From Setoptus koraiensis (Eukaryota; Animalia; Arthropoda), in assembly GCA_048013815.1 (NCBI GenBank), contig CM106586.1, positions 10,850,001 through 10,914,000 of the forward strand: DNA of 64,000 bases, in the 5' to 3' direction. A program made the position numbers and the translations under genes. Within the stretch, counting starts at the first letter, position 1. Each line of letters opens with the position of its first letter. Of this stretch, positions 1 through 64,000 are shown in pieces. Under the pieces are notes generated by a model that had not been told where the DNA came from, searched no databases, and worked only from the letters and a program-made list of their open reading frames with translations.

Positions 1-755
1 TCAACTGTTTAACGCTGTGGTCAAATTTGATTTCAAGCGCATCGAACAAGCACGTTCGACAATTATTGAATCCAGTCGTTGAGCTTCACATCGGAACTAT
101 AAATTTGGTGTCATCTCCTAGATACTATCCGCTGCAACTGCATCTCATAGCCAATCTCGTCGATATTAGTGCTAAGTTAGACGTCTTCATACCAGTTCTA
201 CCACTACTGACTTCTATACTGGCTAGGTTAAAATTAGGAAGCAAAACTAGTAAGGAATCTTTCGATTTCGATTCCTTGTTGCACGTTTCTGAATCGGACG
301 TTCAATCTGGCCTCTATTTTGACACGACTGTCGATCGCATCTATCATCATATGGTCAAGTTTCTCGCAAGTCAGTGCCACAGAATATCGTTTCCCGAACT
401 GTGCCTAATCGCCAAAATTCAGATAAAAAAATTTATCAAAAATTATAAAAAAGAAAGCGAAAAGTTCAGAAATCTTCTCGTGAAATTGGAGGAAAATATA
501 AAATTTATTGAAGTCAGGAGGCAGACGGTAGATTTTGCATTCACAAACTTTTCAGCCATAGTAAGTAAATATGTTCATGATTCCCTATATATATATAGTT
601 ATATATAAAGATATATCATACTAGCTAACTGTTTATTTTCGCAGGATGCCTGGGAAAAGGAGACCAAGGATACTGGCAAATTAGCCCTTGTCAAGCTGGC
701 TCATGAATTGGAGGATAAGCTTTCATCCACTGAGGCAATAAGCTGTGGCCAATAA
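1..755 (+). CDS. NOC2L: Nucleolar complex protein 2 homolog, 3' part (5' end lies outside the window); exons <1-560 and 645-755
   Basis: Translation matches the Noc2 C-terminal region (LWSNLI..., SSPRYYPLQLH, ISFPELCL, FIEVRRQTVDF). GT-AG intron 561-644 with CTAAC branch; exon 2 reads DAWEKETKD...SCGQ*. AATAAA at 751-756 overlaps the stop. Confidence 0.85.
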
Positions 756-817
756 AAGTGAAAATGATGTATTTTGGTGTCTGCAATATTATATTACCTC
801 ATTTCCTGAATCACCAC

Positions 818-1838
818 TCAGTTGTGGTGTTGTTGTTGTCGGATTATGTTGAACTGTGGTCTTCTTTGCATCAGATATCCAAAAGGTCTGACCTGGTTTT
901 GAACTAGAGGTACAGCTGTGGATTGTGTTTGTTGTGGACCAAGAGAGTGCAAATTATTGTTTGCGCTGGATACATTAATAGCGCCTTGGTGCTGTTGTGC
1001 TTGTCCCTGATTGACCAGGTACACTTGATCGTTGCTAGATACTAACTGTCCATTTGACATCGCATTGACATTTATGTCCTCAGAGTCGTCTTCCACTAAA
1101 GCTGCTGGTCTGGGGGCAAAATTATTAACAAGATTTTGGTTGGGGTTCATATTCATATTGTTGGGATTCATATTCATGTTGTTGGGATTCATATTGGTGG
1201 ATGGTGTAGTGAATTGCCCATTGAATGATATGTTCTGACCCATTGGGTTGTTCCCTGAGGTTGCCGGAGACGAGGCCGGTCTAGGTGCGTTCCCGCCTGA
1301 GGGAGCTAAGCAACGGTATCGCGAAGTAAAAAAAAATCAACATGAAATATTAATTTGGTAGCAAATGATTTCGCATCGATAAGGGAATCACTTCTAGGGG
1401 TCGAATTGAAAAGATTTTCCACTTAACAGCAAGCTAGACTTAAAACAAGTTGTCTGGATGCGGTAACTTACGCAATACACCCGAAGTTGACAAAGTGGTG
1501 CATATCGGGATGGCATTGACGAAACGACAAACTGTTCCATTCACGAGATATAATGGTTGACGTTTTTGAAATAGATTGCCCAATAAATTGATCTTCCTCG
1601 CCGCTCTTCCGGTGTCTTCATTGACCGAACCAAGATCATTTATGTGGTGTATTTTGTGACCATCACCAGTGTTGTAGCTGTGGTATTTGTTTCGCGCGAG
1701 AAATTTTGTGACATTTTGTGAGGACACAGGCTGCAGGGATTTTCTCAAGCGATTCGGTTGATCCATTGTGATATCAGAGCATCGTAATGAATCGAACCAA
1801 GCAAGAAGAATTATAAATATTATGAATTGATTCGGCAT
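818..1838 (-). CDS. Orphan secreted protein of about 285 aa; predicted exons 1838-1472 and 1305-818
   Basis: Hydrophobic signal-peptide-like N-terminus (MPNQFIIFIILLAWFDSLRCS). A GTAAGT donor at 1471 (phase 1) and a phase-compatible TTAG acceptor at 1307-1306 (alternative CAG 9 nt further) join ORFs 1440-1838 and 818-1243 in frame. No family recognised. Confidence 0.55.
1133..1195 (-). repeat. Coding 21-bp tandem repeat x3 (NMNPNNM)
   Basis: Minus strand reads NMNPNNM NMNPNNM NMNPNQN. Confidence 0.9.
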
Positions 1839-2532
1839 GGTTTCTTGATATGGGAAAACTACCAGGATAATCGATTTTCTGACCCTTTACTTCGGAATTA
1901 TTTAGTTGGTGAAAATTTTTATTTATCTTTTGAGAAGTGTTGACAAAAGTTGACGATGTATTCAAGTGAGAGCTTCTGACCGACTACGATAAGCATTTAA
2001 CCTGGGCTTCAGATAATAAATAAAAAACAAGAGAAGCAAAAACTTTTTTAGAACTCTAATGAATCTGTTACCACCAAAGTGTCGCCAGCTTAATTTATCA
2101 GCCCAAATCGAACAATAGAAAAGGTAGTTCAGAATAACTAAATTAATAATACGCTTATCCTGTTTTCACACATCTAGATAAAAGATTTTCAATATTATTC
2201 TATTATAATAATAAATAAAGTAGACGCCGCCCCATACCTCTTCTGGCACCTACAATTCTCTAGGTGTTGATGCATATCTGAACTGGTTACCGACTTTTAA
2301 CATCACTCATCATGTGCACAGTACAATGAAAAATCGGACTTGCATGACAAACAAGAAGAAGAGTAAGTGCTTCAGTGATAATAATAACGAAAATTTTACA
2401 ACCATTATTATGTATTCTAGTTGTGTTTAATAATAAATGTCATGTATTACATAACATAGATTTATATTATAAATTTGTACAATTGTTGAATAGAGAAGTA
2501 GTACAGAGACCGTTACAAGTGTGCTGTTCTAT

Positions 2533-5500
2533 TCAGGTTTTTGTGTCAGTTTTTTTCTCATTATTTTGCTGTTGTTGTTGCTTGAATACATTCCGGTCGC
2601 GAATGAATACTTCTATTTGAGCTCTGAGGTCACTATCTGGAATGACATCTTCCATGGACAATGGCGAACGATTGAACGGATCCGTTTGATCACTTAATAA
2701 GTGACGTGCAATTGTGGATCTGTCCACGATGATATGCGACGAAGGTAACAGTACAGGATCTGTCATCAGTGTGGACATTATTGGATCTATGAATGTGTCA
2801 GGTATATCCTCCATTGGTATCTCATCTAATTGATTCTTGATGGCAACATCATGAATTTGTTTGGCTAACTCTTGAAATTCAACCGCCAACGAGGTTTTCC
2901 CTGTTCTAAATAATATATCACAAGCTCGTGGCAAAAGATCAGTGGAATAAGAGCGGCCATCGTTTGATACCGCCGTACAGAATTGCCTGTATTTTGTATT
3001 GTGAACTGGTTGACCCAAATTAATATAAATCTGACAAATGTGTCCAACTAGCTCTTTAGGTTCAAACTCGTACTCGTTTTGATCTTTGACCTTGAAATTT
3101 TTCATTTTAGGCCCAACTAAATGAACCAAAAAGTAGTTCAACATATTGGCCACTCTATCCACGAGGGTGGCATGTGAAAAAATAGTTTTTACTTCGGTAG
3201 TCAACCATGCCAATGTACTAATTGTTGAAAGTCCAAGGACATTATGAAATCTAGCTAATCTACCAACATGATTGGCGTTAGCCTCAGCTTGAGCGCGCTG
3301 TTGCTCTGACATTTGCGTCCACTCCACCGTTCCTCTTTGGATTTGTGTCTCTCTTAATGTACTCATATAACCAAGAGCTTCATCTAACAAAAAGATGGCA
3401 TCATTCATTAAAAGATTTATAAAGCGCAAAAACAAAGGTGGCCTTGCTGATTCAATATTACGTTCCGCTTCGTCGGCAAGTTCAATCAACTTGGCCCTGT
3501 GTTGTTGCTTTCCCCACAAGTATTTCAGCACAAGATACATAGGTCGACGATAGGAGAATTTTTGTTCAAATTGAACTCCCTCGCCAGTCATCTCAATACT
3601 GACAAAAACATTTACTAGTGATGGTACTATCTCCTCAGCCAACGGATGCTCGGTGAATAGGCTCTCACAGCCTATAGTTTGGCCAGCGTAGGCGCTCCCC
3701 GGGAATGATGCTTGATGAGGCATGAGACATTCTAGGATTTCGGCAAACCTGGCCCTCAAATGGGGATTCTTCATTAAAGAAGGATTACCCATGAATACTA
3801 TAATTAGTGTCATTAGAGGTTCCAAGGATATCGAAGGCTGGATTAGTGCTGACTCGTTGAAATTCTTCAAGAATATCAGATATTCTATGATGTTCTCAAC
3901 TAACATCTCTGGTATATATTTCAGACAGGTCTTGTTTGTTTTTTTCTCTTTCAATGTGTCCAATGTAATAGTCTTGAAATCACAAGTAGTGGCCACTTCA
4001 TCAAATGACGAACATGCTACTAGATGGTTTAAATAAGCCGCTGTGGACACGACAAATTGAAGAAGCATAGTGATCCTGCTTGGCACAATAAGTACTGCTT
4101 TAAGGTTCAAAAATTGACCCATCGCCAAATCCATTTTGTCCCTAATTATTTCCCGTGGATCCATACCATTTGTGTGCCCGTGATTACTAGCGTGATTACT
4201 AGCCTCTTGGAAGAGCCGCTGTAAATCAGTTAGATTTTGCGCAAGCTTGAAGAATCGCTCGTACATAGACCTAAAACTGAATGCCATCACCTGATGAGTG
4301 CCGTAGAAGCATTCGCTGATAAAATTCGCTTGAGGCTCGAAAGATGCAATTTCATCTGAAGCATCAACAAAGAATGTCTCTTCGCATAAACCTAAAAAGT
4401 GGGCTGTATTGTTGGATGATTTTGACTGCTGTTCTATTGCTGCCACTCCTGATTCACCCGGTTTTTTGACTTGATTTGACTTAGGTACTGTAGATATTTT
4501 GCAATATCTTGGATCTATCTTGAGCAATTTCCTGTCCAACCTGGCTGCGTTTTCCAGCGTCCTTTTGTACGGTCCTACGAATGGTTCACATAGATGCAAC
4601 ATTGCGGTAAGTAAATTCATGAGAAACCCGTCGTTAACTGATATTGTGCTAGTGGCCATAAGTAATTGATTGCTCCACAACTTTTTTCTATCCTTAAATG
4701 TATACAAACACTTGCCGAGCCATTCCAAGAAGAGGCCGCGCGATTGAGGCATCTTAAGTAAGATATGGAATAGTTTGTGGGCCTCGGCTCCTATAGTTTG
4801 TAATTTAAGCCCTATTTGAGTCTCCGTAAAATTGTGCTCACTTTGCGCCAATCTAGATGGATTCTGAAAAAATGTACAATTAGATTGGCTAGTTCTAGGT
4901 AGCGAAGACACGCTGAGTAGATAGCCAATCAGAGTGTTCTGGTATGCTACAGAATTGTCAATTCTAAGTGAATTGAATTGTATAAACGCCACCGCCATAT
5001 TGGGTTCTTGTACGAATACTCTCAGTATTTGTACTAGCTCCGGTACCTTTGGATCATCAATTGATATTTTCACAAACAATTGTGACAATCTAGTGCAAAT
5101 TGGTTTGATAATAGTAAATAAACTATCTGAATCATAGTTGGCTCCACCTCGTTCTCCGATAGTATCAACAAATCTTTGTATAATATCACAATGCAACTCG
5201 GCTGCACTTTTCAGATAATGAGTAACCAAATTCAATAATAGTGGAGGTGAGCCTCCTTGTTCGTCACTTTTATATCGTTTTTCTCTATCGGGAAAAACAT
5301 CTGGTTGAATCAGATAAAGTAGAACCTGATCAATGATGAGGTTTTCAACTGAGGTCAGTTGGTCCTTCAAGAAGCTGAACTTTTGTTGACTTTTGATTTG
5401 TTGCAGCCTGTAATAGCAGCCATATAAATAGCGCAATATCTGACTGTCGGCCGGATTGAACGAGTTAGCCACCGACTCAGAATCTAGATTTGGTGTGTTG

Positions 5501-5895
5501 AGAGCCGAGGGCGAAATATTTAATGAAACTAATTGCTGGCATGATGAATAGTCCTCTATCAGTATTCTGTCGAATAAAACTTGATTCATATTATTGAGTG
5601 TAACATTTTTGTAAAGGTCTATCTTTTTCTCTTCAAATATCCTACTCAAATCTAGACATCTTATTGTTAGATTTGTTCTGGCACGAGCCGCAGACTTGGT
5701 ATTGGTGGTGGTGGTTTGGCTATCATTGGTGGTCTGTTGTTGTTTTGAAGTGGATTCGTTTGAAATTGCAAGGATATTTGCCGATTGCAATTTATCCAAT
5801 AGGATGGTCGTTTGTTCTTGGCTTACAAGAAATCTGAATACATCTATCAGTATGGCATTGATGGTCAACTCTTTAACCTCATCTGTGTCTGCCAT
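2533..5895 (-). CDS. UBE4A: Ubiquitin conjugation factor E4 A (Ufd2 core + U-box), intronless, 1120 aa
   Basis: Motifs NPHLRARFAE, QFEQKFSYRRPMY, FLRFINLLMNDAIFLLDE, and C-terminal U-box DPIMSTLMTDPVLLPSS...HLLSDQTDPFNRSPL. Confidence 0.95.
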   Translation of the reverse strand: MADTDEVKELTINAILIDVFRFLVSQEQTTILLDKLQSANILAISNESTSKQQQTTNDSQTTTTNTKSAARARTNLTIRCLDLSRIFEEKKIDLYKNVTLNNMNQVLFDRILIEDYSSCQQLVSLNISPSALNTPNLDSESVANSFNPADSQILRYLYGCYYRLQQIKSQQKFSFLKDQLTSVENLIIDQVLLYLIQPDVFPDREKRYKSDEQGGSPPLLLNLVTHYLKSAAELHCDIIQRFVDTIGERGGANYDSDSLFTIIKPICTRLSQLFVKISIDDPKVPELVQILRVFVQEPNMAVAFIQFNSLRIDNSVAYQNTLIGYLLSVSSLPRTSQSNCTFFQNPSRLAQSEHNFTETQIGLKLQTIGAEAHKLFHILLKMPQSRGLFLEWLGKCLYTFKDRKKLWSNQLLMATSTISVNDGFLMNLLTAMLHLCEPFVGPYKRTLENAARLDRKLLKIDPRYCKISTVPKSNQVKKPGESGVAAIEQQSKSSNNTAHFLGLCEETFFVDASDEIASFEPQANFISECFYGTHQVMAFSFRSMYERFFKLAQNLTDLQRLFQEASNHASNHGHTNGMDPREIIRDKMDLAMGQFLNLKAVLIVPSRITMLLQFVVSTAAYLNHLVACSSFDEVATTCDFKTITLDTLKEKKTNKTCLKYIPEMLVENIIEYLIFLKNFNESALIQPSISLEPLMTLIIVFMGNPSLMKNPHLRARFAEILECLMPHQASFPGSAYAGQTIGCESLFTEHPLAEEIVPSLVNVFVSIEMTGEGVQFEQKFSYRRPMYLVLKYLWGKQQHRAKLIELADEAERNIESARPPLFLRFINLLMNDAIFLLDEALGYMSTLRETQIQRGTVEWTQMSEQQRAQAEANANHVGRLARFHNVLGLSTISTLAWLTTEVKTIFSHATLVDRVANMLNYFLVHLVGPKMKNFKVKDQNEYEFEPKELVGHICQIYINLGQPVHNTKYRQFCTAVSNDGRSYSTDLLPRACDILFRTGKTSLAVEFQELAKQIHDVAIKNQLDEIPMEDIPDTFIDPIMSTLMTDPVLLPSSHIIVDRSTIARHLLSDQTDPFNRSPLSMEDVIPDSDLRAQIEVFIRDRNVFKQQQQQNNEKKTDTKT

Positions 5896-6552
5896 GGTTA
5901 GTTTGCTGTAATATCAACAGTCTCTTTCAAATAATAGTGATGATAGTAATAATTGTAATGGTCTCTATATCTCAATATAATATATATATATATTTATTCA
6001 GACATAAATATATATGTTAGCGCGAGACAAATTTCAACTCACAGATAAGAAGCTATTATTATTTTGTTTGTAATTTTATGCTATTTCTAGATCCAGATCC
6101 TATTTGTTCTTATCATGAAGAGCATAAGTATAAATAATAATGATGATGATAATAATAAGATTGATTACGAAGAAGATGATAAAAAAGAATGATCTATCCA
6201 ATGCGAATTGCAAGACGTAATGTATGGCCGTTCTGATATGGGACACATGATAATTTATCAAACAGCTGATTGGTGTTGCATCATGTGACGATGCGTGCAG
6301 TTGCAGCACATAAAACTCTTACGCTCTCTCTTGCACTCACGGGCCGTGAGTCACGGCTGTGATGAATATCCCGTCGATAAAAGGAGATTAGATTTCTCTA
6401 ATAATTGTAGATCACTCTTTTTCAATAATTGCACTTGTTAGCCTCCTCGAACATTTCTACTCACCCAGAATCATATCAACAAACACTGCTATCAAATAGA
6501 CACAATATCTAGATTGAATTCGCATATAACCGGAGGCAGTTATTCATTGATC

Positions 6553-6723
6553 ATGGTTTATTGGCGTGAACTAGGACTAAACTATCTGAGATTTTCACAG
6601 ATTGCCGCTCGTCAGCTTAGGCAGGCAATCAAAAAGGATGCGAGAGGCAAATATCCTGACCAGGGTGAGGCCACCATCAAAAGAGTAGATACAGTTAGAA
6701 AAGAAGGTGCTGCTCAGCAGTAA
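6553..6723 (+). CDS. ATP5F1E: Mitochondrial ATP synthase F1 epsilon subunit, copy 1 (56 aa)
   Basis: MVYWRELGLNYLRFSQIAARQLRQAIK matches the epsilon signature (WR.aGl.Y..ys.iaar.lr.alK). ATG at 6553 within ORF 6514-6723. Confidence 0.9.
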   Translation: MVYWRELGLNYLRFSQIAARQLRQAIKKDARGKYPDQGEATIKRVDTVRKEGAAQQ

Positions 6724-6947
6724 TCACGAAATTATAACATATTAGAGGATTTTGACTAAGGTCAACGGTTACATAAAATATAGCTTGTCTGCTCCAATCC
6801 CAAGCTCGCTAACGCACACAAACACTGCCGCAACAGTGATGTAGTACCCAAGCCTAATTGTCAAACATGGGTCCCGGTCCCAAAATCATGCAGGACAAAA
6901 TCCTTGATCCCTAAGATTTCGTTTTGGATTTTACTCCATTTATTATT

Positions 6948-8946
6948 TTAAAAGTATGTTTTATCAAGTATGTCGGTCACATTGCTCAAAGTCAAGTGCA
7001 GAGCAGTTTTGACGGGCAAGTAGATATTATTCCTAAACTGTATCATGGAGGGCTCTCTGCGGAAAGGTATAAATGTAGGATGATCATATTCATTTATCAT
7101 TATCAATACAACCAATATGAATAGAGTCAATAATGTTGAAATAAAGAAAAATGCCTTGATAAGTTTGTAAGTAGTTTCAGGATCGGAGGCTTGGCCTTTC
7201 GAACTTGTTGGTGACGGCTGGAGCTGTGGTTTCTCGATAAGCTTCTTAGAATTTCGCAATCGATTTGAGGCTGTCTTAGTACTTCTATTTAAAGTAGGAG
7301 AAATGCTTGGCTTCGCGACGAACTTTTCCGACGATTCATCAAGTTTAGAATCTGGCCGAGATAGATCATTAGGTCTGATATTATTATTGGTACTTTCTAA
7401 GTAATCAAATGAGGCTGGAAGAGTCATATTTGCTAATGGATGCATATCCCTGCTTCCGAATGATTCTTCTAGAGACGACAATGGTCTGAATTTATCGGAT
7501 GAACCTTGCTGGAAACCGCTCCATCTAGGTGGTTCTGAACTCCTCATAACAAGAGAAGTACTTCTTTTAATAGTATTACCCCGACCAAGTGTATCACTAC
7601 TATTTCGTAGTAATTCTTTCTCAACTTTACCAGTATATCGTAATCTACATGTTCGGTTAAAGAAAGCCAGACCACCTGCATTTGTTACGGTGGGCACTTC
7701 CTCAGAGGATTCCATTGTAAAAAAATATCTGTGCTCCGTGGCAATTTTCCATAGATTGTGACAGCTCGTGTGAGTCGGGCATTTGAAACCGAACATGGTA
7801 TTGCTTTTCTTTTTATTATTTTGATCGTACTTGTTGCAATGAATTATAACCACTTTGTTGTCCAGAGTGATCTTATGTATATCGCTCCACTTAAAATGAT
7901 GCATTTTCTTAGAATCCTGGAATGTCAATATACCAGTATGATTTATACCAATTATATAATGATTTTGAGAATGCCCTTCTTTAACAGGATAGGGGTCTAT
8001 ACCGTAAGTATCAAGAGGTGAAGCTTTTTTCAACAGGTTCAATTCAGCTTCTGCTGAAGGAAGTCCCCGGATATCTTCACTCTGATGAATTCGGGCGGCA
8101 GTATTTTCAAGTTCCTCAGTTTGGTTTGGTACAAACTTAAAATTAGAAACATAATTCGGTATATGTTTTTTGGTGTCATGGTCGCCCAGTTCAGCTATTC
8201 AGAACGAAACGTGGACATTTTGATATGATGAGAGAGTTATTAGTTTTGAGGCTGATTTGATTGTGAGAACTTTACTAACTTGTAAATATAAATTTAATAC
8301 ATGATAAAGTTGACTGGTAACTTACATTGCAAAATGCAGGCGATTATGTATGCCAAGTCAGTATCTGATTGACAGTGTAACCGTCCCTCGAGCAGATCCA
8401 AACGTAGTTGTAAATATATGTGATATCTTGTCATTTCATCGGGAAGAGAGGCAGGCTCAGCCGGGTAGAATTTGACCCTAAATTCAAAAACAATCGTATC
8501 CATTCCTTTGGTCTGTTTCAGAATACTTTTTGTTTGATCGAGCCATTGCTGATGGTAGAAAATATTTTAGGTTGATATGTGAGTAAAACGTGTGCATGGT
8601 TTAAGATGGTTCGCAAGATGCTTCAATCAGTGACTGGAACTTACAATCTGGTTGGCAAACTTGAGACCAAAATATTCTCTGTCAGCTAGGTCTAGTGTCT
8701 TTGCAACGTAATCCATAAGATACTGTCCATTGTGAGTAGGCTGTTGAATTGAATATAAATGCATGAAAAAGAGTCAATATTAGTTATTCAATTATCACTA
8801 ACTGTCCTGAAGATAACGTTTTAGACTAATGATGATAGAATTAAACTCACACCAAAGGTGCACTCTAGTTCCTCATTAGGTCTCAGTAATTTGACCTTGC
8901 ATTTGTACTCTTGACCGAGTGATCTTCTACTAGAGAATCGCAACAT
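6948..8946 (-). CDS. FRMD5: FERM domain-containing protein 5/3-like with C-terminal TM helix; exons 8946-8851, 8740-8645, 8548-8326, 8194-6948 (553 aa)
   Basis: Three GT-AG introns give one continuous 1662-nt frame: MLRFSSRRSLGQEYKCKVKLL...GQYLMDYVAKTLDLADREYFGLKF...FRVKFYPAEP...LWKIATEHRYFF, then a FERM-adjacent region and the hydrophobic segment LIKAFFFISTLLTLFILVVLIMI. Confidence 0.85.
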
Positions 8947-11900
8947 AATGGATTAAAAGTATTTCTCAATTGAACTTTGTTGGATATGAGTTGACAAAGT
9001 ATAGATGTAGAAAATAAATGTAGCCTAATTGAAGCTCTCTTGTGTTGTCCGTTGTAAAATGAGTTAAGAGCACGCACATGTAATAATTCTTTTCTATAGA
9101 CTTGATAACTATTAATTAAAGATTGTGTGTCGTCAGATGATTTGATGGATCAGTGTTGTTCGTTCCTCAAACATTTGCTATACAACGGATTTTGTGAGAT
9201 TCAGGCAAGCGCATTACGTTTGTTAGCTCATTCAATGTACTTTGACGGTTGTGTCCCACTGTAGAATAAGCTACACACTGCTAGTTTTCTATACAGACGA
9301 CTTCATGTTATTTGTCCAATGCAAGATAATACAAGGAAAAAACTAGAAGGAAAATCTTCGTCTTCTTCTTTTTAGGCTGTTAAAGATGAGTATGATAACG
9401 ACGGTGGACTGCTCGGTGTTACTGCTAGCTTGTGAAGCGAACGAAGGGAGACCTATTATATCCTGGTTGTAAATTTATTATATCCGCGCACTTGTAAATT
9501 GTCATGACTCATAAGATACAGCTGGATCTTTTGAGACGTGATGGATAAATATCCAGATATTCGAAAGGGCGTAGAAGATTTAATTTAAGTTTGAATTAGA
9601 ATAGAAGTAAATATTAGCCGCTGTCCCTGCTGAGATGCTTTCACTGCGTCTGTTGAGCTGCAAAGTCGCTTCCGATGGTTTTTTTTCTCAAAAACTCAAG
9701 CAAGACACACACACACACACACACGTGTAACTTAAAAAAGGCAAATGTGCTCGACGACGGCGATCGAGCCGCCGGAGCAACAGCTAAAAGCTGCTCCCGT
9801 AGACAGGTGCATAATGATAGTAATACAGTTCATGGAGTAGACAAGTGCGAGCGAGAGCTTGAGGGCACGAATGAATGAATGAGCTTGTGTGTTGAAGTGT
9901 GTGCCGGAATGAGAGAGAGAGAGAGAGATAGAAAGTTGCAACGCTGTTGTTAATAACTTTACCTTGAGAAGCTATTGCGAACTTTGCCAATTCCAATCTG
10001 GCAGCAGCAACAACAGCAACAACAACGGCAGCGGCATTTGCAGAGGCAGTGGTTGAGTGGAATAATTGTTGCAGTGTGTATTGGATGGCTTGCTTCGCCA
10101 ACAGCGTCAGAAGTAATGGGAAATTGTGATTGTTGCATTAATTCGTGTATTTACCTTGCTTTACCTTGCGCCTAGTGAGTCTACAAGCTCGCCGTGATGA
10201 ACGAGTATGGTTGTTGGTGCGAGATAAATGACACTCCTCAGTTCATGCCAATGTTACAAGTGCAACATTATTATATTGTGTTACTGTGGCGCCTCCCTAG
10301 TTGCTCGTACCAATACAAATAATGAAAGTGATGTGTATGCAGGTATGCGTGTATGAGTGTGGTGGTGTGTAATAGCACTAGTAGTACATGTAATAGATGA
10401 AGGTAAACTTTCCATGCAATTACACTGATTGCGTAACGAATCAACAGTGATTGTTTCTGTGGTTGTTGGATGATATTAATATTACTATTATACTATTTTA
10501 TAATATGTGTGTTGTGTCGCGCACCGGCATTAGAATGGTTGATAAATATATATATATATTTATACAATTATATAATTATATAGTCGTATAGTTATCCGCT
10601 AGCGGCATTTATGTGAAGCAGCCGCGCTGGCAATTGCACTCTTTTGGAATCCTGTTTCCTTTTTGTTATTATGATTAGGAATCCTCTTTGTTCATCGGCT
10701 TGTGTATCATCGGCGCTCGTTGTATTTCATAATAGGTTAATAGTAGTCGTGAAAGATCAAGTTTGTCCGCGCTAGTTCACCCGTGATAGATTAATCGTCT
10801 GGCTGATGGCGGCGGCGGCGGCGACTCCTTGTTTTGTTGAACTGTTGTGATTTGTTGTGTTGTGGGCTGTCCAACAAGGAGCTTGCAATTGTTAGATTGA
10901 ATAGAATCAGTTCTTCGTTAGCGAGTGCATCCGTCGTTGGTAACTGTATCGGCGCAGTTGTGGTTGTTGTTGTTGCTGCTGCTGCTGGTAGACTGAGAGG
11001 GAGAGAGAGTGTCGACAATTGATACGCCAAATATTGACTTTGCTACAATTATAGTGATTCCATTTCTTAATTTATGAAATTTTTAGCTTGTAAAATAACA
11101 GTGTGCACACGCCGGGGCTGGACTGGATGAGAGTGACTGATTGATAAAATAATACAAATAAATAGATAAATAGATAATAATAAATAGCCGATGATAATTA
11201 CAATGGTTGCACGATTAACTTGCGGATGCTGCCATTGTCAGTGAAGACTGACAGCCAAAAAAGACGGTAGACGCTTTTTCTGTGCCTGCTTGTCTCTGTG
11301 AGCCCTTGTTTCTGTGCTTGCTGTGTCAGCTGTAATCATCAGTGTGTAATGTGCCGCTGTGCATGCATTTCGCTCATGTATTGGCGCTATTGTGTGTGTG
11401 TGTCACTAACATGCGAATTCTCGCCTTTGTTTGTTTGTCTATGTTGTGACGCAAGATTCGAACGCGATAGCAATTTAGGGGGGAGGGGGAAACGTCAATT
11501 TTAACTCACTGACATGAACATGGCTCAGAGAGGGAAAAGAAGTCGCGAAAAGCGGCGAATCGAGATTCTAAATTCGAAATTCGCCCCCGCCGACCGCTTC
11601 TAAAACATCTTCCACAATGGACGATAAATAATGAATGATGGATGCGTAACAAAGAATGAATAATTAAGCTGTCACAAGAGGACGAAACAAACATATGTTG
11701 AGGCCGTCGTGATCGAACGCTTCTCATGATGATGATGAGATAGCGGTGAAAAAGGAAAACAGTGACACCACAACAACCTTTTCACTGATGCGTCACTAAC
11801 GTTAACTAACCATTGGTTAGTAGCCAAGACTCGCCAGCCACAGATACGGCCGCTTCCACGAATCTCCGACCCGCCGAATCACTCTCACGGTAGCACGCGT

Positions 11901-12996
11901 ATATATTTATATATATAGAGCATGTTCCGGGAAACGCACAACCTGCACCACAACATACGACAGGTAACAAAAGAAATCTGGCCGAGAGCGACTCTGTTGA
12001 CGTCAATGCCATCGTCGGTGCGAGTGAGAAACGGACAGGCCGACCCAGAGACCCACAAGTGAGACAAGTGAACACAAAAGTTGAGACTCCACCAAAATAG
12101 CAATTCTCGTGCAATTCGGCATGTTTCGTGGGCTTATGCCATGATGCATACAGCCGCACTGGGCCTCAATCTGTATTCTTTTTCACTTTTGTTCTAGGGA
12201 TTGGTCATAGGAACGAGAAAGTTCAAGCGAAATTCCAAACACTGACTCAACAAGGCGAACTCAAGCAGAGTGACAAAAACAATGAATTGAACTGTAAATG
12301 CTGCCTCAAAATTTGGCCAAGCACCAGCCTAGCAAAGTGTTAGATGCAACAAAAAAAAAATCAACACTCTCTCCCTCTGGTGAGCTCGCATCGCTATAGG
12401 GATTATGTGAAGGATATAAATGCGGCGCCCAAATGAGTGGGCTAGTATATGTACAAAGCAAAGCCAAGGAGTGCTGAACAATCTACATTATGACGTTTGT
12501 TTGTATTGTTTTTATGCCTCTCACAAATATCAATGAAAATCAGTAGTGACTGATCATCGAGAACAAATATTTTTCTTTCTATTTTCAATTGTGTTTGTGT
12601 GTGTGTAAGGCCCTATTACCTGTGTTGTTGTTGTTGTTGTTGTTGTTACATATAGGGTTTACTAGCAACGAAGATTTCAACTATCAAGCAATCTCTATAC
12701 AGATAAAAGAGAGTAGAAATGATCGTCGGGTCGTTGCAACAAAAATTGTTGCTTTTCTTCATCGTCCAGAGGGTGAATCATTGAGGACAAAAGTGGTGGC
12801 TCAATGACGATTCCGGCTCCAGGCACCATACAGAAAGATAACTTTTCATTGGCTTCTTGGTATCGAATCCGTTGTGTTATCCGTTTGACAGAAACGTGAT
12901 TCGCGTGTATATATGATTGGTTGGTAATGACTGATTATGTCGGCTGTTACACTGTGTTATTGTAGTGTGGCTTTATGTAAAAAAACAAAACCATTG

Positions 12997-13350
12997 TCAT
13001 AAAATTGGACAATTCCTCCGTTTTCTGAACGGATTTTTCTTGGGCGACTTTTCAAAACCATTGACCAAATAATCGCTCGCTTGCGTGGTCTCAACAAAAT
13101 TCTTCACCAGGGACAAAAAAGGATTGGCGGATATGAGGCACGTGAAGAGGAAAACAAAAAGATATTAGTTTGATGTGGAACAATTGAAGTTTTACTGATT
13201 GCCACTCAAATTGCCGCTTGGGCCGCTTACCTTGAGATCGTCCAGAGCCTGCGAGACTTTTATCCTAGGAATTTCAGCTTCGCGCCTGAGCTGTTCGTTG
13301 TTGAGCTCAAGCAATTGTTCGGCGGTCAAAGGCTTCTTACGGCTTGTCAT
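12997..13350 (-). CDS. Ggamma1: Heterotrimeric G-protein gamma subunit (G-gamma1-like), 74 aa; exons 13350-13231 and 13101-12997
   Basis: Hand translation: MTSRKKPLTAEQLLELNNEQLRREAEIPRIKVSQALDDLK|NFVETTQASDYLVNGFEKSPKKNPFRKRRNCPIL*. Shows the GGL-domain motifs EQLRREA, RIKVS, DYL, NPF and a CaaX box (CPIL). Donor GTAAGC, phase 0. Confidence 0.9.
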
Positions 13351-14204
13351 GATCAACAATGTAAATAGAGTGACTAAATTAAAGATGAGTGAAGGTGGTA
13401 TAAAATGATGCTGTTCTCTCGTGAGTGTGATATGTTTTTGTTCGCAATGGATAAAATGTCCACCTAAATTAGTTGCTGTGTGTTTGTTTTTACAATGCTA
13501 GAAAACGATTTTGGTTGTTGACATATTTTTGTGATTCATTGTTTTATTGCAATATATTATACTAATGTCAGAGTGTGTGTGTATACGGTCGTCTCGTACC
13601 AAATCAGACAGCTAAAAGGCTAAAACACCAGAAATTCTAATTGTAGCCAATGGTGGTGCTAGCATATTTTCGCTGCTGGCCATATTGTCTAATTGGGTAC
13701 GCGGGCCTGTGCTTTTTATTTTTGTCTCAATCTATCGGTCTCACAAGTGCATTGGTACTACAACCGCATTGCTCGCCGCCCACCGACTATTGTTGGCGAA
13801 AATGTCTCTCTGTCTCTCTCTGTCTGTCTCTTTGGCCTATTGGCTGGCCTCGCTGGAATCGCAAGTGCTGAAAGCGTCTCGTTGGTGGTTGGGATTGGTT
13901 GTTGTTCTGTTGCTGGTGGATGGGCTCGTAGAATGCTCGTGTGTGTGTGTGTGGGTATTTATTTATTTTATGCAGTGCGGTGTATAAAATAAAACACTGA
14001 CCAATTAGGGCAAATTGCGGGGCAATGAGACAGACGACGACTTGATTGAATGAATGAACCAATGTCCAGATATGTGAATGAACGAGAATTTATGAATGAA
14101 CAAAATATATGAATGAACGCAATGTACAGTGGAGGCCACAGTGGCTGTTGTTGGCTTACTACTACCCCCAGCTAGGCCCCAGCCATTACATGGCCAGGCT
14201 GGCA

Positions 14205-14933
14205 CACGCACACACACACACGCACACCAAGCGAGCAAACAACACCAGCGATCCGATGGCCTCGATTCGGCAAGCTGTCGACGCATGCTCGGCGCCCCAA
14301 CTACCTAGCTGGCTGGCTGGCTGGCTGGCTGGCTAGCTAGCTGGCTAGCTGGATAGTAGTGGAGGATTTATGAATGAAATTTGCTCGTTCTCTCACTTGG
14401 CGTGTTTCTAGGCCAAGCTGCGAGCCTCAGTGAGTGGTTGTGTGTGTGTCTATGTGCCCTCAAATGCAGTTGGGGCCCCACACACGCACACACACACACA
14501 CACACGCACAGTTGGGGCTGGATGGGGGCCGGGGGTCGGCTGGGGTGACGCACCGATAATAACTGAGTTAGAGTTAGCTGCATCGTGTGCGTGTGTGTGT
14601 CGCCGTTGTTGCCGTTGAACAGGAAACTAGGTCAAGCAAGCACCATATGAGCCAATAGAGGAGCCGTAGTGATTTGGCACCGTTTGAGTCGCCAGCGCCA
14701 CCATTGGCTTGCCACTGCAGCCCGGCCTGTTGTGCGAACGAACGCGCATTTATATGAATGAAACTTGCCCGTGTGTCACACGCACACACACACACACACA
14801 CACACGCACACATATCCGCAGTTGCAGCAGCGGCGCTATGCCGCGGCGACTATAGCGACTTTCGCGAGCGCGCGCTCGTTAGTTTGCATCCACTTGTTTC
14901 ACTCGTTGGGCGCTTTTGTGGCCCCGCGAATCG

Positions 14934-14984
<51 letters not shown>

Positions 14985-14990
14985 ACGCAC
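14205..14990. repeat. Microsatellite cluster: several (CA)n tracts and a (CTGG/CTAG)n tract
   Basis: (CA)n near 14205, 14440, 14776 and 14935-14990; ctgg/ctag run at about 14309-14353. Confidence 0.9.
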
Positions 14991-17819
14991 GCCGTGGATC
15001 AATGAATGAACTCGTGCAAAGCCGCTCCGTATATCGGCGCGCGTCAAATTGCGGTTTATTTATATTGTTTCGCTCGGGTCGGGCCCCATCTCGCGCTGGC
15101 GGGATTCTCGCCGACTCTCGCCGACCGTCGCGGCGGTTCGCTCGCAGCCTGCAGTGGCCAATCGCACTGTCTGCGCTATGTAACACAGAGTCCGATGCAG
15201 GGGCCCCCATGACCCAGTGAGTCCATTCGTGACCAATAGAGACCAGACGCGCTGACAGCCACCAGACTGCACGGCCGGCCAGTGGCCGGATCTTGAGCGC
15301 AGTCTGGTGGCAAGTCGCTGCTATATTACAAATGTAACAAATGCAGCCGGCGCATGCAACCATGATCCAATGTGACACGCAGTTATGGCATTCATCTTTG
15401 ACGGGCGCACGAGAAAAATCTGCTCGCTAGATGGACTCTCTCTCTCTATCTAGTGTTTGATACGTGTCTGATAGCGTGACAGTGGCCAGACTAGAGACAC
15501 TGACCACTCGTCATGCACTGCAGCGCGGTGGCGCACGTCTTATTTATCTCCGCGTCCAGCCATTCGACAGTCACAGGCTATTCAAGTTTGCGCACCGTTC
15601 GGGTTGGCGCGCCGCTCGGGTTGGCGAGATACGCGCCCACAAACAGTGCACAGTTTATCGCGGGCGCGCGCGCGCGCGTTCGAAAAAAAAACGCAAGAAA
15701 AGTCATGTTCAGCTGGCAAGTTAATGGGGCCCATTCATTTAACGGGTCGGGTCCGGCGCGGCCGAACGCGCCATCGAACATTGACTAAAATATTTGTGTG
15801 TGTGTGTGTGTCATGTTTCTATATTTGCCGCGACATGTGCTCAACTGTCACGTCAGGGGCCCCGCTGAGAGCGAGCGGCTCGCCAATTGGGGCACTTAAT
15901 GATGTTTTTTTGGTTCGCTGCTGGAATAATCGGTGCGGCCCGATGGACGATACCGCGCCGACCGGGCCGCACCGATGCAGGCGGGCGCACCGACGGAGAC
16001 GGCGGCGGCACCACGGACAACTGGCAGCTTCCTTGACATCTGACAATTGTGAATTCAATTGCGACGGGGACGCAACAATATAAAAGTACCGGGCCATTTT
16101 GCGCTGCGACGCTCACGCGTCGCGATTGACGTCACTTAAAATCGCGCGCACTCACATCATTATCTGTCAATTTGGGCGAGAGCATTTCGGGACATTTGCA
16201 ACAGCGACGCCGACAACGACGCCGACACTGACAGCGCCAGTGACAGCACCAGTGACAGTGACAGCGACAGTGACAGCGACAATCTCTATCGCGGAAGAGG
16301 CGCAAAGCCGAGGAGCCGCGGATTCGTTTCTGGTTCGGCCTAGTTATCGCCAGTCGGCGGCCACCAGCAACCAGTTAGCTGCTGTAAATATTGAACTTGT
16401 CTCTATGGGTGACCTAGCGACTCGGCGGCGGCGCCGGCCGCGATCCGTCGAGTCGCTAGGCGCAATTGACTGGCAGAGCTGGCGAGCACCAGGTGAGTGT
16501 TGCGAGAATAAGAAATAAACCGCTTCAATCTTTCCCCACAGACCAATTTCGGGTCTCGCCAAGCCAGGCTCGCAGCGAGCGAGCGGACGGGCCGCGCAAC
16601 GCGCGCGCGTTCGCAAATAGGGACGCGCGCGGCGCGCTAGCTCTCGTGCAACCAACGAGCAACCGAATCTAGGTCAAACTCGAACAACAACAACAACAAC
16701 AGCGACAACAGCAACAACAACACCAGCGCCAGCCATGGAAGCTGGCGAAGAAATCCGCTCGGTCTTGACACCACAAACTGCACTCCGGTAGCGCACTCAC
16801 ACACACTCACAAACAAGTTATAACACATCGGAACACAATAGGCCCGCTCCTCGGCTAACCCGTTGCTGGTCTGTGTCGGGGGCCCCGGCCCCGGCGCGTT
16901 CATTGAGAAACAGGCGACCGGCTAAGCGAGAGCCAGGGCAGCGCAAAGGTGCGCAAAGGCGCGCTCGACATGAACAGTGTGTGTTATTTTAGCTTGGCCA
17001 ATATCGGTGACCTATCAGTTTTCATCTCGCATTACAAGCCGCGCCGTTGTTGTTGTTGCCTCTTGTCGGCGGGCCCTTCGTGAATCTTGCACGCAGCAGC
17101 TCCCCCCGACAGTGTCCAAAAGAGCGCAGCCCTCCACTGGAGCCCCTCTCAAAGAGGCCAATTTTATCTGTGAGGCATCTGTGGGTCGCTGGTCGTATCG
17201 CAACAACAACAGCGCCACCGCCAGCCGGAAGATAGATCAATCATTTCTAGATTGTACGCTCAGGCTGGCTGGCTAGACTTCTTTCTCTCGCTCAACATAC
17301 TACAAATTTACCACCTGCTATCTGTATCAGTCAATCATAAAATTGGTGTCGCACATCTTGGCACATTTTAACAAATACGGATGCAGTAGACGTGAATGAG
17401 TCCGCTCATATCGGCACCAAATTGATACAAAAGTACATGTTGCAAACTTAAAACCATCCCAACTCTGCCACGCTTCTTTGTGCGCGACCCCACAAACTCC
17501 CTCGCGATATCCCACACACTCTCCCTCACAAAATCCAACAGATACTGCCCAGCGCACAATATCGATAAGTACACACACAATACCCCTAGTCACCTGTGCC
17601 GGTCTCATAAGCTGCCTCTCCATTATTATCTTTGCACGTCATCTCACAGCGGAAATGAGACACATGACCCGTGGCGCTAAGAAAAGAGGCTCGAGAAAGA
17701 AAAATATGCATTCAATTCTGCCAAATCCGCCCACGAAATCAACTGATTCAGATGCGACTGGATCCGAAAAAAGGTTTCGAACGGTCGCGGCATTTTCCGT
17801 CTGAGCACGAAAAAATGTA

Positions 17820-17853
17820 AAAATTTCGGACGAAAATTTCGGACGAAAATTTC
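17820..17853. repeat. 13-bp tandem repeat (AAAATTTCGGACG) x2.6
   Basis: TTTC cores at 17824, 17837 and 17850. Confidence 0.8.
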
Positions 17854-18701
17854 AGATTTTCTCGTTCCTTCATCGCGAACCTGATCACTGCTCCATGTAA
17901 AGCTTGGCTGAAGGTTGTCAATCTGGAGATCAGCGCAAGTTACATTTTTGATTGGCCTTCTCAATTCGAATTTCGAAAATTGATCGCTCCATCGATCAAT
18001 CCAAGGCTTTGATTCAAAGCATTCGACTGATCGAAAATAATTGTGGACGCGAGATCGCAACGATCCACGACGTCGTCATTGTCGAGAGCTGTTAAGTGTT
18101 TTTCGTTATGAATCTCGGTCTTTTATCTCTTCGGACAAGTTGTGAAGTCTGAATTAGATGATGAGTGTTCCTCGCCACTACGAGTGTCATCACGCTGAAA
18201 TTTATTGTTTCGAAGTATCGGTCGGGGCATTCAAAACAGAGTGTATAAATGATGTATAAAATTTCTTCGGGTGTCCAGTTATTAATTGGCTCGTTGTCGA
18301 CCATTTGTTAATTGGTGCCGAGGCAGTCAGCCTTCTCGTCCAAACTGGTCGCTCCACATACTGTTGAGCATGATGCGTGCAAGAATTAATGGGATCGTTG
18401 ATTCGGTCGCCTCATTAGCATTCTCGCTACGTGGAATGGCCTCTCCGATTGGGGCTCGCATTCAGACTATCGAGACATCCACTCTAGTCACACAGTATGA
18501 TTAGTTGCAATAAATATTCGTAGCCAGCGTATTTTTTGGTTCGGGCGCCAAAGGAGAATTTCTTCGTTGTTCGCCGTACAGCAGCAGCAAATAATCAATG
18601 AAAACATTTTACATAGGACAAGATAATGCAGAAATTGCTGGCTGAAAGTAGCTCCTATTAATATCACTGTTGTCTCATCACCACAAATAAACAATGGCCG
18701 G

Positions 18702-21700
18702 CTAGACACAATAGATGGGGGCGGCCTGTGACGATTGAATCTCTATGTGGGCCATCTTGTATTGAACCTTCTCCAGCCAGCTCAATAGGCGATTGTTGAG
18801 CCTGTCGGCGTCTTGGCGCGACACATCGGGCGGCTGCCACTCGATGCACTTTTGGAGCCTCATGGCCAAGTTGCCCGATTTGCTTCTGCCCTCGTAGGCG
18901 TGAAATACCGAGTTCCATTGAGGCAGGTACTGTGTTGAAAAATTTAACCAACCAATAACAAATTTCGGTTGCGCACGAGTTCCGGTTGCGCACGAGTTCC
19001 GGTTGCGCGAGATTTTCGGTTGCGCGAGATTTTCGGTTGCGCGAGATTTTCGGTTGGAAAAGCGCGAGAGAAGAATCGAGGGTGGAAATTGGAAACGGAC
19101 AGTGGTTAGTTGGTAGTTGTTAGTGGAAATGTTGGTTCGGTGGGGCCGAAATGCCGGTTCGGTGGGCAAAAACTTACTCTGACCAAAATGGACGAATTGC
19201 TCTCGATGAGCGACTCAATTAGTTGCAAGAAATGCGTGCTCACCATCTCGGACATGACCCTGGAATGATCGACGAGTCGCAGCACGCCGGGCGTTATCTT
19301 GGCCCAAAAGTCGTCTAGCATCGATTGACAGAATTGAAATTGTTCGCTAGAGGGCGAATTTTGCTGACAAATACTCTCGCAATACATTGTCCACAATTGG
19401 CACAATAGAAAGGCGTGAAATAAACCTGACATATGGAGTACGCTCTCTTTTGATTGTTCGGCAAAGCAGGCGAGTATGACTTGCACGTGCTCGGCAACGT
19501 TGCCGTTCTTTTCCACAGGTATGGGCTGACAATTGACAGTGTGCGATTGAAAATAGTTCAAATACAGCACCGAATGCTGCAGCGAGCCCAATATAATCCA
19601 GGACAACTGTCTAATGTGCGACACACAGTCTATGAATTCGCGGGGCCCCTGCTGCAGCGACGGCGAGCTGTACAGCCAGGGCATGTAGCGCAGCACGGCC
19701 CTGTTGTCGTTTCCGTTTGTTTGGCTTATTTCTATGGCGAGAAACTGTGATATGCCCGCCTTGACGTGACCGCCGAATGTGTCCCTGTTGACGTACGAAT
19801 GATACGACGAGGCGCCCCCGCCCCCGCCCGCCGACGAGCTGATGAGGTTGTCGTTGATGCGACTAATGGCGTGCACGTCGGTGATGAATTCCAACAGGTC
19901 GCCGTTGTATTGGCGCAAGCATTCGCCCACATTTGTCACGTACGTGCCCGCCTGATTTATGATCGCTTCGTCGATTTTCAGCGTGTCCCGAATGACGCCC
20001 GGCGGCAAAATGCCGCCAACGTCCTGCAATATGAACAATATCAACAACAGCAAATTGTCCTCGAGAATCATGATGCGATACTTGACCACTTGAATGAGCT
20101 CGTAGGCTATGGTGCGCGGAATGAGATACTTTTCGCGATCGCGCCCGAACAACCGGCAACAATTGTGATCTATTTCTAGCAACTGCTCGTACCGGAACTG
20201 CGAATTCAGTATGGTGTAACTGATTATCTTAGCGTAGGGCTCCAGTATGGTCTTGCACGACGACATGTACGACACCTTGGAGGTGGACAATATGATGCGC
20301 ATAATGGGCGTCATTATCATGGAGCACGAGGACGGTATTGAGGTGTCGTTGGCGTTGTTGTTGGCGCCGGCCAGCGCGCCCGACGGCCCGTTTTGCAAAA
20401 ATTGACTTGTGGTAGAGCTGAAATTTGCCGCCGCTTGTTGCCCGCCGGACTGCTGACCCGCGCCGCCGCCCAAGCCCGGCGAACACACCCCGCTCGACTG
20501 GTGATGATTGGCCTGACTTGCGCCGCCGCCCGACGACGACGACGCGCCGCCCGTGCCCGTGTTGCCGCTGTAGCGCGGCAGCGCCAGCAACAGCTTGCGC
20601 AAGAAATTCTCCCACTGGGTCATGAACGCGGTCCACGGAGGCACCGTTATCAGGTCGGTGATGATGCACTCGAAATAGGTGGCCACATTCTCGAGAATGG
20701 TCATTAGAGACGACGCTTGGGGCAAATTCTTCTGTCGGTTGAGGTCGTCGAACAGTTTGCACAATGGCGACAACTGGTTCAAATCGGTGAAATCCGCCAA
20801 CGCGGTGGCCATGCTGCGATAAAATTCGTAATCGGTGAAATGTGACGTAAATATCTGATGGAACACGTTGTTTTCGGCGAGATCGTGCAACGAAACACGG
20901 ATAAATTGACGGGCCACCGACGACGAGCCGCCCACTAGATGCACGTTGCTGCCCGTTTGCCACGAGTAAACGTTAGACATGCTGTAACGGGCCACCAGGC
21001 GCAATATGTTGGGCAGCATGGAGGCGGCCATTGATGGCTCGTGGTGCACAAATGTCTCCAATATTATCATGCAAATAGACAAATCTTTGTCGGAAAATTC
21101 CTCAATGAACGAGTGCCTGTTTATCATGGCGATTTGTTCGTTTAGCGACGACGGCGAAGAAAAACTCATCGGAATGGGCGGAACGGGCGGCGTTGTGCTG
21201 CTGCGTTTGTTGTTGCGGCTTGCACCGCTGCCGGTGCCGTCAGCCAGCCCGCCGGCCGCTTGCTTGCTCGGGCCGGCCGCCGGCCCGAGTTGTTGTTGTT
21301 GTTGTTGTTGCTGCTGCTGTTGCTGCTTCTTGCCCCATTTCTTGCCAGTGCCGGCGGCGCGTTGCTGCGGCTTATCCGCCAGGGCTTGCTCGCAAACGGA
21401 AGTGCTGTCCAAGCTCTTGCGAATGGACGAATGGTGGCTGGCGCCCGCAACAGGTTGCTGCTGATTTTGGGCCGGTTGACGAGAGGCGGCGCTGCTGGGC
21501 GCCTGTTTTTTCTTGTTTGTCTGCTTGTTGACGAGAGACAGATTTGACGACGACGTTGACGCGTCGGGCTCAAACAGCGCATCGGCACCCGCCGCCGCCG
21601 CCGACGACGACTGTTGCGTAATGGTGGCGCTGCTGTTGGCCCGGCCCGTCAGGCCCGCTCTCGCCGTCTTAGCGCCGCCGTGCAGCGACGGCTGGTAGTG

Positions 21701-24700
21701 TTTGGTCTGGTCGGGCGACAACACCACACAGTCGGACTGTTTGGTGGCATTGTGACAACCGGAAGTCGTTGCTTGGCCACCGGAAGTTGCACCGCTGCTG
21801 CTGCTGTTTGTTAGCTGGCCAGCGCTTGATTGAGCTGCTGCTGTTGTTGGTGGTTGCGTCAGCGTAGAACAGTCTATTATCACGGAGGAAGAGGCAGATA
21901 TTGTTGGCTTGTCTGTTGTTGGCTGCTTCGATGTGAGCTGCTCGTGGCTCAATTGGGCCGCTATTGGTGGCGACATTCGAAAACCAACGAATTGGGTGTT
22001 TTCGCCGGCTCGCAGTGCCGCCGCCGCCGCATGCTCGCCGTGCCCGCCGACATGATGGGCAAAATCGCCGGCCGGCTCGTCGGGCCGCAATGGCGAACCA
22101 ACCACGTTCCGAATGGTGGAGCCGTGAGCGGCGCTGTTCAGGTGGGCGCTGTTGTTAGAGTTGAAGCCGGGCCCGATGGGCAGCAGTCGCTCGGCGGCCG
22201 GAAGCGTGATGGTGGAGTTATTTTTCGAGCTAGAGCTGGCGCTGCCCGGCGACACAAGCGACCCGATGGAACTTTGCGAGGCCACGGGCCGGGTGCGCAA
22301 TTCGCGCATATCAATGCCTATGGGCAGCAGGCGCTCCTTGGCCATGCACTGCGAGCCGCTTGCCGCGGGCAAGCGCATTGTATGCTGTGAGCCGGCGGCG
22401 GCTCCCGATTGCGAGCCGGGCTGCAACGCCGGCCCGAACGGATCGCCGGCGCCCGGCACAGCCGGACCCGTGTCGGCACCGGCGTTGTCGTTGATGTCAA
22501 CGGTGGAGGTGGCCGACGACAGCGGATACAGCTTGCTGTCGAAGGATTTCTTTTTCGATTTGGCCTTCACATTCAGGCTGTCGCTTGTGTCCGCCTTGAT
22601 GAGGGCCTTGCCGTGCCTCAACGGGCTACCGCCGCTCGTCGCCTTGAGCAGCGACGGCGAGCTAGTCGAGGGCGTGATGGTGTCCGCGCCGGCCACTGTC
22701 AACTGGTGGTGGTCGCCGCCGGAAGCCGCCTGCGGCGGATTGCCCGCCGACTGTCTGTTCGTTTGGCTCACCTGGCCACTGTCGTCGCGCCGCTGATGAT
22801 GCAAGCCCGTGTGTGTCTGAGCGGTAGTGGCAGCTGACTGTTTCAGCTGGGTGTCCGATGCGCTTGCGTGATGCGCAGCCGCTCTAGTGGCTGGCGCCAC
22901 TTCCGGTTGCAGTTTGGCGCCGCCGCTGGCTGTGGCGCCTGCCCCTGCTTGCGGCAAACTGCTTGGAATTCTGCCACAATTCGCTGCCGCCATGGATTGG
23001 TGGTGTTCGGCGAGCAATTTCGTGGGCGACATGGTCACTTTTCGGGCCGCCTTGTCGGCCGCTTGCAATCGCTGCTTGGCCCTGCTTTGGGCCGCCGTTT
23101 CGGGCGAATGATGATCGGTGGCGCTCGCGCCCTTGCCTGGTGTGCCGGCGGCGCCACCGGAAGTGGATGGTGCGCCGTTGTTGCTGGCGTGCCCATAAGC
23201 GTGATACAAGTTACAGTCCGGTGGTTGTGCAGTTTGGTTGTTGTGCAGCGACAGTGACGGCTCGTTGGCGTTTGTGCCCGCCGAGTCGCGCACCCGCATG
23301 AGGCAGCGGTCGACGGAAGTGTCCAGTTGCGAGCAGCTTAGGTGCGACTCGAGCGTGTTGATGATGATCTGCATGAGCATTTGAACTTGTTTTTTTAGAT
23401 TGGCCTGGCTGAATTGGTATTTGTAGAGGAAGGTTAGCACGGACATTAGCCACGATTGGCGCATTAGCGGATTGAGCAGCCACAGCGAATAGGTGGGCGA
23501 CTGAAGCGCGTCATATTGCACGTCTTCGGGCGCCGGACAATAGACGAGCACGGGCAAGCACGTGTCCAATATGATGCTGCCCAGCGAGTAGTTGAAGTCT
23601 AGTACGCGCGGCAGTGAGCTTAGGAAAGCGTTGAAGACGGGCAATAGTCGCAACGAGGTGGCCGGTATCAGGAAATTCTTGCGAGCGGCCGAGTAGCCCA
23701 TGAGTATATTTAGGTGACGCAATACAATTTGCTGATGCCGGGTCATGGTTTTGGCCGATTGCGGATGCGACGGATCGGGCTTCGAAAAGAACTGCATCAA
23801 CAGAAATATGAGCGAGTGGTTTGTGTCGCGGTCCTCGTCCGACACCCGATGCACCACGCTAAAGATGTGATTCTCTTGGGCGAGCTCGTTCATGACGCGC
23901 CCGTCATCTATGAGCGAATTGGGCAAATGCTGGTGCAGCTTGTCGGGCAGCAGCGGGCCCACGTTGGTGATGGCCGACATAAAACGGGAATTTTTGCGCT
24001 TTATGAGCGACTGTGACGTCAAATAGGCGATCGATTGATGGCGCGACGAGGTGCTCTTGCCGTGCTGCAGCACCTTGGCCGCCTGGCCGGCCTTGCCCGC
24101 CGCGTGGTCCGTCTGTTGCGCGGGATTGGCCGGATGCGTCTGATTCGCGGCCGGGTACGGGCCGGCCTGCTGTGCGCCGGACGGGCCGGCCTGAGGCGCA
24201 CAGTTAGCCTGATTCACACAGTTGGGGCCCAGCTGCTGCCTGTACTGGGCGCACAGGTCCTTGCGGCGCAACTGCAACTTGTCGCTCATCCGGTACGACA
24301 GCGAGCGCGACAGGTGCGTCTCGCGCAGCGCCTCCTTGGCGCGGCCGATCTTGCGCTGATACAGCTCGTTGGTGGTGTTGGCACTCTTGAGGCCCTGAAT
24401 GGCACTTCCGGTTATCTCGCCCGTCTGCTGCAGGTATATTTGGGCCTCGAGGAAGAGCGTGTCGAAGCGGTTCAAAAAGAAGTCCCACGTGAGAAAGCGC
24501 CGGTCGCTGAGATGATTGTACAACTGGAAGACGCTTTGCAGTATCATGGGCCGGTCGATGATGATGCTGTCAAACTGGGTCTCGAGGCACCACAGCAGCA
24601 GCTTCAGCGCCGACGTGTTCATCATCTCGAGGCTGAGCAGGGCCCGCTGGGCCACGGTGGCCTCTATGTCGTCCAGGCAGCGCACCACGTAACAGAAGGC

Positions 24701-27700
24701 GTTTGCCATGGACGATTGCAACAGGGTCGAGTTGCGTATTGTGTCGGGATCGCAAAAATACGCAATGGTTACAACGCGTTCCACGGCCCGGAAACGCGAC
24801 AGCCACTGGTCGTTGTTGAAATCTTGCTCCACTAATTCGCGAAACAATCGTACGCCCCACGGAAGTGTTATGCAATGCAATAGTAACGGTACGCAAATTC
24901 GCGCTATTTCGCTAGATTCCAGTTGGCACAGTGACCACAATTTGCCCATTAGCATATTGTGCTGACACCAAATAATGAATTGGGGCTGCGATTTGGCCGC
25001 CTTGCCCAACACCTGAGAGTGCAGCGATATGAGCTTTATCATTTGCAACAGCTGACACACAATGTCGGGCGTTTGGTACTGGTGAAACTGAATCAACAGA
25101 TTGTAGGTGAGCTGCAGCTCGCTTGATAGCGAGCTCAGTATTTCCGGCCGCAGCGTCGGCCCGAAGTAGCTGGGCGAGAAGGGCGAATTGGGCTGCGGAT
25201 TGAGCGGGCCGGGCGAGTACAGCAGATAATCGGACGATTGTTGCTGTTTGAGCTGCTGTTGCTGCTGCTGGCCTGCTGGCTGCGAAAAATCAAACTTTGT
25301 CGCAACGGGGGCCCGGCCGGCCTGGCCCCCGGTCAGCGGAGCGTCGCCGCCGGCCGGCGCCGCGGACGCGGGACCCGGCGCAAAGTTGCTGTAACAGCTC
25401 ATTGTTTGCTGGCTGGCCATCATCTGCTGATAGTTTTCGGGCCGCGAGCAGAACTCGCCGTTGGCCGCGTCTTGGCTCACCTCGCAAATGCTCACTTCGA
25501 TGGTGGGCGAAAAATAGTTGATGAGCGTCGAGGCCAACTGGTAAAAGGTGCTGATCATTTCGCAAAAAACGCACGACTCGTACACGTCCTCCTGTTCGAA
25601 GCCCTCGATGCAGTGGCTGAACGCGTTCGGATTCACGTCCGCGCCCTGGTCCGCGCCGCCGGGCGACTTAGCGCCGGGTCCCGGCGCTGCGGCGGCGGCC
25701 GCCGCCGCTGCCTGCTGAATGGCCTCAATGCTGGCCTCGACGGAACCGGCCGACTGGCCGGCGTTTTCGCCCGCGAGCACGTTGTCGCTGCACGTGTGCT
25801 TGCCGATCCACGGCGTGGTGATGATGTCGTTGAGCAAATTGATCGCTTGCTGGGCCTCGCGGCCGTCGAGGCCCTTCTGGGCGGCCACTTCCTGCAGGTC
25901 CAGTTGCTTGAGCAGAATGTCCACCATGAGTATGTAGCAGATGAGGTTGCTGTCGATCTGGTTGAGCCACTCGGACTGGGCCGCCTGCTGTTTTTGGGCG
26001 CCGCCGCAATCGTGGCCGCCGGCCGGCTTGCCCGCAAGCTCGTCCGCCGCCTGGGGCCCGCCGCTGACCTGCTTGTGCAGCGCTTGGTGCAGCGGGCCCG
26101 ACGGACCGGCTGCTGTCGCGGGCACGGCGCTCGCGCTGCCCGGATACTTTTGTACGGCGGTCTTTTTGCTGGCGGCGGCGGCGGCCGGCGACGCCTTGGG
26201 CGGCGACCCGACCAGCGGATCGGCGCCCGGCTGCCCGGCCAGCAGCTTGTTGCTAGCGGCCGAGCTCGATGCGGACAGCTTGCTAGTGTGCTGCAGCAGC
26301 TGCTGCGAAAAGATGGTCTTGGCGTCGGCCGCTGTTTCGGGCGTGGGCGTGGGCGGAATGGTGTCGTTGTCGTCGCTGGTGGTGTCGCCGTTGCCCGTCA
26401 TTTCGCTGTCGACGTTGCCCGTGGTGGTGTTGTTGTCCATGTTTGAGTCCTCGTTGTCGGACGAGCCGTTGTTGTTGTGACCGTGGATAGTTTTGTTGCC
26501 GCGCTCGGGGGCGCTTGCGTCGGCGCTGGGGCCCGGCGCGGTGCTGCTGTGTGCGCAAATGTCCGAGAAGCGGTCAATTTCGGCCAGCTTTGACGCGATG
26601 CGCATTCTGTTGAGCTCGTGCGAGCGCATTATCGCCAGCGATTTCACGCCCGACTTGAGCATCTTGTACAGAAAATCGATTGGTATGGGTATCTCGAGCA
26701 TGGTGAGTATTTGCAGCCAATACAGGGTCTGTTCTTGGTCGCCGTGGTTTGTGTTGGACGAATCCTCGAATCTGTTGCTAATGAACGAGTACATTTGTGT
26801 TGTTTCGAAGCCCAACGGGCTCAGCTCCGGATCGAACACCTTGCTGAGCAGTATCTTGAGCTCGCTGAGCTCGTTTTCGGGCACCTCGTGCCGGAAGCAC
26901 TCCATCCAGTAGGGCATTATGAGGTCCCAGACGTCGTCGGTGATGATGTCGTACGGGACGAGGCACAGCAGCCGCTTGAAGCCCTCCTTGATCTGGTGCG
27001 CGGTGTCCGGCCACACCTCCCAGTGGCCGCCGATTTTCGAGCAGTCTATCGGATGGGGCAACAGGCACGATATAAACACGTCCTTGCGCTCCTTTTTTAC
27101 CTCCATTATCCAGCCCTTGATGCATTCGCCCTTCAACTTTTCCAGGGCGCTGCCCGCCTGATCGTCGGGCAAACAAGCCGTGAAATGGAACCACTGGAAC
27201 AGCATGCCCAGCAGCCTACCGAGCAGTTCGTTATTGATTTCGCTCACCGACTTACACAGGCCCGTCATGAGCCAAATGCCGTACTGACTGATGAGCTGAC
27301 GCTCCTCGGTCGCTATAGTCAGGTCGCGATTGTCCGTGCTAAACTGCGACGTTGGGCCCATCAGCGATCGCAAATATCGCTCGCTGTCCTTGGAGGGCCT
27401 ATCGGCGGGAATGGCCTCCTTCAGCAAACTGATAATGGCCTCAATGAAATTGTTTATGTTTTCCTCATTGTCCATAATGTTTATCATGAGCGACGAGTGC
27501 GTTATGTGATTCTGTAGCGTTTCGTCGAAATTGTTTTTCTCCGACGGTGTGTGCTTCAAATACAAACATTCCTTGCAATACCTGATCGGTTTCTTGCAGT
27601 TGTAATTGGCGCACTCAATGTCGAAACAAGTGCCAATGGCCGTCTTGTCGACCGATTGACACTTCTTGTTCTCACAATAGTCGCTAATTTGCTCCATGGG

Positions 27701-28906
27701 CAACAGCAAATCAATGAACTTGGCCTGGTCGTCCGTGCGAATGGCCTGGCTAGCGGCCCCGGCCCCGGCCGGCTGAATAGCGTCCGCCAGTGGCGCAAAG
27801 TTTTCCTTTTGGCAACTGTTAAATTGATCCTTGTATATCTGACCCACACAGTCTAAACAGATCAACATGGGCGGCGGATGATCGCACAAATTGATCGATA
27901 TGGCAAAATCTAGACACATTTTGACGGCCTCATTGTCGGCTATGGTGCAAGAACAATTCTTGTTTTGGCACTTGGATGGCACCCAGCTCACGTGCTTGCT
28001 CTTGAGGGCCTTCCGGTCCTGTGCGCTGGGATTTATGTCGGGCCAGTAGCGAAATAATATCTCGACGGCCGGACAGCGGGCTCGCGTTGTTCCGTACGCT
28101 ATGACGAACAACAGATCCTCGAACACGTTCTGTTTCAGCTTCATCAGACACTCCACCAGTTGGCTGTGATAAGCGGGCTCCGAAATGTAATGAAACGATA
28201 TCATGAGTATGCTGGCCACGCTTAAATTTGCAAAATCGCCGCACGCGCCAGACTGAAAATCTAGCTCTTTGCTGATGGTTGCGTCCGATTTTGTTGTTTG
28301 TTGCGTTGGTTTAACCGTCAATTGATTGCTATTCTGGCTCTTGGCTTGGTTTGTGGGGCCCGGCTTGGCGAAGTCCGAGTTACCGTTGTGGTGCTGGTGG
28401 TGCTGTTGTTGTTGTTGCTGTTGTTGCTGGTCAATGGTGAAAGGAAGCAAATTGTAACACAGTGTGTCGAGCAATTCCTTGTGTATGCTAACTGGAAACG
28501 ATATCAGTGTTGAGGTCAACAAATAGGGCAGTGTCTCCATGTAGGAATGCTCCAGAAATGGCATTAGACAGGCCAACAGATTCAATAATTGTTCGCCCAG
28601 CACGTCGGTGTTTGTTTGCACCAATGGAAATATGTCAATCAATTGAACAATAATATTGTATAGTCCGACATAGTCAAAATTAGGCAACATGGCCAATCTG
28701 GACTTGTCTTTATCACGGGCATGTAAGGGTATGTTTTCGATGTCCTTGAAGTCTTTGAAGTCTCTCAATACTTGACAAAAATAACGTAACATGTTTGACA
28801 TTTCAATGCCGGTGGGCTGTGGCAAAATACCGTTTTGTATGCGGTGTATGTGATCCTGCAGATTGGATATTTTGCCGGCGAAGGCGGCGGCACGAGTGCC
28901 CATCAT
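18702..28906 (-). CDS. UNC79: UNC79 (NALCN channel complex subunit), about 3318 aa; exons 28906-19178 and 18929-18702
   Basis: N-terminus MGTRAAAFAGKISNLQ; motifs LFVIAYGT, LFRYWP, LFQWFHFTA, WLSRFRAVERV, LTWDFFLNRFDTLFLEAQI, RDTFGGHVKAGISQFLAIEI. Intron 19177-18930 (GTAAGT...ACAG, phase 0) joins the terminal exon YLPQWNS...WLEKVQYKMAHIEIQSSQAAPIYCV*. Confidence 0.95.
18964..19055. repeat. 17-bp minisatellite x5.5 inside the single UNC79 coding intron
   Basis: Units T(T/C)CGGTTGCGCACGAGT x2, then T(T/C)CGGTTGCGCGAGATT x3, then a partial unit. Confidence 0.9.
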
Positions 28907-29849
28907 TTTGTTGTGTTTTTGTTGTGTTTTATCTCTTTCTCTACTAATAAAAAAGGCCTTCGTGCAGGGCTGCTGTCGTTCTGAATTTTGTCAATTTTCC
29001 CTGTCACCAACTAGGCAGATATTTCGCAACTGACCAAATTATTATTTACATGTATATGTGATATTTAAAAGTATATATATATATGTGACGAATGCTCACT
29101 GTCGGCCTGAATCCGATGTGCAATTATTGGCACTTTTCTGTATCGTTGTTTGGTTGCTTGTGCGGTTTATTTCTCAGTTCTTTGCTCTGCTTGTTCGACG
29201 TTTGTTCGACGCTTCTTCGAGAATCAGCATTATCTAATCTGGTTCCGTTGGACAATCTAATCACTTGTTCCAATGCTGGTCCGCTTGCCACCATGTGCCA
29301 CCGATATTCGTGTCGATTGGTGCATTCTTTCAATGCTGAGGCTACGATTGAACACCAGTTGTTGTTTATATAAATACTGTTAGTTTTGATTCAGATCTAG
29401 GCAGCGGCCAAATGCCAGAGTGAATCGCACCATTTCCAGCCAACTCCATTCATGCAATTCTTAGCCGCCATTGCGCCTTCTCTCCGAACGGGCTTGCGCC
29501 CAAGATAAGGCCCAGTTTTGAAGCACATCGGGGCGCACGCAAATTCGCGCAACACACACACACGCACGCACACACACACACACACGCACGCCAGACCATC
29601 GAAAGAAACTCGTCCTCGAAGCATCCACTACAACATTACGTAACACCACAAGAACACGTTCTTAAGCATCTCTCAATTGTCTGACGCGCTCATTCGGGCC
29701 AGCTCGCCAGATTTCATTGACTGTCTTATTCATTGTCGGCCGCATTGAATTGTCCAACAAATTGTATGGGCTTGCTAGCTGCATAATTGCAGTAGCTCCA
29801 TCTCGAACATTGTATCGCCCGACAATCATGCTCAAATATCAGCGAGATA

Positions 29850-31035
29850 ACGCAACCGAGTGGCACGAGTGTCGCGAGGGAGCACCCCTTTTTTGTTGGC
29901 TTGCCAAAGCCGAATCCTTTTGTTCATGTCGAAACTTGCACTTGTTACTAAACATTTTGCTGTGTTTACATTAATGCCAAACTACTTGTTAGATCAAACA
30001 TTTCTCACGATTTACGTCGCGCAAAGTGTGCTATATTGATGGAGACATAGCGCACTAATTTCAACAAAGAGACAGCATAGAAGTGAGAAACAAAATGGGA
30101 AAACATCGTCCATATATCACATCATTGAGATCCGCAACTGAGTGGCGCGAGCGTCACAAGGGAGCATCTTTTTTGATTGCCTTACCAAAGTCGGATCAGT
30201 CTATCCATGTCGAAACTCGCACTTGTTATCAGAATTTTGCTGTGTTAACAGTCATACCCCTTGAAATTCAAGTCTTGAATCAATTTGATTTCTCATGATT
30301 TACGACACGCAAAGGGTGCTATATTGATGGAGACATAGCGCACTAATTTCAACAAAGAGACAGCATAGAAGTGAGAAACAAAATGGGAAAACATCGTCCA
30401 TATATCACATCATTGAGATCCGCAACTGAGTGGCGCGAGCGTCACAAGGGAGCATCTTTTTTGATTGCCTTACCAAAGTCGGATCAGTCTATCCATGTCG
30501 AAACTCGCACTTGTTATCAGAATTTTGCTGTGTTTACAGTCATACCCCTTGAAATTCAAGTCTTGAATCAATTTGATTTCTCATGATTTACGACACGCAA
30601 AGGGTGCTATATTGATGGAGACATAGCGCACTAATTTCTACAAAGAGACAGCATTGAAGTGAGAAACAAAATGCGAAAACATCGTCCATATATCACATCA
30701 TTGAGATCCGCAACTGAGTGGCGCGAGCGTCACAAGGGAGCATCTTTTTTGATTGCCTCACCAAAGTTGGATCAGTCTATCCATGTCGAAACTCGCACTT
30801 GCTTTCAGAATTTTGCTGTGTTTACAATCATACTAGCCCTCTCGAAATTCAACTCTTGAATCAATCCGATTTCTCACAGTTCACGACTTGAAAAGTATGT
30901 TGTATTGATCGATGAATAGCGCAGTCATTTCAATAAAAAGATAGGATTGAATCCAGAAATAAACCGTCCCAAAAAACAGAAAAATATTATCAAATTAACA
31001 TGTTAATGCGCTCAGCAACCGAGTGGCGCGAGCCG
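29850..31035. repeat. 288-bp tandem repeat array: three near-identical central units with degenerate flanking units
   Basis: Anchor motif (C/A)GCAAC(C/T)GAGTGGC(G/A)CGAG at 29851, 30133, 30421, 30709 and 31014 (spacings 282, 288, 288, 305). Confidence 0.95.
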
Positions 31036-31159
31036 AGTGTTTCTCAATGAAATACTTCTGAATCAAATCCGCTACTGGCAGTTTTGTTTTTTGCAAAGGG
31101 ATATGAGATGTAAAACACAAAATATACGCGACGGAAATCATCCTGTTTTATTTTATGCA

Positions 31160-34100
31160 TCATAAATTATTTTCACGATATAATATCAAGGAGCAACGCA
31201 AAGAAAACATTAGTTGCTTGAATTCCCTCTCCAGGGCGTCTAATCTTTTCAAAGTCATGGTAGAGGTCTGACTGAGTTTTTCGTCGCTTCTAAATTCCTC
31301 AACTCTATTCTTTGTCTCTTGTCTGGAGCGATTTATCTTGTCCATAACCTCGTTGAACCATTGATAGCTTTCAAATTGATTTGTTTGATCCAATATAGTA
31401 AGTATGAATGCAACTCCGATGGGAAATCCATCGTCGCTCAATGCAGAGCCTATCCTGTTGTTGACAGTTCGAGAAGATAAACGTTCCTTACAAGCCATTA
31501 TATAGTGCACATAGTTTATAGTAAGCGCAGGTAATATGATGGAGAAATTCTTCAAATGATCACTTTTATTCAAGTTACTGCTACTTGTTGTTGACGATGA
31601 TATGCTTCCACTTTGATTTGCAGATGATGAAAGTTCGCTCGATTCACCTGTCATGGCGGAAGTATCCGAGTTACCCATGGGTTTATCTGCGTGTGTAGCC
31701 CGAAATGTTTCTCTGAATACCGACACCAATATAGAGAAATAGTTAGTTTTTGAAGTGAAATTCTTATTCAGGTCCTCTAGGCATAAGTCGAAATTTTCTG
31801 TAGCTTTTATGAGAACCGGTTCGTCGGGATATTCCGTTTTTGCCGATTCTAGCAAGCGCAACTCATTTAAATCATCCAGATCAGGTATAAAGTTCACAGA
31901 TTCAGATACACAATTCAAGGCTCCACTCCTGAGCATTCTCACAAAAGCCAATGCATTACCAATTTGGGTGATGTTATTACGTAAAACGTCCAAATAATTG
32001 ACGGAGTTAGATTGAACGCTAGTATCTCCGGCTTGTTCTTGGTGTTGAGGCAAACTATGTTTTTTCAAATAATTCAATAGACGGTCGGCTCTCTCATATG
32101 AGTATTTGTCGTCACCTGGTGTACCATTAGAATTGATATTTTCTTTAAAATTGCACATATCCTTTGTAAGTCGCAATCTGACGTGTTCATCGTGCAGATA
32201 TTGAGAAAAAGCACTCAATTGTCTCCTTAATAATTGATAAGTAAAATTAACAGCCGTGTTGATTATACCAAAACCATGAGTTTTGATTGAATTGGCCACA
32301 TGCTTGATCAACACCACATTCAACTGTCTATTGAAATAATGTTGTTGTTGTCTATTGCTGATGATACTTTGATTACTATTGTCATTCTGTGGATTTCCTA
32401 TGATGGTCTTTTCAATAAACATTTGATTGTGAAGATTGTGGTTATATCGTGCCACAAACAAACTAAGATTACGGGTAATGCCCAAAATATCTAAGCCTTG
32501 CTCTAATGTCTGGGTGGGCAATTGATTATCGACAAACGTCAAGCCATACTTGTGCCGAGCCATATTCATCATGGTATCGTAGGTGAACCAATCGTGTCGT
32601 GCAATTGAAGTTAAATTGTAACAAATCTTATCCAGATGATATTCAACCTCTTGTTTGATCGAGATGAAGTTATCAAAGTAGCGAAGAGGAACGCAGCTTA
32701 GAAGCCTCTTGAAATTGTATAAGTGCCTTTTGAACGGACTCTGGTCATTCAGTTGTAAATCGCGATGTGTTTGTAAGCGTAGTTCAGTTTCAAATTCTTG
32801 GCAAATCTTATCTAAGAAATCTATCCTCAGTCTTTCGTATATGTCCTTCTCAACGTTGTTCATTAATTCTTGGCCTATCTCTTTTAGTGATTGTGTTGAC
32901 TCGTTACTGGTTGCTTCCATGGCGTCATCAATTTCTGCGGGCTCATCGGCATGGAAATTCAACACTTGTTCATCAATCATGTACAAACGTTTAATATCTG
33001 ACAAGGACAACAGAAAATATCTTAACTCATCTAGTGGGCACGGGTTCTCCTCAAGGCAATAGTTGAAGTAGGTACCAAATGTTGGAATGCTCCAGTAAAG
33101 AAAACTACAGTCGGCACTAGCAGATAAATACTCATAGATGCGCAAGTCGAAAGATTGCGATAACGAGTTGAGTTTAGATATCTCAGAACTTTCCAACACT
33201 GGTGCAATAACAGGTAGACAAAGTGATATCAGTATTTGTCTCGCATTAGTTAACATTGAGCCATTCAAGCAATTTGCAGTTAATATAATAGCGGAAATCA
33301 TATCCAACTTCTTTTCTGAATACTTGTGTACTTGATTGCTAAGTTTTCTCCTCAATGAAGACATCAATCGTAATAGTTGTGTAGATCTAAGCTGATTCAA
33401 ACGAATGATAGATTCCTGGATGAGTGACTTGTGTCGCTCAAAACTAACCTGAATGGACTTGATCAACGGGATCATACGGAGAACTGATATTAGGTTGGAT
33501 TTAGTCATTGGTTTGGCATGATGAAGATAGATAGCCATTAAAGATTTCACATAGTACACCATCATATTGATCAAGCTTATGCCGCTCTTGTATAAACTAG
33601 CTCTGGATTCAAGCGTGTGGATGTAGTTCTCTGATAATTCTTTGTGTTTCATTGACTCCGTTTCAAAATCAACCAACCAATAAGTTACGCGAGATGTGAA
33701 TATTTTAAGATCTTTTTCTATAGGCACTCGTAATAATGAATCTCGCTGACTAGACAACGAATTTAAAAAGCTCTTATCAATCATAGACTTGGAAACATGC
33801 CGGGCGAGAAATTTCTCCAATAAAATATATGAATTTGATCCGAATAAATGTATCAAATAAAGTTCTTTGCGTTTCTGACAATCCATTATATTACGCAACA
33901 GCCTCCTGTCTTCCTTTTTGAATATCCAAGTGTAAACAATAAAAATACTTGATATTCCTAACAATTTTTGATCATCACGCCGTAACAAACTGGAACTTGG
34001 GGTATAACTAGTTGGGGAAGACTGCATGATTCGTTCCAAAGAATACTTGATAAAGTTGTTCAGGTGATCCATGAATTGATTGTCGATGGGAAGCGTCTTT

Positions 34101-35108
34101 GGTGACACTGTTTGCATTTGCTCTATGCACTGACTGAATATTGATTTCTTTTCGTCGAGAAGATTGATATCAATTTGATTGATGAATCTCGACAATGTTT
34201 GCAGTTTGCTTATTTGATTCTGCATATCCACCAAAGTAGGATTCGCTAATATTGTGTCAATAGTTCGTTTGTAATTGATCAGATTCAACCTGAGATTTGT
34301 GTGATTAGTTAAAATATCGTCCAAGCTGATTAAAGTTACCAGCAATTCCATAAGACTCACAAATATAGCATTGAACATTGTATTTGAAGGTAAATCTGGC
34401 ACTATCATTTTGGATGGCACAGAGTTGTTTGAGATCAGGCAGAGGTAACGGTGCATCTGGCTTATTGTAGATTTTATAACAGTAAAACAATGGTCAACAA
34501 AATTGAGAAGATCACGCATCAATGGCAATATGTCCGAGACCAGGTTGAGTTCAGTGATCAATTGCGTATTGGTAACAGATAATCTCGAGCCCGGTTGCGT
34601 TGGAGTATACTGTTTGTTGGCCATTTTGGTTCCATAGGCATAGGTCATGATTGCTTTCATGTAATATTCGATGGCTTCAATGGACAAAAAGTTCATTTCA
34701 TTGATGCACGTGGCGAAAACTAGCATCATCTTGGACAGTTGACTATTACCACAGGTCGCCAGTAATTCTTGCAGGTCGGTTCTTTCTGTTACGTCATCAT
34801 CAATATATGAGAATAAGCTCGTTGATTCAGCTGTGAAATTGGTGAAAAATTTGCTATTCTCAGCGTTTATTACACGTTTGCCATCAGTCAACTTGTTGAT
34901 GAGATCTCGATATTCTAAAGCAACGTCTTTATCTGTGTCAACTGTACATACGAAAGTGAAACACAACATCGAGGAAGGTTGAGATTAGACCAAGCTTTAT
35001 AATTGACTAGGTTGAACAGGATGCCCGTTAAGTATGTAAAGCTGGAAACAACTTACCCTCGAGAAACCTGTCGAAGTCGGTTCGTGATGTTCCGCCGGTG
35101 GAGGACAT
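31160..35108 (-). CDS. WASHC4: WASH complex subunit 4 (SWIP/KIAA1033), about 1277 aa; exons 35108-35057 and 34941-31160
   Basis: Motifs LDKICQEFETELRLQTH, QTLEQGLDILGITRN, HVANSIKTHGFGIINTAVNFTYQLLR, QIGNALAFVRMLRSG, DDGFPIGVAFIL. A short first exon MSSTGGTSRTDFDRFLE has a GTAAGT phase-1 donor and a matching acceptor (an alternative AG lies 9 nt downstream). Confidence 0.93.
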
Positions 35109-36769
35109 TATCGGTTGGTCCCCCCTCAATTAATTGAATTGGTCTCAACTTCATTCAATGTGTGAGTGTATGAGTGAGTGCGTGTGTTGTAGCCGCGTCT
35201 ACAACAACAATACTCATGAAGATATTGGGTTGCCTATATGGATGTGCCAGGGCGGAATGTTTATAATATCATATCATATAAGTATTTCTTATTGACAACA
35301 TTGAAGGAAAGTTGTGTGTGCAAACCAACCATCTAGATCCATTTTATGCAATTGAAAGTTATTGATTGTTCATGCTGATAAGGTTCACATGTAATGGAAA
35401 AAAATAAATCAGCTGACAGTCATGCTTGCTATGCGTCGCGTTCGTGCCCGACAACGATTGTCGCCGATGTGGAGAATCCAGCAGTCTTGTATCCAAACGA
35501 AGCGGCCATGATAAGTTGTCGGTACAATTTGCGACTAGTTACGGGTGTAAGTTGACATGTCAATCCCTTTAAACTCTCAAATCTCCCTTTTGTGAGTGTA
35601 TAATGTGATCTATGGGGATATAATGACGGAATGGTGGTTGATTAATTTATATTCACATGCGGATGTAAACAAACGCAATATCGTCGCTCTGGTCAGTTGC
35701 AAGTTGTATGTGTTTGTGCGCAAAAAGTATTGTGTGCACAAAAAAGGTGAAGAGGAATTCGCCGGCAAATTCAATGTAGCTGATCGACTGTGATTTGTGA
35801 ACGCAATGAATTTCGAGCGGCCGAACAGGGAGCAAGTTTGATGTGGGTCAGCTGGTGAATGCGCATACTGACTGTGAGCATTTGTGGAATCCGTTGCTAT
35901 TCGTGTCTGCGCAAAATGTATCACACTTACAATCATCTTGCACCGAGCTTGCACTAACAAGAAATCTTTTGCGATAGCTAGTCAAGAGGGCGCTGAAAGT
36001 AGCAGATTTCGCCAAGGTTGTCCTGCTCGAGTTTTAATATTCAGTGCTTGCAGTATTGGTAACACAGTACACAGTAACAATCAATGTGTTTGCTCGGAAT
36101 CCACCAGGGAATACTGACGTCACTTTGCGCCCCGAGCGGCAGCCTCTCAAAGTGGGCTCGCAACAATTGAAGAACTCAGCGTAGTATAACAACCAGTAGC
36201 CTGATCCCTTGTGTTTCTACGGTTTCTTTCTCGGTATCAAGTGAGTCATCTTGTATGCTAACCACTTGTTTATATCTACATTATCACTATTAACACTTTC
36301 ATTATTATCATTCGTTGTTGTTGCCGACGAGCAATCTCAACGTTTTATTTGGGCCACACTTGTCTATTTTTCAATAACATATTATATGAAATAATACAGT
36401 TGATACGATAGAAAACTGTAAATCAATTGCAACGACAAAGGCAAAGAAGGCACAACAACAACAAAAATAGAAAACCTTTTATAGAGGTAAGGCCATACTA
36501 TTTTTTATCACCACGCGACCTGTAGGGAGAACGAAGGCACCCAGCATTGGATTTTTATCATTGTAATCATATCAAGCATCCGAATCAGTAGAATATCAAT
36601 TGAAACTAACGAATGAATTAATCATATCAATTATTCAAATCAGTCAAATATCCATTAGAACTAACAAACGAATATCATTGTCATTATTACTAATACTGGA
36701 TCGCATGAGCTTTAGAAAATCTTGATTTTTGCATTCAAAAATATTGACGAACAAATAACAGATCAAATC

Positions 36770-37519
36770 ATGGCTACATCAGGCTACGAGGACCCAGAAA
36801 CAGGCCTACCCAAACATAGCGATGCCTATTTAAATCAGGGAAGTTTCTTATTTGACACCAAGCAAGTCAGATTGAGATTTGTCAGAAAGGTCTACAGCAT
36901 TCTGGGTGTACAGCTCCTACTGACAGTTGGAATAGTGTCCCTGTTTGCTCTACATAAAGGTGTTAATCTGTGGGCAAAACAAAACAGTTGGTTTGTCATG
37001 GCAGCGTTTGTCGTGTCATTCATCATGATGTTAGTTATTGCTTGTGGCGAGAAGCTTAGAAGAAAATTCCCTCACAACATAATATTATTATTTTTCTTTA
37101 CGGTGGCCGAATCACTGATGGTTGGAGCTCTGACCGTGGCATTCGATACCAAGATACTATTCATTGCTGGGGCTATGACAGCGGGCGTAGTATTGGCACT
37201 AACAGCATTTGCCATGCAAACTAAAATTGATTTCACAGTATTCAATGGTATCATGGTAGTAGTAGGCATGGTCTTCTTCTTGTCGGCCATGATAGCTATG
37301 TTCTTTCCTCCTAGCAAACTAATGGTGCTGGTCATATCATCAATAGGAGCCTTGATAGTATCTTGCTACTTAGTCATAGACACTCAAATGATTGTTGGTG
37401 GAACTCATTCAGTGCAGATATCGCCCGAGGAATATATATTTGCTGCTTTGAGCCTATACTTGGACATCATTAATTTGTTCCTATACATCTTGACTATATT
37501 GAGCGGATCTAGAGACTAA
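36770..37519 (+). CDS. Lifeguard/TMBIM (Bax inhibitor-1 family) membrane protein, 249 aa, intronless CDS
   Basis: VRLRFVRKVYSILGVQL, multiple TM helices, and the C-terminal signature SPEEYIFAALSLYLDIINLFLYIL. The paralog (TMBIM1/2/3) cannot be resolved by eye. Confidence 0.93.
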   Translation: MATSGYEDPETGLPKHSDAYLNQGSFLFDTKQVRLRFVRKVYSILGVQLLLTVGIVSLFALHKGVNLWAKQNSWFVMAAFVVSFIMMLVIACGEKLRRKFPHNIILLFFFTVAESLMVGALTVAFDTKILFIAGAMTAGVVLALTAFAMQTKIDFTVFNGIMVVVGMVFFLSAMIAMFFPPSKLMVLVISSIGALIVSCYLVIDTQMIVGGTHSVQISPEEYIFAALSLYLDIINLFLYILTILSGSRD

Positions 37520-38159
37520 GTCAGTGGCGATAGGCTGACTAAATGATCGTCGCGTAACTTGACAATATCCACTTACCTATCAATGGAACCATCATCACTA
37601 TTATTGTAGGAATACAGGACGCTTAATGTAGACGTATCATTCAGTCACTTAGCACTCAAGGGTCGAGTCATCAAATTGAACAAAGACAAATAATGTTTCT
37701 TGCAAACGTATCACCGAATACCCTCTCTCTCTCTCTCTCTCTACAGCGAAAATACTGTCATAAAAAACCTAAATCCAGAGTACAAATTTTGATTTGAGGC
37801 TGTCCACGGAATATAGCAAAAAACGCGAACAAATCAATATTTAATATCAAAGCACATATATGTTTGCATATTTAAGTATATCTATGAATTTATATATAAA
37901 TGTATTCATATACATATGTGTTTATTGCTTTAAAGTACCAGTAATCTATAATGAGTGATAACGAGTAAGCTGATATCAAAGCACTTTAGATTGTATCCAT
38001 TATTTGCATCGAGGTACAATCTCAATGTATCGTTGTAATTTGTTAGTACTAATTAAAGATTGCAAATTATACGTGGCGATTTGTTCTCTAGTGCCTGCAC
38101 AAAATCACAAATGATGAGTTCGTGGATAGCTTAATAATTTGTCAAAAGTCGGACGGAAG

Positions 38160-39341
38160 CTATAAAAGAGCCTCTGGTAAATATCGAAGTAATGGGCCGT
38201 GACAGAATTGAAACCATCTATTTCCGGCGTAGAGCACCTTCTCAGGATTACAAGACCGGATGGCGTCATCAAAGGCCTCAAAGAAGGTGTCATCCTCTAT
38301 TTTGTCTGAATCAGAGGCTCCAGCTCCAATTAATATTTCCACAAATCTTTCTGCTCCTCTTTGCTCCAACCATGTTAGCATGTTGTAAATATGCTTTTGG
38401 TATTGAATGTTGTTAGTTATTTTTTTTGCATGATGTTGTATCGCACGGAAACCAAGATAGGGTTTGGCAGTTACATCTCCATTTCTAAACCTATCCACTC
38501 TATTTTTTTCGTCCTTCACAAAGTGCTCATATTTTCCGAACAATTCCTTGTAGATCACTTTCTCGTCATTATCGAACTGCTCCCAAGCTTTCTGCGTGTT
38601 GGTATAATTAGTGTTACATATATTTGTATTTCTCATTGCAGCTCCCGGAAGTACAGCAATTGTTTTAACTCCGAAACGTTCGGTCTCTTTATCAATAAGC
38701 TTAGACAGTTTATATACACCCGCTTTGCTAGCGCTATAGGCAACTGTAAGAGGAGCAGGCAGTTGGGCGAGCATACTAGATATATTCACAATGCGACCTC
38801 GCCCTTTTACTAGTAATGTCATAAACTCTCTTATAGTGAGTAATAGTCCGCGAAAATTTGTATCACAGATACGTTCAAGCAAAACTCTATCGGTCATTGT
38901 TAGATGGATGGGCGTTGTAGCTATACCGGCGTTGTTTACTAAGCAATGTAGCTTCAATTGGGGACTCTCGCTAAGAATACTGTCTATTTCTTCGCGCGCC
39001 CTCCGAATGCTTTCGCGTGATGCAACATCCATGAAAATCAAATGAATTCGCTTTGTGGTTTCGTTCAAGGTGCTCAATTCTTTGTATCCCTCTTCCTTGT
39101 CGTTGTAGTAGCAGGCGAATATCGTAAAACCCAATTTGTGATAAAATCTTGCCATGGATAGACCAAAGCCCGATGTTGCGCCTGTGATAAGCATACACTT
39201 GTTGGAAGAGGATTCTATTTTGCTTCGTCTGGCCATGATGATAGTAAAATAGCGCTTAGAAAGTAATAATATCACAAACAGGCAGTAACATGTTGCTGCT
39301 TGCAGGGCGACGAGCACCAAGTTGTAAAAGAACAAAAACAT
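38160..39341 (-). CDS. Membrane-anchored short-chain dehydrogenase/reductase (RDH/BDH1-like), 393 aa
   Basis: N-terminal hydrophobic anchor, TGxxxGxG (ITGATSGFG), LVNNAG, NISS and catalytic YxxxK (YSASK). Confidence 0.9.
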   Translation of the reverse strand: MFLFFYNLVLVALQAATCYCLFVILLLSKRYFTIIMARRSKIESSSNKCMLITGATSGFGLSMARFYHKLGFTIFACYYNDKEEGYKELSTLNETTKRIHLIFMDVASRESIRRAREEIDSILSESPQLKLHCLVNNAGIATTPIHLTMTDRVLLERICDTNFRGLLLTIREFMTLLVKGRGRIVNISSMLAQLPAPLTVAYSASKAGVYKLSKLIDKETERFGVKTIAVLPGAAMRNTNICNTNYTNTQKAWEQFDNDEKVIYKELFGKYEHFVKDEKNRVDRFRNGDVTAKPYLGFRAIQHHAKKITNNIQYQKHIYNMLTWLEQRGAERFVEILIGAGASDSDKIEDDTFFEAFDDAIRSCNPEKVLYAGNRWFQFCHGPLLRYLPEALL

Positions 39342-42309
39342 TTTTTTAATTGGATAGTATATTATCACTTGTCAATATTTATGATTATTAATACAATTTT
39401 TCATTGGGTCATGCGACAATTAGTGGGGTGGCATCAGTGTTGGGCGCGAGTTTTAATCATTTGCAACTGTCATATCACAGCCAGTTATTGTTTCTTATAA
39501 TGATAAAATCATTTGTTTTGTGAGCCGCCGCATGATCCGCGCCCCTCGATATGTTAGAGATATCGCTGTCGAAACTGCGTCATCAGTCTAGACGCGTGGA
39601 AGTTGCTCGAAGCGAGGTCATTTAACATGTTACATCATTTTTTATCTCCGAAATTTTTTTCGAGACTCAATCATATTGGTATGGGTGATTTCTGAGAGTG
39701 GAAACTGGCACGAATGCATTGAGTGTGATGGCAGAGCGAATCGAGCTCGTGGTTAAAACCGGTCTTCACCTGTCTCCGGGACACGAGCGGAAGACAGAAG
39801 AAAGCTCGTCGATTTGAGGCGAATGTGTGTTGAGCAAAAACGATTCAGCAGTGTCTCTCTCGGGGACTAGCTCAGACTAAACAGATACTACTGATCACGT
39901 TGATTACCGTAACGAGTTTTCTTCGGCGAACGCATTGATTGAAATTGATTAAGATTCGGCAGGCATAAAGTAGATACTAGTCAACATTAGCATAAGAGCT
40001 GCATTCGGCATTCGTAATAGCAGTATCTACACATAAATGAATGTATCTCACTATGGCTGTGGATATTGCTCAATTCTAAAATTCAGAAGCTTAAGTGGGA
40101 TTGTTGTTGACTCAATTTAGATTCAGATTGAGATTGAGATTTGGTTCTCTTTTCAGTTTGATTCCAGAGAGAGATAAATTTATTGTGATTACATGTCTGC
40201 ATGAGATATCGCGATTGTATGATATAATATGTTTACATGTTGATCGTAACTCAATAGTGAGCTTTGGCATAACGAAGCCAAGCAATTCGGTGTGAGACTG
40301 AATCTATTTGTGGCATGTCTATTTGTTTAGTGATTAAGTAGCATTAGTAGGATTAGTTGGCACTCATCACTCGAACGATTACAATCTTCGTTTCTCAGCT
40401 TGTCGTGATGGTAGCCCATTATGTTGGCAATGTTGGCGGCGTTCACTGCGTTGAGCATCTCTTAGCATAGATTTGTCGACGATTCATATTATCTAATCTA
40501 ATTTTGTTTTTTTTGTGGGGTGGCCATTAGAGAATAGTGGATTTTTACAAGCCATCGAGCGGCAGAGATGTCGCTATTAAAGCGATAAGCGATCGGCTAG
40601 CAGAAAACCGATAACCGATGGAGCCGATGGCTTCTTTGTGAAGCCCACGAATACCTCATCTTACACAACCGATATGAGCTAACAGTATGCGTTAACGCGA
40701 ATTCCTATCTCGACTACGGTGCAAACGCTTTTGTGAGGCCAAAACTTTCCGCGAGGAATCAATCAGCATGTTTTCTTCGTTTTCGAAGCAGTTTTGTCGT
40801 GCGTATATTGATGCGGACTTGTGGCCAAGTGGGCATGCTGTCTCCCGTACAGTTGCGACAATGTCGCATGCCAAAATAGTCCGGCGATAACTCAACAACG
40901 AAGCAGCGTCCAGGCTATTAATCTCATCAATAGTTTATTACATGAGTGCATTTGGACATGCAAACTTTCGTCGTCCGACGGCCACATCGGCCCGTCCGAT
41001 TCGGCCTGTTGCTGGCCAGAACACAACAGAGAGATTCCAATCGAGAGAGAAGCAATGTGAGCTATCAGGAATCTGGCCAAAACGGTGTACAACTTTTCAA
41101 GCTATTCTAATAGTGTTTGGCTTTGATAAATTGAGCCACAAACACACGGTGTGGCCTCTCTTTGTTGGCTGCCGAGAGCGCCAGTGAGCGGTCAAGGCCT
41201 CGGACCATTCAATCGAAACGTCCGAGCAGTGACTCCAGCAGGTGGGAATAGGAGGAAAAGCGATTGGATTGTTGCATTGGCCGGCGTTGGTCGCTTCGAA
41301 AGCGTTATGCGCCGCTCGTGAGAACACACACCCGCCGTAATTCGCCAAGTGCCACACACTGCATGGATATATCCACATACTGCCAGTATATCCAAACGAG
41401 AGACACTGACCGTGGCGCCACGTCTGGCAACGCCGGACAGCCCAGTGATGGGGGGATCTGGCCCGATCGCCACCAACAGGTGAATCGTGTGCCCAGTGAT
41501 GGCTGCAAGCGTTCAATTGTCTGAAGCATATAATTTAAAATTAACGTTGATGTCTCAATAGTGGCCATTCACAACAATCACTACCGGTACACACACGCTC
41601 TAATCCATAATCCGGCCGACGAACGCACGCAGCGGCAACAGTGTATTCGCCTGTAAAGCACCTGTAATTCACTGGCAGCAGCCATTTTGTTGTTGCTCGC
41701 CGCTTCAGTCGGTTCGTTGTTATCGCCTGGCTTCGAATTTCCAGCTTCAAGCCTCGAATTTCGCACTTCGGGCTTTTTCGGGCTCGCGCGCACTCCGCGC
41801 TCGGAATTTCCAATTTCGGATCGAAATTTCGAGTCGGAGGCGAATTCGCGCAGCGTAACAACAAAGCGCCAACTCGCGTCCAACGCGCACAACCGGACGG
41901 GCCAGTTTGGAGAGTTCGGAGTGTTCCGAGGGGGAAAAAAGAACAAAAACAAGGAGCAGCATGGCCGGTGATGGCGAAAAGACTCAGGGCCGAGCCTCGG
42001 AGCTCCTAATTGATTTCTTCATCAGATGATTGCCATCTGACGCGGTGCGCAATCATCAGTATGCCGAAAAATGATCACGACATACTTGAGCGCAACACCG
42101 AGGGGCTCGAACTCGATGGCGTGATTAACCGCGAACAGTTCGTTTGGCGCAACGATGCGATAACGCCCCAGAGAGACCACAAGGCAATGGGCAGCAGTTT
42201 TGGCCAACGTTTCGAAAAGGTTTCACTCGTCTCTGGCTGCTATTTTATCTTTACTCTAAGTTATGCAAATCGCATTACGAGCGGCCGTCGTCGATTGTGA
42301 CCTTTGGCT

Positions 42310-42405
42310 CGCATTCGGACCGCACTTCGGACCGCGCTTCGAACTTGGCTTCGAACTGCGCTTCGAAAATCGCTTCGAAATTCGAAACAAGTTGATCTAT
42401 ATAAA
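42310..42405 (+). promoter_or_regulatory. Degenerate 11-12-bp array (GCTTCG[A/G]A core, about 6-7 units) followed by TATATAAA
   Basis: Array at 42310-42387, TATA-like octamer at 42398-42405. No downstream ORF recognised, so promoter function is unproven. Confidence 0.3.
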
Positions 42406-43593
42406 CACACGCACACCGATGTACAAAAGAGCTCTAAAAAGGCATCAACTATGCGGGTGGTCTTTTGATAGCAAGCAACGACGCGTAAACACTTACGCTT
42501 ACGCCACTTGCATGCGTCGTGTCATCATCATGACCTCTCTCGCTCTCTGACAACTGACTCACCATTAAACGAACACTGATTTATTGCGTAACAACAACAA
42601 CAAATGATTTGTCTCGGCGCCTGTTCCCACACACAATCAGACGCAACGAAGATGGGGCTTGTTTTTCGATAGAAAATCCAACCGAGAGTGGACGTTCCAC
42701 GATGGACAAACAGAAGAGAACAAAAGCACGGGGACGATAATGGCGAAAATGGCATAGAAAATGGCAAAAAGTCAAAGCCGACCATTGAAAGAATATCCGA
42801 CTCAAAGATATGTGATTGTGCAATGGGATTACGTAAGATTACAGTGTTAGTATAGTTGTATAGTTAGTTCGGTGTGCCAATTGTCACAAGTTGTTATCCG
42901 ATGAGGAGAGAAATCAAACTAAAAACTTGCAAAACTCTCTGATGCAGCAGTCAGCGGTCGCTGCCTGGTCTGTCTGCTACCTCTGGTTGGTGTTTACGAC
43001 CAAAATAAAATTTTTATGCCCACTGCCACCAATCAAACTCACGCTGCTCACTCATATTATATACATAGATATATGTATATACAGTTTCTAGTTGTTGTCT
43101 CAATAAAATGGGTCGTAAACTCACCATTGGCACAAAGTTGGCCTATTGGTCACTTTGTATAGCGCCAGAAACACTGGCCAGTCTCTCGATGCGTCTGTTT
43201 GTTTGTTCGCTTGTTTGCCTATTGGCGCTAATCTTTCTTATCTATATATAGCAGTGATTAGCAACAATTAACGTGTCGTCATCAGATTAATTATTATTCT
43301 TATTATTATAATTGCTTTAATGAGCGAACGTACGAAACGATATTTTCGGACTAACGATGAAACGAATCTCTTGCCACTTGTTTACTTTGTGCTTTTTAAA
43401 TCAATCGACGAATTGGCGTTTGCTGTTTGTCGAGGAAGCAACTTGAGTCAAATTGAAACTTTGTATCGTCTGCGCTGTTGTCTGGTTTGTTTGTTTTGGT
43501 CACGAGACTCCTTTGTGAGCACTCCACTTGCAAGGGCTCTCAGCTCGCGACTGACAGCCTCCCTTTCAGCGCCGCCGATGAGCGCCCTCTAAT

Positions 43594-43665
43594 TTTTCAG
43601 AGATTTTGAAGATTTCAGAGATTTCAGAGATTTTGAAGATTTCGGAGATTTCGGAGATTTCAGAG
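43594..43665. repeat. 9-bp minisatellite x8 (ATTTCAGAG/ATTTTGAAG/ATTTCGGAG)
   Basis: Eight contiguous 9-nt units read directly from the sequence. Confidence 0.9.
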
Positions 43666-43951
43666 ACTCGCGGGTCTGCAGTCGGGAGTGTCTCGAGTTT
43701 CGGGGGCCGACAGAAACAAGTGTTGCGCAACAGAAACGACACCAGTCAGGTGAAAATCTTTTTCGATAGTTTTATTATTTCGTGTCGGCAGTGCACCTGC
43801 CCGCAATGTACAATTTACAATTTACAGTCGCAGTTCAGTTTACGCCATCATCATTGCACAATGACAACGGTAATGGCGACTCTATGTACAATTGACTGCT
43901 ATAATGCTATGATGCCATCATGATGGATAGTGTAAATGATAAGCGTGGTGG

Positions 43952-45988
43952 CTAGTGTGGCGGCCTGCTGAGTTGCCGACTCCATGCGACCATCGCCAGA
44001 CAACAGCAACAGATTTTCCATAATAGATGATGCAATTCGGGGCCCAAAGAACGGGCCGAGCTCGCCTGTCCACCGGACCAATCCGGATACAGGCTCCTCC
44101 AATTGTTGCTGTTGGACCTGCTGCTTCTCTGGTGCTGATGTTGGTGATTGTGGCGATGGGCTACAAATTTGGTGGTGTTGCTGTTTGTCGACCACCTCGC
44201 TGTGTTGGATAAATTATCTGAGCTAGTTGTGTGGTCGTGATTTTTTTCTTTCTGCTTCCGGTTTTGCGGTCTGCTCTGATAATTTCGTTTGCGGCCGTTT
44301 GAGGCTGGGGCGCTTTCTTTGCTTGATACAGGGGGCACAATAGGCGTATATGTGTAATCGGGCTCGTCTTGTTCACTTGAACTGGCCGGCATTGAGGCGG
44401 CGGCGCCACTTGTTACGCCACCGGCGCCCGTTATATCATTGACCAGTAGATCACTGTCGAAAGTGTTGCTCATCTGATGATTTGTCGGAGCGTGCTCGTC
44501 GTTGGCGCTGTCCGGCGAGAATTCGTCGCCGAAACGCTGAACAGGATTATAATTATTGTTATTGTTCGCTGACCAGCTATCGTCGGCGCTCTCGATTTTG
44601 TTTGCGACGTCGGCGTCGTTGCCGGAATCGAGGACACGATTGTGCCCGTTCAGTAGGCACAATCTCTCTGTGTAGGTCTTGTATTTCATGCAGGGAAATT
44701 CTTCGCTTCCATCGCAGAAACAATCTATTAATTTGGACGCTTTCTCTTGTCTATACAATATAGACAAACTGTTGTTGCACTGTTCAGAGCAGTGACCGTT
44801 AGTGAACATGGACAACTGACAATTTCTATAATAATAATCCAGGGCCGTAGAGCACAGCTGATCGGCCAAACATATCCAGCTCGCTACCGAACAGGAAACG
44901 CGCACCTTCGGATCTATGGCCCTGTCCACTTGGGGCTTGCACAACAGGCTACGTTCTTTGCTTCGGCGGCAATATTGCGATTGTTGACAATCGCACATAA
45001 CTAAATCGTCGCCCTCGTCTGAGCTCTTCAACGCTATCATAGCTTTGAGGCATTTTTGCGAGCAAACATTCGTTTGATTAGTAATAAGATCATTGCAATC
45101 CTGTTCGTAGGATCTAAGCGCCGGCGCGCACACCTTTCTCAGATCACACTTCACGTAGGCCTGTTCACAATCGATGATGGGCCTGTCTGTTTCGTTGAGT
45201 AGCACGGCGATTGGCTGAAAAGATTTATATTTGGTGTGTTGTCTTGCTGGATTGTTGTTGTTATTTTGATCAATATTGCTACCACTGGCTTGTCTAATTT
45301 GTATGCTGTTGTTGATGTCGTGCGAATCTGTCTCCAATTGGTCACTGTAGCTTGTTTCGGCCACCAGATTGCTCTCTGTGCCTGTTTGCATTTCGGCCGC
45401 CAGCTGGTCGGTGGCCCCATTGCCGGTTGTTGCGTCACTACTTTGGTTGTTGTTGTCGTCGAAATTGTCGCCGTCGTAGGCGCTCGACCACAGTTGCGCC
45501 TCTTCACCTGTCGCGGGAGAGTTGCTGCTGCTGCTGCTGTTCAGCTTGTCAGCAACGCCTTGTATGAGCCGGACAATTGTGAGCACGTTTTCCGTGCTCA
45601 CCTGTTGTCTGGTTGTTGGTTGCGGGGCACGGGTTGCATTTGACGTTTGCTGGTGCCCGCTTGTGGTGGTTGTTGTTGTTGTTGTTTGCGTTGTTGTGGG
45701 TGTTGTTGCTGTGGTGGCCGTTATGGCTGTTGCTGCTGTTGCGTCGCTTTGTTGCTTGCTTGTGGGGCTGCTTCGGGCGCACTGATTGCAGCATTCCAAC
45801 AACATTAACATGCAAAACAGTATGTAGTAGTGGCAATTGATTGGCGTTAAATGATTCGTTTTGACTCTTCTGACGGCGTTGTGATGCGTTTTCCAATGGG
45901 CGCACTTGTCACTTATTTGTCGCTTGTCACCGATTTGCGTATTCGCTGCCCTTTCCGGCCGGCAGCAGCCCATTGTGCTCGTGTGCAT
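43952..45988 (-). CDS. GAS1: Growth arrest-specific protein 1-like (two GFRalpha-type Cys domains, probable GPI anchor), intronless; start codon uncertain
   Basis: Domain 1 CEQAYVKCDLRKVCAPAL...CSQKCLKAMIAL...CDC; domain 2 CSVASWICLADQLCSTALDYYYRNC...CNNSLSILYRQEKASKLIDCFCDGSEEFPC...ERLC; hydrophobic C-terminal tail. Confidence 0.88.
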   Translation of the reverse strand: MHTSTMGCCRPERAANTQIGDKRQISDKCAHWKTHHNAVRRVKTNHLTPINCHYYILFCMLMLLECCNQCARSSPTSKQQSDATAATAITATTATTPTTTQTTTTTTTTSGHQQTSNATRAPQPTTRQQVSTENVLTIVRLIQGVADKLNSSSSSNSPATGEEAQLWSSAYDGDNFDDNNNQSSDATTGNGATDQLAAEMQTGTESNLVAETSYSDQLETDSHDINNSIQIRQASGSNIDQNNNNNPARQHTKYKSFQPIAVLLNETDRPIIDCEQAYVKCDLRKVCAPALRSYEQDCNDLITNQTNVCSQKCLKAMIALKSSDEGDDLVMCDCQQSQYCRRSKERSLLCKPQVDRAIDPKVRVSCSVASWICLADQLCSTALDYYYRNCQLSMFTNGHCSEQCNNSLSILYRQEKASKLIDCFCDGSEEFPCMKYKTYTERLCLLNGHNRVLDSGNDADVANKIESADDSWSANNNNNYNPVQRFGDEFSPDSANDEHAPTNHQMSNTFDSDLLVNDITGAGGVTSGAAASMPASSSEQDEPDYTYTPIVPPVSSKESAPASNGRKRNYQSRPQNRKQKEKNHDHTTSSDNLSNTARWSTNSNTTKFVAHRHNHQHQHQRSSRSNSNNWRSLYPDWSGGQASSARSLGPELHHLLWKICCCCLAMVAWSRQLSRPPH

Positions 45989-46740
45989 ATTTGCGTTTTA
46001 TGTCTGTATTTGTGTCAGTGCGACAGTTTGTTTATATCTGTTTTTGTCTTCTTTCTGGCAACACAACCGGCCGGTCATTCGTTCGATGCTGCGATTCTGC
46101 ACTGTAGTGATTTTGTTATTTCGTGGTGCGGCGATGTTGAGATTTTGTGATTTCGTGCTGCTGCAATGTTGTGATTTTGTTATTTCGTGGTGCTGCGATG
46201 TTGTGATGTTGTGATTGCGTCGACTTGTGATGCTGTCAGGCTGCGAGGCTGTGCCGTTGTGACGTTGCGAACCGAACTGACGCGCCACCAATCAATAAAT
46301 GACCACAGCGAGAATAAATGACAGCGCCAGACGCCAGCAAAAGGTGAGCAGCTACCTGCCGGGCGAAATGCACGTTGCCGATGACGCTGCCGAGTGTGTG
46401 TGTGTGTCTTTTTTGCTTGCCAATGTTGCCAGGAGTGCATCAGACGGTTCCGAGTTCGAGAGAAGCTTCGAGAGGAATTATCTGTTGCTGCTTGCTTGTT
46501 GAGCCGGCCGGCCGGCCGACGGGCAGATAATGCAGGCGAACGAGCCAACGCCAACGGCGGCCACACAGATAAAGATGGTGAGCCGCTGTTTGGCTGATGA
46601 AGATGTTAATAATGAAGGCAGCAGCGATTCAATTGAAGGGCACGACCACCACCGTCATCGGCACAACGGCAACATTATCATTTGAAGCGTGCGCTCGCTC
46701 TCTGCCCCTCCAATCTGTCTGCCCCTGGCCGCTTCGACGC

Positions 46741-46862
46741 TGCCGAAGCCGCGAACGCTGCGAACGCCTCGAACGCCTCGAACGCCGCGAACGCTTCGGA
46801 CGGCGCGAACGCCTCGAACGCTGCGAACGCTTCGGACGGCGCGAACGCTTCGAGCGCTTCGA
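46741..46862. repeat. 9-bp GC-rich minisatellite (CGAACGCNN), about 13 units
   Basis: gcgaacgct gcgaacgcc tcgaacgcc tcgaacgcc ... with 27-bp higher-order repetition. Confidence 0.9.
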
Positions 46863-47291
46863 CGCTGCCAGCGCGGCCGATTCGGGGCTGCCGGTCATGC
46901 ACTCGCCGACGCTCATCTATAATAATCAAAAGTAATATGACTTTGACGTTTGTGATTATAATTGATGTTCAGCCAGCGCCGAGTGAGAGACGGTCGCAGA
47001 TCGCTCCGGTGTGTGCGTGTGTGTGTTTTAATCTACTAAATGCTTGCAATTTACAATCGCCGCTCGCCCATTCCAGCCGTGGCCAGTGGCCGCTGGCACG
47101 GCCGTGTATGTGGCCACTGGCGACGCCGATAACGAAGCTCGTGAAATATACACCGCGTCTCGTACGTCTTCATCGTTCGCAACCGGCCAGCGGTGGCCAG
47201 TTTCGGAGCCGGTCGCTGCTCGAGCTGGTCGCTGCTCGAGGCCCGGCGTTCGGCCGACTTCGGAGCTCGTTGCGAGCTCTCCCGGCTCGCC

Positions 47292-47434
47292 CCGTCCGAA
47301 CCGCCCGGACCGTCCGAACCGCCCGAACCGCCCGAACCGCCCGAACCGCCCGGACCGTCCGATCGCCCGAACCGCCCGAACCGCCCGATCGCCCGAACCG
47401 CGCGAACTGCCCGGACCGCCCGAACTGGCCGAAC
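47292..47434. repeat. 9-bp GC-rich minisatellite (CCGAACCGC), about 16 units
   Basis: ccgaaccgc/ccggaccgt/ccgatcgc variants in tandem. Confidence 0.9.
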
Positions 47435-49335
47435 ATCGGACGAAGGCACTGAATTAAACATAATCGCTCACGGTGTCCCGCGACGGCCAATACCGTGCCA
47501 GCGACGGAGACCACCTCAGCGCCGCCGCGCACACCACCGTGCCGGTGACTGGAACAAGCGGGCTATTAGCTGGCGACGGATAAGTGAGGAGGAGAGAGCG
47601 AGAGCGAAAAAGAAGAATGGGCAGCCAGGAATAATGGCCGCAGATTGTGAGCAGCGAGATAAATAATTGTGCCAGCAGCGCATTGTGTTGGCTGGCGTTC
47701 TTTTTGCTCGCTCTCTGCCGTTCAATTCCAGTCAGCGATACTGAATGGGAGAGCAGCAACAGTTTCGATGGTGGCCAGATTTAAGTCAACATCATTAGAG
47801 AGATACGCACACCATACCTGTGTATGCACCTATGCAGCCTATATGCAGCAACAGCAGCGTGTAGCCATATGTGGCTGCATGGGGCTGAATAAGAATTGAT
47901 CTGCCAATTAATCTGACATTGTCAGTGTGTGTGTGTGTGTGAAAAAGAACTGGCGATTAAGTTGTTGTTGTTGTTGTTGTTTGTTTGCTGTCGCTTGTTG
48001 TCAGCAAAAGACGCCACGCCATGAGAGACGCACCAAGCAACAAAAAGAACAATCACAACTCCCCCACCTCGCCTGTCAAAGTGTCCGCCAGCAATGACAA
48101 TAACAACCACCCAGCTGGGCACACAACTGTCATCTCATCTCGTCTCATCTGACCGAGAGAGGCGCCAAAAGAGACACACTTACGACGAGACCAGATAGCC
48201 CGCCAATGTCACACCCGCTAAATGACCCGCTAAATCAATATCGATATACATGCGCACCGGCCGAATATGCATAAGTATGCATGAATCTATACTGCACGAT
48301 TTAACATTATCTCTCGACACAACCGACACGTTTGACACATAGGTGACGCTGGTGCGCACCACAACAGACACCAACGATGCCCAGTTATGTAACCGAATTG
48401 AGCCAGAAAAGGGGGAGCCACTGTCGCTATATAATTTCGCTATAGTGACACACCGCCGTTGTCACACCAGGTCTCATCTCGACGCGCGCCCTCTAACGGA
48501 AACATCAACAGGTAACAGGGTCCTTTTTTATTTTTTCAAACGTCACGACGATTTTTTTAAATGTTGGTGTGAGAAAATTTCTCAACTTACCAGCCAGCAT
48601 TGGCGGTCGTTTTTGCCCACTCACTAGCCAAACGCCATGGCTATTGAGATCCTGTTGATCTCAATAAATGGCCCTCTTATCGGGCGCGCTTGTCAGCTCT
48701 AATGGCTCACCTGAGATTGCATTTCGGACCATCGTGTGACAAACGACAACCAATCAGAGAATGGTTGTCAACATACAAGGCGATAATGCTGATTTATTCG
48801 CTCTCTACGCAAAGTAACTAAATGCACTCGACACATGCTATTTGTGGTCGAAATCAAGTAGGCAGCAAGCGTTTTGGCGGCGCGCAGAACGAGATTAAAT
48901 CCACCGAAACGAAATCTACTTCGGTTGCCATTAGATTCTACTATTTGCAATCAAACAGTTGCTCACACAAACAACGGCACGCTACGGCCAAGGCGAGCTG
49001 ACCAAAGAAAAGCACTTTTCTCGATTCGGAAAATATCCCCTGCATTTCCGGTTTGCACAATTCTCTTAAACTATAGAAGTTTCTCTGCCGATTTCAGCAG
49101 TTTCTGGATGTTCGAGCTCGAGCCAGCATGGTGCGAAAATCTGTGAGCTTCAGAGACTTCGTTGATTTTCTCGAAGCGGTGCTAATTGACACTGTGCCAC
49201 TATGAAAAAATGCCCGGCCGCTTTTCAATCTGATCGTTGAGGATTTTCGAGCAGTCATTTAGAAAGATGTTAGCGCGACGCTCTTTCAAACAATGCGCTT
49301 CTTTCATCTTTCAGCGTGGCACGACTCGTTTGCCC

Positions 49336-49445
49336 AAAAAAAAAATTTGATTTTTGCGAAAAAAAAATTTTGATTTTTGCGAAAAAAAAAATTTGATTTT
49401 TCCGAAAATGAAATTTCTGATTTTTGCGAAAAAAAAAAATCTGAT
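49336..49445. repeat. About 22-24-bp repeat of alternating A-tract and T-tract (A9-10 TTTGATTTTTGCG), about 5 units
   Basis: Read directly from the sequence. Confidence 0.85.
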
Positions 49446-50510
49446 CCTTCAGAAAATAATGATAATAAATGCTTGTGTTATTTGGCACGAAAGAGTTGAG
49501 AGTGGTTGGATGTGCATATAGGTTGTGCGGTCACACCAGCCAAAGTTCCGATAAAGTTGTGGCGAGACGACAGTTATTTCCTCTGCAATGGCGATAAGTT
49601 GCGACATGACAATAGATCTGATAGATGCCACGCATCGATAAGTAGATAGATTGCGAGCTTGAGATTGCAGAGCGAACAAACAGTTTTATTTCAGTTTTCT
49701 CTATTCTCTTGGTAATTTAAATAATGGCCCCTTGCCAATCTTGTGCGTACAGCGCGCCCACTTGGCTGCTTTTATCGGCAGCTTTCTTCAATCTTACGCG
49801 CGCACAATCAAATTGCCCATTCAAACTTGACGACAGTTTATCGAGCGCTCCCTCTACAGAGGCCAAACTGACGAGCTGAAGTAATATTATGGATAACAGA
49901 CGGTAAATTGCATCTCAGCCGCCTTTTCGTTGGTTGGATGAAGGTTGCAGTGAACAATATTGCAGCGAACAATGTTGCACGAATTACGTACACTTACGAG
50001 TGTTGTCAGCAAACAAATGATTCCAGCGTTTCATTTCGGCAGCGATTGCTATTTATCTGTGCTGTTGCCTGATACAGTGTGCTGAATGTAAGCACGTGCT
50101 AGAGCGGCCCCAGTTTGTGAAATGGCGAGAGCGCCGAATCGCAGGGGGCGAGTGAATAAATGCGGCAGTGATTTTGGCAAATCACAAATCGACAAAATCG
50201 ACTGAATCGACTCGATTGGTGGATTGAAAAATCGATACGTTCGACTGCGAACCGTCAAAAATAAGGCTTCTTGTGTGTGTCGGCTATCAGTGTTGATGTT
50301 GTTATCGTGGCAATGACAGGCACACACGGTTTCTATTTGCGACAGAGAGCGAATTCGGGCACATACACTAATTGATTGCGCAATCATTATATCATCACCA
50401 GGGGAGCAATATGAGAATAACACGGCAGTGGAAGCCATGCTCGTGTGCCGAAGCTCACCAGCCTAAATAGGCAACACATGGCAATTATAATAATAATATT
50501 ATTATGTAAT

Positions 50511-50543
<33 letters not shown>

Positions 50544-51578
50544 TCACACAAAAGCCAGACAGGAAACATGTCATACAATTATATCATATATTAATGTAAC
50601 ATGATGACGATGACGCAACTGTGCTCGTATCAATTGGCCAGCCAGCTCTTGATTGCATGCAAATGAATCGGTGTTTTTCTTCGTGTTTGTGGTTGACACC
50701 CGAGAGCACACGTACACGCACACCGCAGGTAGCCGATAGTTGAGCTGATATGTGTGCGTGTGTGTGCGAGTTGTGCACATAGTAATCATTTCTTTTCATG
50801 TAACTGCAGATAAACGGCAGCGCGCGGCGCGAGAGAGAAAGAGGATATGTGAGATATGGAAATGGCTCTTTGTGCCAACAGGAAACAGGTAATAGGCGGA
50901 CAATGTGCGCCTATGCGCGTTTATGCGAGTTTGCATAAATTTATAAGTGCCAGTTTGTGAGCAGTCGCATAAGCGACACACACAACGAGACGATTTATCT
51001 GCGATTTAGCGGGGCCAGCCCGAGCGGCGAGCGCCACTCAATGGGAATCCGAAATGATTGATACCCGATAGATTAGCCCGGGTAGATTGGGCGGCCAACG
51101 GCGGACGCAACAATCTGCGGGCCGATAACAATCTGACGTCGGCCGCGCCGACCGAACTGACAAACTGACCGGCGCCGCTGACCACAATATGTTGTCGCGG
51201 GGCGAGTCGCCGGCAAGACGGCCAGTTCGAGACGAGATAGTGGCGCCACTTGGCCAGTTCAACTTGATGTCTTTTGTGACTGTGCACCGAGACTGTGTGT
51301 GTTGTGATCCCTTTAATCGAGATCAGCAGCAACAACAACAACAACAACAACAACAGCGGCGGCAGCGGCATAGGCAACATCTGATCTGAGTCAGATCATC
51401 TGACGACACCAACACACATTGTTGTTGGTATCATTATGCAAATCATCGCATATTGCTTTATTTTCCATCCCGCCGTCCATTGTATAAAGTGCGGCGCCCC
51501 GTTCGAGTCACCTGCGCCAGCATTGCCTACATTGCGTATATTCCGCCAGTTGGCCGGTATGTTCGGCCAGTTGCGTAT

Positions 51579-51622
51579 GTGGCGAGCTAGTTACGTAAGT
51601 GGCGAGCTAGTTACGTAAGTGA
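51579..51622. repeat. Perfect 20-bp direct duplication GGCGAGCTAGTTACGTAAGT x2
   Basis: 51581-51600 is identical to 51601-51620. Each unit contains the palindrome TTACGTAA and a GTAAGT donor-like hexamer. Confidence 0.95.
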
Positions 51623-52701
51623 CAACAGTTTGCTGTCGACGCGGCCACAACAGCGAGCGGCAACTTAATCATTTAGCCCGTCAGCTCAGTTGCCGGGTTG
51701 CCGAGTTGCAGTTTCATTATCTGGCGCTCAATCGTTTCGTTTGTTTGTAAAGCTCTTATCTTTGCGAGACACCTTACCTTGTGATTTGCGCTCTCTTGTC
51801 TGGCCGAACCATTCATTCGGCCGCCATGATATATCGGCTGCGATATTGTGTGTCTGATATCGTCGGGCCACATCTCGGCCGATGCTGATGTATATCGGGC
51901 AGGCACGCAGGCGGCGAGTGAAAATTTGCGAGTTTGAGCGAAATTGTAGTTATAATCGCGCACATTATTTAGCATTAGCCAACGTTCAGTTTTTTAGGTT
52001 TGGCCGCCAGCCCGGCGCCGGCCCGCAGCCCGTCAGCCCGCGTCTCGGTTTGGCGGCAATTGCGCAATTTCGGGCCGGCGGCCGCGCCGAGCGTGCGCAA
52101 ACAAACCGCTAAATAGATCAACGCAAGGCACGGGCAAGGTGCAAAGTTGCGGGCCGGCAAAATTGCAACTAACAGGTACGACGGCCGCGACCGGCAACCT
52201 ATAAAGGGCGAGTGGTGAGCCTGGCGAGCTTGCCGAAATCGGCGCGCAAACTCAGTGCGGCGGCCGGCCAATTGATGAGCCAGTTAGCCTAACTGAGTTA
52301 GGCGTTCGCGGCGGCGGCAGGTGCCCACGGCGAGCGACGCTCGTTAGACGCCCGTTAAATGGCCGCCAATAAATAATGCGCGCATTATGTAATATCAATG
52401 GCAATAATAATAATAACAGTGACCATAATATAATATACATAATATTGTCGCCATAGGCATCAGCAGCAGCAGCAGGAAATGCCAGCAGTGGTTGGCCTCA
52501 ATCAATTGGCCATTTAGCTCATAATTTGGCTCGCTCGCACCGTACGCCGCGGTAGATTGGCCGGCCGCGCTTATTATTGCATTATCGGCCCTTGTCAGCC
52601 CGTCAGCGCCAGGCGACTTGCGCGCCGCCTATACAACAACCGTCATTACGCAATACATGTAACCAATATACGCCGTTTATATGAGTTTTACTGGGTTGCC
52701 T

Positions 52702-52767
52702 GATATAGCCCCAAGTGCGCGATATAGCCCCAAGTGCGCGAAATAGCCCCAATTGCGCGATTTAGCC
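52702..52767. repeat. 19-bp tandem repeat x3.5 (GATATAGCCCCAAGTGCGC) just upstream of the SERT ATG
   Basis: Units at 52702, 52721 and 52740, partial unit at 52759. Confidence 0.9.
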
Positions 52768-52805
52768 AGGTATTTGGCACAGGTATGATAGGTGCCTGAG
52801 AAAAA

Positions 52806-55800
52806 ATGCATAAAATCCTGCAGCAGCGCTCGCTGTGCCAAGAGCCCGACAGGCCCGGCGAGGCCAGCGGTCAGCAAGCGGCCGGCAGGCAATTAGTGGG
52901 CGAGAGTAGCAGTAGCTTGCCAGCGACAGCGACAACGACAACAACAACAACAAACTGTCTGATTGGCCATTGTGACCAATCGACGCAACAAACGCCACAA
53001 TCGCCGCCAACAGCAGCACCAGCAGCAAATAAACAGCAAGCCAGCGGCCATGTGAACAATCCAGCCGGCCAAGACCCAAATAGCCCAAAAAGGCCCAATA
53101 AAGCCATTAGCAATAAACAAACAAAGACACTTTACACGAGAAGAAGAATTAGATCGTCTATTAGAAGAGAGAACAGCTCGTCGTCGTCGAAATCCACGTC
53201 GTCGTCGAAATCGTCGTCGTCAAAATCGTCAAAGTCGTCGTCGTCGCAAAGTTTGTGCGCCTCTAGCGACACTGACCAACGGGGCCACGCTTGCCGCTTG
53301 CCGCAAACAAACACCAATGATATTAGTGAGTATAATATCACTAATATTGACAGTGATAATAATATCCACGACAGCAGCCATGAGCAGCAAACAAAAGAAG
53401 AAATTAATCAGTTCAGCATCGGCACAGCAGCGCCACACAAACACTTTAACACTTTGGCCCCACAACACAAACAGCCAACAAACACAACAGGCAAACAAGC
53501 TAGCACACTCCAACAAGCCAACCTTGCCAGCACCAAAGCCAGCAAAACTAAGAATAAAAACAAATCAAATAAGCGACGACAAACTGCAGCGCCAGATATA
53601 GATTGCAGCGCCAGCCAGACAGTGATTGGGGCCGGCAGTAGCGGCGGCGCCAGTAGCAACAAACAGTTAATTACCAATGACAGCAGTAGAGCAACTGACA
53701 ATGATTGCGTGATTGCGTCACAGCGGGATGATGATGATGATGCCGTAATAGATATGCAGCATCAGCATCAGCAAAACAGCAGCAGCAACAAGAAACAATT
53801 ATCGGCGGGCCCCAATTCGACAAAACAACAACTCAGCTCGCTTAGAAACCGTTATTTGCTCAGCGCGGCCTCTCGAAAGCGACTCACCTCGCTGGCCATG
53901 AACATAATTGGAGCGGGCGGCAGCAACTCCACGGCCAATCAACCGCACCACCAACAAACCAACCAAACGACGAACCAGACCAACCAGATAAAGCAGCAGC
54001 AGCAGCAGCACAAGTCTCGCACCATCATGTCCATACTGGACACAACTAAGGATTATAGCAAGGACAACAGTTCAATAATAGTGCTTAAATCACCCACTAA
54101 CGCCATGCTGAACAGAAATGGCGCCAACTCGTATCATCGCGACTCGTCCGATGCGGACCAAGCGGCCACCGTGCTGGCCACCGCTGGCGATTGTCACCAC
54201 TGTCAAACAAGCGCAAACGATTGTCACTGTCACTTGGCGAGCAATTTGCCAATTGCTCGCCAATCGTCGGCCCGACGCAATTCAATCGACAACAACGACA
54301 AGCCAATTTGCAACAACGACCACGACAGTGCAATTTGCACCACCGCCAACCAACAGCAACAACGACACACAAACAATCGTCAGTTTGTCAAGGTGAGCGG
54401 CCGTCAAGACTCGCAACAGCAGCAAGACCAAGCGCCCCCGACGGCCACAACAACGGCGCCAGACGGCAACAGCGCCAACGCAAATCTCACTGAGCTGACC
54501 AGAGCGTCGGACAGCGTCAATTCTAACCAGGCCAAGCCAACGAGATCAATTAAATTTGGCAAAGTGCTCACAGACATGACAATTATTAGTGACTCAACAC
54601 TGGGCAAATTCAGCAATAACCAAGACAACAACAGTTTGGTTCGCAAAAGTGACGTTCGCGCGCTGCCGGCCAACGCCAATCAAACTGGGCCAATCAAGAG
54701 AGAAAATTGGGACAAGAACATTGAATTTCTATTGGCAGTGGTCGGTTTTGCAGTGGACCTCGGTAACATTTGGCGCTTTCCCTATATCTGCTACAAGAAC
54801 GGCGGCGGTGAGTACCTGTGTCAATCAATTAGTTAATCATTATCGTTTATAGTTCATTAGTTGACCTCATTCGCCTAATAAGTTAGTTAGCTAATCATCG
54901 TTCAATTATTGCGATAATGTGCTCGTGCTCGCAATGCCAACACACACAAACAGGCGCCTTCTTGATACCCTACATGATCATGTTCTTGCTAGGCGGCTTG
55001 CCCGTTTTCTATCTAGAAATGTCGCTAGGTCAATACTATGCCAGCGGTTGCCTAACTGTGTGGAAGGGCATATGTCCATTAGTGAAGGGCATCGGTTATG
55101 CGATGTGCATAATTAATTTCTTCACCGGATTATATTACAATACCATCATTAGTTGGGCTGTGTATTTTTTGTTTGAATCATTCACAACAAGCGAATTACC
55201 TTGGACTAGTTGCAACAATCCATGGAACACGGACAATTGTCGCGCAATTGGCCAAAATCGCAATAATTCCATGGCCGCTAACAGTAGCGACAGTCTTAAT
55301 TATGCGCTTACAACCATGTCAACAACGTTTGATGACACTATGAGTTACACTATTGCCCCAGCAACAAAAAAATCCTATCTCAAAAGTCCGACCGATGAAT
55401 ACTTTGTGTAAGTACCCAACAATCGCTTCCTGTTTCTCGCTGCACATTGTCCAAAAATTGTTTATATGTCCACTTATATGTGACCTCTGACCGCTTCCGT
55501 GTCGTATTATCGCGCCCAGACGAGAAGTCCTCAAAACTCACCTGTCGACAGGTGTGGACGATCTAGGCCCCATTAGATGGCCGCTGGCCTCTTATTTGGC
55601 CATTGTGTTTATATTTGTCTATTTTGCCATTTGGAAGGGCGTCAAGAGTACAGGCAAGGTGAGTCACACGACAACAATATCAAACGAATTAGCGAGCAAA
55701 TCATTTCAATTGACCGATACCAAACTTTTTAAATTTGTCAACTAATTCATAATCGTCAATTATCCCCGAACAACCAAATTAAAAAAACAGGCCGTCTGGA

Positions 55801-58544
55801 TTACCGCTTTACTTCCTTATTTTGTCCTCATACCCCTACTGATTCGAGGCGTCTTCTTAGAGGGCGCCGCGGTGGGCATCAGATATTATCTCTATCCAGA
55901 TTGGTCAAAACTAAGAGAGATTCCAGTTTGGATAGACGCCGCCAAGCAGGTATTTTTCTCGTTGGGTCCAGGTTTTGGAACATTATTAGCATTGTCTAGC
56001 TACAACAAGTTTAATCACAATTGTTTTAGAGATGCCATTATAGCGGCCTCAGTGAATTGCTTTACAAGTTTTATTGCCGGTTTTGTTATATTCTCAGTAC
56101 TTGGTTATATGGCCACCATTCAGCAACAGGACATAAGCGCCGTGGCCACCGACGGTGAGTAGCAGTTTTATTTAACGCTTAGTCATGATTGGCCAGTGAC
56201 CGATAGAGGCCCATTTATCGGCTTCCATCGGTCACAGATTGAAGCATCAGCATCAGCTCTATATAACATGGTGATAATACTGATAATCACAATTGTGTGC
56301 TTGATATAATATATTATCTTGTTGTTTCCATCATCATGCCGATATATCCACATATCGTCGCACATAGGCCCCGGTCTGGTATTCCAGGTTTATCCCGCGG
56401 CGTTGGCCACCATGAAGGGCTCAAGTTTTTGGTCTATATTGTTCTTTACAATGGTCATTTCGTTGGGCATCGACAGCACTGTGAGTAGACGCGATAAACA
56501 CGTTACCACGTACTACGCTACGTGATAGCCTGCCTACTTAATTGAAATTCCTTCTCAACCAGGGCCCGCTTGACATATACAACTCAACTAATGACATGTC
56601 TCTCATTGAGCTATATTGAATTGTCTATATATATATATTATTATATTAACCAGTGTGATGTGGCCGTTGAGCCAGCGCTGGCACAACGGCCAGGTCAATT
56701 TAATCAATTTGACCAGTACCCTTTGCATCGAACGTAACAGAGACCAAAATACACAAATTTCTGTGGCACTGGCAAACAATCACTGTTGTTACAAACAAAT
56801 AAATAGAGAATTAGAGACAATTTCAACATGATTTTGTGAGGGACGCCCCCATCTTGTTTTTGCCAATCAATTATTGATTATCAATGTCCATCAGCAAATA
56901 TAATTGTGTATGTCGCGAATATTGCGTAGCACATGGGTGGCGGGTGTCGATGTTGTTGAGATTGCAAAACAAAACGAACGAACTCGAGCCAACAGGAGCA
57001 ATATAATATTTTAGTTTCTCATGTTTATGCACGACACAACACGTGCCATTTGTCCAGCCAGACAGAGAGTGCACAACTTGTCAATTTACAGAGAATTGTC
57101 AAATTAATATTGATTTCAGCCGACCGGGCAGCGAAAGTAACGAAGTGGTCAGCATGGTCGGATGGGCCATCGAGGGCCAGTGAAAGAGCGAGGGAGAGAG
57201 AGAGAGAGAGAGAGAAGAAGCCATTTCTAATCGGCTCGCATTTTGAGCGATATTTACGACATGAATTTCGTGTTAAATTGATTTCAATTGTAATGCTCAG
57301 CCAATACTAATAATGGTCAATGTGCTCCAATTTTTTCCCGCCAACCCATCGCGCCTCTGCCCATTGTGCCATCCAACTCTGGAGCAAACTCTATTTGGCC
57401 CCACTTCCAATATCGGGCGCAAATCCGTCCAAATAGTTTGGTGGCTTGGAGGCGGTCATAACTGGCCTATGTGATGAATATCCGCGATCGTTAAGAGCCC
57501 ACAGGGAGCTGTTCATTGGTTGCCTAGTAATAATAATCTACATATGCTCACTACCCACAACCACCTACGTAAGTACTACTATGGTCGTCGTCGTCGTTGT
57601 GTCTTTCTTGGAACTATTTGAGTCGCTAGTTTGCAAATTGAAATCGGAATAGTTGCAGAAATGAAAACTCGACCCGATCGAGACTTGGCCAGTTTATCTG
57701 ATCTATGCACATGCCAGACTGGCCCTCGCAAGCAGCAAACACAAGAGATAAACAAGAGTGTCCTCTCTTTAAAATGACATCTCATCTCTTCTTATCTCTA
57801 GCATATCTAGTCTTGCTTGATAACACTTTGCCCGCACTTTTCTCTCAATTTCCTTCATTTCTATATGTATGCATACACGCTATTATCAGGGCGGAAATTA
57901 CGTCATCACAGTGCTAGATGCATATGGCACCTCGCTATCGTTGCTGTTTGTAGTTTTTCTTGAGGCTGCATCAGTTTGTTGGATATTCGGAGTGACACGT
58001 TTCTCCGATAAGCTTGAGGAGATGTACGGCCAGAGGCCGGGTGTTTATTGGCGAATTTGTTGGACTTATATAAGTCCAACACTATTGTTGGTTATATTTT
58101 TGGCTGCTATTTACCAGGAGACAGACCGATACACATTATTAACGATGGATGACTATCGTTTTCCGTCATGGGCAGTAGGTTTGGGCTGGCTCATGACGGC
58201 CTCGTCGCTGGTGTGCATCCCTTTCTATGCCATCTACCTGCTGGCCAAAACCCCAGGCTCACTATCACAGGTAAAGTTTAAAAATTTTGAAGTTTCTATT
58301 TTTGAATCAACATGACTTTAATCGCGAACCCATAACAACATCCGGTTGGCGAAAAGACCAATTTCTTCAAACTTTATCCTATATTAGATTGTGATTCATA
58401 GCAAATTCAAACTATTATCATTTTTTTTTTCTCATTGTTGATTCAATACAGAGATTTAAAAAGTGTATCACGCCCATTGAGAAATCTAAATTGACTCACG
58501 ACCGGTCAGACAGTAGTTGTAATCAGAACGAGGAGGCGCCATAA
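52806..58544 (+). CDS. SerT: Sodium-dependent serotonin transporter (SLC6A4/SerT), about 1225 aa; exons 52806-54807, 54954-55407, 55520-55658, 55791-56154, 56368-56480, 57437-57568, 57890-58270, 58452-58544
   Basis: TM1 [28 protein letters not shown] (Asp typical of monoamine transporters; DLGN typical of SERT), [36 protein letters not shown]. Seven GT-AG introns give a continuous 3678-nt frame. The distal start codon is less certain than the core. Confidence 0.93.
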
Positions 58545-59352
58545 ACGATTGAATCAATCCAGTTATGATTATAATCGGTCCAACCATTGAGACTACTGAT
58601 TTATAGCACGCTATTCATTATATAAACTATTATTTATTGTCCATGATCATAGGACTAAAACCAACAGTCCGACACAATTTATTGGGTCACACGAATTCAA
58701 TTGTCGCAATTGTACCTGAGATTGCAATCAAATCTAAACAATTCAGACAACCCAAGTCATATCAAATCTCTATCTAATGGCAAGTCAATGCATTTATTGT
58801 TTGGGCCCATGTGTAAATGACCTAGGTCGAGTTATCATGAGGCCAATCTATACTTGGCCCCAAGCAAAAGTTGATCTTCCCTCTAGGTCAATATCATTAA
58901 TATCGCTTACTATTAACATGTAACCAGAATCCTATCATAATCAATTTGCTTATTTGAATTTTGTAAATCACGAAATAACTACACCTCTATTAGCAATGTT
59001 AACACATATATATACCATAAAATGTATTATCGAACTTGATGTTGACAGCAAAATATTAATCCTCCGTTTTCCATCAGATTCATACAAGTGCTCGTGAAAG
59101 ACTGCGTAAAATCGTCAGAGAGAGAGAGGGATAAAATATTTTGAATGCGGAGGGATATCTGAATTTTATTTTTATTCCAGCGATCAAAAGTGAAAAAATA
59201 TTCACTTGAACAGTATGCGCTCGCTTGAATATTTTTCGGGCGATGCCGGCGCCTCTGCCGGATTTTTTTCGAACCCGATGCAGGCCTTCGGAAAATCGGC
59301 ACGCAGCACAATATGCTGTCATATGAAAATAAGTTTAGTTAGATCTTTCACA

Positions 59353-59700
59353 CTAATACAACGCCTCTGGCGGCCGACTTTGCCGTTGTCCTTAAAATGC
59401 AGATATATACCGGAGACAAATAATAAATCTCTATTATCTAACTGTTGTAAACTCACATTGTTGTCGTCAGAAGAAAATTCAGATGAAAATACTCATCTAC
59501 TGCTCTTAATATTCTGGCATCTAGATATTATCTGATAGCACCCCGAGAACGCTTAGAGAAATCTTCATCTCTAGACGGAAGCAATGTCAATCGCGAGTCA
59601 CGCTTGGAAATCAGTCAAATCACATGTACCTCTAATTAAATTCAGGAAGGCTCAGCCGATCAGGGATCATGCCGAGCTCAAACTCACAAAAGCCACTTCC
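59353..59700 (+). repeat. Left arm of a roughly 350-bp inverted duplication (partner at 61665-62020), covering the KGD4 upstream region and first 39 codons
   Basis: Shared blocks CAACGCCTCTGGCGGCCGACT, TACCGGAGACAAATAATAAATCTCTATTATCTAACTGT, AATTCAGATGAAAATACTCATCTA, GAGAACGCTTAGAGA and the coding start. Confidence 0.93.
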
Positions 59701-60480
59701 ACCTCGTCTATTAGAGATCATGCCCAACTAGATCGCACTGAAGCCAGTTCCACCCTGTCTATTAGTGGAATGAGACAAACGATCGCAAAGAGGCTAATGG
59801 AAAGCAAAAGACAGATACCTCACAGTTACATGTCCATCGAATCTGATGTTACACAATTGATTAGACTCAGGCAGCAGATCAATCGTAGCACGGCTGCTCA
59901 AAAAGTCTCTCTGAACGACTTCATAATTAAGATCGCTGCCGTAACCCTAAGGCAGGTTCCACAAATCAATGCTCGCTGGAACGAACCAACGCAATCTGTA
60001 GAACTCTTACAAAATGTAGATATCTCACTTGCGGTTGCCATACCGGATGGTCTGATAACGCCAATAGTCAAGAACGCAAACTCTCAAAGTGTACTATCAA
60101 TATCTCGTATTGTGAAAGATCTCGCAGCTCGAGCGAAGATAGGCAAATTGCAACTGGACGAGTTTCAAGGAGGCAGTTTCAGCCTGTCTAATCTTGGAAT
60201 GTTTGGCATTGATCATTTCAGCGCTATTATAAATCCTCCTCAAGCTGCCATTTTAGCGATCGGTCGAACGAGGCAGGCATTTGTCGCCTCCCAAAGTAGC
60301 CACCCCATGATGGCCACAATTGATGATGAAAAGTATGGCATCGACAACGTTCGAGTAGCTAATTTAATGAACGTAACGCTCTCATATGACTCAAGGGTTT
60401 GTGAACAGCAAGATGTGGCAAAATTTTTAGAAACATTTAAATTTTTTGTAGAGGATCCGTCTAATGTTGTTAGCACATGA
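59584..60480 (+). CDS. Chimeric protein: KGD4/MRPS36-derived N-terminus (aa 1-39, plus a 17-aa duplicated segment) fused to the PDHX/E3BP C-terminal core domain; no lipoyl or PSBD domain; 298 aa
   Basis: N-terminus is 32/39 identical to the KGD4 gene at 61782. Remainder: MRQTIAKRLMESK, VSLNDFIIK, FQGGSFSLSNLGMFGIDHFSAIINPPQAAILAIG and YDSRV (Ser in place of the catalytic His of DHR, as in PDHX). AATAAA at 60543-60548. Confidence 0.85.
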   Translation: MSIASHAWKSVKSHVPLIKFRKAQPIRDHAELKLTKATSTSSIRDHAQLDRTEASSTLSISGMRQTIAKRLMESKRQIPHSYMSIESDVTQLIRLRQQINRSTAAQKVSLNDFIIKIAAVTLRQVPQINARWNEPTQSVELLQNVDISLAVAIPDGLITPIVKNANSQSVLSISRIVKDLAARAKIGKLQLDEFQGGSFSLSNLGMFGIDHFSAIINPPQAAILAIGRTRQAFVASQSSHPMMATIDDEKYGIDNVRVANLMNVTLSYDSRVCEQQDVAKFLETFKFFVEDPSNVVST

Positions 60481-60744
60481 TGATCATCAAAAATGTGTGT
60501 GTTTTCATGTTAAGTTTGATTTTTCCGTCTGTACATTAGAATAATAAAAGAATTCAAATGCTACGAGTATCCCTAATTGATGAAAAACTCTGCACCTTCG
60601 TTGTTGCTTGATTTTTGATATTAACAAATGAGCACAAGTGAAAATGCTGTATCAACTAGATAGACTATTGAAGCGAACAAGCTACATTTTATTTAACCAC
60701 TGACCTTGGTCAGAATCATACAGTATGTTATAGTTTCATGATTA

Positions 60745-60912
60745 CTACTGAGCGGCACCTTCTTTTCTAACCGTATCTACTCTTTTGATGGTGGCCTCGC
60801 CCTGGTCTGGGTATTTGCTTCTTGCATCCTTTTTGATTGCCTGCCTAAGCTGACGAGCGGCAATCTGTGAAAATCTCAGATAGTTTAGTCCTAGTTCACG
60901 CCAATAAACCAT
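60745..60912 (-). CDS. ATP5F1E: Mitochondrial ATP synthase F1 epsilon subunit, copy 2 (55 aa)
   Basis: Hand translation MVYWRELGLNYLRFSQIAARQLRQAIKKDARSKYPDQGEATIKRVDTVRKEGAAQ*; too short to appear in the ORF track. Minus-strand AATAAA at 60693-60688. Confidence 0.9.
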   Translation of the reverse strand: MVYWRELGLNYLRFSQIAARQLRQAIKKDARSKYPDQGEATIKRVDTVRKEGAAQ

Positions 60913-61256
60913 GATTAGTGAATGACTTATTTCGGTTATATGCGAATATTAGATCTTTCTGATAGTTGTGTGTGTTGATACAACTTTGAATAGGCAGAGA
61001 TATTGATGGGGCTAATGAGTGAAAACACTGAAAACAGTGATCGTTAGATAATAAAGTAAAGGATCATGTGTTTATCTTCTTCTAGAATTTAGAGTTTAAT
61101 AAATAGTAATAATAATAAAATTTAGCCACCCGTGCGCGAGCATAGAGGACGTTCACAAGTGCAATTATTGAAAAAGAAAAGGTCCGTACAATAAGGCGCG
61201 AAATTCGACAAGCCGTTATTCATTTTGGTGGTATGAGTAGTGATCTCGCCGATGAC

Positions 61257-61782
61257 CTATAGGCGACCACCATTCTATAATGACGAATAAAAAGATTGAA
61301 GGAAAAGAGTTAACAAAAAAATTTTTAGTTGCAGAGAATCTGTGGCTAGATCATGAACAAATTGTTGGAGCTGAATTGTTTGATTCCAAAGACGTTCAAC
61401 TACTAACATTTATGATCTCTATCTCTAGCTCGCTGGGCAGCTTCCTTGCAAAGGTTGCACCAATGCTCCTGACCGAAAGATCCTGAAAAAATACATTGGA
61501 TAGATTAATGAGCATTGAGAATTATATCTTATGAGTGTCGTTGATGATGAGATATAAATTTGTATTGTGAATGAATTCATTTAAGTCTCTTCCGCTTACC
61601 TGAGTTTGTTGGTGAGCTGGTATGCGAAGACTCTGTTTCAGGCCAGTTGTATTGAAAGCCGTCGCAGAACTGGCCTTAATGAGATTCAGTTCGGCATGGT
61701 CGCTTATTGATTGAGCCTTCCTGAATCTGATTAGGGGTACATGTGATTTGACTAATTTCCAAGCGTGACTCGCAATCGACAT
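61257..61782 (-). CDS. MRPS36: KGD4/MRPS36 (2-oxoglutarate dehydrogenase E3 adaptor), 91 aa; exons 61782-61600, 61482-61408, 61274-61257
   Basis: N-terminal motif AWKLVKSHVPLIRFRK (family: VKPH.PLI.F) and spliced C-terminus FARKLPSELEIEIINNGGRL* (family: yrRk.is.eEie.I..GG). Donors GTAAGC and GTTAGT, acceptors TTTTTCAG and TTATAG, all phase 0. Confidence 0.85.
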
Positions 61783-62020
61783 GGCTTCTGTCTATAAGTA
61801 AAGATTTCTCTCTAAGCGTTCTCCGGGGCACTATCGGATGATGTCGAGATGCAGTAATAGCAGTAACGATAGATGAGTATTTTCATCTGAATTATCCTCT
61901 GACAACTATGTGAGTATGCAACAGTGTACAGTTAGATAATAGAGATTTATTATTTGTCTCCGGTATTTATTTGCATCGTACGGTCAATAACAGAGTCGGC
62001 CGCCAGAGGCGTTGTGTTAG
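61665..62020 (-). repeat. Right arm of the inverted duplication (native KGD4 upstream region and 5' CDS)
   Basis: Reverse complement aligns with 59353-59700. Confidence 0.93.
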
Positions 62021-62565
62021 CGGACTTTTTCGCACATTTCAACCGCACAGAGCCACCAATGCACTCCATTCAAGTGAAATCTTCAAACACATCAATGTAG
62101 ATCACAGGTTATTAGCGCCAGGTTGTTCCTTGAGCGCAACTTTGCATGCAGCCACTCTAAAGGTCACCGTGACCGTTATAGTGTATGACCTTACGTCGGC
62201 TGATCATATGATTATCGTCCACGTCCACTCTTGTCTCGACCATCGGAATCAAGATTTTGTTTCACGCGACAATAAAAATGCTCACTCATATATTCCGGTT
62301 CATGGAAAATACAATGCGTTCTGTTTTATGTTGATCGTTTTATTATTAAATCGTTGGGAGGATATCTCCAAAAGAACTTTTATTCTCTGTTATTAAAAGG
62401 ATGATTTGAGTCGGAGGAAACCTTCAAGTGGGACATGAGTTGCTAGTTCTATTTCGTAATGAACTTCATAAGCGACTCTACATATGACACTGCAACTCGT
62501 GAATGCCGAACTTTACTAGTTCATTATAAATATGATACGCGGGATATGTCAATCTAGGGTTCAAA

Positions 62566-64000
62566 TCAAGCCTCGTAGCGGCCAAGATCAACGGCGAAAA
62601 TCCTACTGATGGTACAATCACCCGGATCAGGTGCCACACCGATCAAAGCATCTCCATGTCCATAAAATTCTTCTTTGAGAGAGATGACGATGCACTGAAA
62701 CGAGTCTTCAGTTCGCTGTCTGATAAATCTTGCTACTTTGCTTATGTTCGTATTATCTAACGCTGCGTCTATTTCGTCCAAAACGAAGAAGGGAGCGGGC
62801 TTAAAAGAGTGAATGGCAAATAAAAGCGCAAGTGCCGCAACAGTTTTTTCACCACCACTAAGATTACTCATCGGTTGAAATCTTTTTCCTGGCGCTACGC
62901 AGTTATAGTTTATACCCTCTAAATAGGGTTCCTCGGGATTTTCTGGAACAAGGAATGCTTGGGCACTTGGGTTATTTGTTAACTGCTTGTAGATAGAGTC
63001 CACTCGTTGCGACACGGTATCAAAACATTCAGTGAAAGAATTCAATCTTCTTTGCTTGACGGCCTCAAATGCTTCCTTTGCTTGTTTCGATGCCAGTCTG
63101 AGACTATTGAGTTCAGAATCGGTTTCCCTCAATCTCTCCTTAGCACTATCCAACCTGTATATGTAAAAATATTGAGAACGGTTAGCATATTTCAATCATG
63201 ATGAGTTAGTTAATTTGCCTCCAAACTAGAATTCTCATTACTTGCCTTTCATCGGCCCTCATATTTGGTGCCTGGATTTTTCTGAAAGCATCTCTTTTCT
63301 TGGATATCTCTGCCTGCATCTCTGTTTCTTTCTTTTTCAATTCGTGGGGCTCATCTAAGTTCTTAAGATGATCTGATAAGAGATCAAAGTTGGGTTTGAT
63401 ACTTGAATCACTTTGATACGCCCTTTGAGTGGAAGGCATTTCATCATCGTCGTCATCATCATCGTCACGAGTATCATTATGATTAGAAGATCCATGAGTT
63501 ATGTTATCGAGACTTCCTTCATTGAGGGGTAAATTAATACTTTCCATCTTGCAATGAATGAAAATTGCATGTCTATCCGCTCTTTTACTTTCCATTTGGC
63601 ATTCTAATGTCATGACACTCTTTTGTGTTGTTGAGATTTCTTTTTGAATAGTTGACAAACCTCTTTTTTTCTCCGAAATTTGTTCCTCTACTCGATCACA
63701 ATCTGTTTTTTGAGAAATTTTGTCGTTTTTTAGCTGTTCAACTTTGGTCATCTCATCTTCTATGGCACGCATTTCTCGCCTCTCCGCTTCTTTAGCCTGC
63801 TCCAGATTCTTTTGCTCTAGATCTACTGTTTTCTCCCATCGCTGTACATTGTCTTCGGTGTCTTTACTTCTTTCATAGAGCAACCTACTTTGGATACTAT
63901 TTTTCTCGCTTTCATACTGAAGGAGCCGATTTTCTCTCTCCTGGCTGGCCTTTGACTGCCGTTCCTCATACTGTCGTATATTGTCGACGCCGAGTTGTAT
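62566..64000 (-). CDS. SMC1: Structural maintenance of chromosomes 1 (cohesin), 3' part; exons >64000-63246 and 63154-62566, GC-AG intron
   Basis: [83 protein letters not shown] (signature, Walker B, D-loop). Confidence 0.96.

What the first reader, a model, noticed from the sequence alone, without database searches (positions are those of the whole stretch)
59584..60480. KGD4-PDHX chimera: candidate re-engineered E3 tether for pyruvate dehydrogenase
Seen: an intact 298-aa ORF whose first 39 aa are 32/39 identical to the neighbouring KGD4/MRPS36 gene (first 24 codons: 5 synonymous vs 2 replacement differences). It is joined in frame to a complete PDHX/E3BP inner domain with the non-catalytic DSR motif, has no lipoyl domain and no PSBD, and has its own AATAAA. 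Established: E3BP inserts into the PDH E2 core through this domain and recruits E3 via its PSBD. KGD4 is the adaptor recruiting the same E3 (DLD) to 2-oxoglutarate dehydrogenase; as I recall, its N-terminus contacts E3 and its C-terminus the E1/E2 core (this mapping should be verified). Inference: the chimera replaces E3BP's native E3-binding module with KGD4's and docks it on the PDH core, a cross-complex domain swap I do not know from any organism. Alternatives: the KGD4 piece acts only as an import signal, or the protein is a core-filling modulator competing for E3.
Basis: partly seen in the sequence, partly recalled or inferred. Interest (0 to 1): 0.92.

Follow-up and report, generated by a model that had tools for sequence, protein, structure and literature searches.

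The report
KGD4-head, E3BP-core chimeric mitochondrial gene
A mite-like animal genome carries an old, well-preserved gene joining the E3-grabbing head of the 2-oxoglutarate dehydrogenase adaptor KGD4 to the core-forming body of pyruvate dehydrogenase's own E3-binding protein; this would be a natural swap of E3-recruiting modules between two enzyme complexes, but expression and E3 binding are untested.

Summary
ORF 59584-60480 (+) is intact (298 aa). Residues 58-295 form a PDHX/E3BP-type inner core: Pfam PF00198 E=3.5e-74, catalytic His replaced by Ser, placed inside the animal PDHX clade. There is no lipoyl domain or PSBD in the ORF or elsewhere in the window.

Residues 1-39 and about 230 nt upstream are an inverted duplicate of the neighbouring two-exon gene. 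I show that gene is a KGD4/MRPS36 orthologue, although Pfam misses it. A 51-nt tandem duplication extends the KGD4-derived part to residue 59.

The gene is old and under selection:
- In the shared 39 codons there are 13 synonymous and 7 replacement differences (omega about 0.1).
- The coding arm has no indels; the upstream arm has 25 gap columns.
- Only 2 of 71 highly conserved core columns differ.

Published work confirms that the KGD4 N-terminus binds E3 at the PSBD site. Transcription was not shown, E3 binding could not be modelled, and whether a canonical PDHX persists elsewhere is unknown. The chimera is not at the ancestral PDHX locus. No relative or published precedent was found. The scan had also noted the inverted duplication separately (s1-307639).

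The parts
59353..59583 (+). Duplicated KGD4 upstream region (putative promoter and 5'UTR) in front of the chimera. It is 87% identical to 61783-62020 on the minus strand and holds perfect 22-nt (59358-59379) and 34-nt (59407-59440) blocks.
59584..59699 (+). Codons 1-39, copied from KGD4 exon 1. Codons 1-24 carry the KGD4/MRPS36 N-terminal motif M..AS....VK.H.PLI[RK]F, which is the published E3-binding end.
   Evidence: PMC4214781 and PMC9974300
59659..59760 (+). Two tandem 51-nt units (59659-59709 and 59710-59760, 75% identical). They encode IRDHAELKLTKATSTSS / IRDHAQLDRTEASSTLS and form a predicted disordered linker of about 34 aa.
59755..60477 (+). PDHX/E3BP-type inner (core-forming) 2-oxoacid_dh domain, aa 58-298. 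The fold matches PDH E2/E3BP cores.
60388..60396 (+). D269-S270-R271: Ser replaces the catalytic His of the DHR motif. This is the non-catalytic, E3BP-type state.
60543..60548 (+). AATAAA polyadenylation-signal consensus, 63 nt after the stop codon (60478-60480).
61667..62020 (-). The other arm of the inverted duplication: the KGD4 upstream region plus its first 39 codons.
61396..61782 (-). Neighbouring KGD4/MRPS36 orthologue. Exon 1 is 61782-61600, the intron 61599-61483 (GT..AG), and exon 2 is 61482-61396 including the stop. The spliced product is 89 aa, with N- and C-terminal KGD4 motifs.
60745..60912 (-). Single-exon ATP synthase epsilon subunit gene lying between the chimera and KGD4 (context, not part of the chimera).

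Best explanation
This is a real, old chimeric nuclear gene kept by selection. An inverted DNA duplication copied the promoter region, 5'UTR and first 39 codons of KGD4/MRPS36. It placed them in frame before a relocated copy of the PDHX (E3BP) gene, truncated at its 5' end, that keeps only the inner core domain. A later 51-nt tandem duplication lengthened the linker.

The most likely function is a minimal E3 tether for the pyruvate dehydrogenase complex:
- The E3BP-type inner domain inserts into the DLAT (E2p) core, as E3BP does.
- The disordered KGD4-derived N-terminus (aa 1-24, motif VKSHVPLIKF) carries the protein into mitochondria and binds the E3 (DLD) dimer on the surface normally used by a PSBD.
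- The roughly 34-aa duplicated linker gives reach similar to the canonical PSBD-to-core linker.

Shown: the anatomy, the origin by duplication, and selection on both halves. From the literature: the KGD4 N-terminus is sufficient for E3 binding. Inferred: transcription, import, core insertion and E3 binding of this particular protein.
For: - **Core domain.** It has PF00198 at E=3.5e-74. The best solved relative is human PDHX 6h60, at 2.7e-53. It has SYDSRV like mite PDHX. It sits inside the animal PDHX clade (SH-aLRT 97) within the mite-containing group (94). The AlphaFold core is confident, with TM 0.85-0.88 to PDH E2/E3BP cores. Only 2 of 71 columns that are at least 90% conserved differ (T153I, I201L), within the 0-7 range of genuine PDHX/E2 proteins.
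- **The neighbour is KGD4.** An HMM of 120 database MRPS36/KGD4 proteins aligns end to end with the spliced 89-aa product. It scores 19.2 bits, against a maximum of 11.0 in 2000 shuffles. Chimera aa 1-60 score 16.4 bits, against a maximum of 10.7.
- **Selection.** Codons 1-39 give dS 0.83, dN 0.08 and omega 0.10. Fisher p=5e-6 for synonymous versus non-synonymous differences. If the chimera lineage were neutral, P(7 or fewer replacements) is 1e-6 to 1e-2. The coding arm has no indel, against 25 gap columns in the upstream arm. At that indel rate, P(no frameshift in 894 nt) is about 6e-5, and P(no stop) is 0.14 to 0.0003.
- **Promoter.** The upstream region is more conserved than synonymous sites (p=3e-5) and has perfect 34- and 22-nt blocks. 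This implies that the KGD4-type promoter is constrained in both copies.
- **Literature.** Kgd4 aa 1-68 pulls down only E3. The N-terminally deleted construct needed an added targeting signal (PMC4214781). The MRPS36 N-terminus cross-links to E3 and is modelled occupying the PSBD site (PMC9974300).
- **No hidden canonical exons.** tblastn with eight PDHX proteins finds no lipoyl or PSBD coding sequence anywhere in the window.
- **Independent DNA support.** Contigs from several studies hold the stretch. A 260-nt contig from another organism label spans the linker-core join at 98.5% identity.
Against: - **No transcription evidence.** Two RNA runs had no reads from this organism at all. The only contig over the gene (X11, labelled 'RNA?', depth 2) comes from a run with no coverage of the neighbouring ATP5E and KGD4 genes, so it may be stray DNA.
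- **Thin statistics.** The selection estimate on the N-terminus rests on 39 codons and is pairwise, so part of the constraint belongs to the KGD4 lineage. If the less diverged upstream region (13%) is taken as the neutral rate, constraint on the first 24 codons is not significant.
- **Long branch.** The core sits on a long branch (0.73 against a median of 0.06).
- **Interactions untested.** E3 binding and DLAT docking could not be modelled here.
- **KGD4's role is itself questioned.** One mammalian OGDHc study did not detect KGD4 in the native complex (PMC11436768).
- **No family support.** Pfam PF10937 recognises neither the neighbour nor the chimera, and no orthologue of the chimera was found in any collection.
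Confidence: 0.5

Rival explanations
1. Import-signal capture only. A PDHX copy truncated at its 5' end lost its presequence and gained mitochondrial targeting from the duplicated KGD4 5' end. The mature protein is an E3BP core subunit without E3-binding capacity. It acts as a structural filler or modulator of the E2p core, changing the E2:E3BP ratio and the number of E3 sites.
For: In yeast the Kgd4 N-terminal half carries the targeting information: the construct lacking it needed an added MTS (PMC4214781). Residues 1-25 of the chimera have five Lys/Arg and no acidic residue, which is typical of a presequence. Co-opting a neighbour's 5' end is a classic way to rescue a relocated mitochondrial gene. 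The chimera is not at the ancestral PDHX locus, so a canonical E3BP may still supply the PSBD.
Against: Presequences usually tolerate many substitutions. Here the exact KGD4 motif is kept, 22/24 identical with two substitutions (L10S, R19K), at dS about 0.43 for those codons (omega 0.08). The same N-terminus in KGD4 must survive import to bind E3: mammalian N-terminal residues cross-link to E3. A nearly identical sequence should therefore also stay on the chimera. A core subunit with no E3 or lipoyl function has no obvious benefit that would hold an ORF open for this long.
Confidence: 0.22
2. Cross-complex regulator. The protein binds E3 through the KGD4 head but acts mainly by competing with KGD4/OGDH and canonical E3BP for the shared DLD pool, or by bridging PDH and OGDH. 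On this reading it partitions E3 between complexes and is not the main PDH tether. It would be co-regulated with KGD4 through the duplicated promoter.
For: The duplicated upstream region is strongly conserved in both copies, which suggests shared regulation with KGD4. E3 is shared among the 2-oxoacid dehydrogenase complexes (PMC9974300). The relocated-copy status leaves room for a canonical E3BP.
Against: Nothing here separates this from the simple tether model. It needs the same unproven E3 binding and core docking, plus an additional quantitative effect.
Confidence: 0.15
3. Non-functional relic: an untranscribed or decaying partial duplicate whose open frame is fortuitous.
For: There is no transcription evidence. 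The branch is long. No orthologue was found. Scan notes suggest this genome holds several first-exon-capture chimeras, so such rearrangements may be frequent here and mostly neutral.
Against: A 298-codon ORF is intact despite arm divergence of 13-50%. P(no frameshift) is about 6e-5 at the local indel rate. Of the highly conserved core columns, 69/71 are kept. Omega is about 0.1 in the shared codons.
Confidence: 0.06

Closest known systems
PDHX / E3-binding protein (protein X) of animal pyruvate dehydrogenase complexes
   Same: Same inner-domain family and clade. The catalytic His is lost (DSR instead of DHR). The presumed role is to sit in the E2p core and hold E3.
   Different: It has no lipoyl domain and no PSBD. 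The E3-binding module is replaced by an unrelated short linear motif from KGD4. It lies outside the conserved Kv-channel/UQ_con/PDHX/HSP20 microsynteny seen in Oppia nitens and Halotydeus destructor.
KGD4 / MRPS36 (E3BPo), the E3 adaptor of eukaryotic 2-oxoglutarate dehydrogenase
   Same: It shares the N-terminal conserved motif, which was copied from the neighbouring KGD4 gene together with its promoter. That N-terminus is the E3-binding end.
   Different: It lacks the KGD4 C-terminal motif that binds the E1o/E2o core. An E3BP core domain of about 240 aa takes its place, so the predicted docking partner is E2p, not E2o.
Lipoyl-less PDHX of spider mites (Tetranychus urticae 318 aa, Panonychus citri 316 aa) and similar unnamed proteins
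   Same: These are reduced E3BP architectures in acariform mites, showing that the lipoyl domain is dispensable there. Overall size is similar and the core is fast-evolving.
   Different: Those proteins keep a normal presequence and a recognisable PSBD (GPSVRNLL...). The chimera has neither.
Fungal protein X (Pdx1/PX) of PDH
   Same: It is another case where E3 tethering to PDH was solved with a non-canonical core-binding arrangement. PDB entries 6zlm and 7r5m appear among the fold matches through their E2 chains.
   Different: Fungal PX keeps its lipoyl domain and PSBD and changes the core-binding end (from my own knowledge; no tool result here tests it). Here the core end is canonical and the E3-binding end is changed.

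Membership tests
PDHX / E3BP | C-terminal 2-oxoacid_dh inner domain grouping with PDHX rather than catalytic E2 | tested here: met
   PF00198 at E=3.5e-74. PDHX 6h60 is the top PDB sequence hit. The domain sits inside the animal PDHX clade, SH-aLRT 97. Fold TM is 0.85-0.88.
PDHX / E3BP | Loss of the catalytic His in the DHRxxDG motif | tested here: met
   S267-Y-D-S-R271, the same SYDSRV as oribatid-type PDHX sequences.
PDHX / E3BP | Peripheral subunit-binding domain (PF02817) that binds E3 | tested here: not met
   No PF02817 hit at E<=10. An HMM of 25 mite-type PSBDs scores the N-terminus at -1.7 bits, and 1129 of 2000 shuffles score as high.
PDHX / E3BP | N-terminal lipoyl domain (PF00364) | tested here: not met
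   No PF00364 hit. tblastn finds no lipoyl-coding sequence anywhere in the window. Tetranychid PDHX also lacks it.
PDHX / E3BP | Incorporation into the E2p core and recruitment of E3 | not testable with these tools
   This needs multimer modelling with the species' DLAT and DLD, or biochemistry.
KGD4 / MRPS36 | Conserved N-terminal motif (E3-binding end) | tested here: met
   The HMM of 120 database KGD4 proteins scores chimera aa 1-60 at 16.4 bits, against a shuffle maximum of 10.7. The motif VK.H.PLI[RK]F is aligned at the N-terminus.
KGD4 / MRPS36 | Conserved C-terminal motif (E1o/E2o core-binding end) | tested here: not met
   The HMM alignment of the chimera stops at model position 49-50. 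The neighbour gene, not the chimera, carries RKLPSELEIEII.
KGD4 / MRPS36 | Match to Pfam PF10937 (Kgd4-YMR31) | tested here: not met
   No hit for the chimera, for either exon, or for the spliced 89-aa neighbour protein. The model seems insensitive to this lineage.
Processed or decaying pseudogene | Disrupted frame, relaxed constraint, poly(A) remnant | tested here: not met
   The ORF is intact. 69/71 conserved columns are kept. Omega is 0.1 in the shared codons. No A-tract follows the 3' end. Absence of introns tells us nothing here, because canonical mite PDHX has a single 5' intron.

The most novel reading that the evidence does not exclude
The chimera is the only E3BP left in this lineage. 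The PSBD, otherwise universal in E3BPs, would then have been replaced by KGD4's short linear motif. PDH and OGDH would recruit their shared E3 through the same peptide, expressed from duplicated copies of one promoter. That would be a natural proof that the two unrelated eukaryotic E3-tethering solutions are interchangeable.
Probability: 0.2. Interest if true: 0.85.

Novelty: new variant of a known kind. Interest (0 to 1): 0.62.

Why it matters
Eukaryotes evolved two unrelated ways to hold the shared E3 enzyme on 2-oxoacid dehydrogenase cores. PDH uses E3BP with its folded PSBD. OGDH uses KGD4/MRPS36 with a short N-terminal motif.

How KGD4 binds E3 is known only from cross-links, pull-downs and models, and one cryo-EM/cryo-ET study of the native mammalian OGDH complex questions whether it is a stoichiometric subunit at all.

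This gene grafts the KGD4 head onto the E3BP core and has been kept by selection. It would be in vivo evidence that:
- the KGD4 head is an autonomous, portable E3-binding module equivalent to a PSBD;
- E3BP needs neither its lipoyl domain nor its PSBD to be useful.

It also gives a compact natural construct of 298 aa for structural and biochemical work on E3 recruitment. Finally, it is a clean example of new-gene origin by capture of a promoter and first exon.

Tried and rejected
1. **Canonical PDHX with upstream exons.** Rejected. tblastn with eight PDHX proteins finds nothing but the core in 64 kb. The upstream neighbour on the same strand is the end of an SLC6 transporter gene.
2. **N-terminus as a degenerate PSBD.** BLAST extended alignments into it, but the similarity is no better than shuffled sequence.
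3. **Ancestral PDHX locus with swapped 5' exons.** Rejected. The conserved neighbours (Kv channel, UQ_con, HSP20) seen in two distant mites are absent from the window.
4. **Exon shuffling at an intron boundary.** Rejected. Canonical mite PDHX has only one intron, near residue 48, and the KGD4 homology ends inside KGD4 exon 1.
5. **Confirming KGD4 by standard searches.** These failed: Pfam, the word-indexed search, phmmer against 1.84 billion representatives (only spurious repeat proteins), the ESM Atlas and PDB. Identity was settled only with an HMM built from mammalian MRPS36 proteins. The bait matched database entries named MRPS36/KGD4 at up to 99% identity.
6. **Looking for the fusion elsewhere.** None of the 120 nearest PDHX/E2 proteins has the motif. 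JGI metagenome contigs give at best 45% identity. The exact protein and five other window proteins are not in the 15-billion-protein collection. No paper was found on such a fusion.
7. **Transcription.** The single read-laying run gave no usable RNA evidence.
8. **P0030 as sister of the chimera.** This is probably long-branch attraction. Identity is only 47%.
Full report
**1. What is in the sequence**

The ORF at 59584-60480 (+) is open for 298 codons. An in-frame TAG lies 12 nt upstream of its ATG, as it does in the neighbour gene.

Pfam finds a single domain, 2-oxoacid_dh PF00198, over residues 55-295 (E=3.5e-74). It finds no lipoyl (PF00364) or E3_binding/PSBD (PF02817) domain. The best solved relative is the human PDHX chain 6h60 (2.7e-53), just ahead of DLAT cores. 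The alignment shows S-Y-D-S-R where catalytic E2s have D-H-R.

Among the 120 nearest database proteins, the PDHX-type ones carry Ser, Ala, Gly or Arg at this position and the bacterial E2s carry His. SYDSRV is exactly the form found in oribatid-type PDHX. AATAAA follows 63 nt after the stop.

**2. The N-terminus and its source**

Residues 1-39 match the start of an ORF on the minus strand beginning at 61782 (BLASTP E=4e-20).

At the DNA level the similarity is an inverted duplication, 59353-59699 against 61667-62020. It covers about 230 nt upstream of the ATG (87% identical, 25 gap columns) and the first 116 coding nt (83.6% identical, no gap).

Two perfect upstream blocks, 34 nt and 22 nt, occur only in these two arms within the window.

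Downstream of codon 39 the chimera carries a 51-nt tandem duplication (75% identical). The KGD4-derived unit ISDHAELNLIKASSATA therefore appears twice, as IRDHAELKLTKATSTSS and IRDHAQLDRTEASSTLS. PDHX homology starts at 59755, residue 58.

**3. Is the neighbour really KGD4?**

Standard searches failed:
- Pfam PF10937 hits neither exon nor the spliced product.
- The word-indexed search found no candidate.
- phmmer over 1.84 billion representatives gave only spurious repeat proteins.
- The Atlas and PDB gave nothing.

I spliced the gene from the sequence. Exon 1 is 61782-61600, the GT..AG intron follows, and exon 2 is 61482-61396. The product is 89 aa.

The search returned 233 proteins that their sources name MRPS36 or alpha-ketoglutarate dehydrogenase component 4, at up to 99% identity to the bait. 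The evidence therefore rests on database sequences, not on my recall.

An HMM of these proteins aligns end to end with the 89-aa product. It pairs MASASRVVQVVKPHTPLIRF with MSIASHAWKLVKSHVPLIRF at the N-terminus, and RKLVSQEEIEFIQ with RKLPSELEIEIIN at the C-terminus. The score is 19.2 bits, against a maximum of 11.0 in 2000 shuffles.

The chimera's first 60 residues score 16.4 bits, against a shuffle maximum of 10.7. The neighbour is thus a KGD4 orthologue, and the chimera retains its N-terminal motif as VKSHVPLIKF.

**4. The literature mapping**

- In yeast, Kgd4 residues 1-68 co-purify E3 (Lpd1) but not Kgd1 or Kgd2. The C-terminal half binds the Kgd1-Kgd2 core and needed an added targeting signal for import (PMC4214781).
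- In bovine and mouse mitochondria, N-terminal residues of MRPS36 cross-link to the FAD/NAD and dimerisation domains of E3, and C-terminal residues cross-link to E2o. In the model, MRPS36 occupies much of the PSBD-binding surface of E3 (PMC9974300).
- A caveat: a study of native pig OGDHc did not detect KGD4 (PMC11436768).

**5. Is the gene alive?**

In the 39 shared codons there are 13 synonymous and 7 replacement differences (dS 0.83, dN 0.08, omega 0.10). In codons 1-24 there are 5 and 2 (omega 0.08). Synonymous versus non-synonymous differences give Fisher p=5e-6.

Suppose all constraint lay on the KGD4 lineage and the chimera lineage were neutral. Then 16-29 replacements would be expected, against 7 seen (P=1e-2 to 1e-6).

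The two replacements in the motif region, L10S and R19K, appear to lie on the chimera lineage. This is judged from the mammalian residues at those positions.

The coding arm has no indel, while the upstream arm has about 8 indel events. At that rate, 894 nt would accumulate about 14 indels per lineage, so P(no frameshift) is about 6e-5. P(no stop) is 0.14 to 0.0003, depending on which divergence is taken as neutral.

In the core, only 2 of 71 columns conserved at 90% or more among 52 PDHX/E2 proteins differ (T153I, I201L). Genuine proteins differ at 0-7 of them.

The upstream arms are significantly more conserved than synonymous sites (p=3e-5). I read this as constraint on a shared promoter and 5'UTR. 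Gene conversion is an alternative explanation.

Together these results make a decaying copy very unlikely. They also date the fusion as old, not recent.

**6. Origin**

The core groups inside the animal PDHX clade (SH-aLRT 97) and the mite-containing subgroup (94). Its branch is long, at 0.73. Its pairing with P0030 is flagged as possible long-branch attraction, and identity to P0030 is only 47%.

Canonical PDHX in Oppia nitens and Halotydeus destructor lies in conserved microsynteny: Kv channel, UQ_con, PDHX, HSP20. None of those neighbours is in this window. The flanking genes here are an SLC6 transporter, ATP synthase epsilon, KGD4 and an SMC protein.

The core is therefore a relocated partial copy that landed next to KGD4.

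Canonical mite PDHX has only one intron, near residue 48. The lack of introns therefore says nothing about retroposition, and the junction is not an exon boundary. No lipoyl or PSBD coding sequence exists anywhere in the 64 kb.

**7. Structure**

AlphaFold2 with a 53-sequence alignment gives a confident core and a disordered N-terminus: pLDDT is mostly below 50 over residues 1-59 (four segments: 1-23, 27-34, 38-41, 49-59), with pTM 0.70. Foldseek places the core with PDH E2 and E3BP cores at TM 0.85-0.88.

The N-terminus is not a cryptic PSBD. The predicted architecture is a short linear motif, a flexible linker of about 34 aa, and the core. The linker length is close to the roughly 28-aa PSBD-to-core linker I counted in Oppia PDHX. 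That comparison is my own inference.

**8. Independent presence and expression**

Contigs of public runs under three organism labels, from five studies besides the source sample, hold 27-99% of the sampled words. The junction is therefore not an assembly artefact.

Expression could not be tested.
- Two poly(A) RNA runs chosen by species label had no reads on the chimera, ATP5E or KGD4, so the organism is not in those runs.
- One 260-nt contig from a run guessed to be RNA covers 59705-59964 at 98.5% identity. It has two replacement codon changes and one synonymous change.
- That run lacks ATP5E and KGD4 coverage, so the contig is probably stray DNA.

**9. Mechanism and rivals**

The E3BP-type core docks the protein into the E2p core. 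The KGD4 head, which in its native protein is both the import-competent end and the E3-binding end, recruits the DLD dimer.

The main rival is that the head was captured only for import. The tight conservation of the exact motif argues against this, as does the fact that the near-identical KGD4 head must survive import to work. Neither argument is proof.

A third reading is a regulator that partitions E3 between complexes. A dead relic is unlikely.

**10. Novelty**

I found nothing comparable:
- No KGD4 motif in the 120 nearest PDHX/E2 proteins.
- No relative in JGI metagenomes.
- No exact copy in the 15-billion-protein collection.
- No paper describing such a fusion.

Lipoyl-less PDHX proteins that keep the PSBD do exist in spider mites and in several unnamed sequences. 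Loss of the lipoyl domain is therefore not new. Replacement of the PSBD by the KGD4 head is.

I file this as a new variant of a known kind (E3BP). The scan noted the underlying inverted duplication independently (s1-307639). It also lists other first-exon-capture chimeras in this genome, which I did not test.

Noticed in passing
P0042, P0024, P0030, P0075, P0088, P0065, P0019 (database proteins): Several PDHX proteins of 316-342 aa consist of presequence, PSBD and core with no lipoyl domain. They include Tetranychus urticae and Panonychus citri. Loss of the E3BP lipoyl domain seems recurrent in mites or related lineages.
   Followed up: partly
L002:2203-18422 and L003:3181-14214: The microsynteny Kv channel (BTB_2/Ion_trans), UQ_con (-), PDHX (+), HSP20 (+) is conserved between Oppia nitens and Halotydeus destructor. 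This marks the ancestral PDHX locus of acariform mites. None of these genes is in the window.
   Followed up: yes
window 59358-59379 / 61994-62015 and 59407-59440 / 61933-61966: Perfect 22-nt and 34-nt blocks are shared by the two upstream arms, although synonymous sites are about 50% diverged. They are candidate promoter or 5'UTR elements of KGD4, or gene-conversion tracts.
   Followed up: partly
window 60745-60912 (-) and 61396-61782 (-): Two very small mitochondrial protein genes sit head to tail: ATP synthase epsilon (55 aa, single exon, PF04627 2e-11) and KGD4 (89 aa, two exons). Pfam PF10937 does not recognise this KGD4.
   Followed up: partly
window 19106-28906 (-), 31160-34969 (-), 2533-5895 (-): There are very long uninterrupted ORFs: UNC-79 (3266 aa), a protein matching the Pfam WASH complex subunit 4 and 7 models (WASH-4_N, WASH-7_mid, WASH-7_C; 1269 aa) and Ufd2/UBE4 (1120 aa). 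The genome appears intron-poor, so lack of introns does not mark retrocopies here.
   Followed up: no
same genome, other windows (scan notes s1-314191, s1-314190, s1-303146): First-stage notes list other chimeras formed by capture of a promoter or first exon: PABP exon 1, LMBRD1-PPCS and 14-3-3-UGP. If real, this genome may be prone to such fusions.
   Followed up: no
P0121, P0122 (database proteins): The only 'significant' phmmer hits to KGD4 exon 1 were highly repetitive proteins whose scores add up over 5-18 repeats. This is an example of spurious E-values from tandem repeats.
   Followed up: yes
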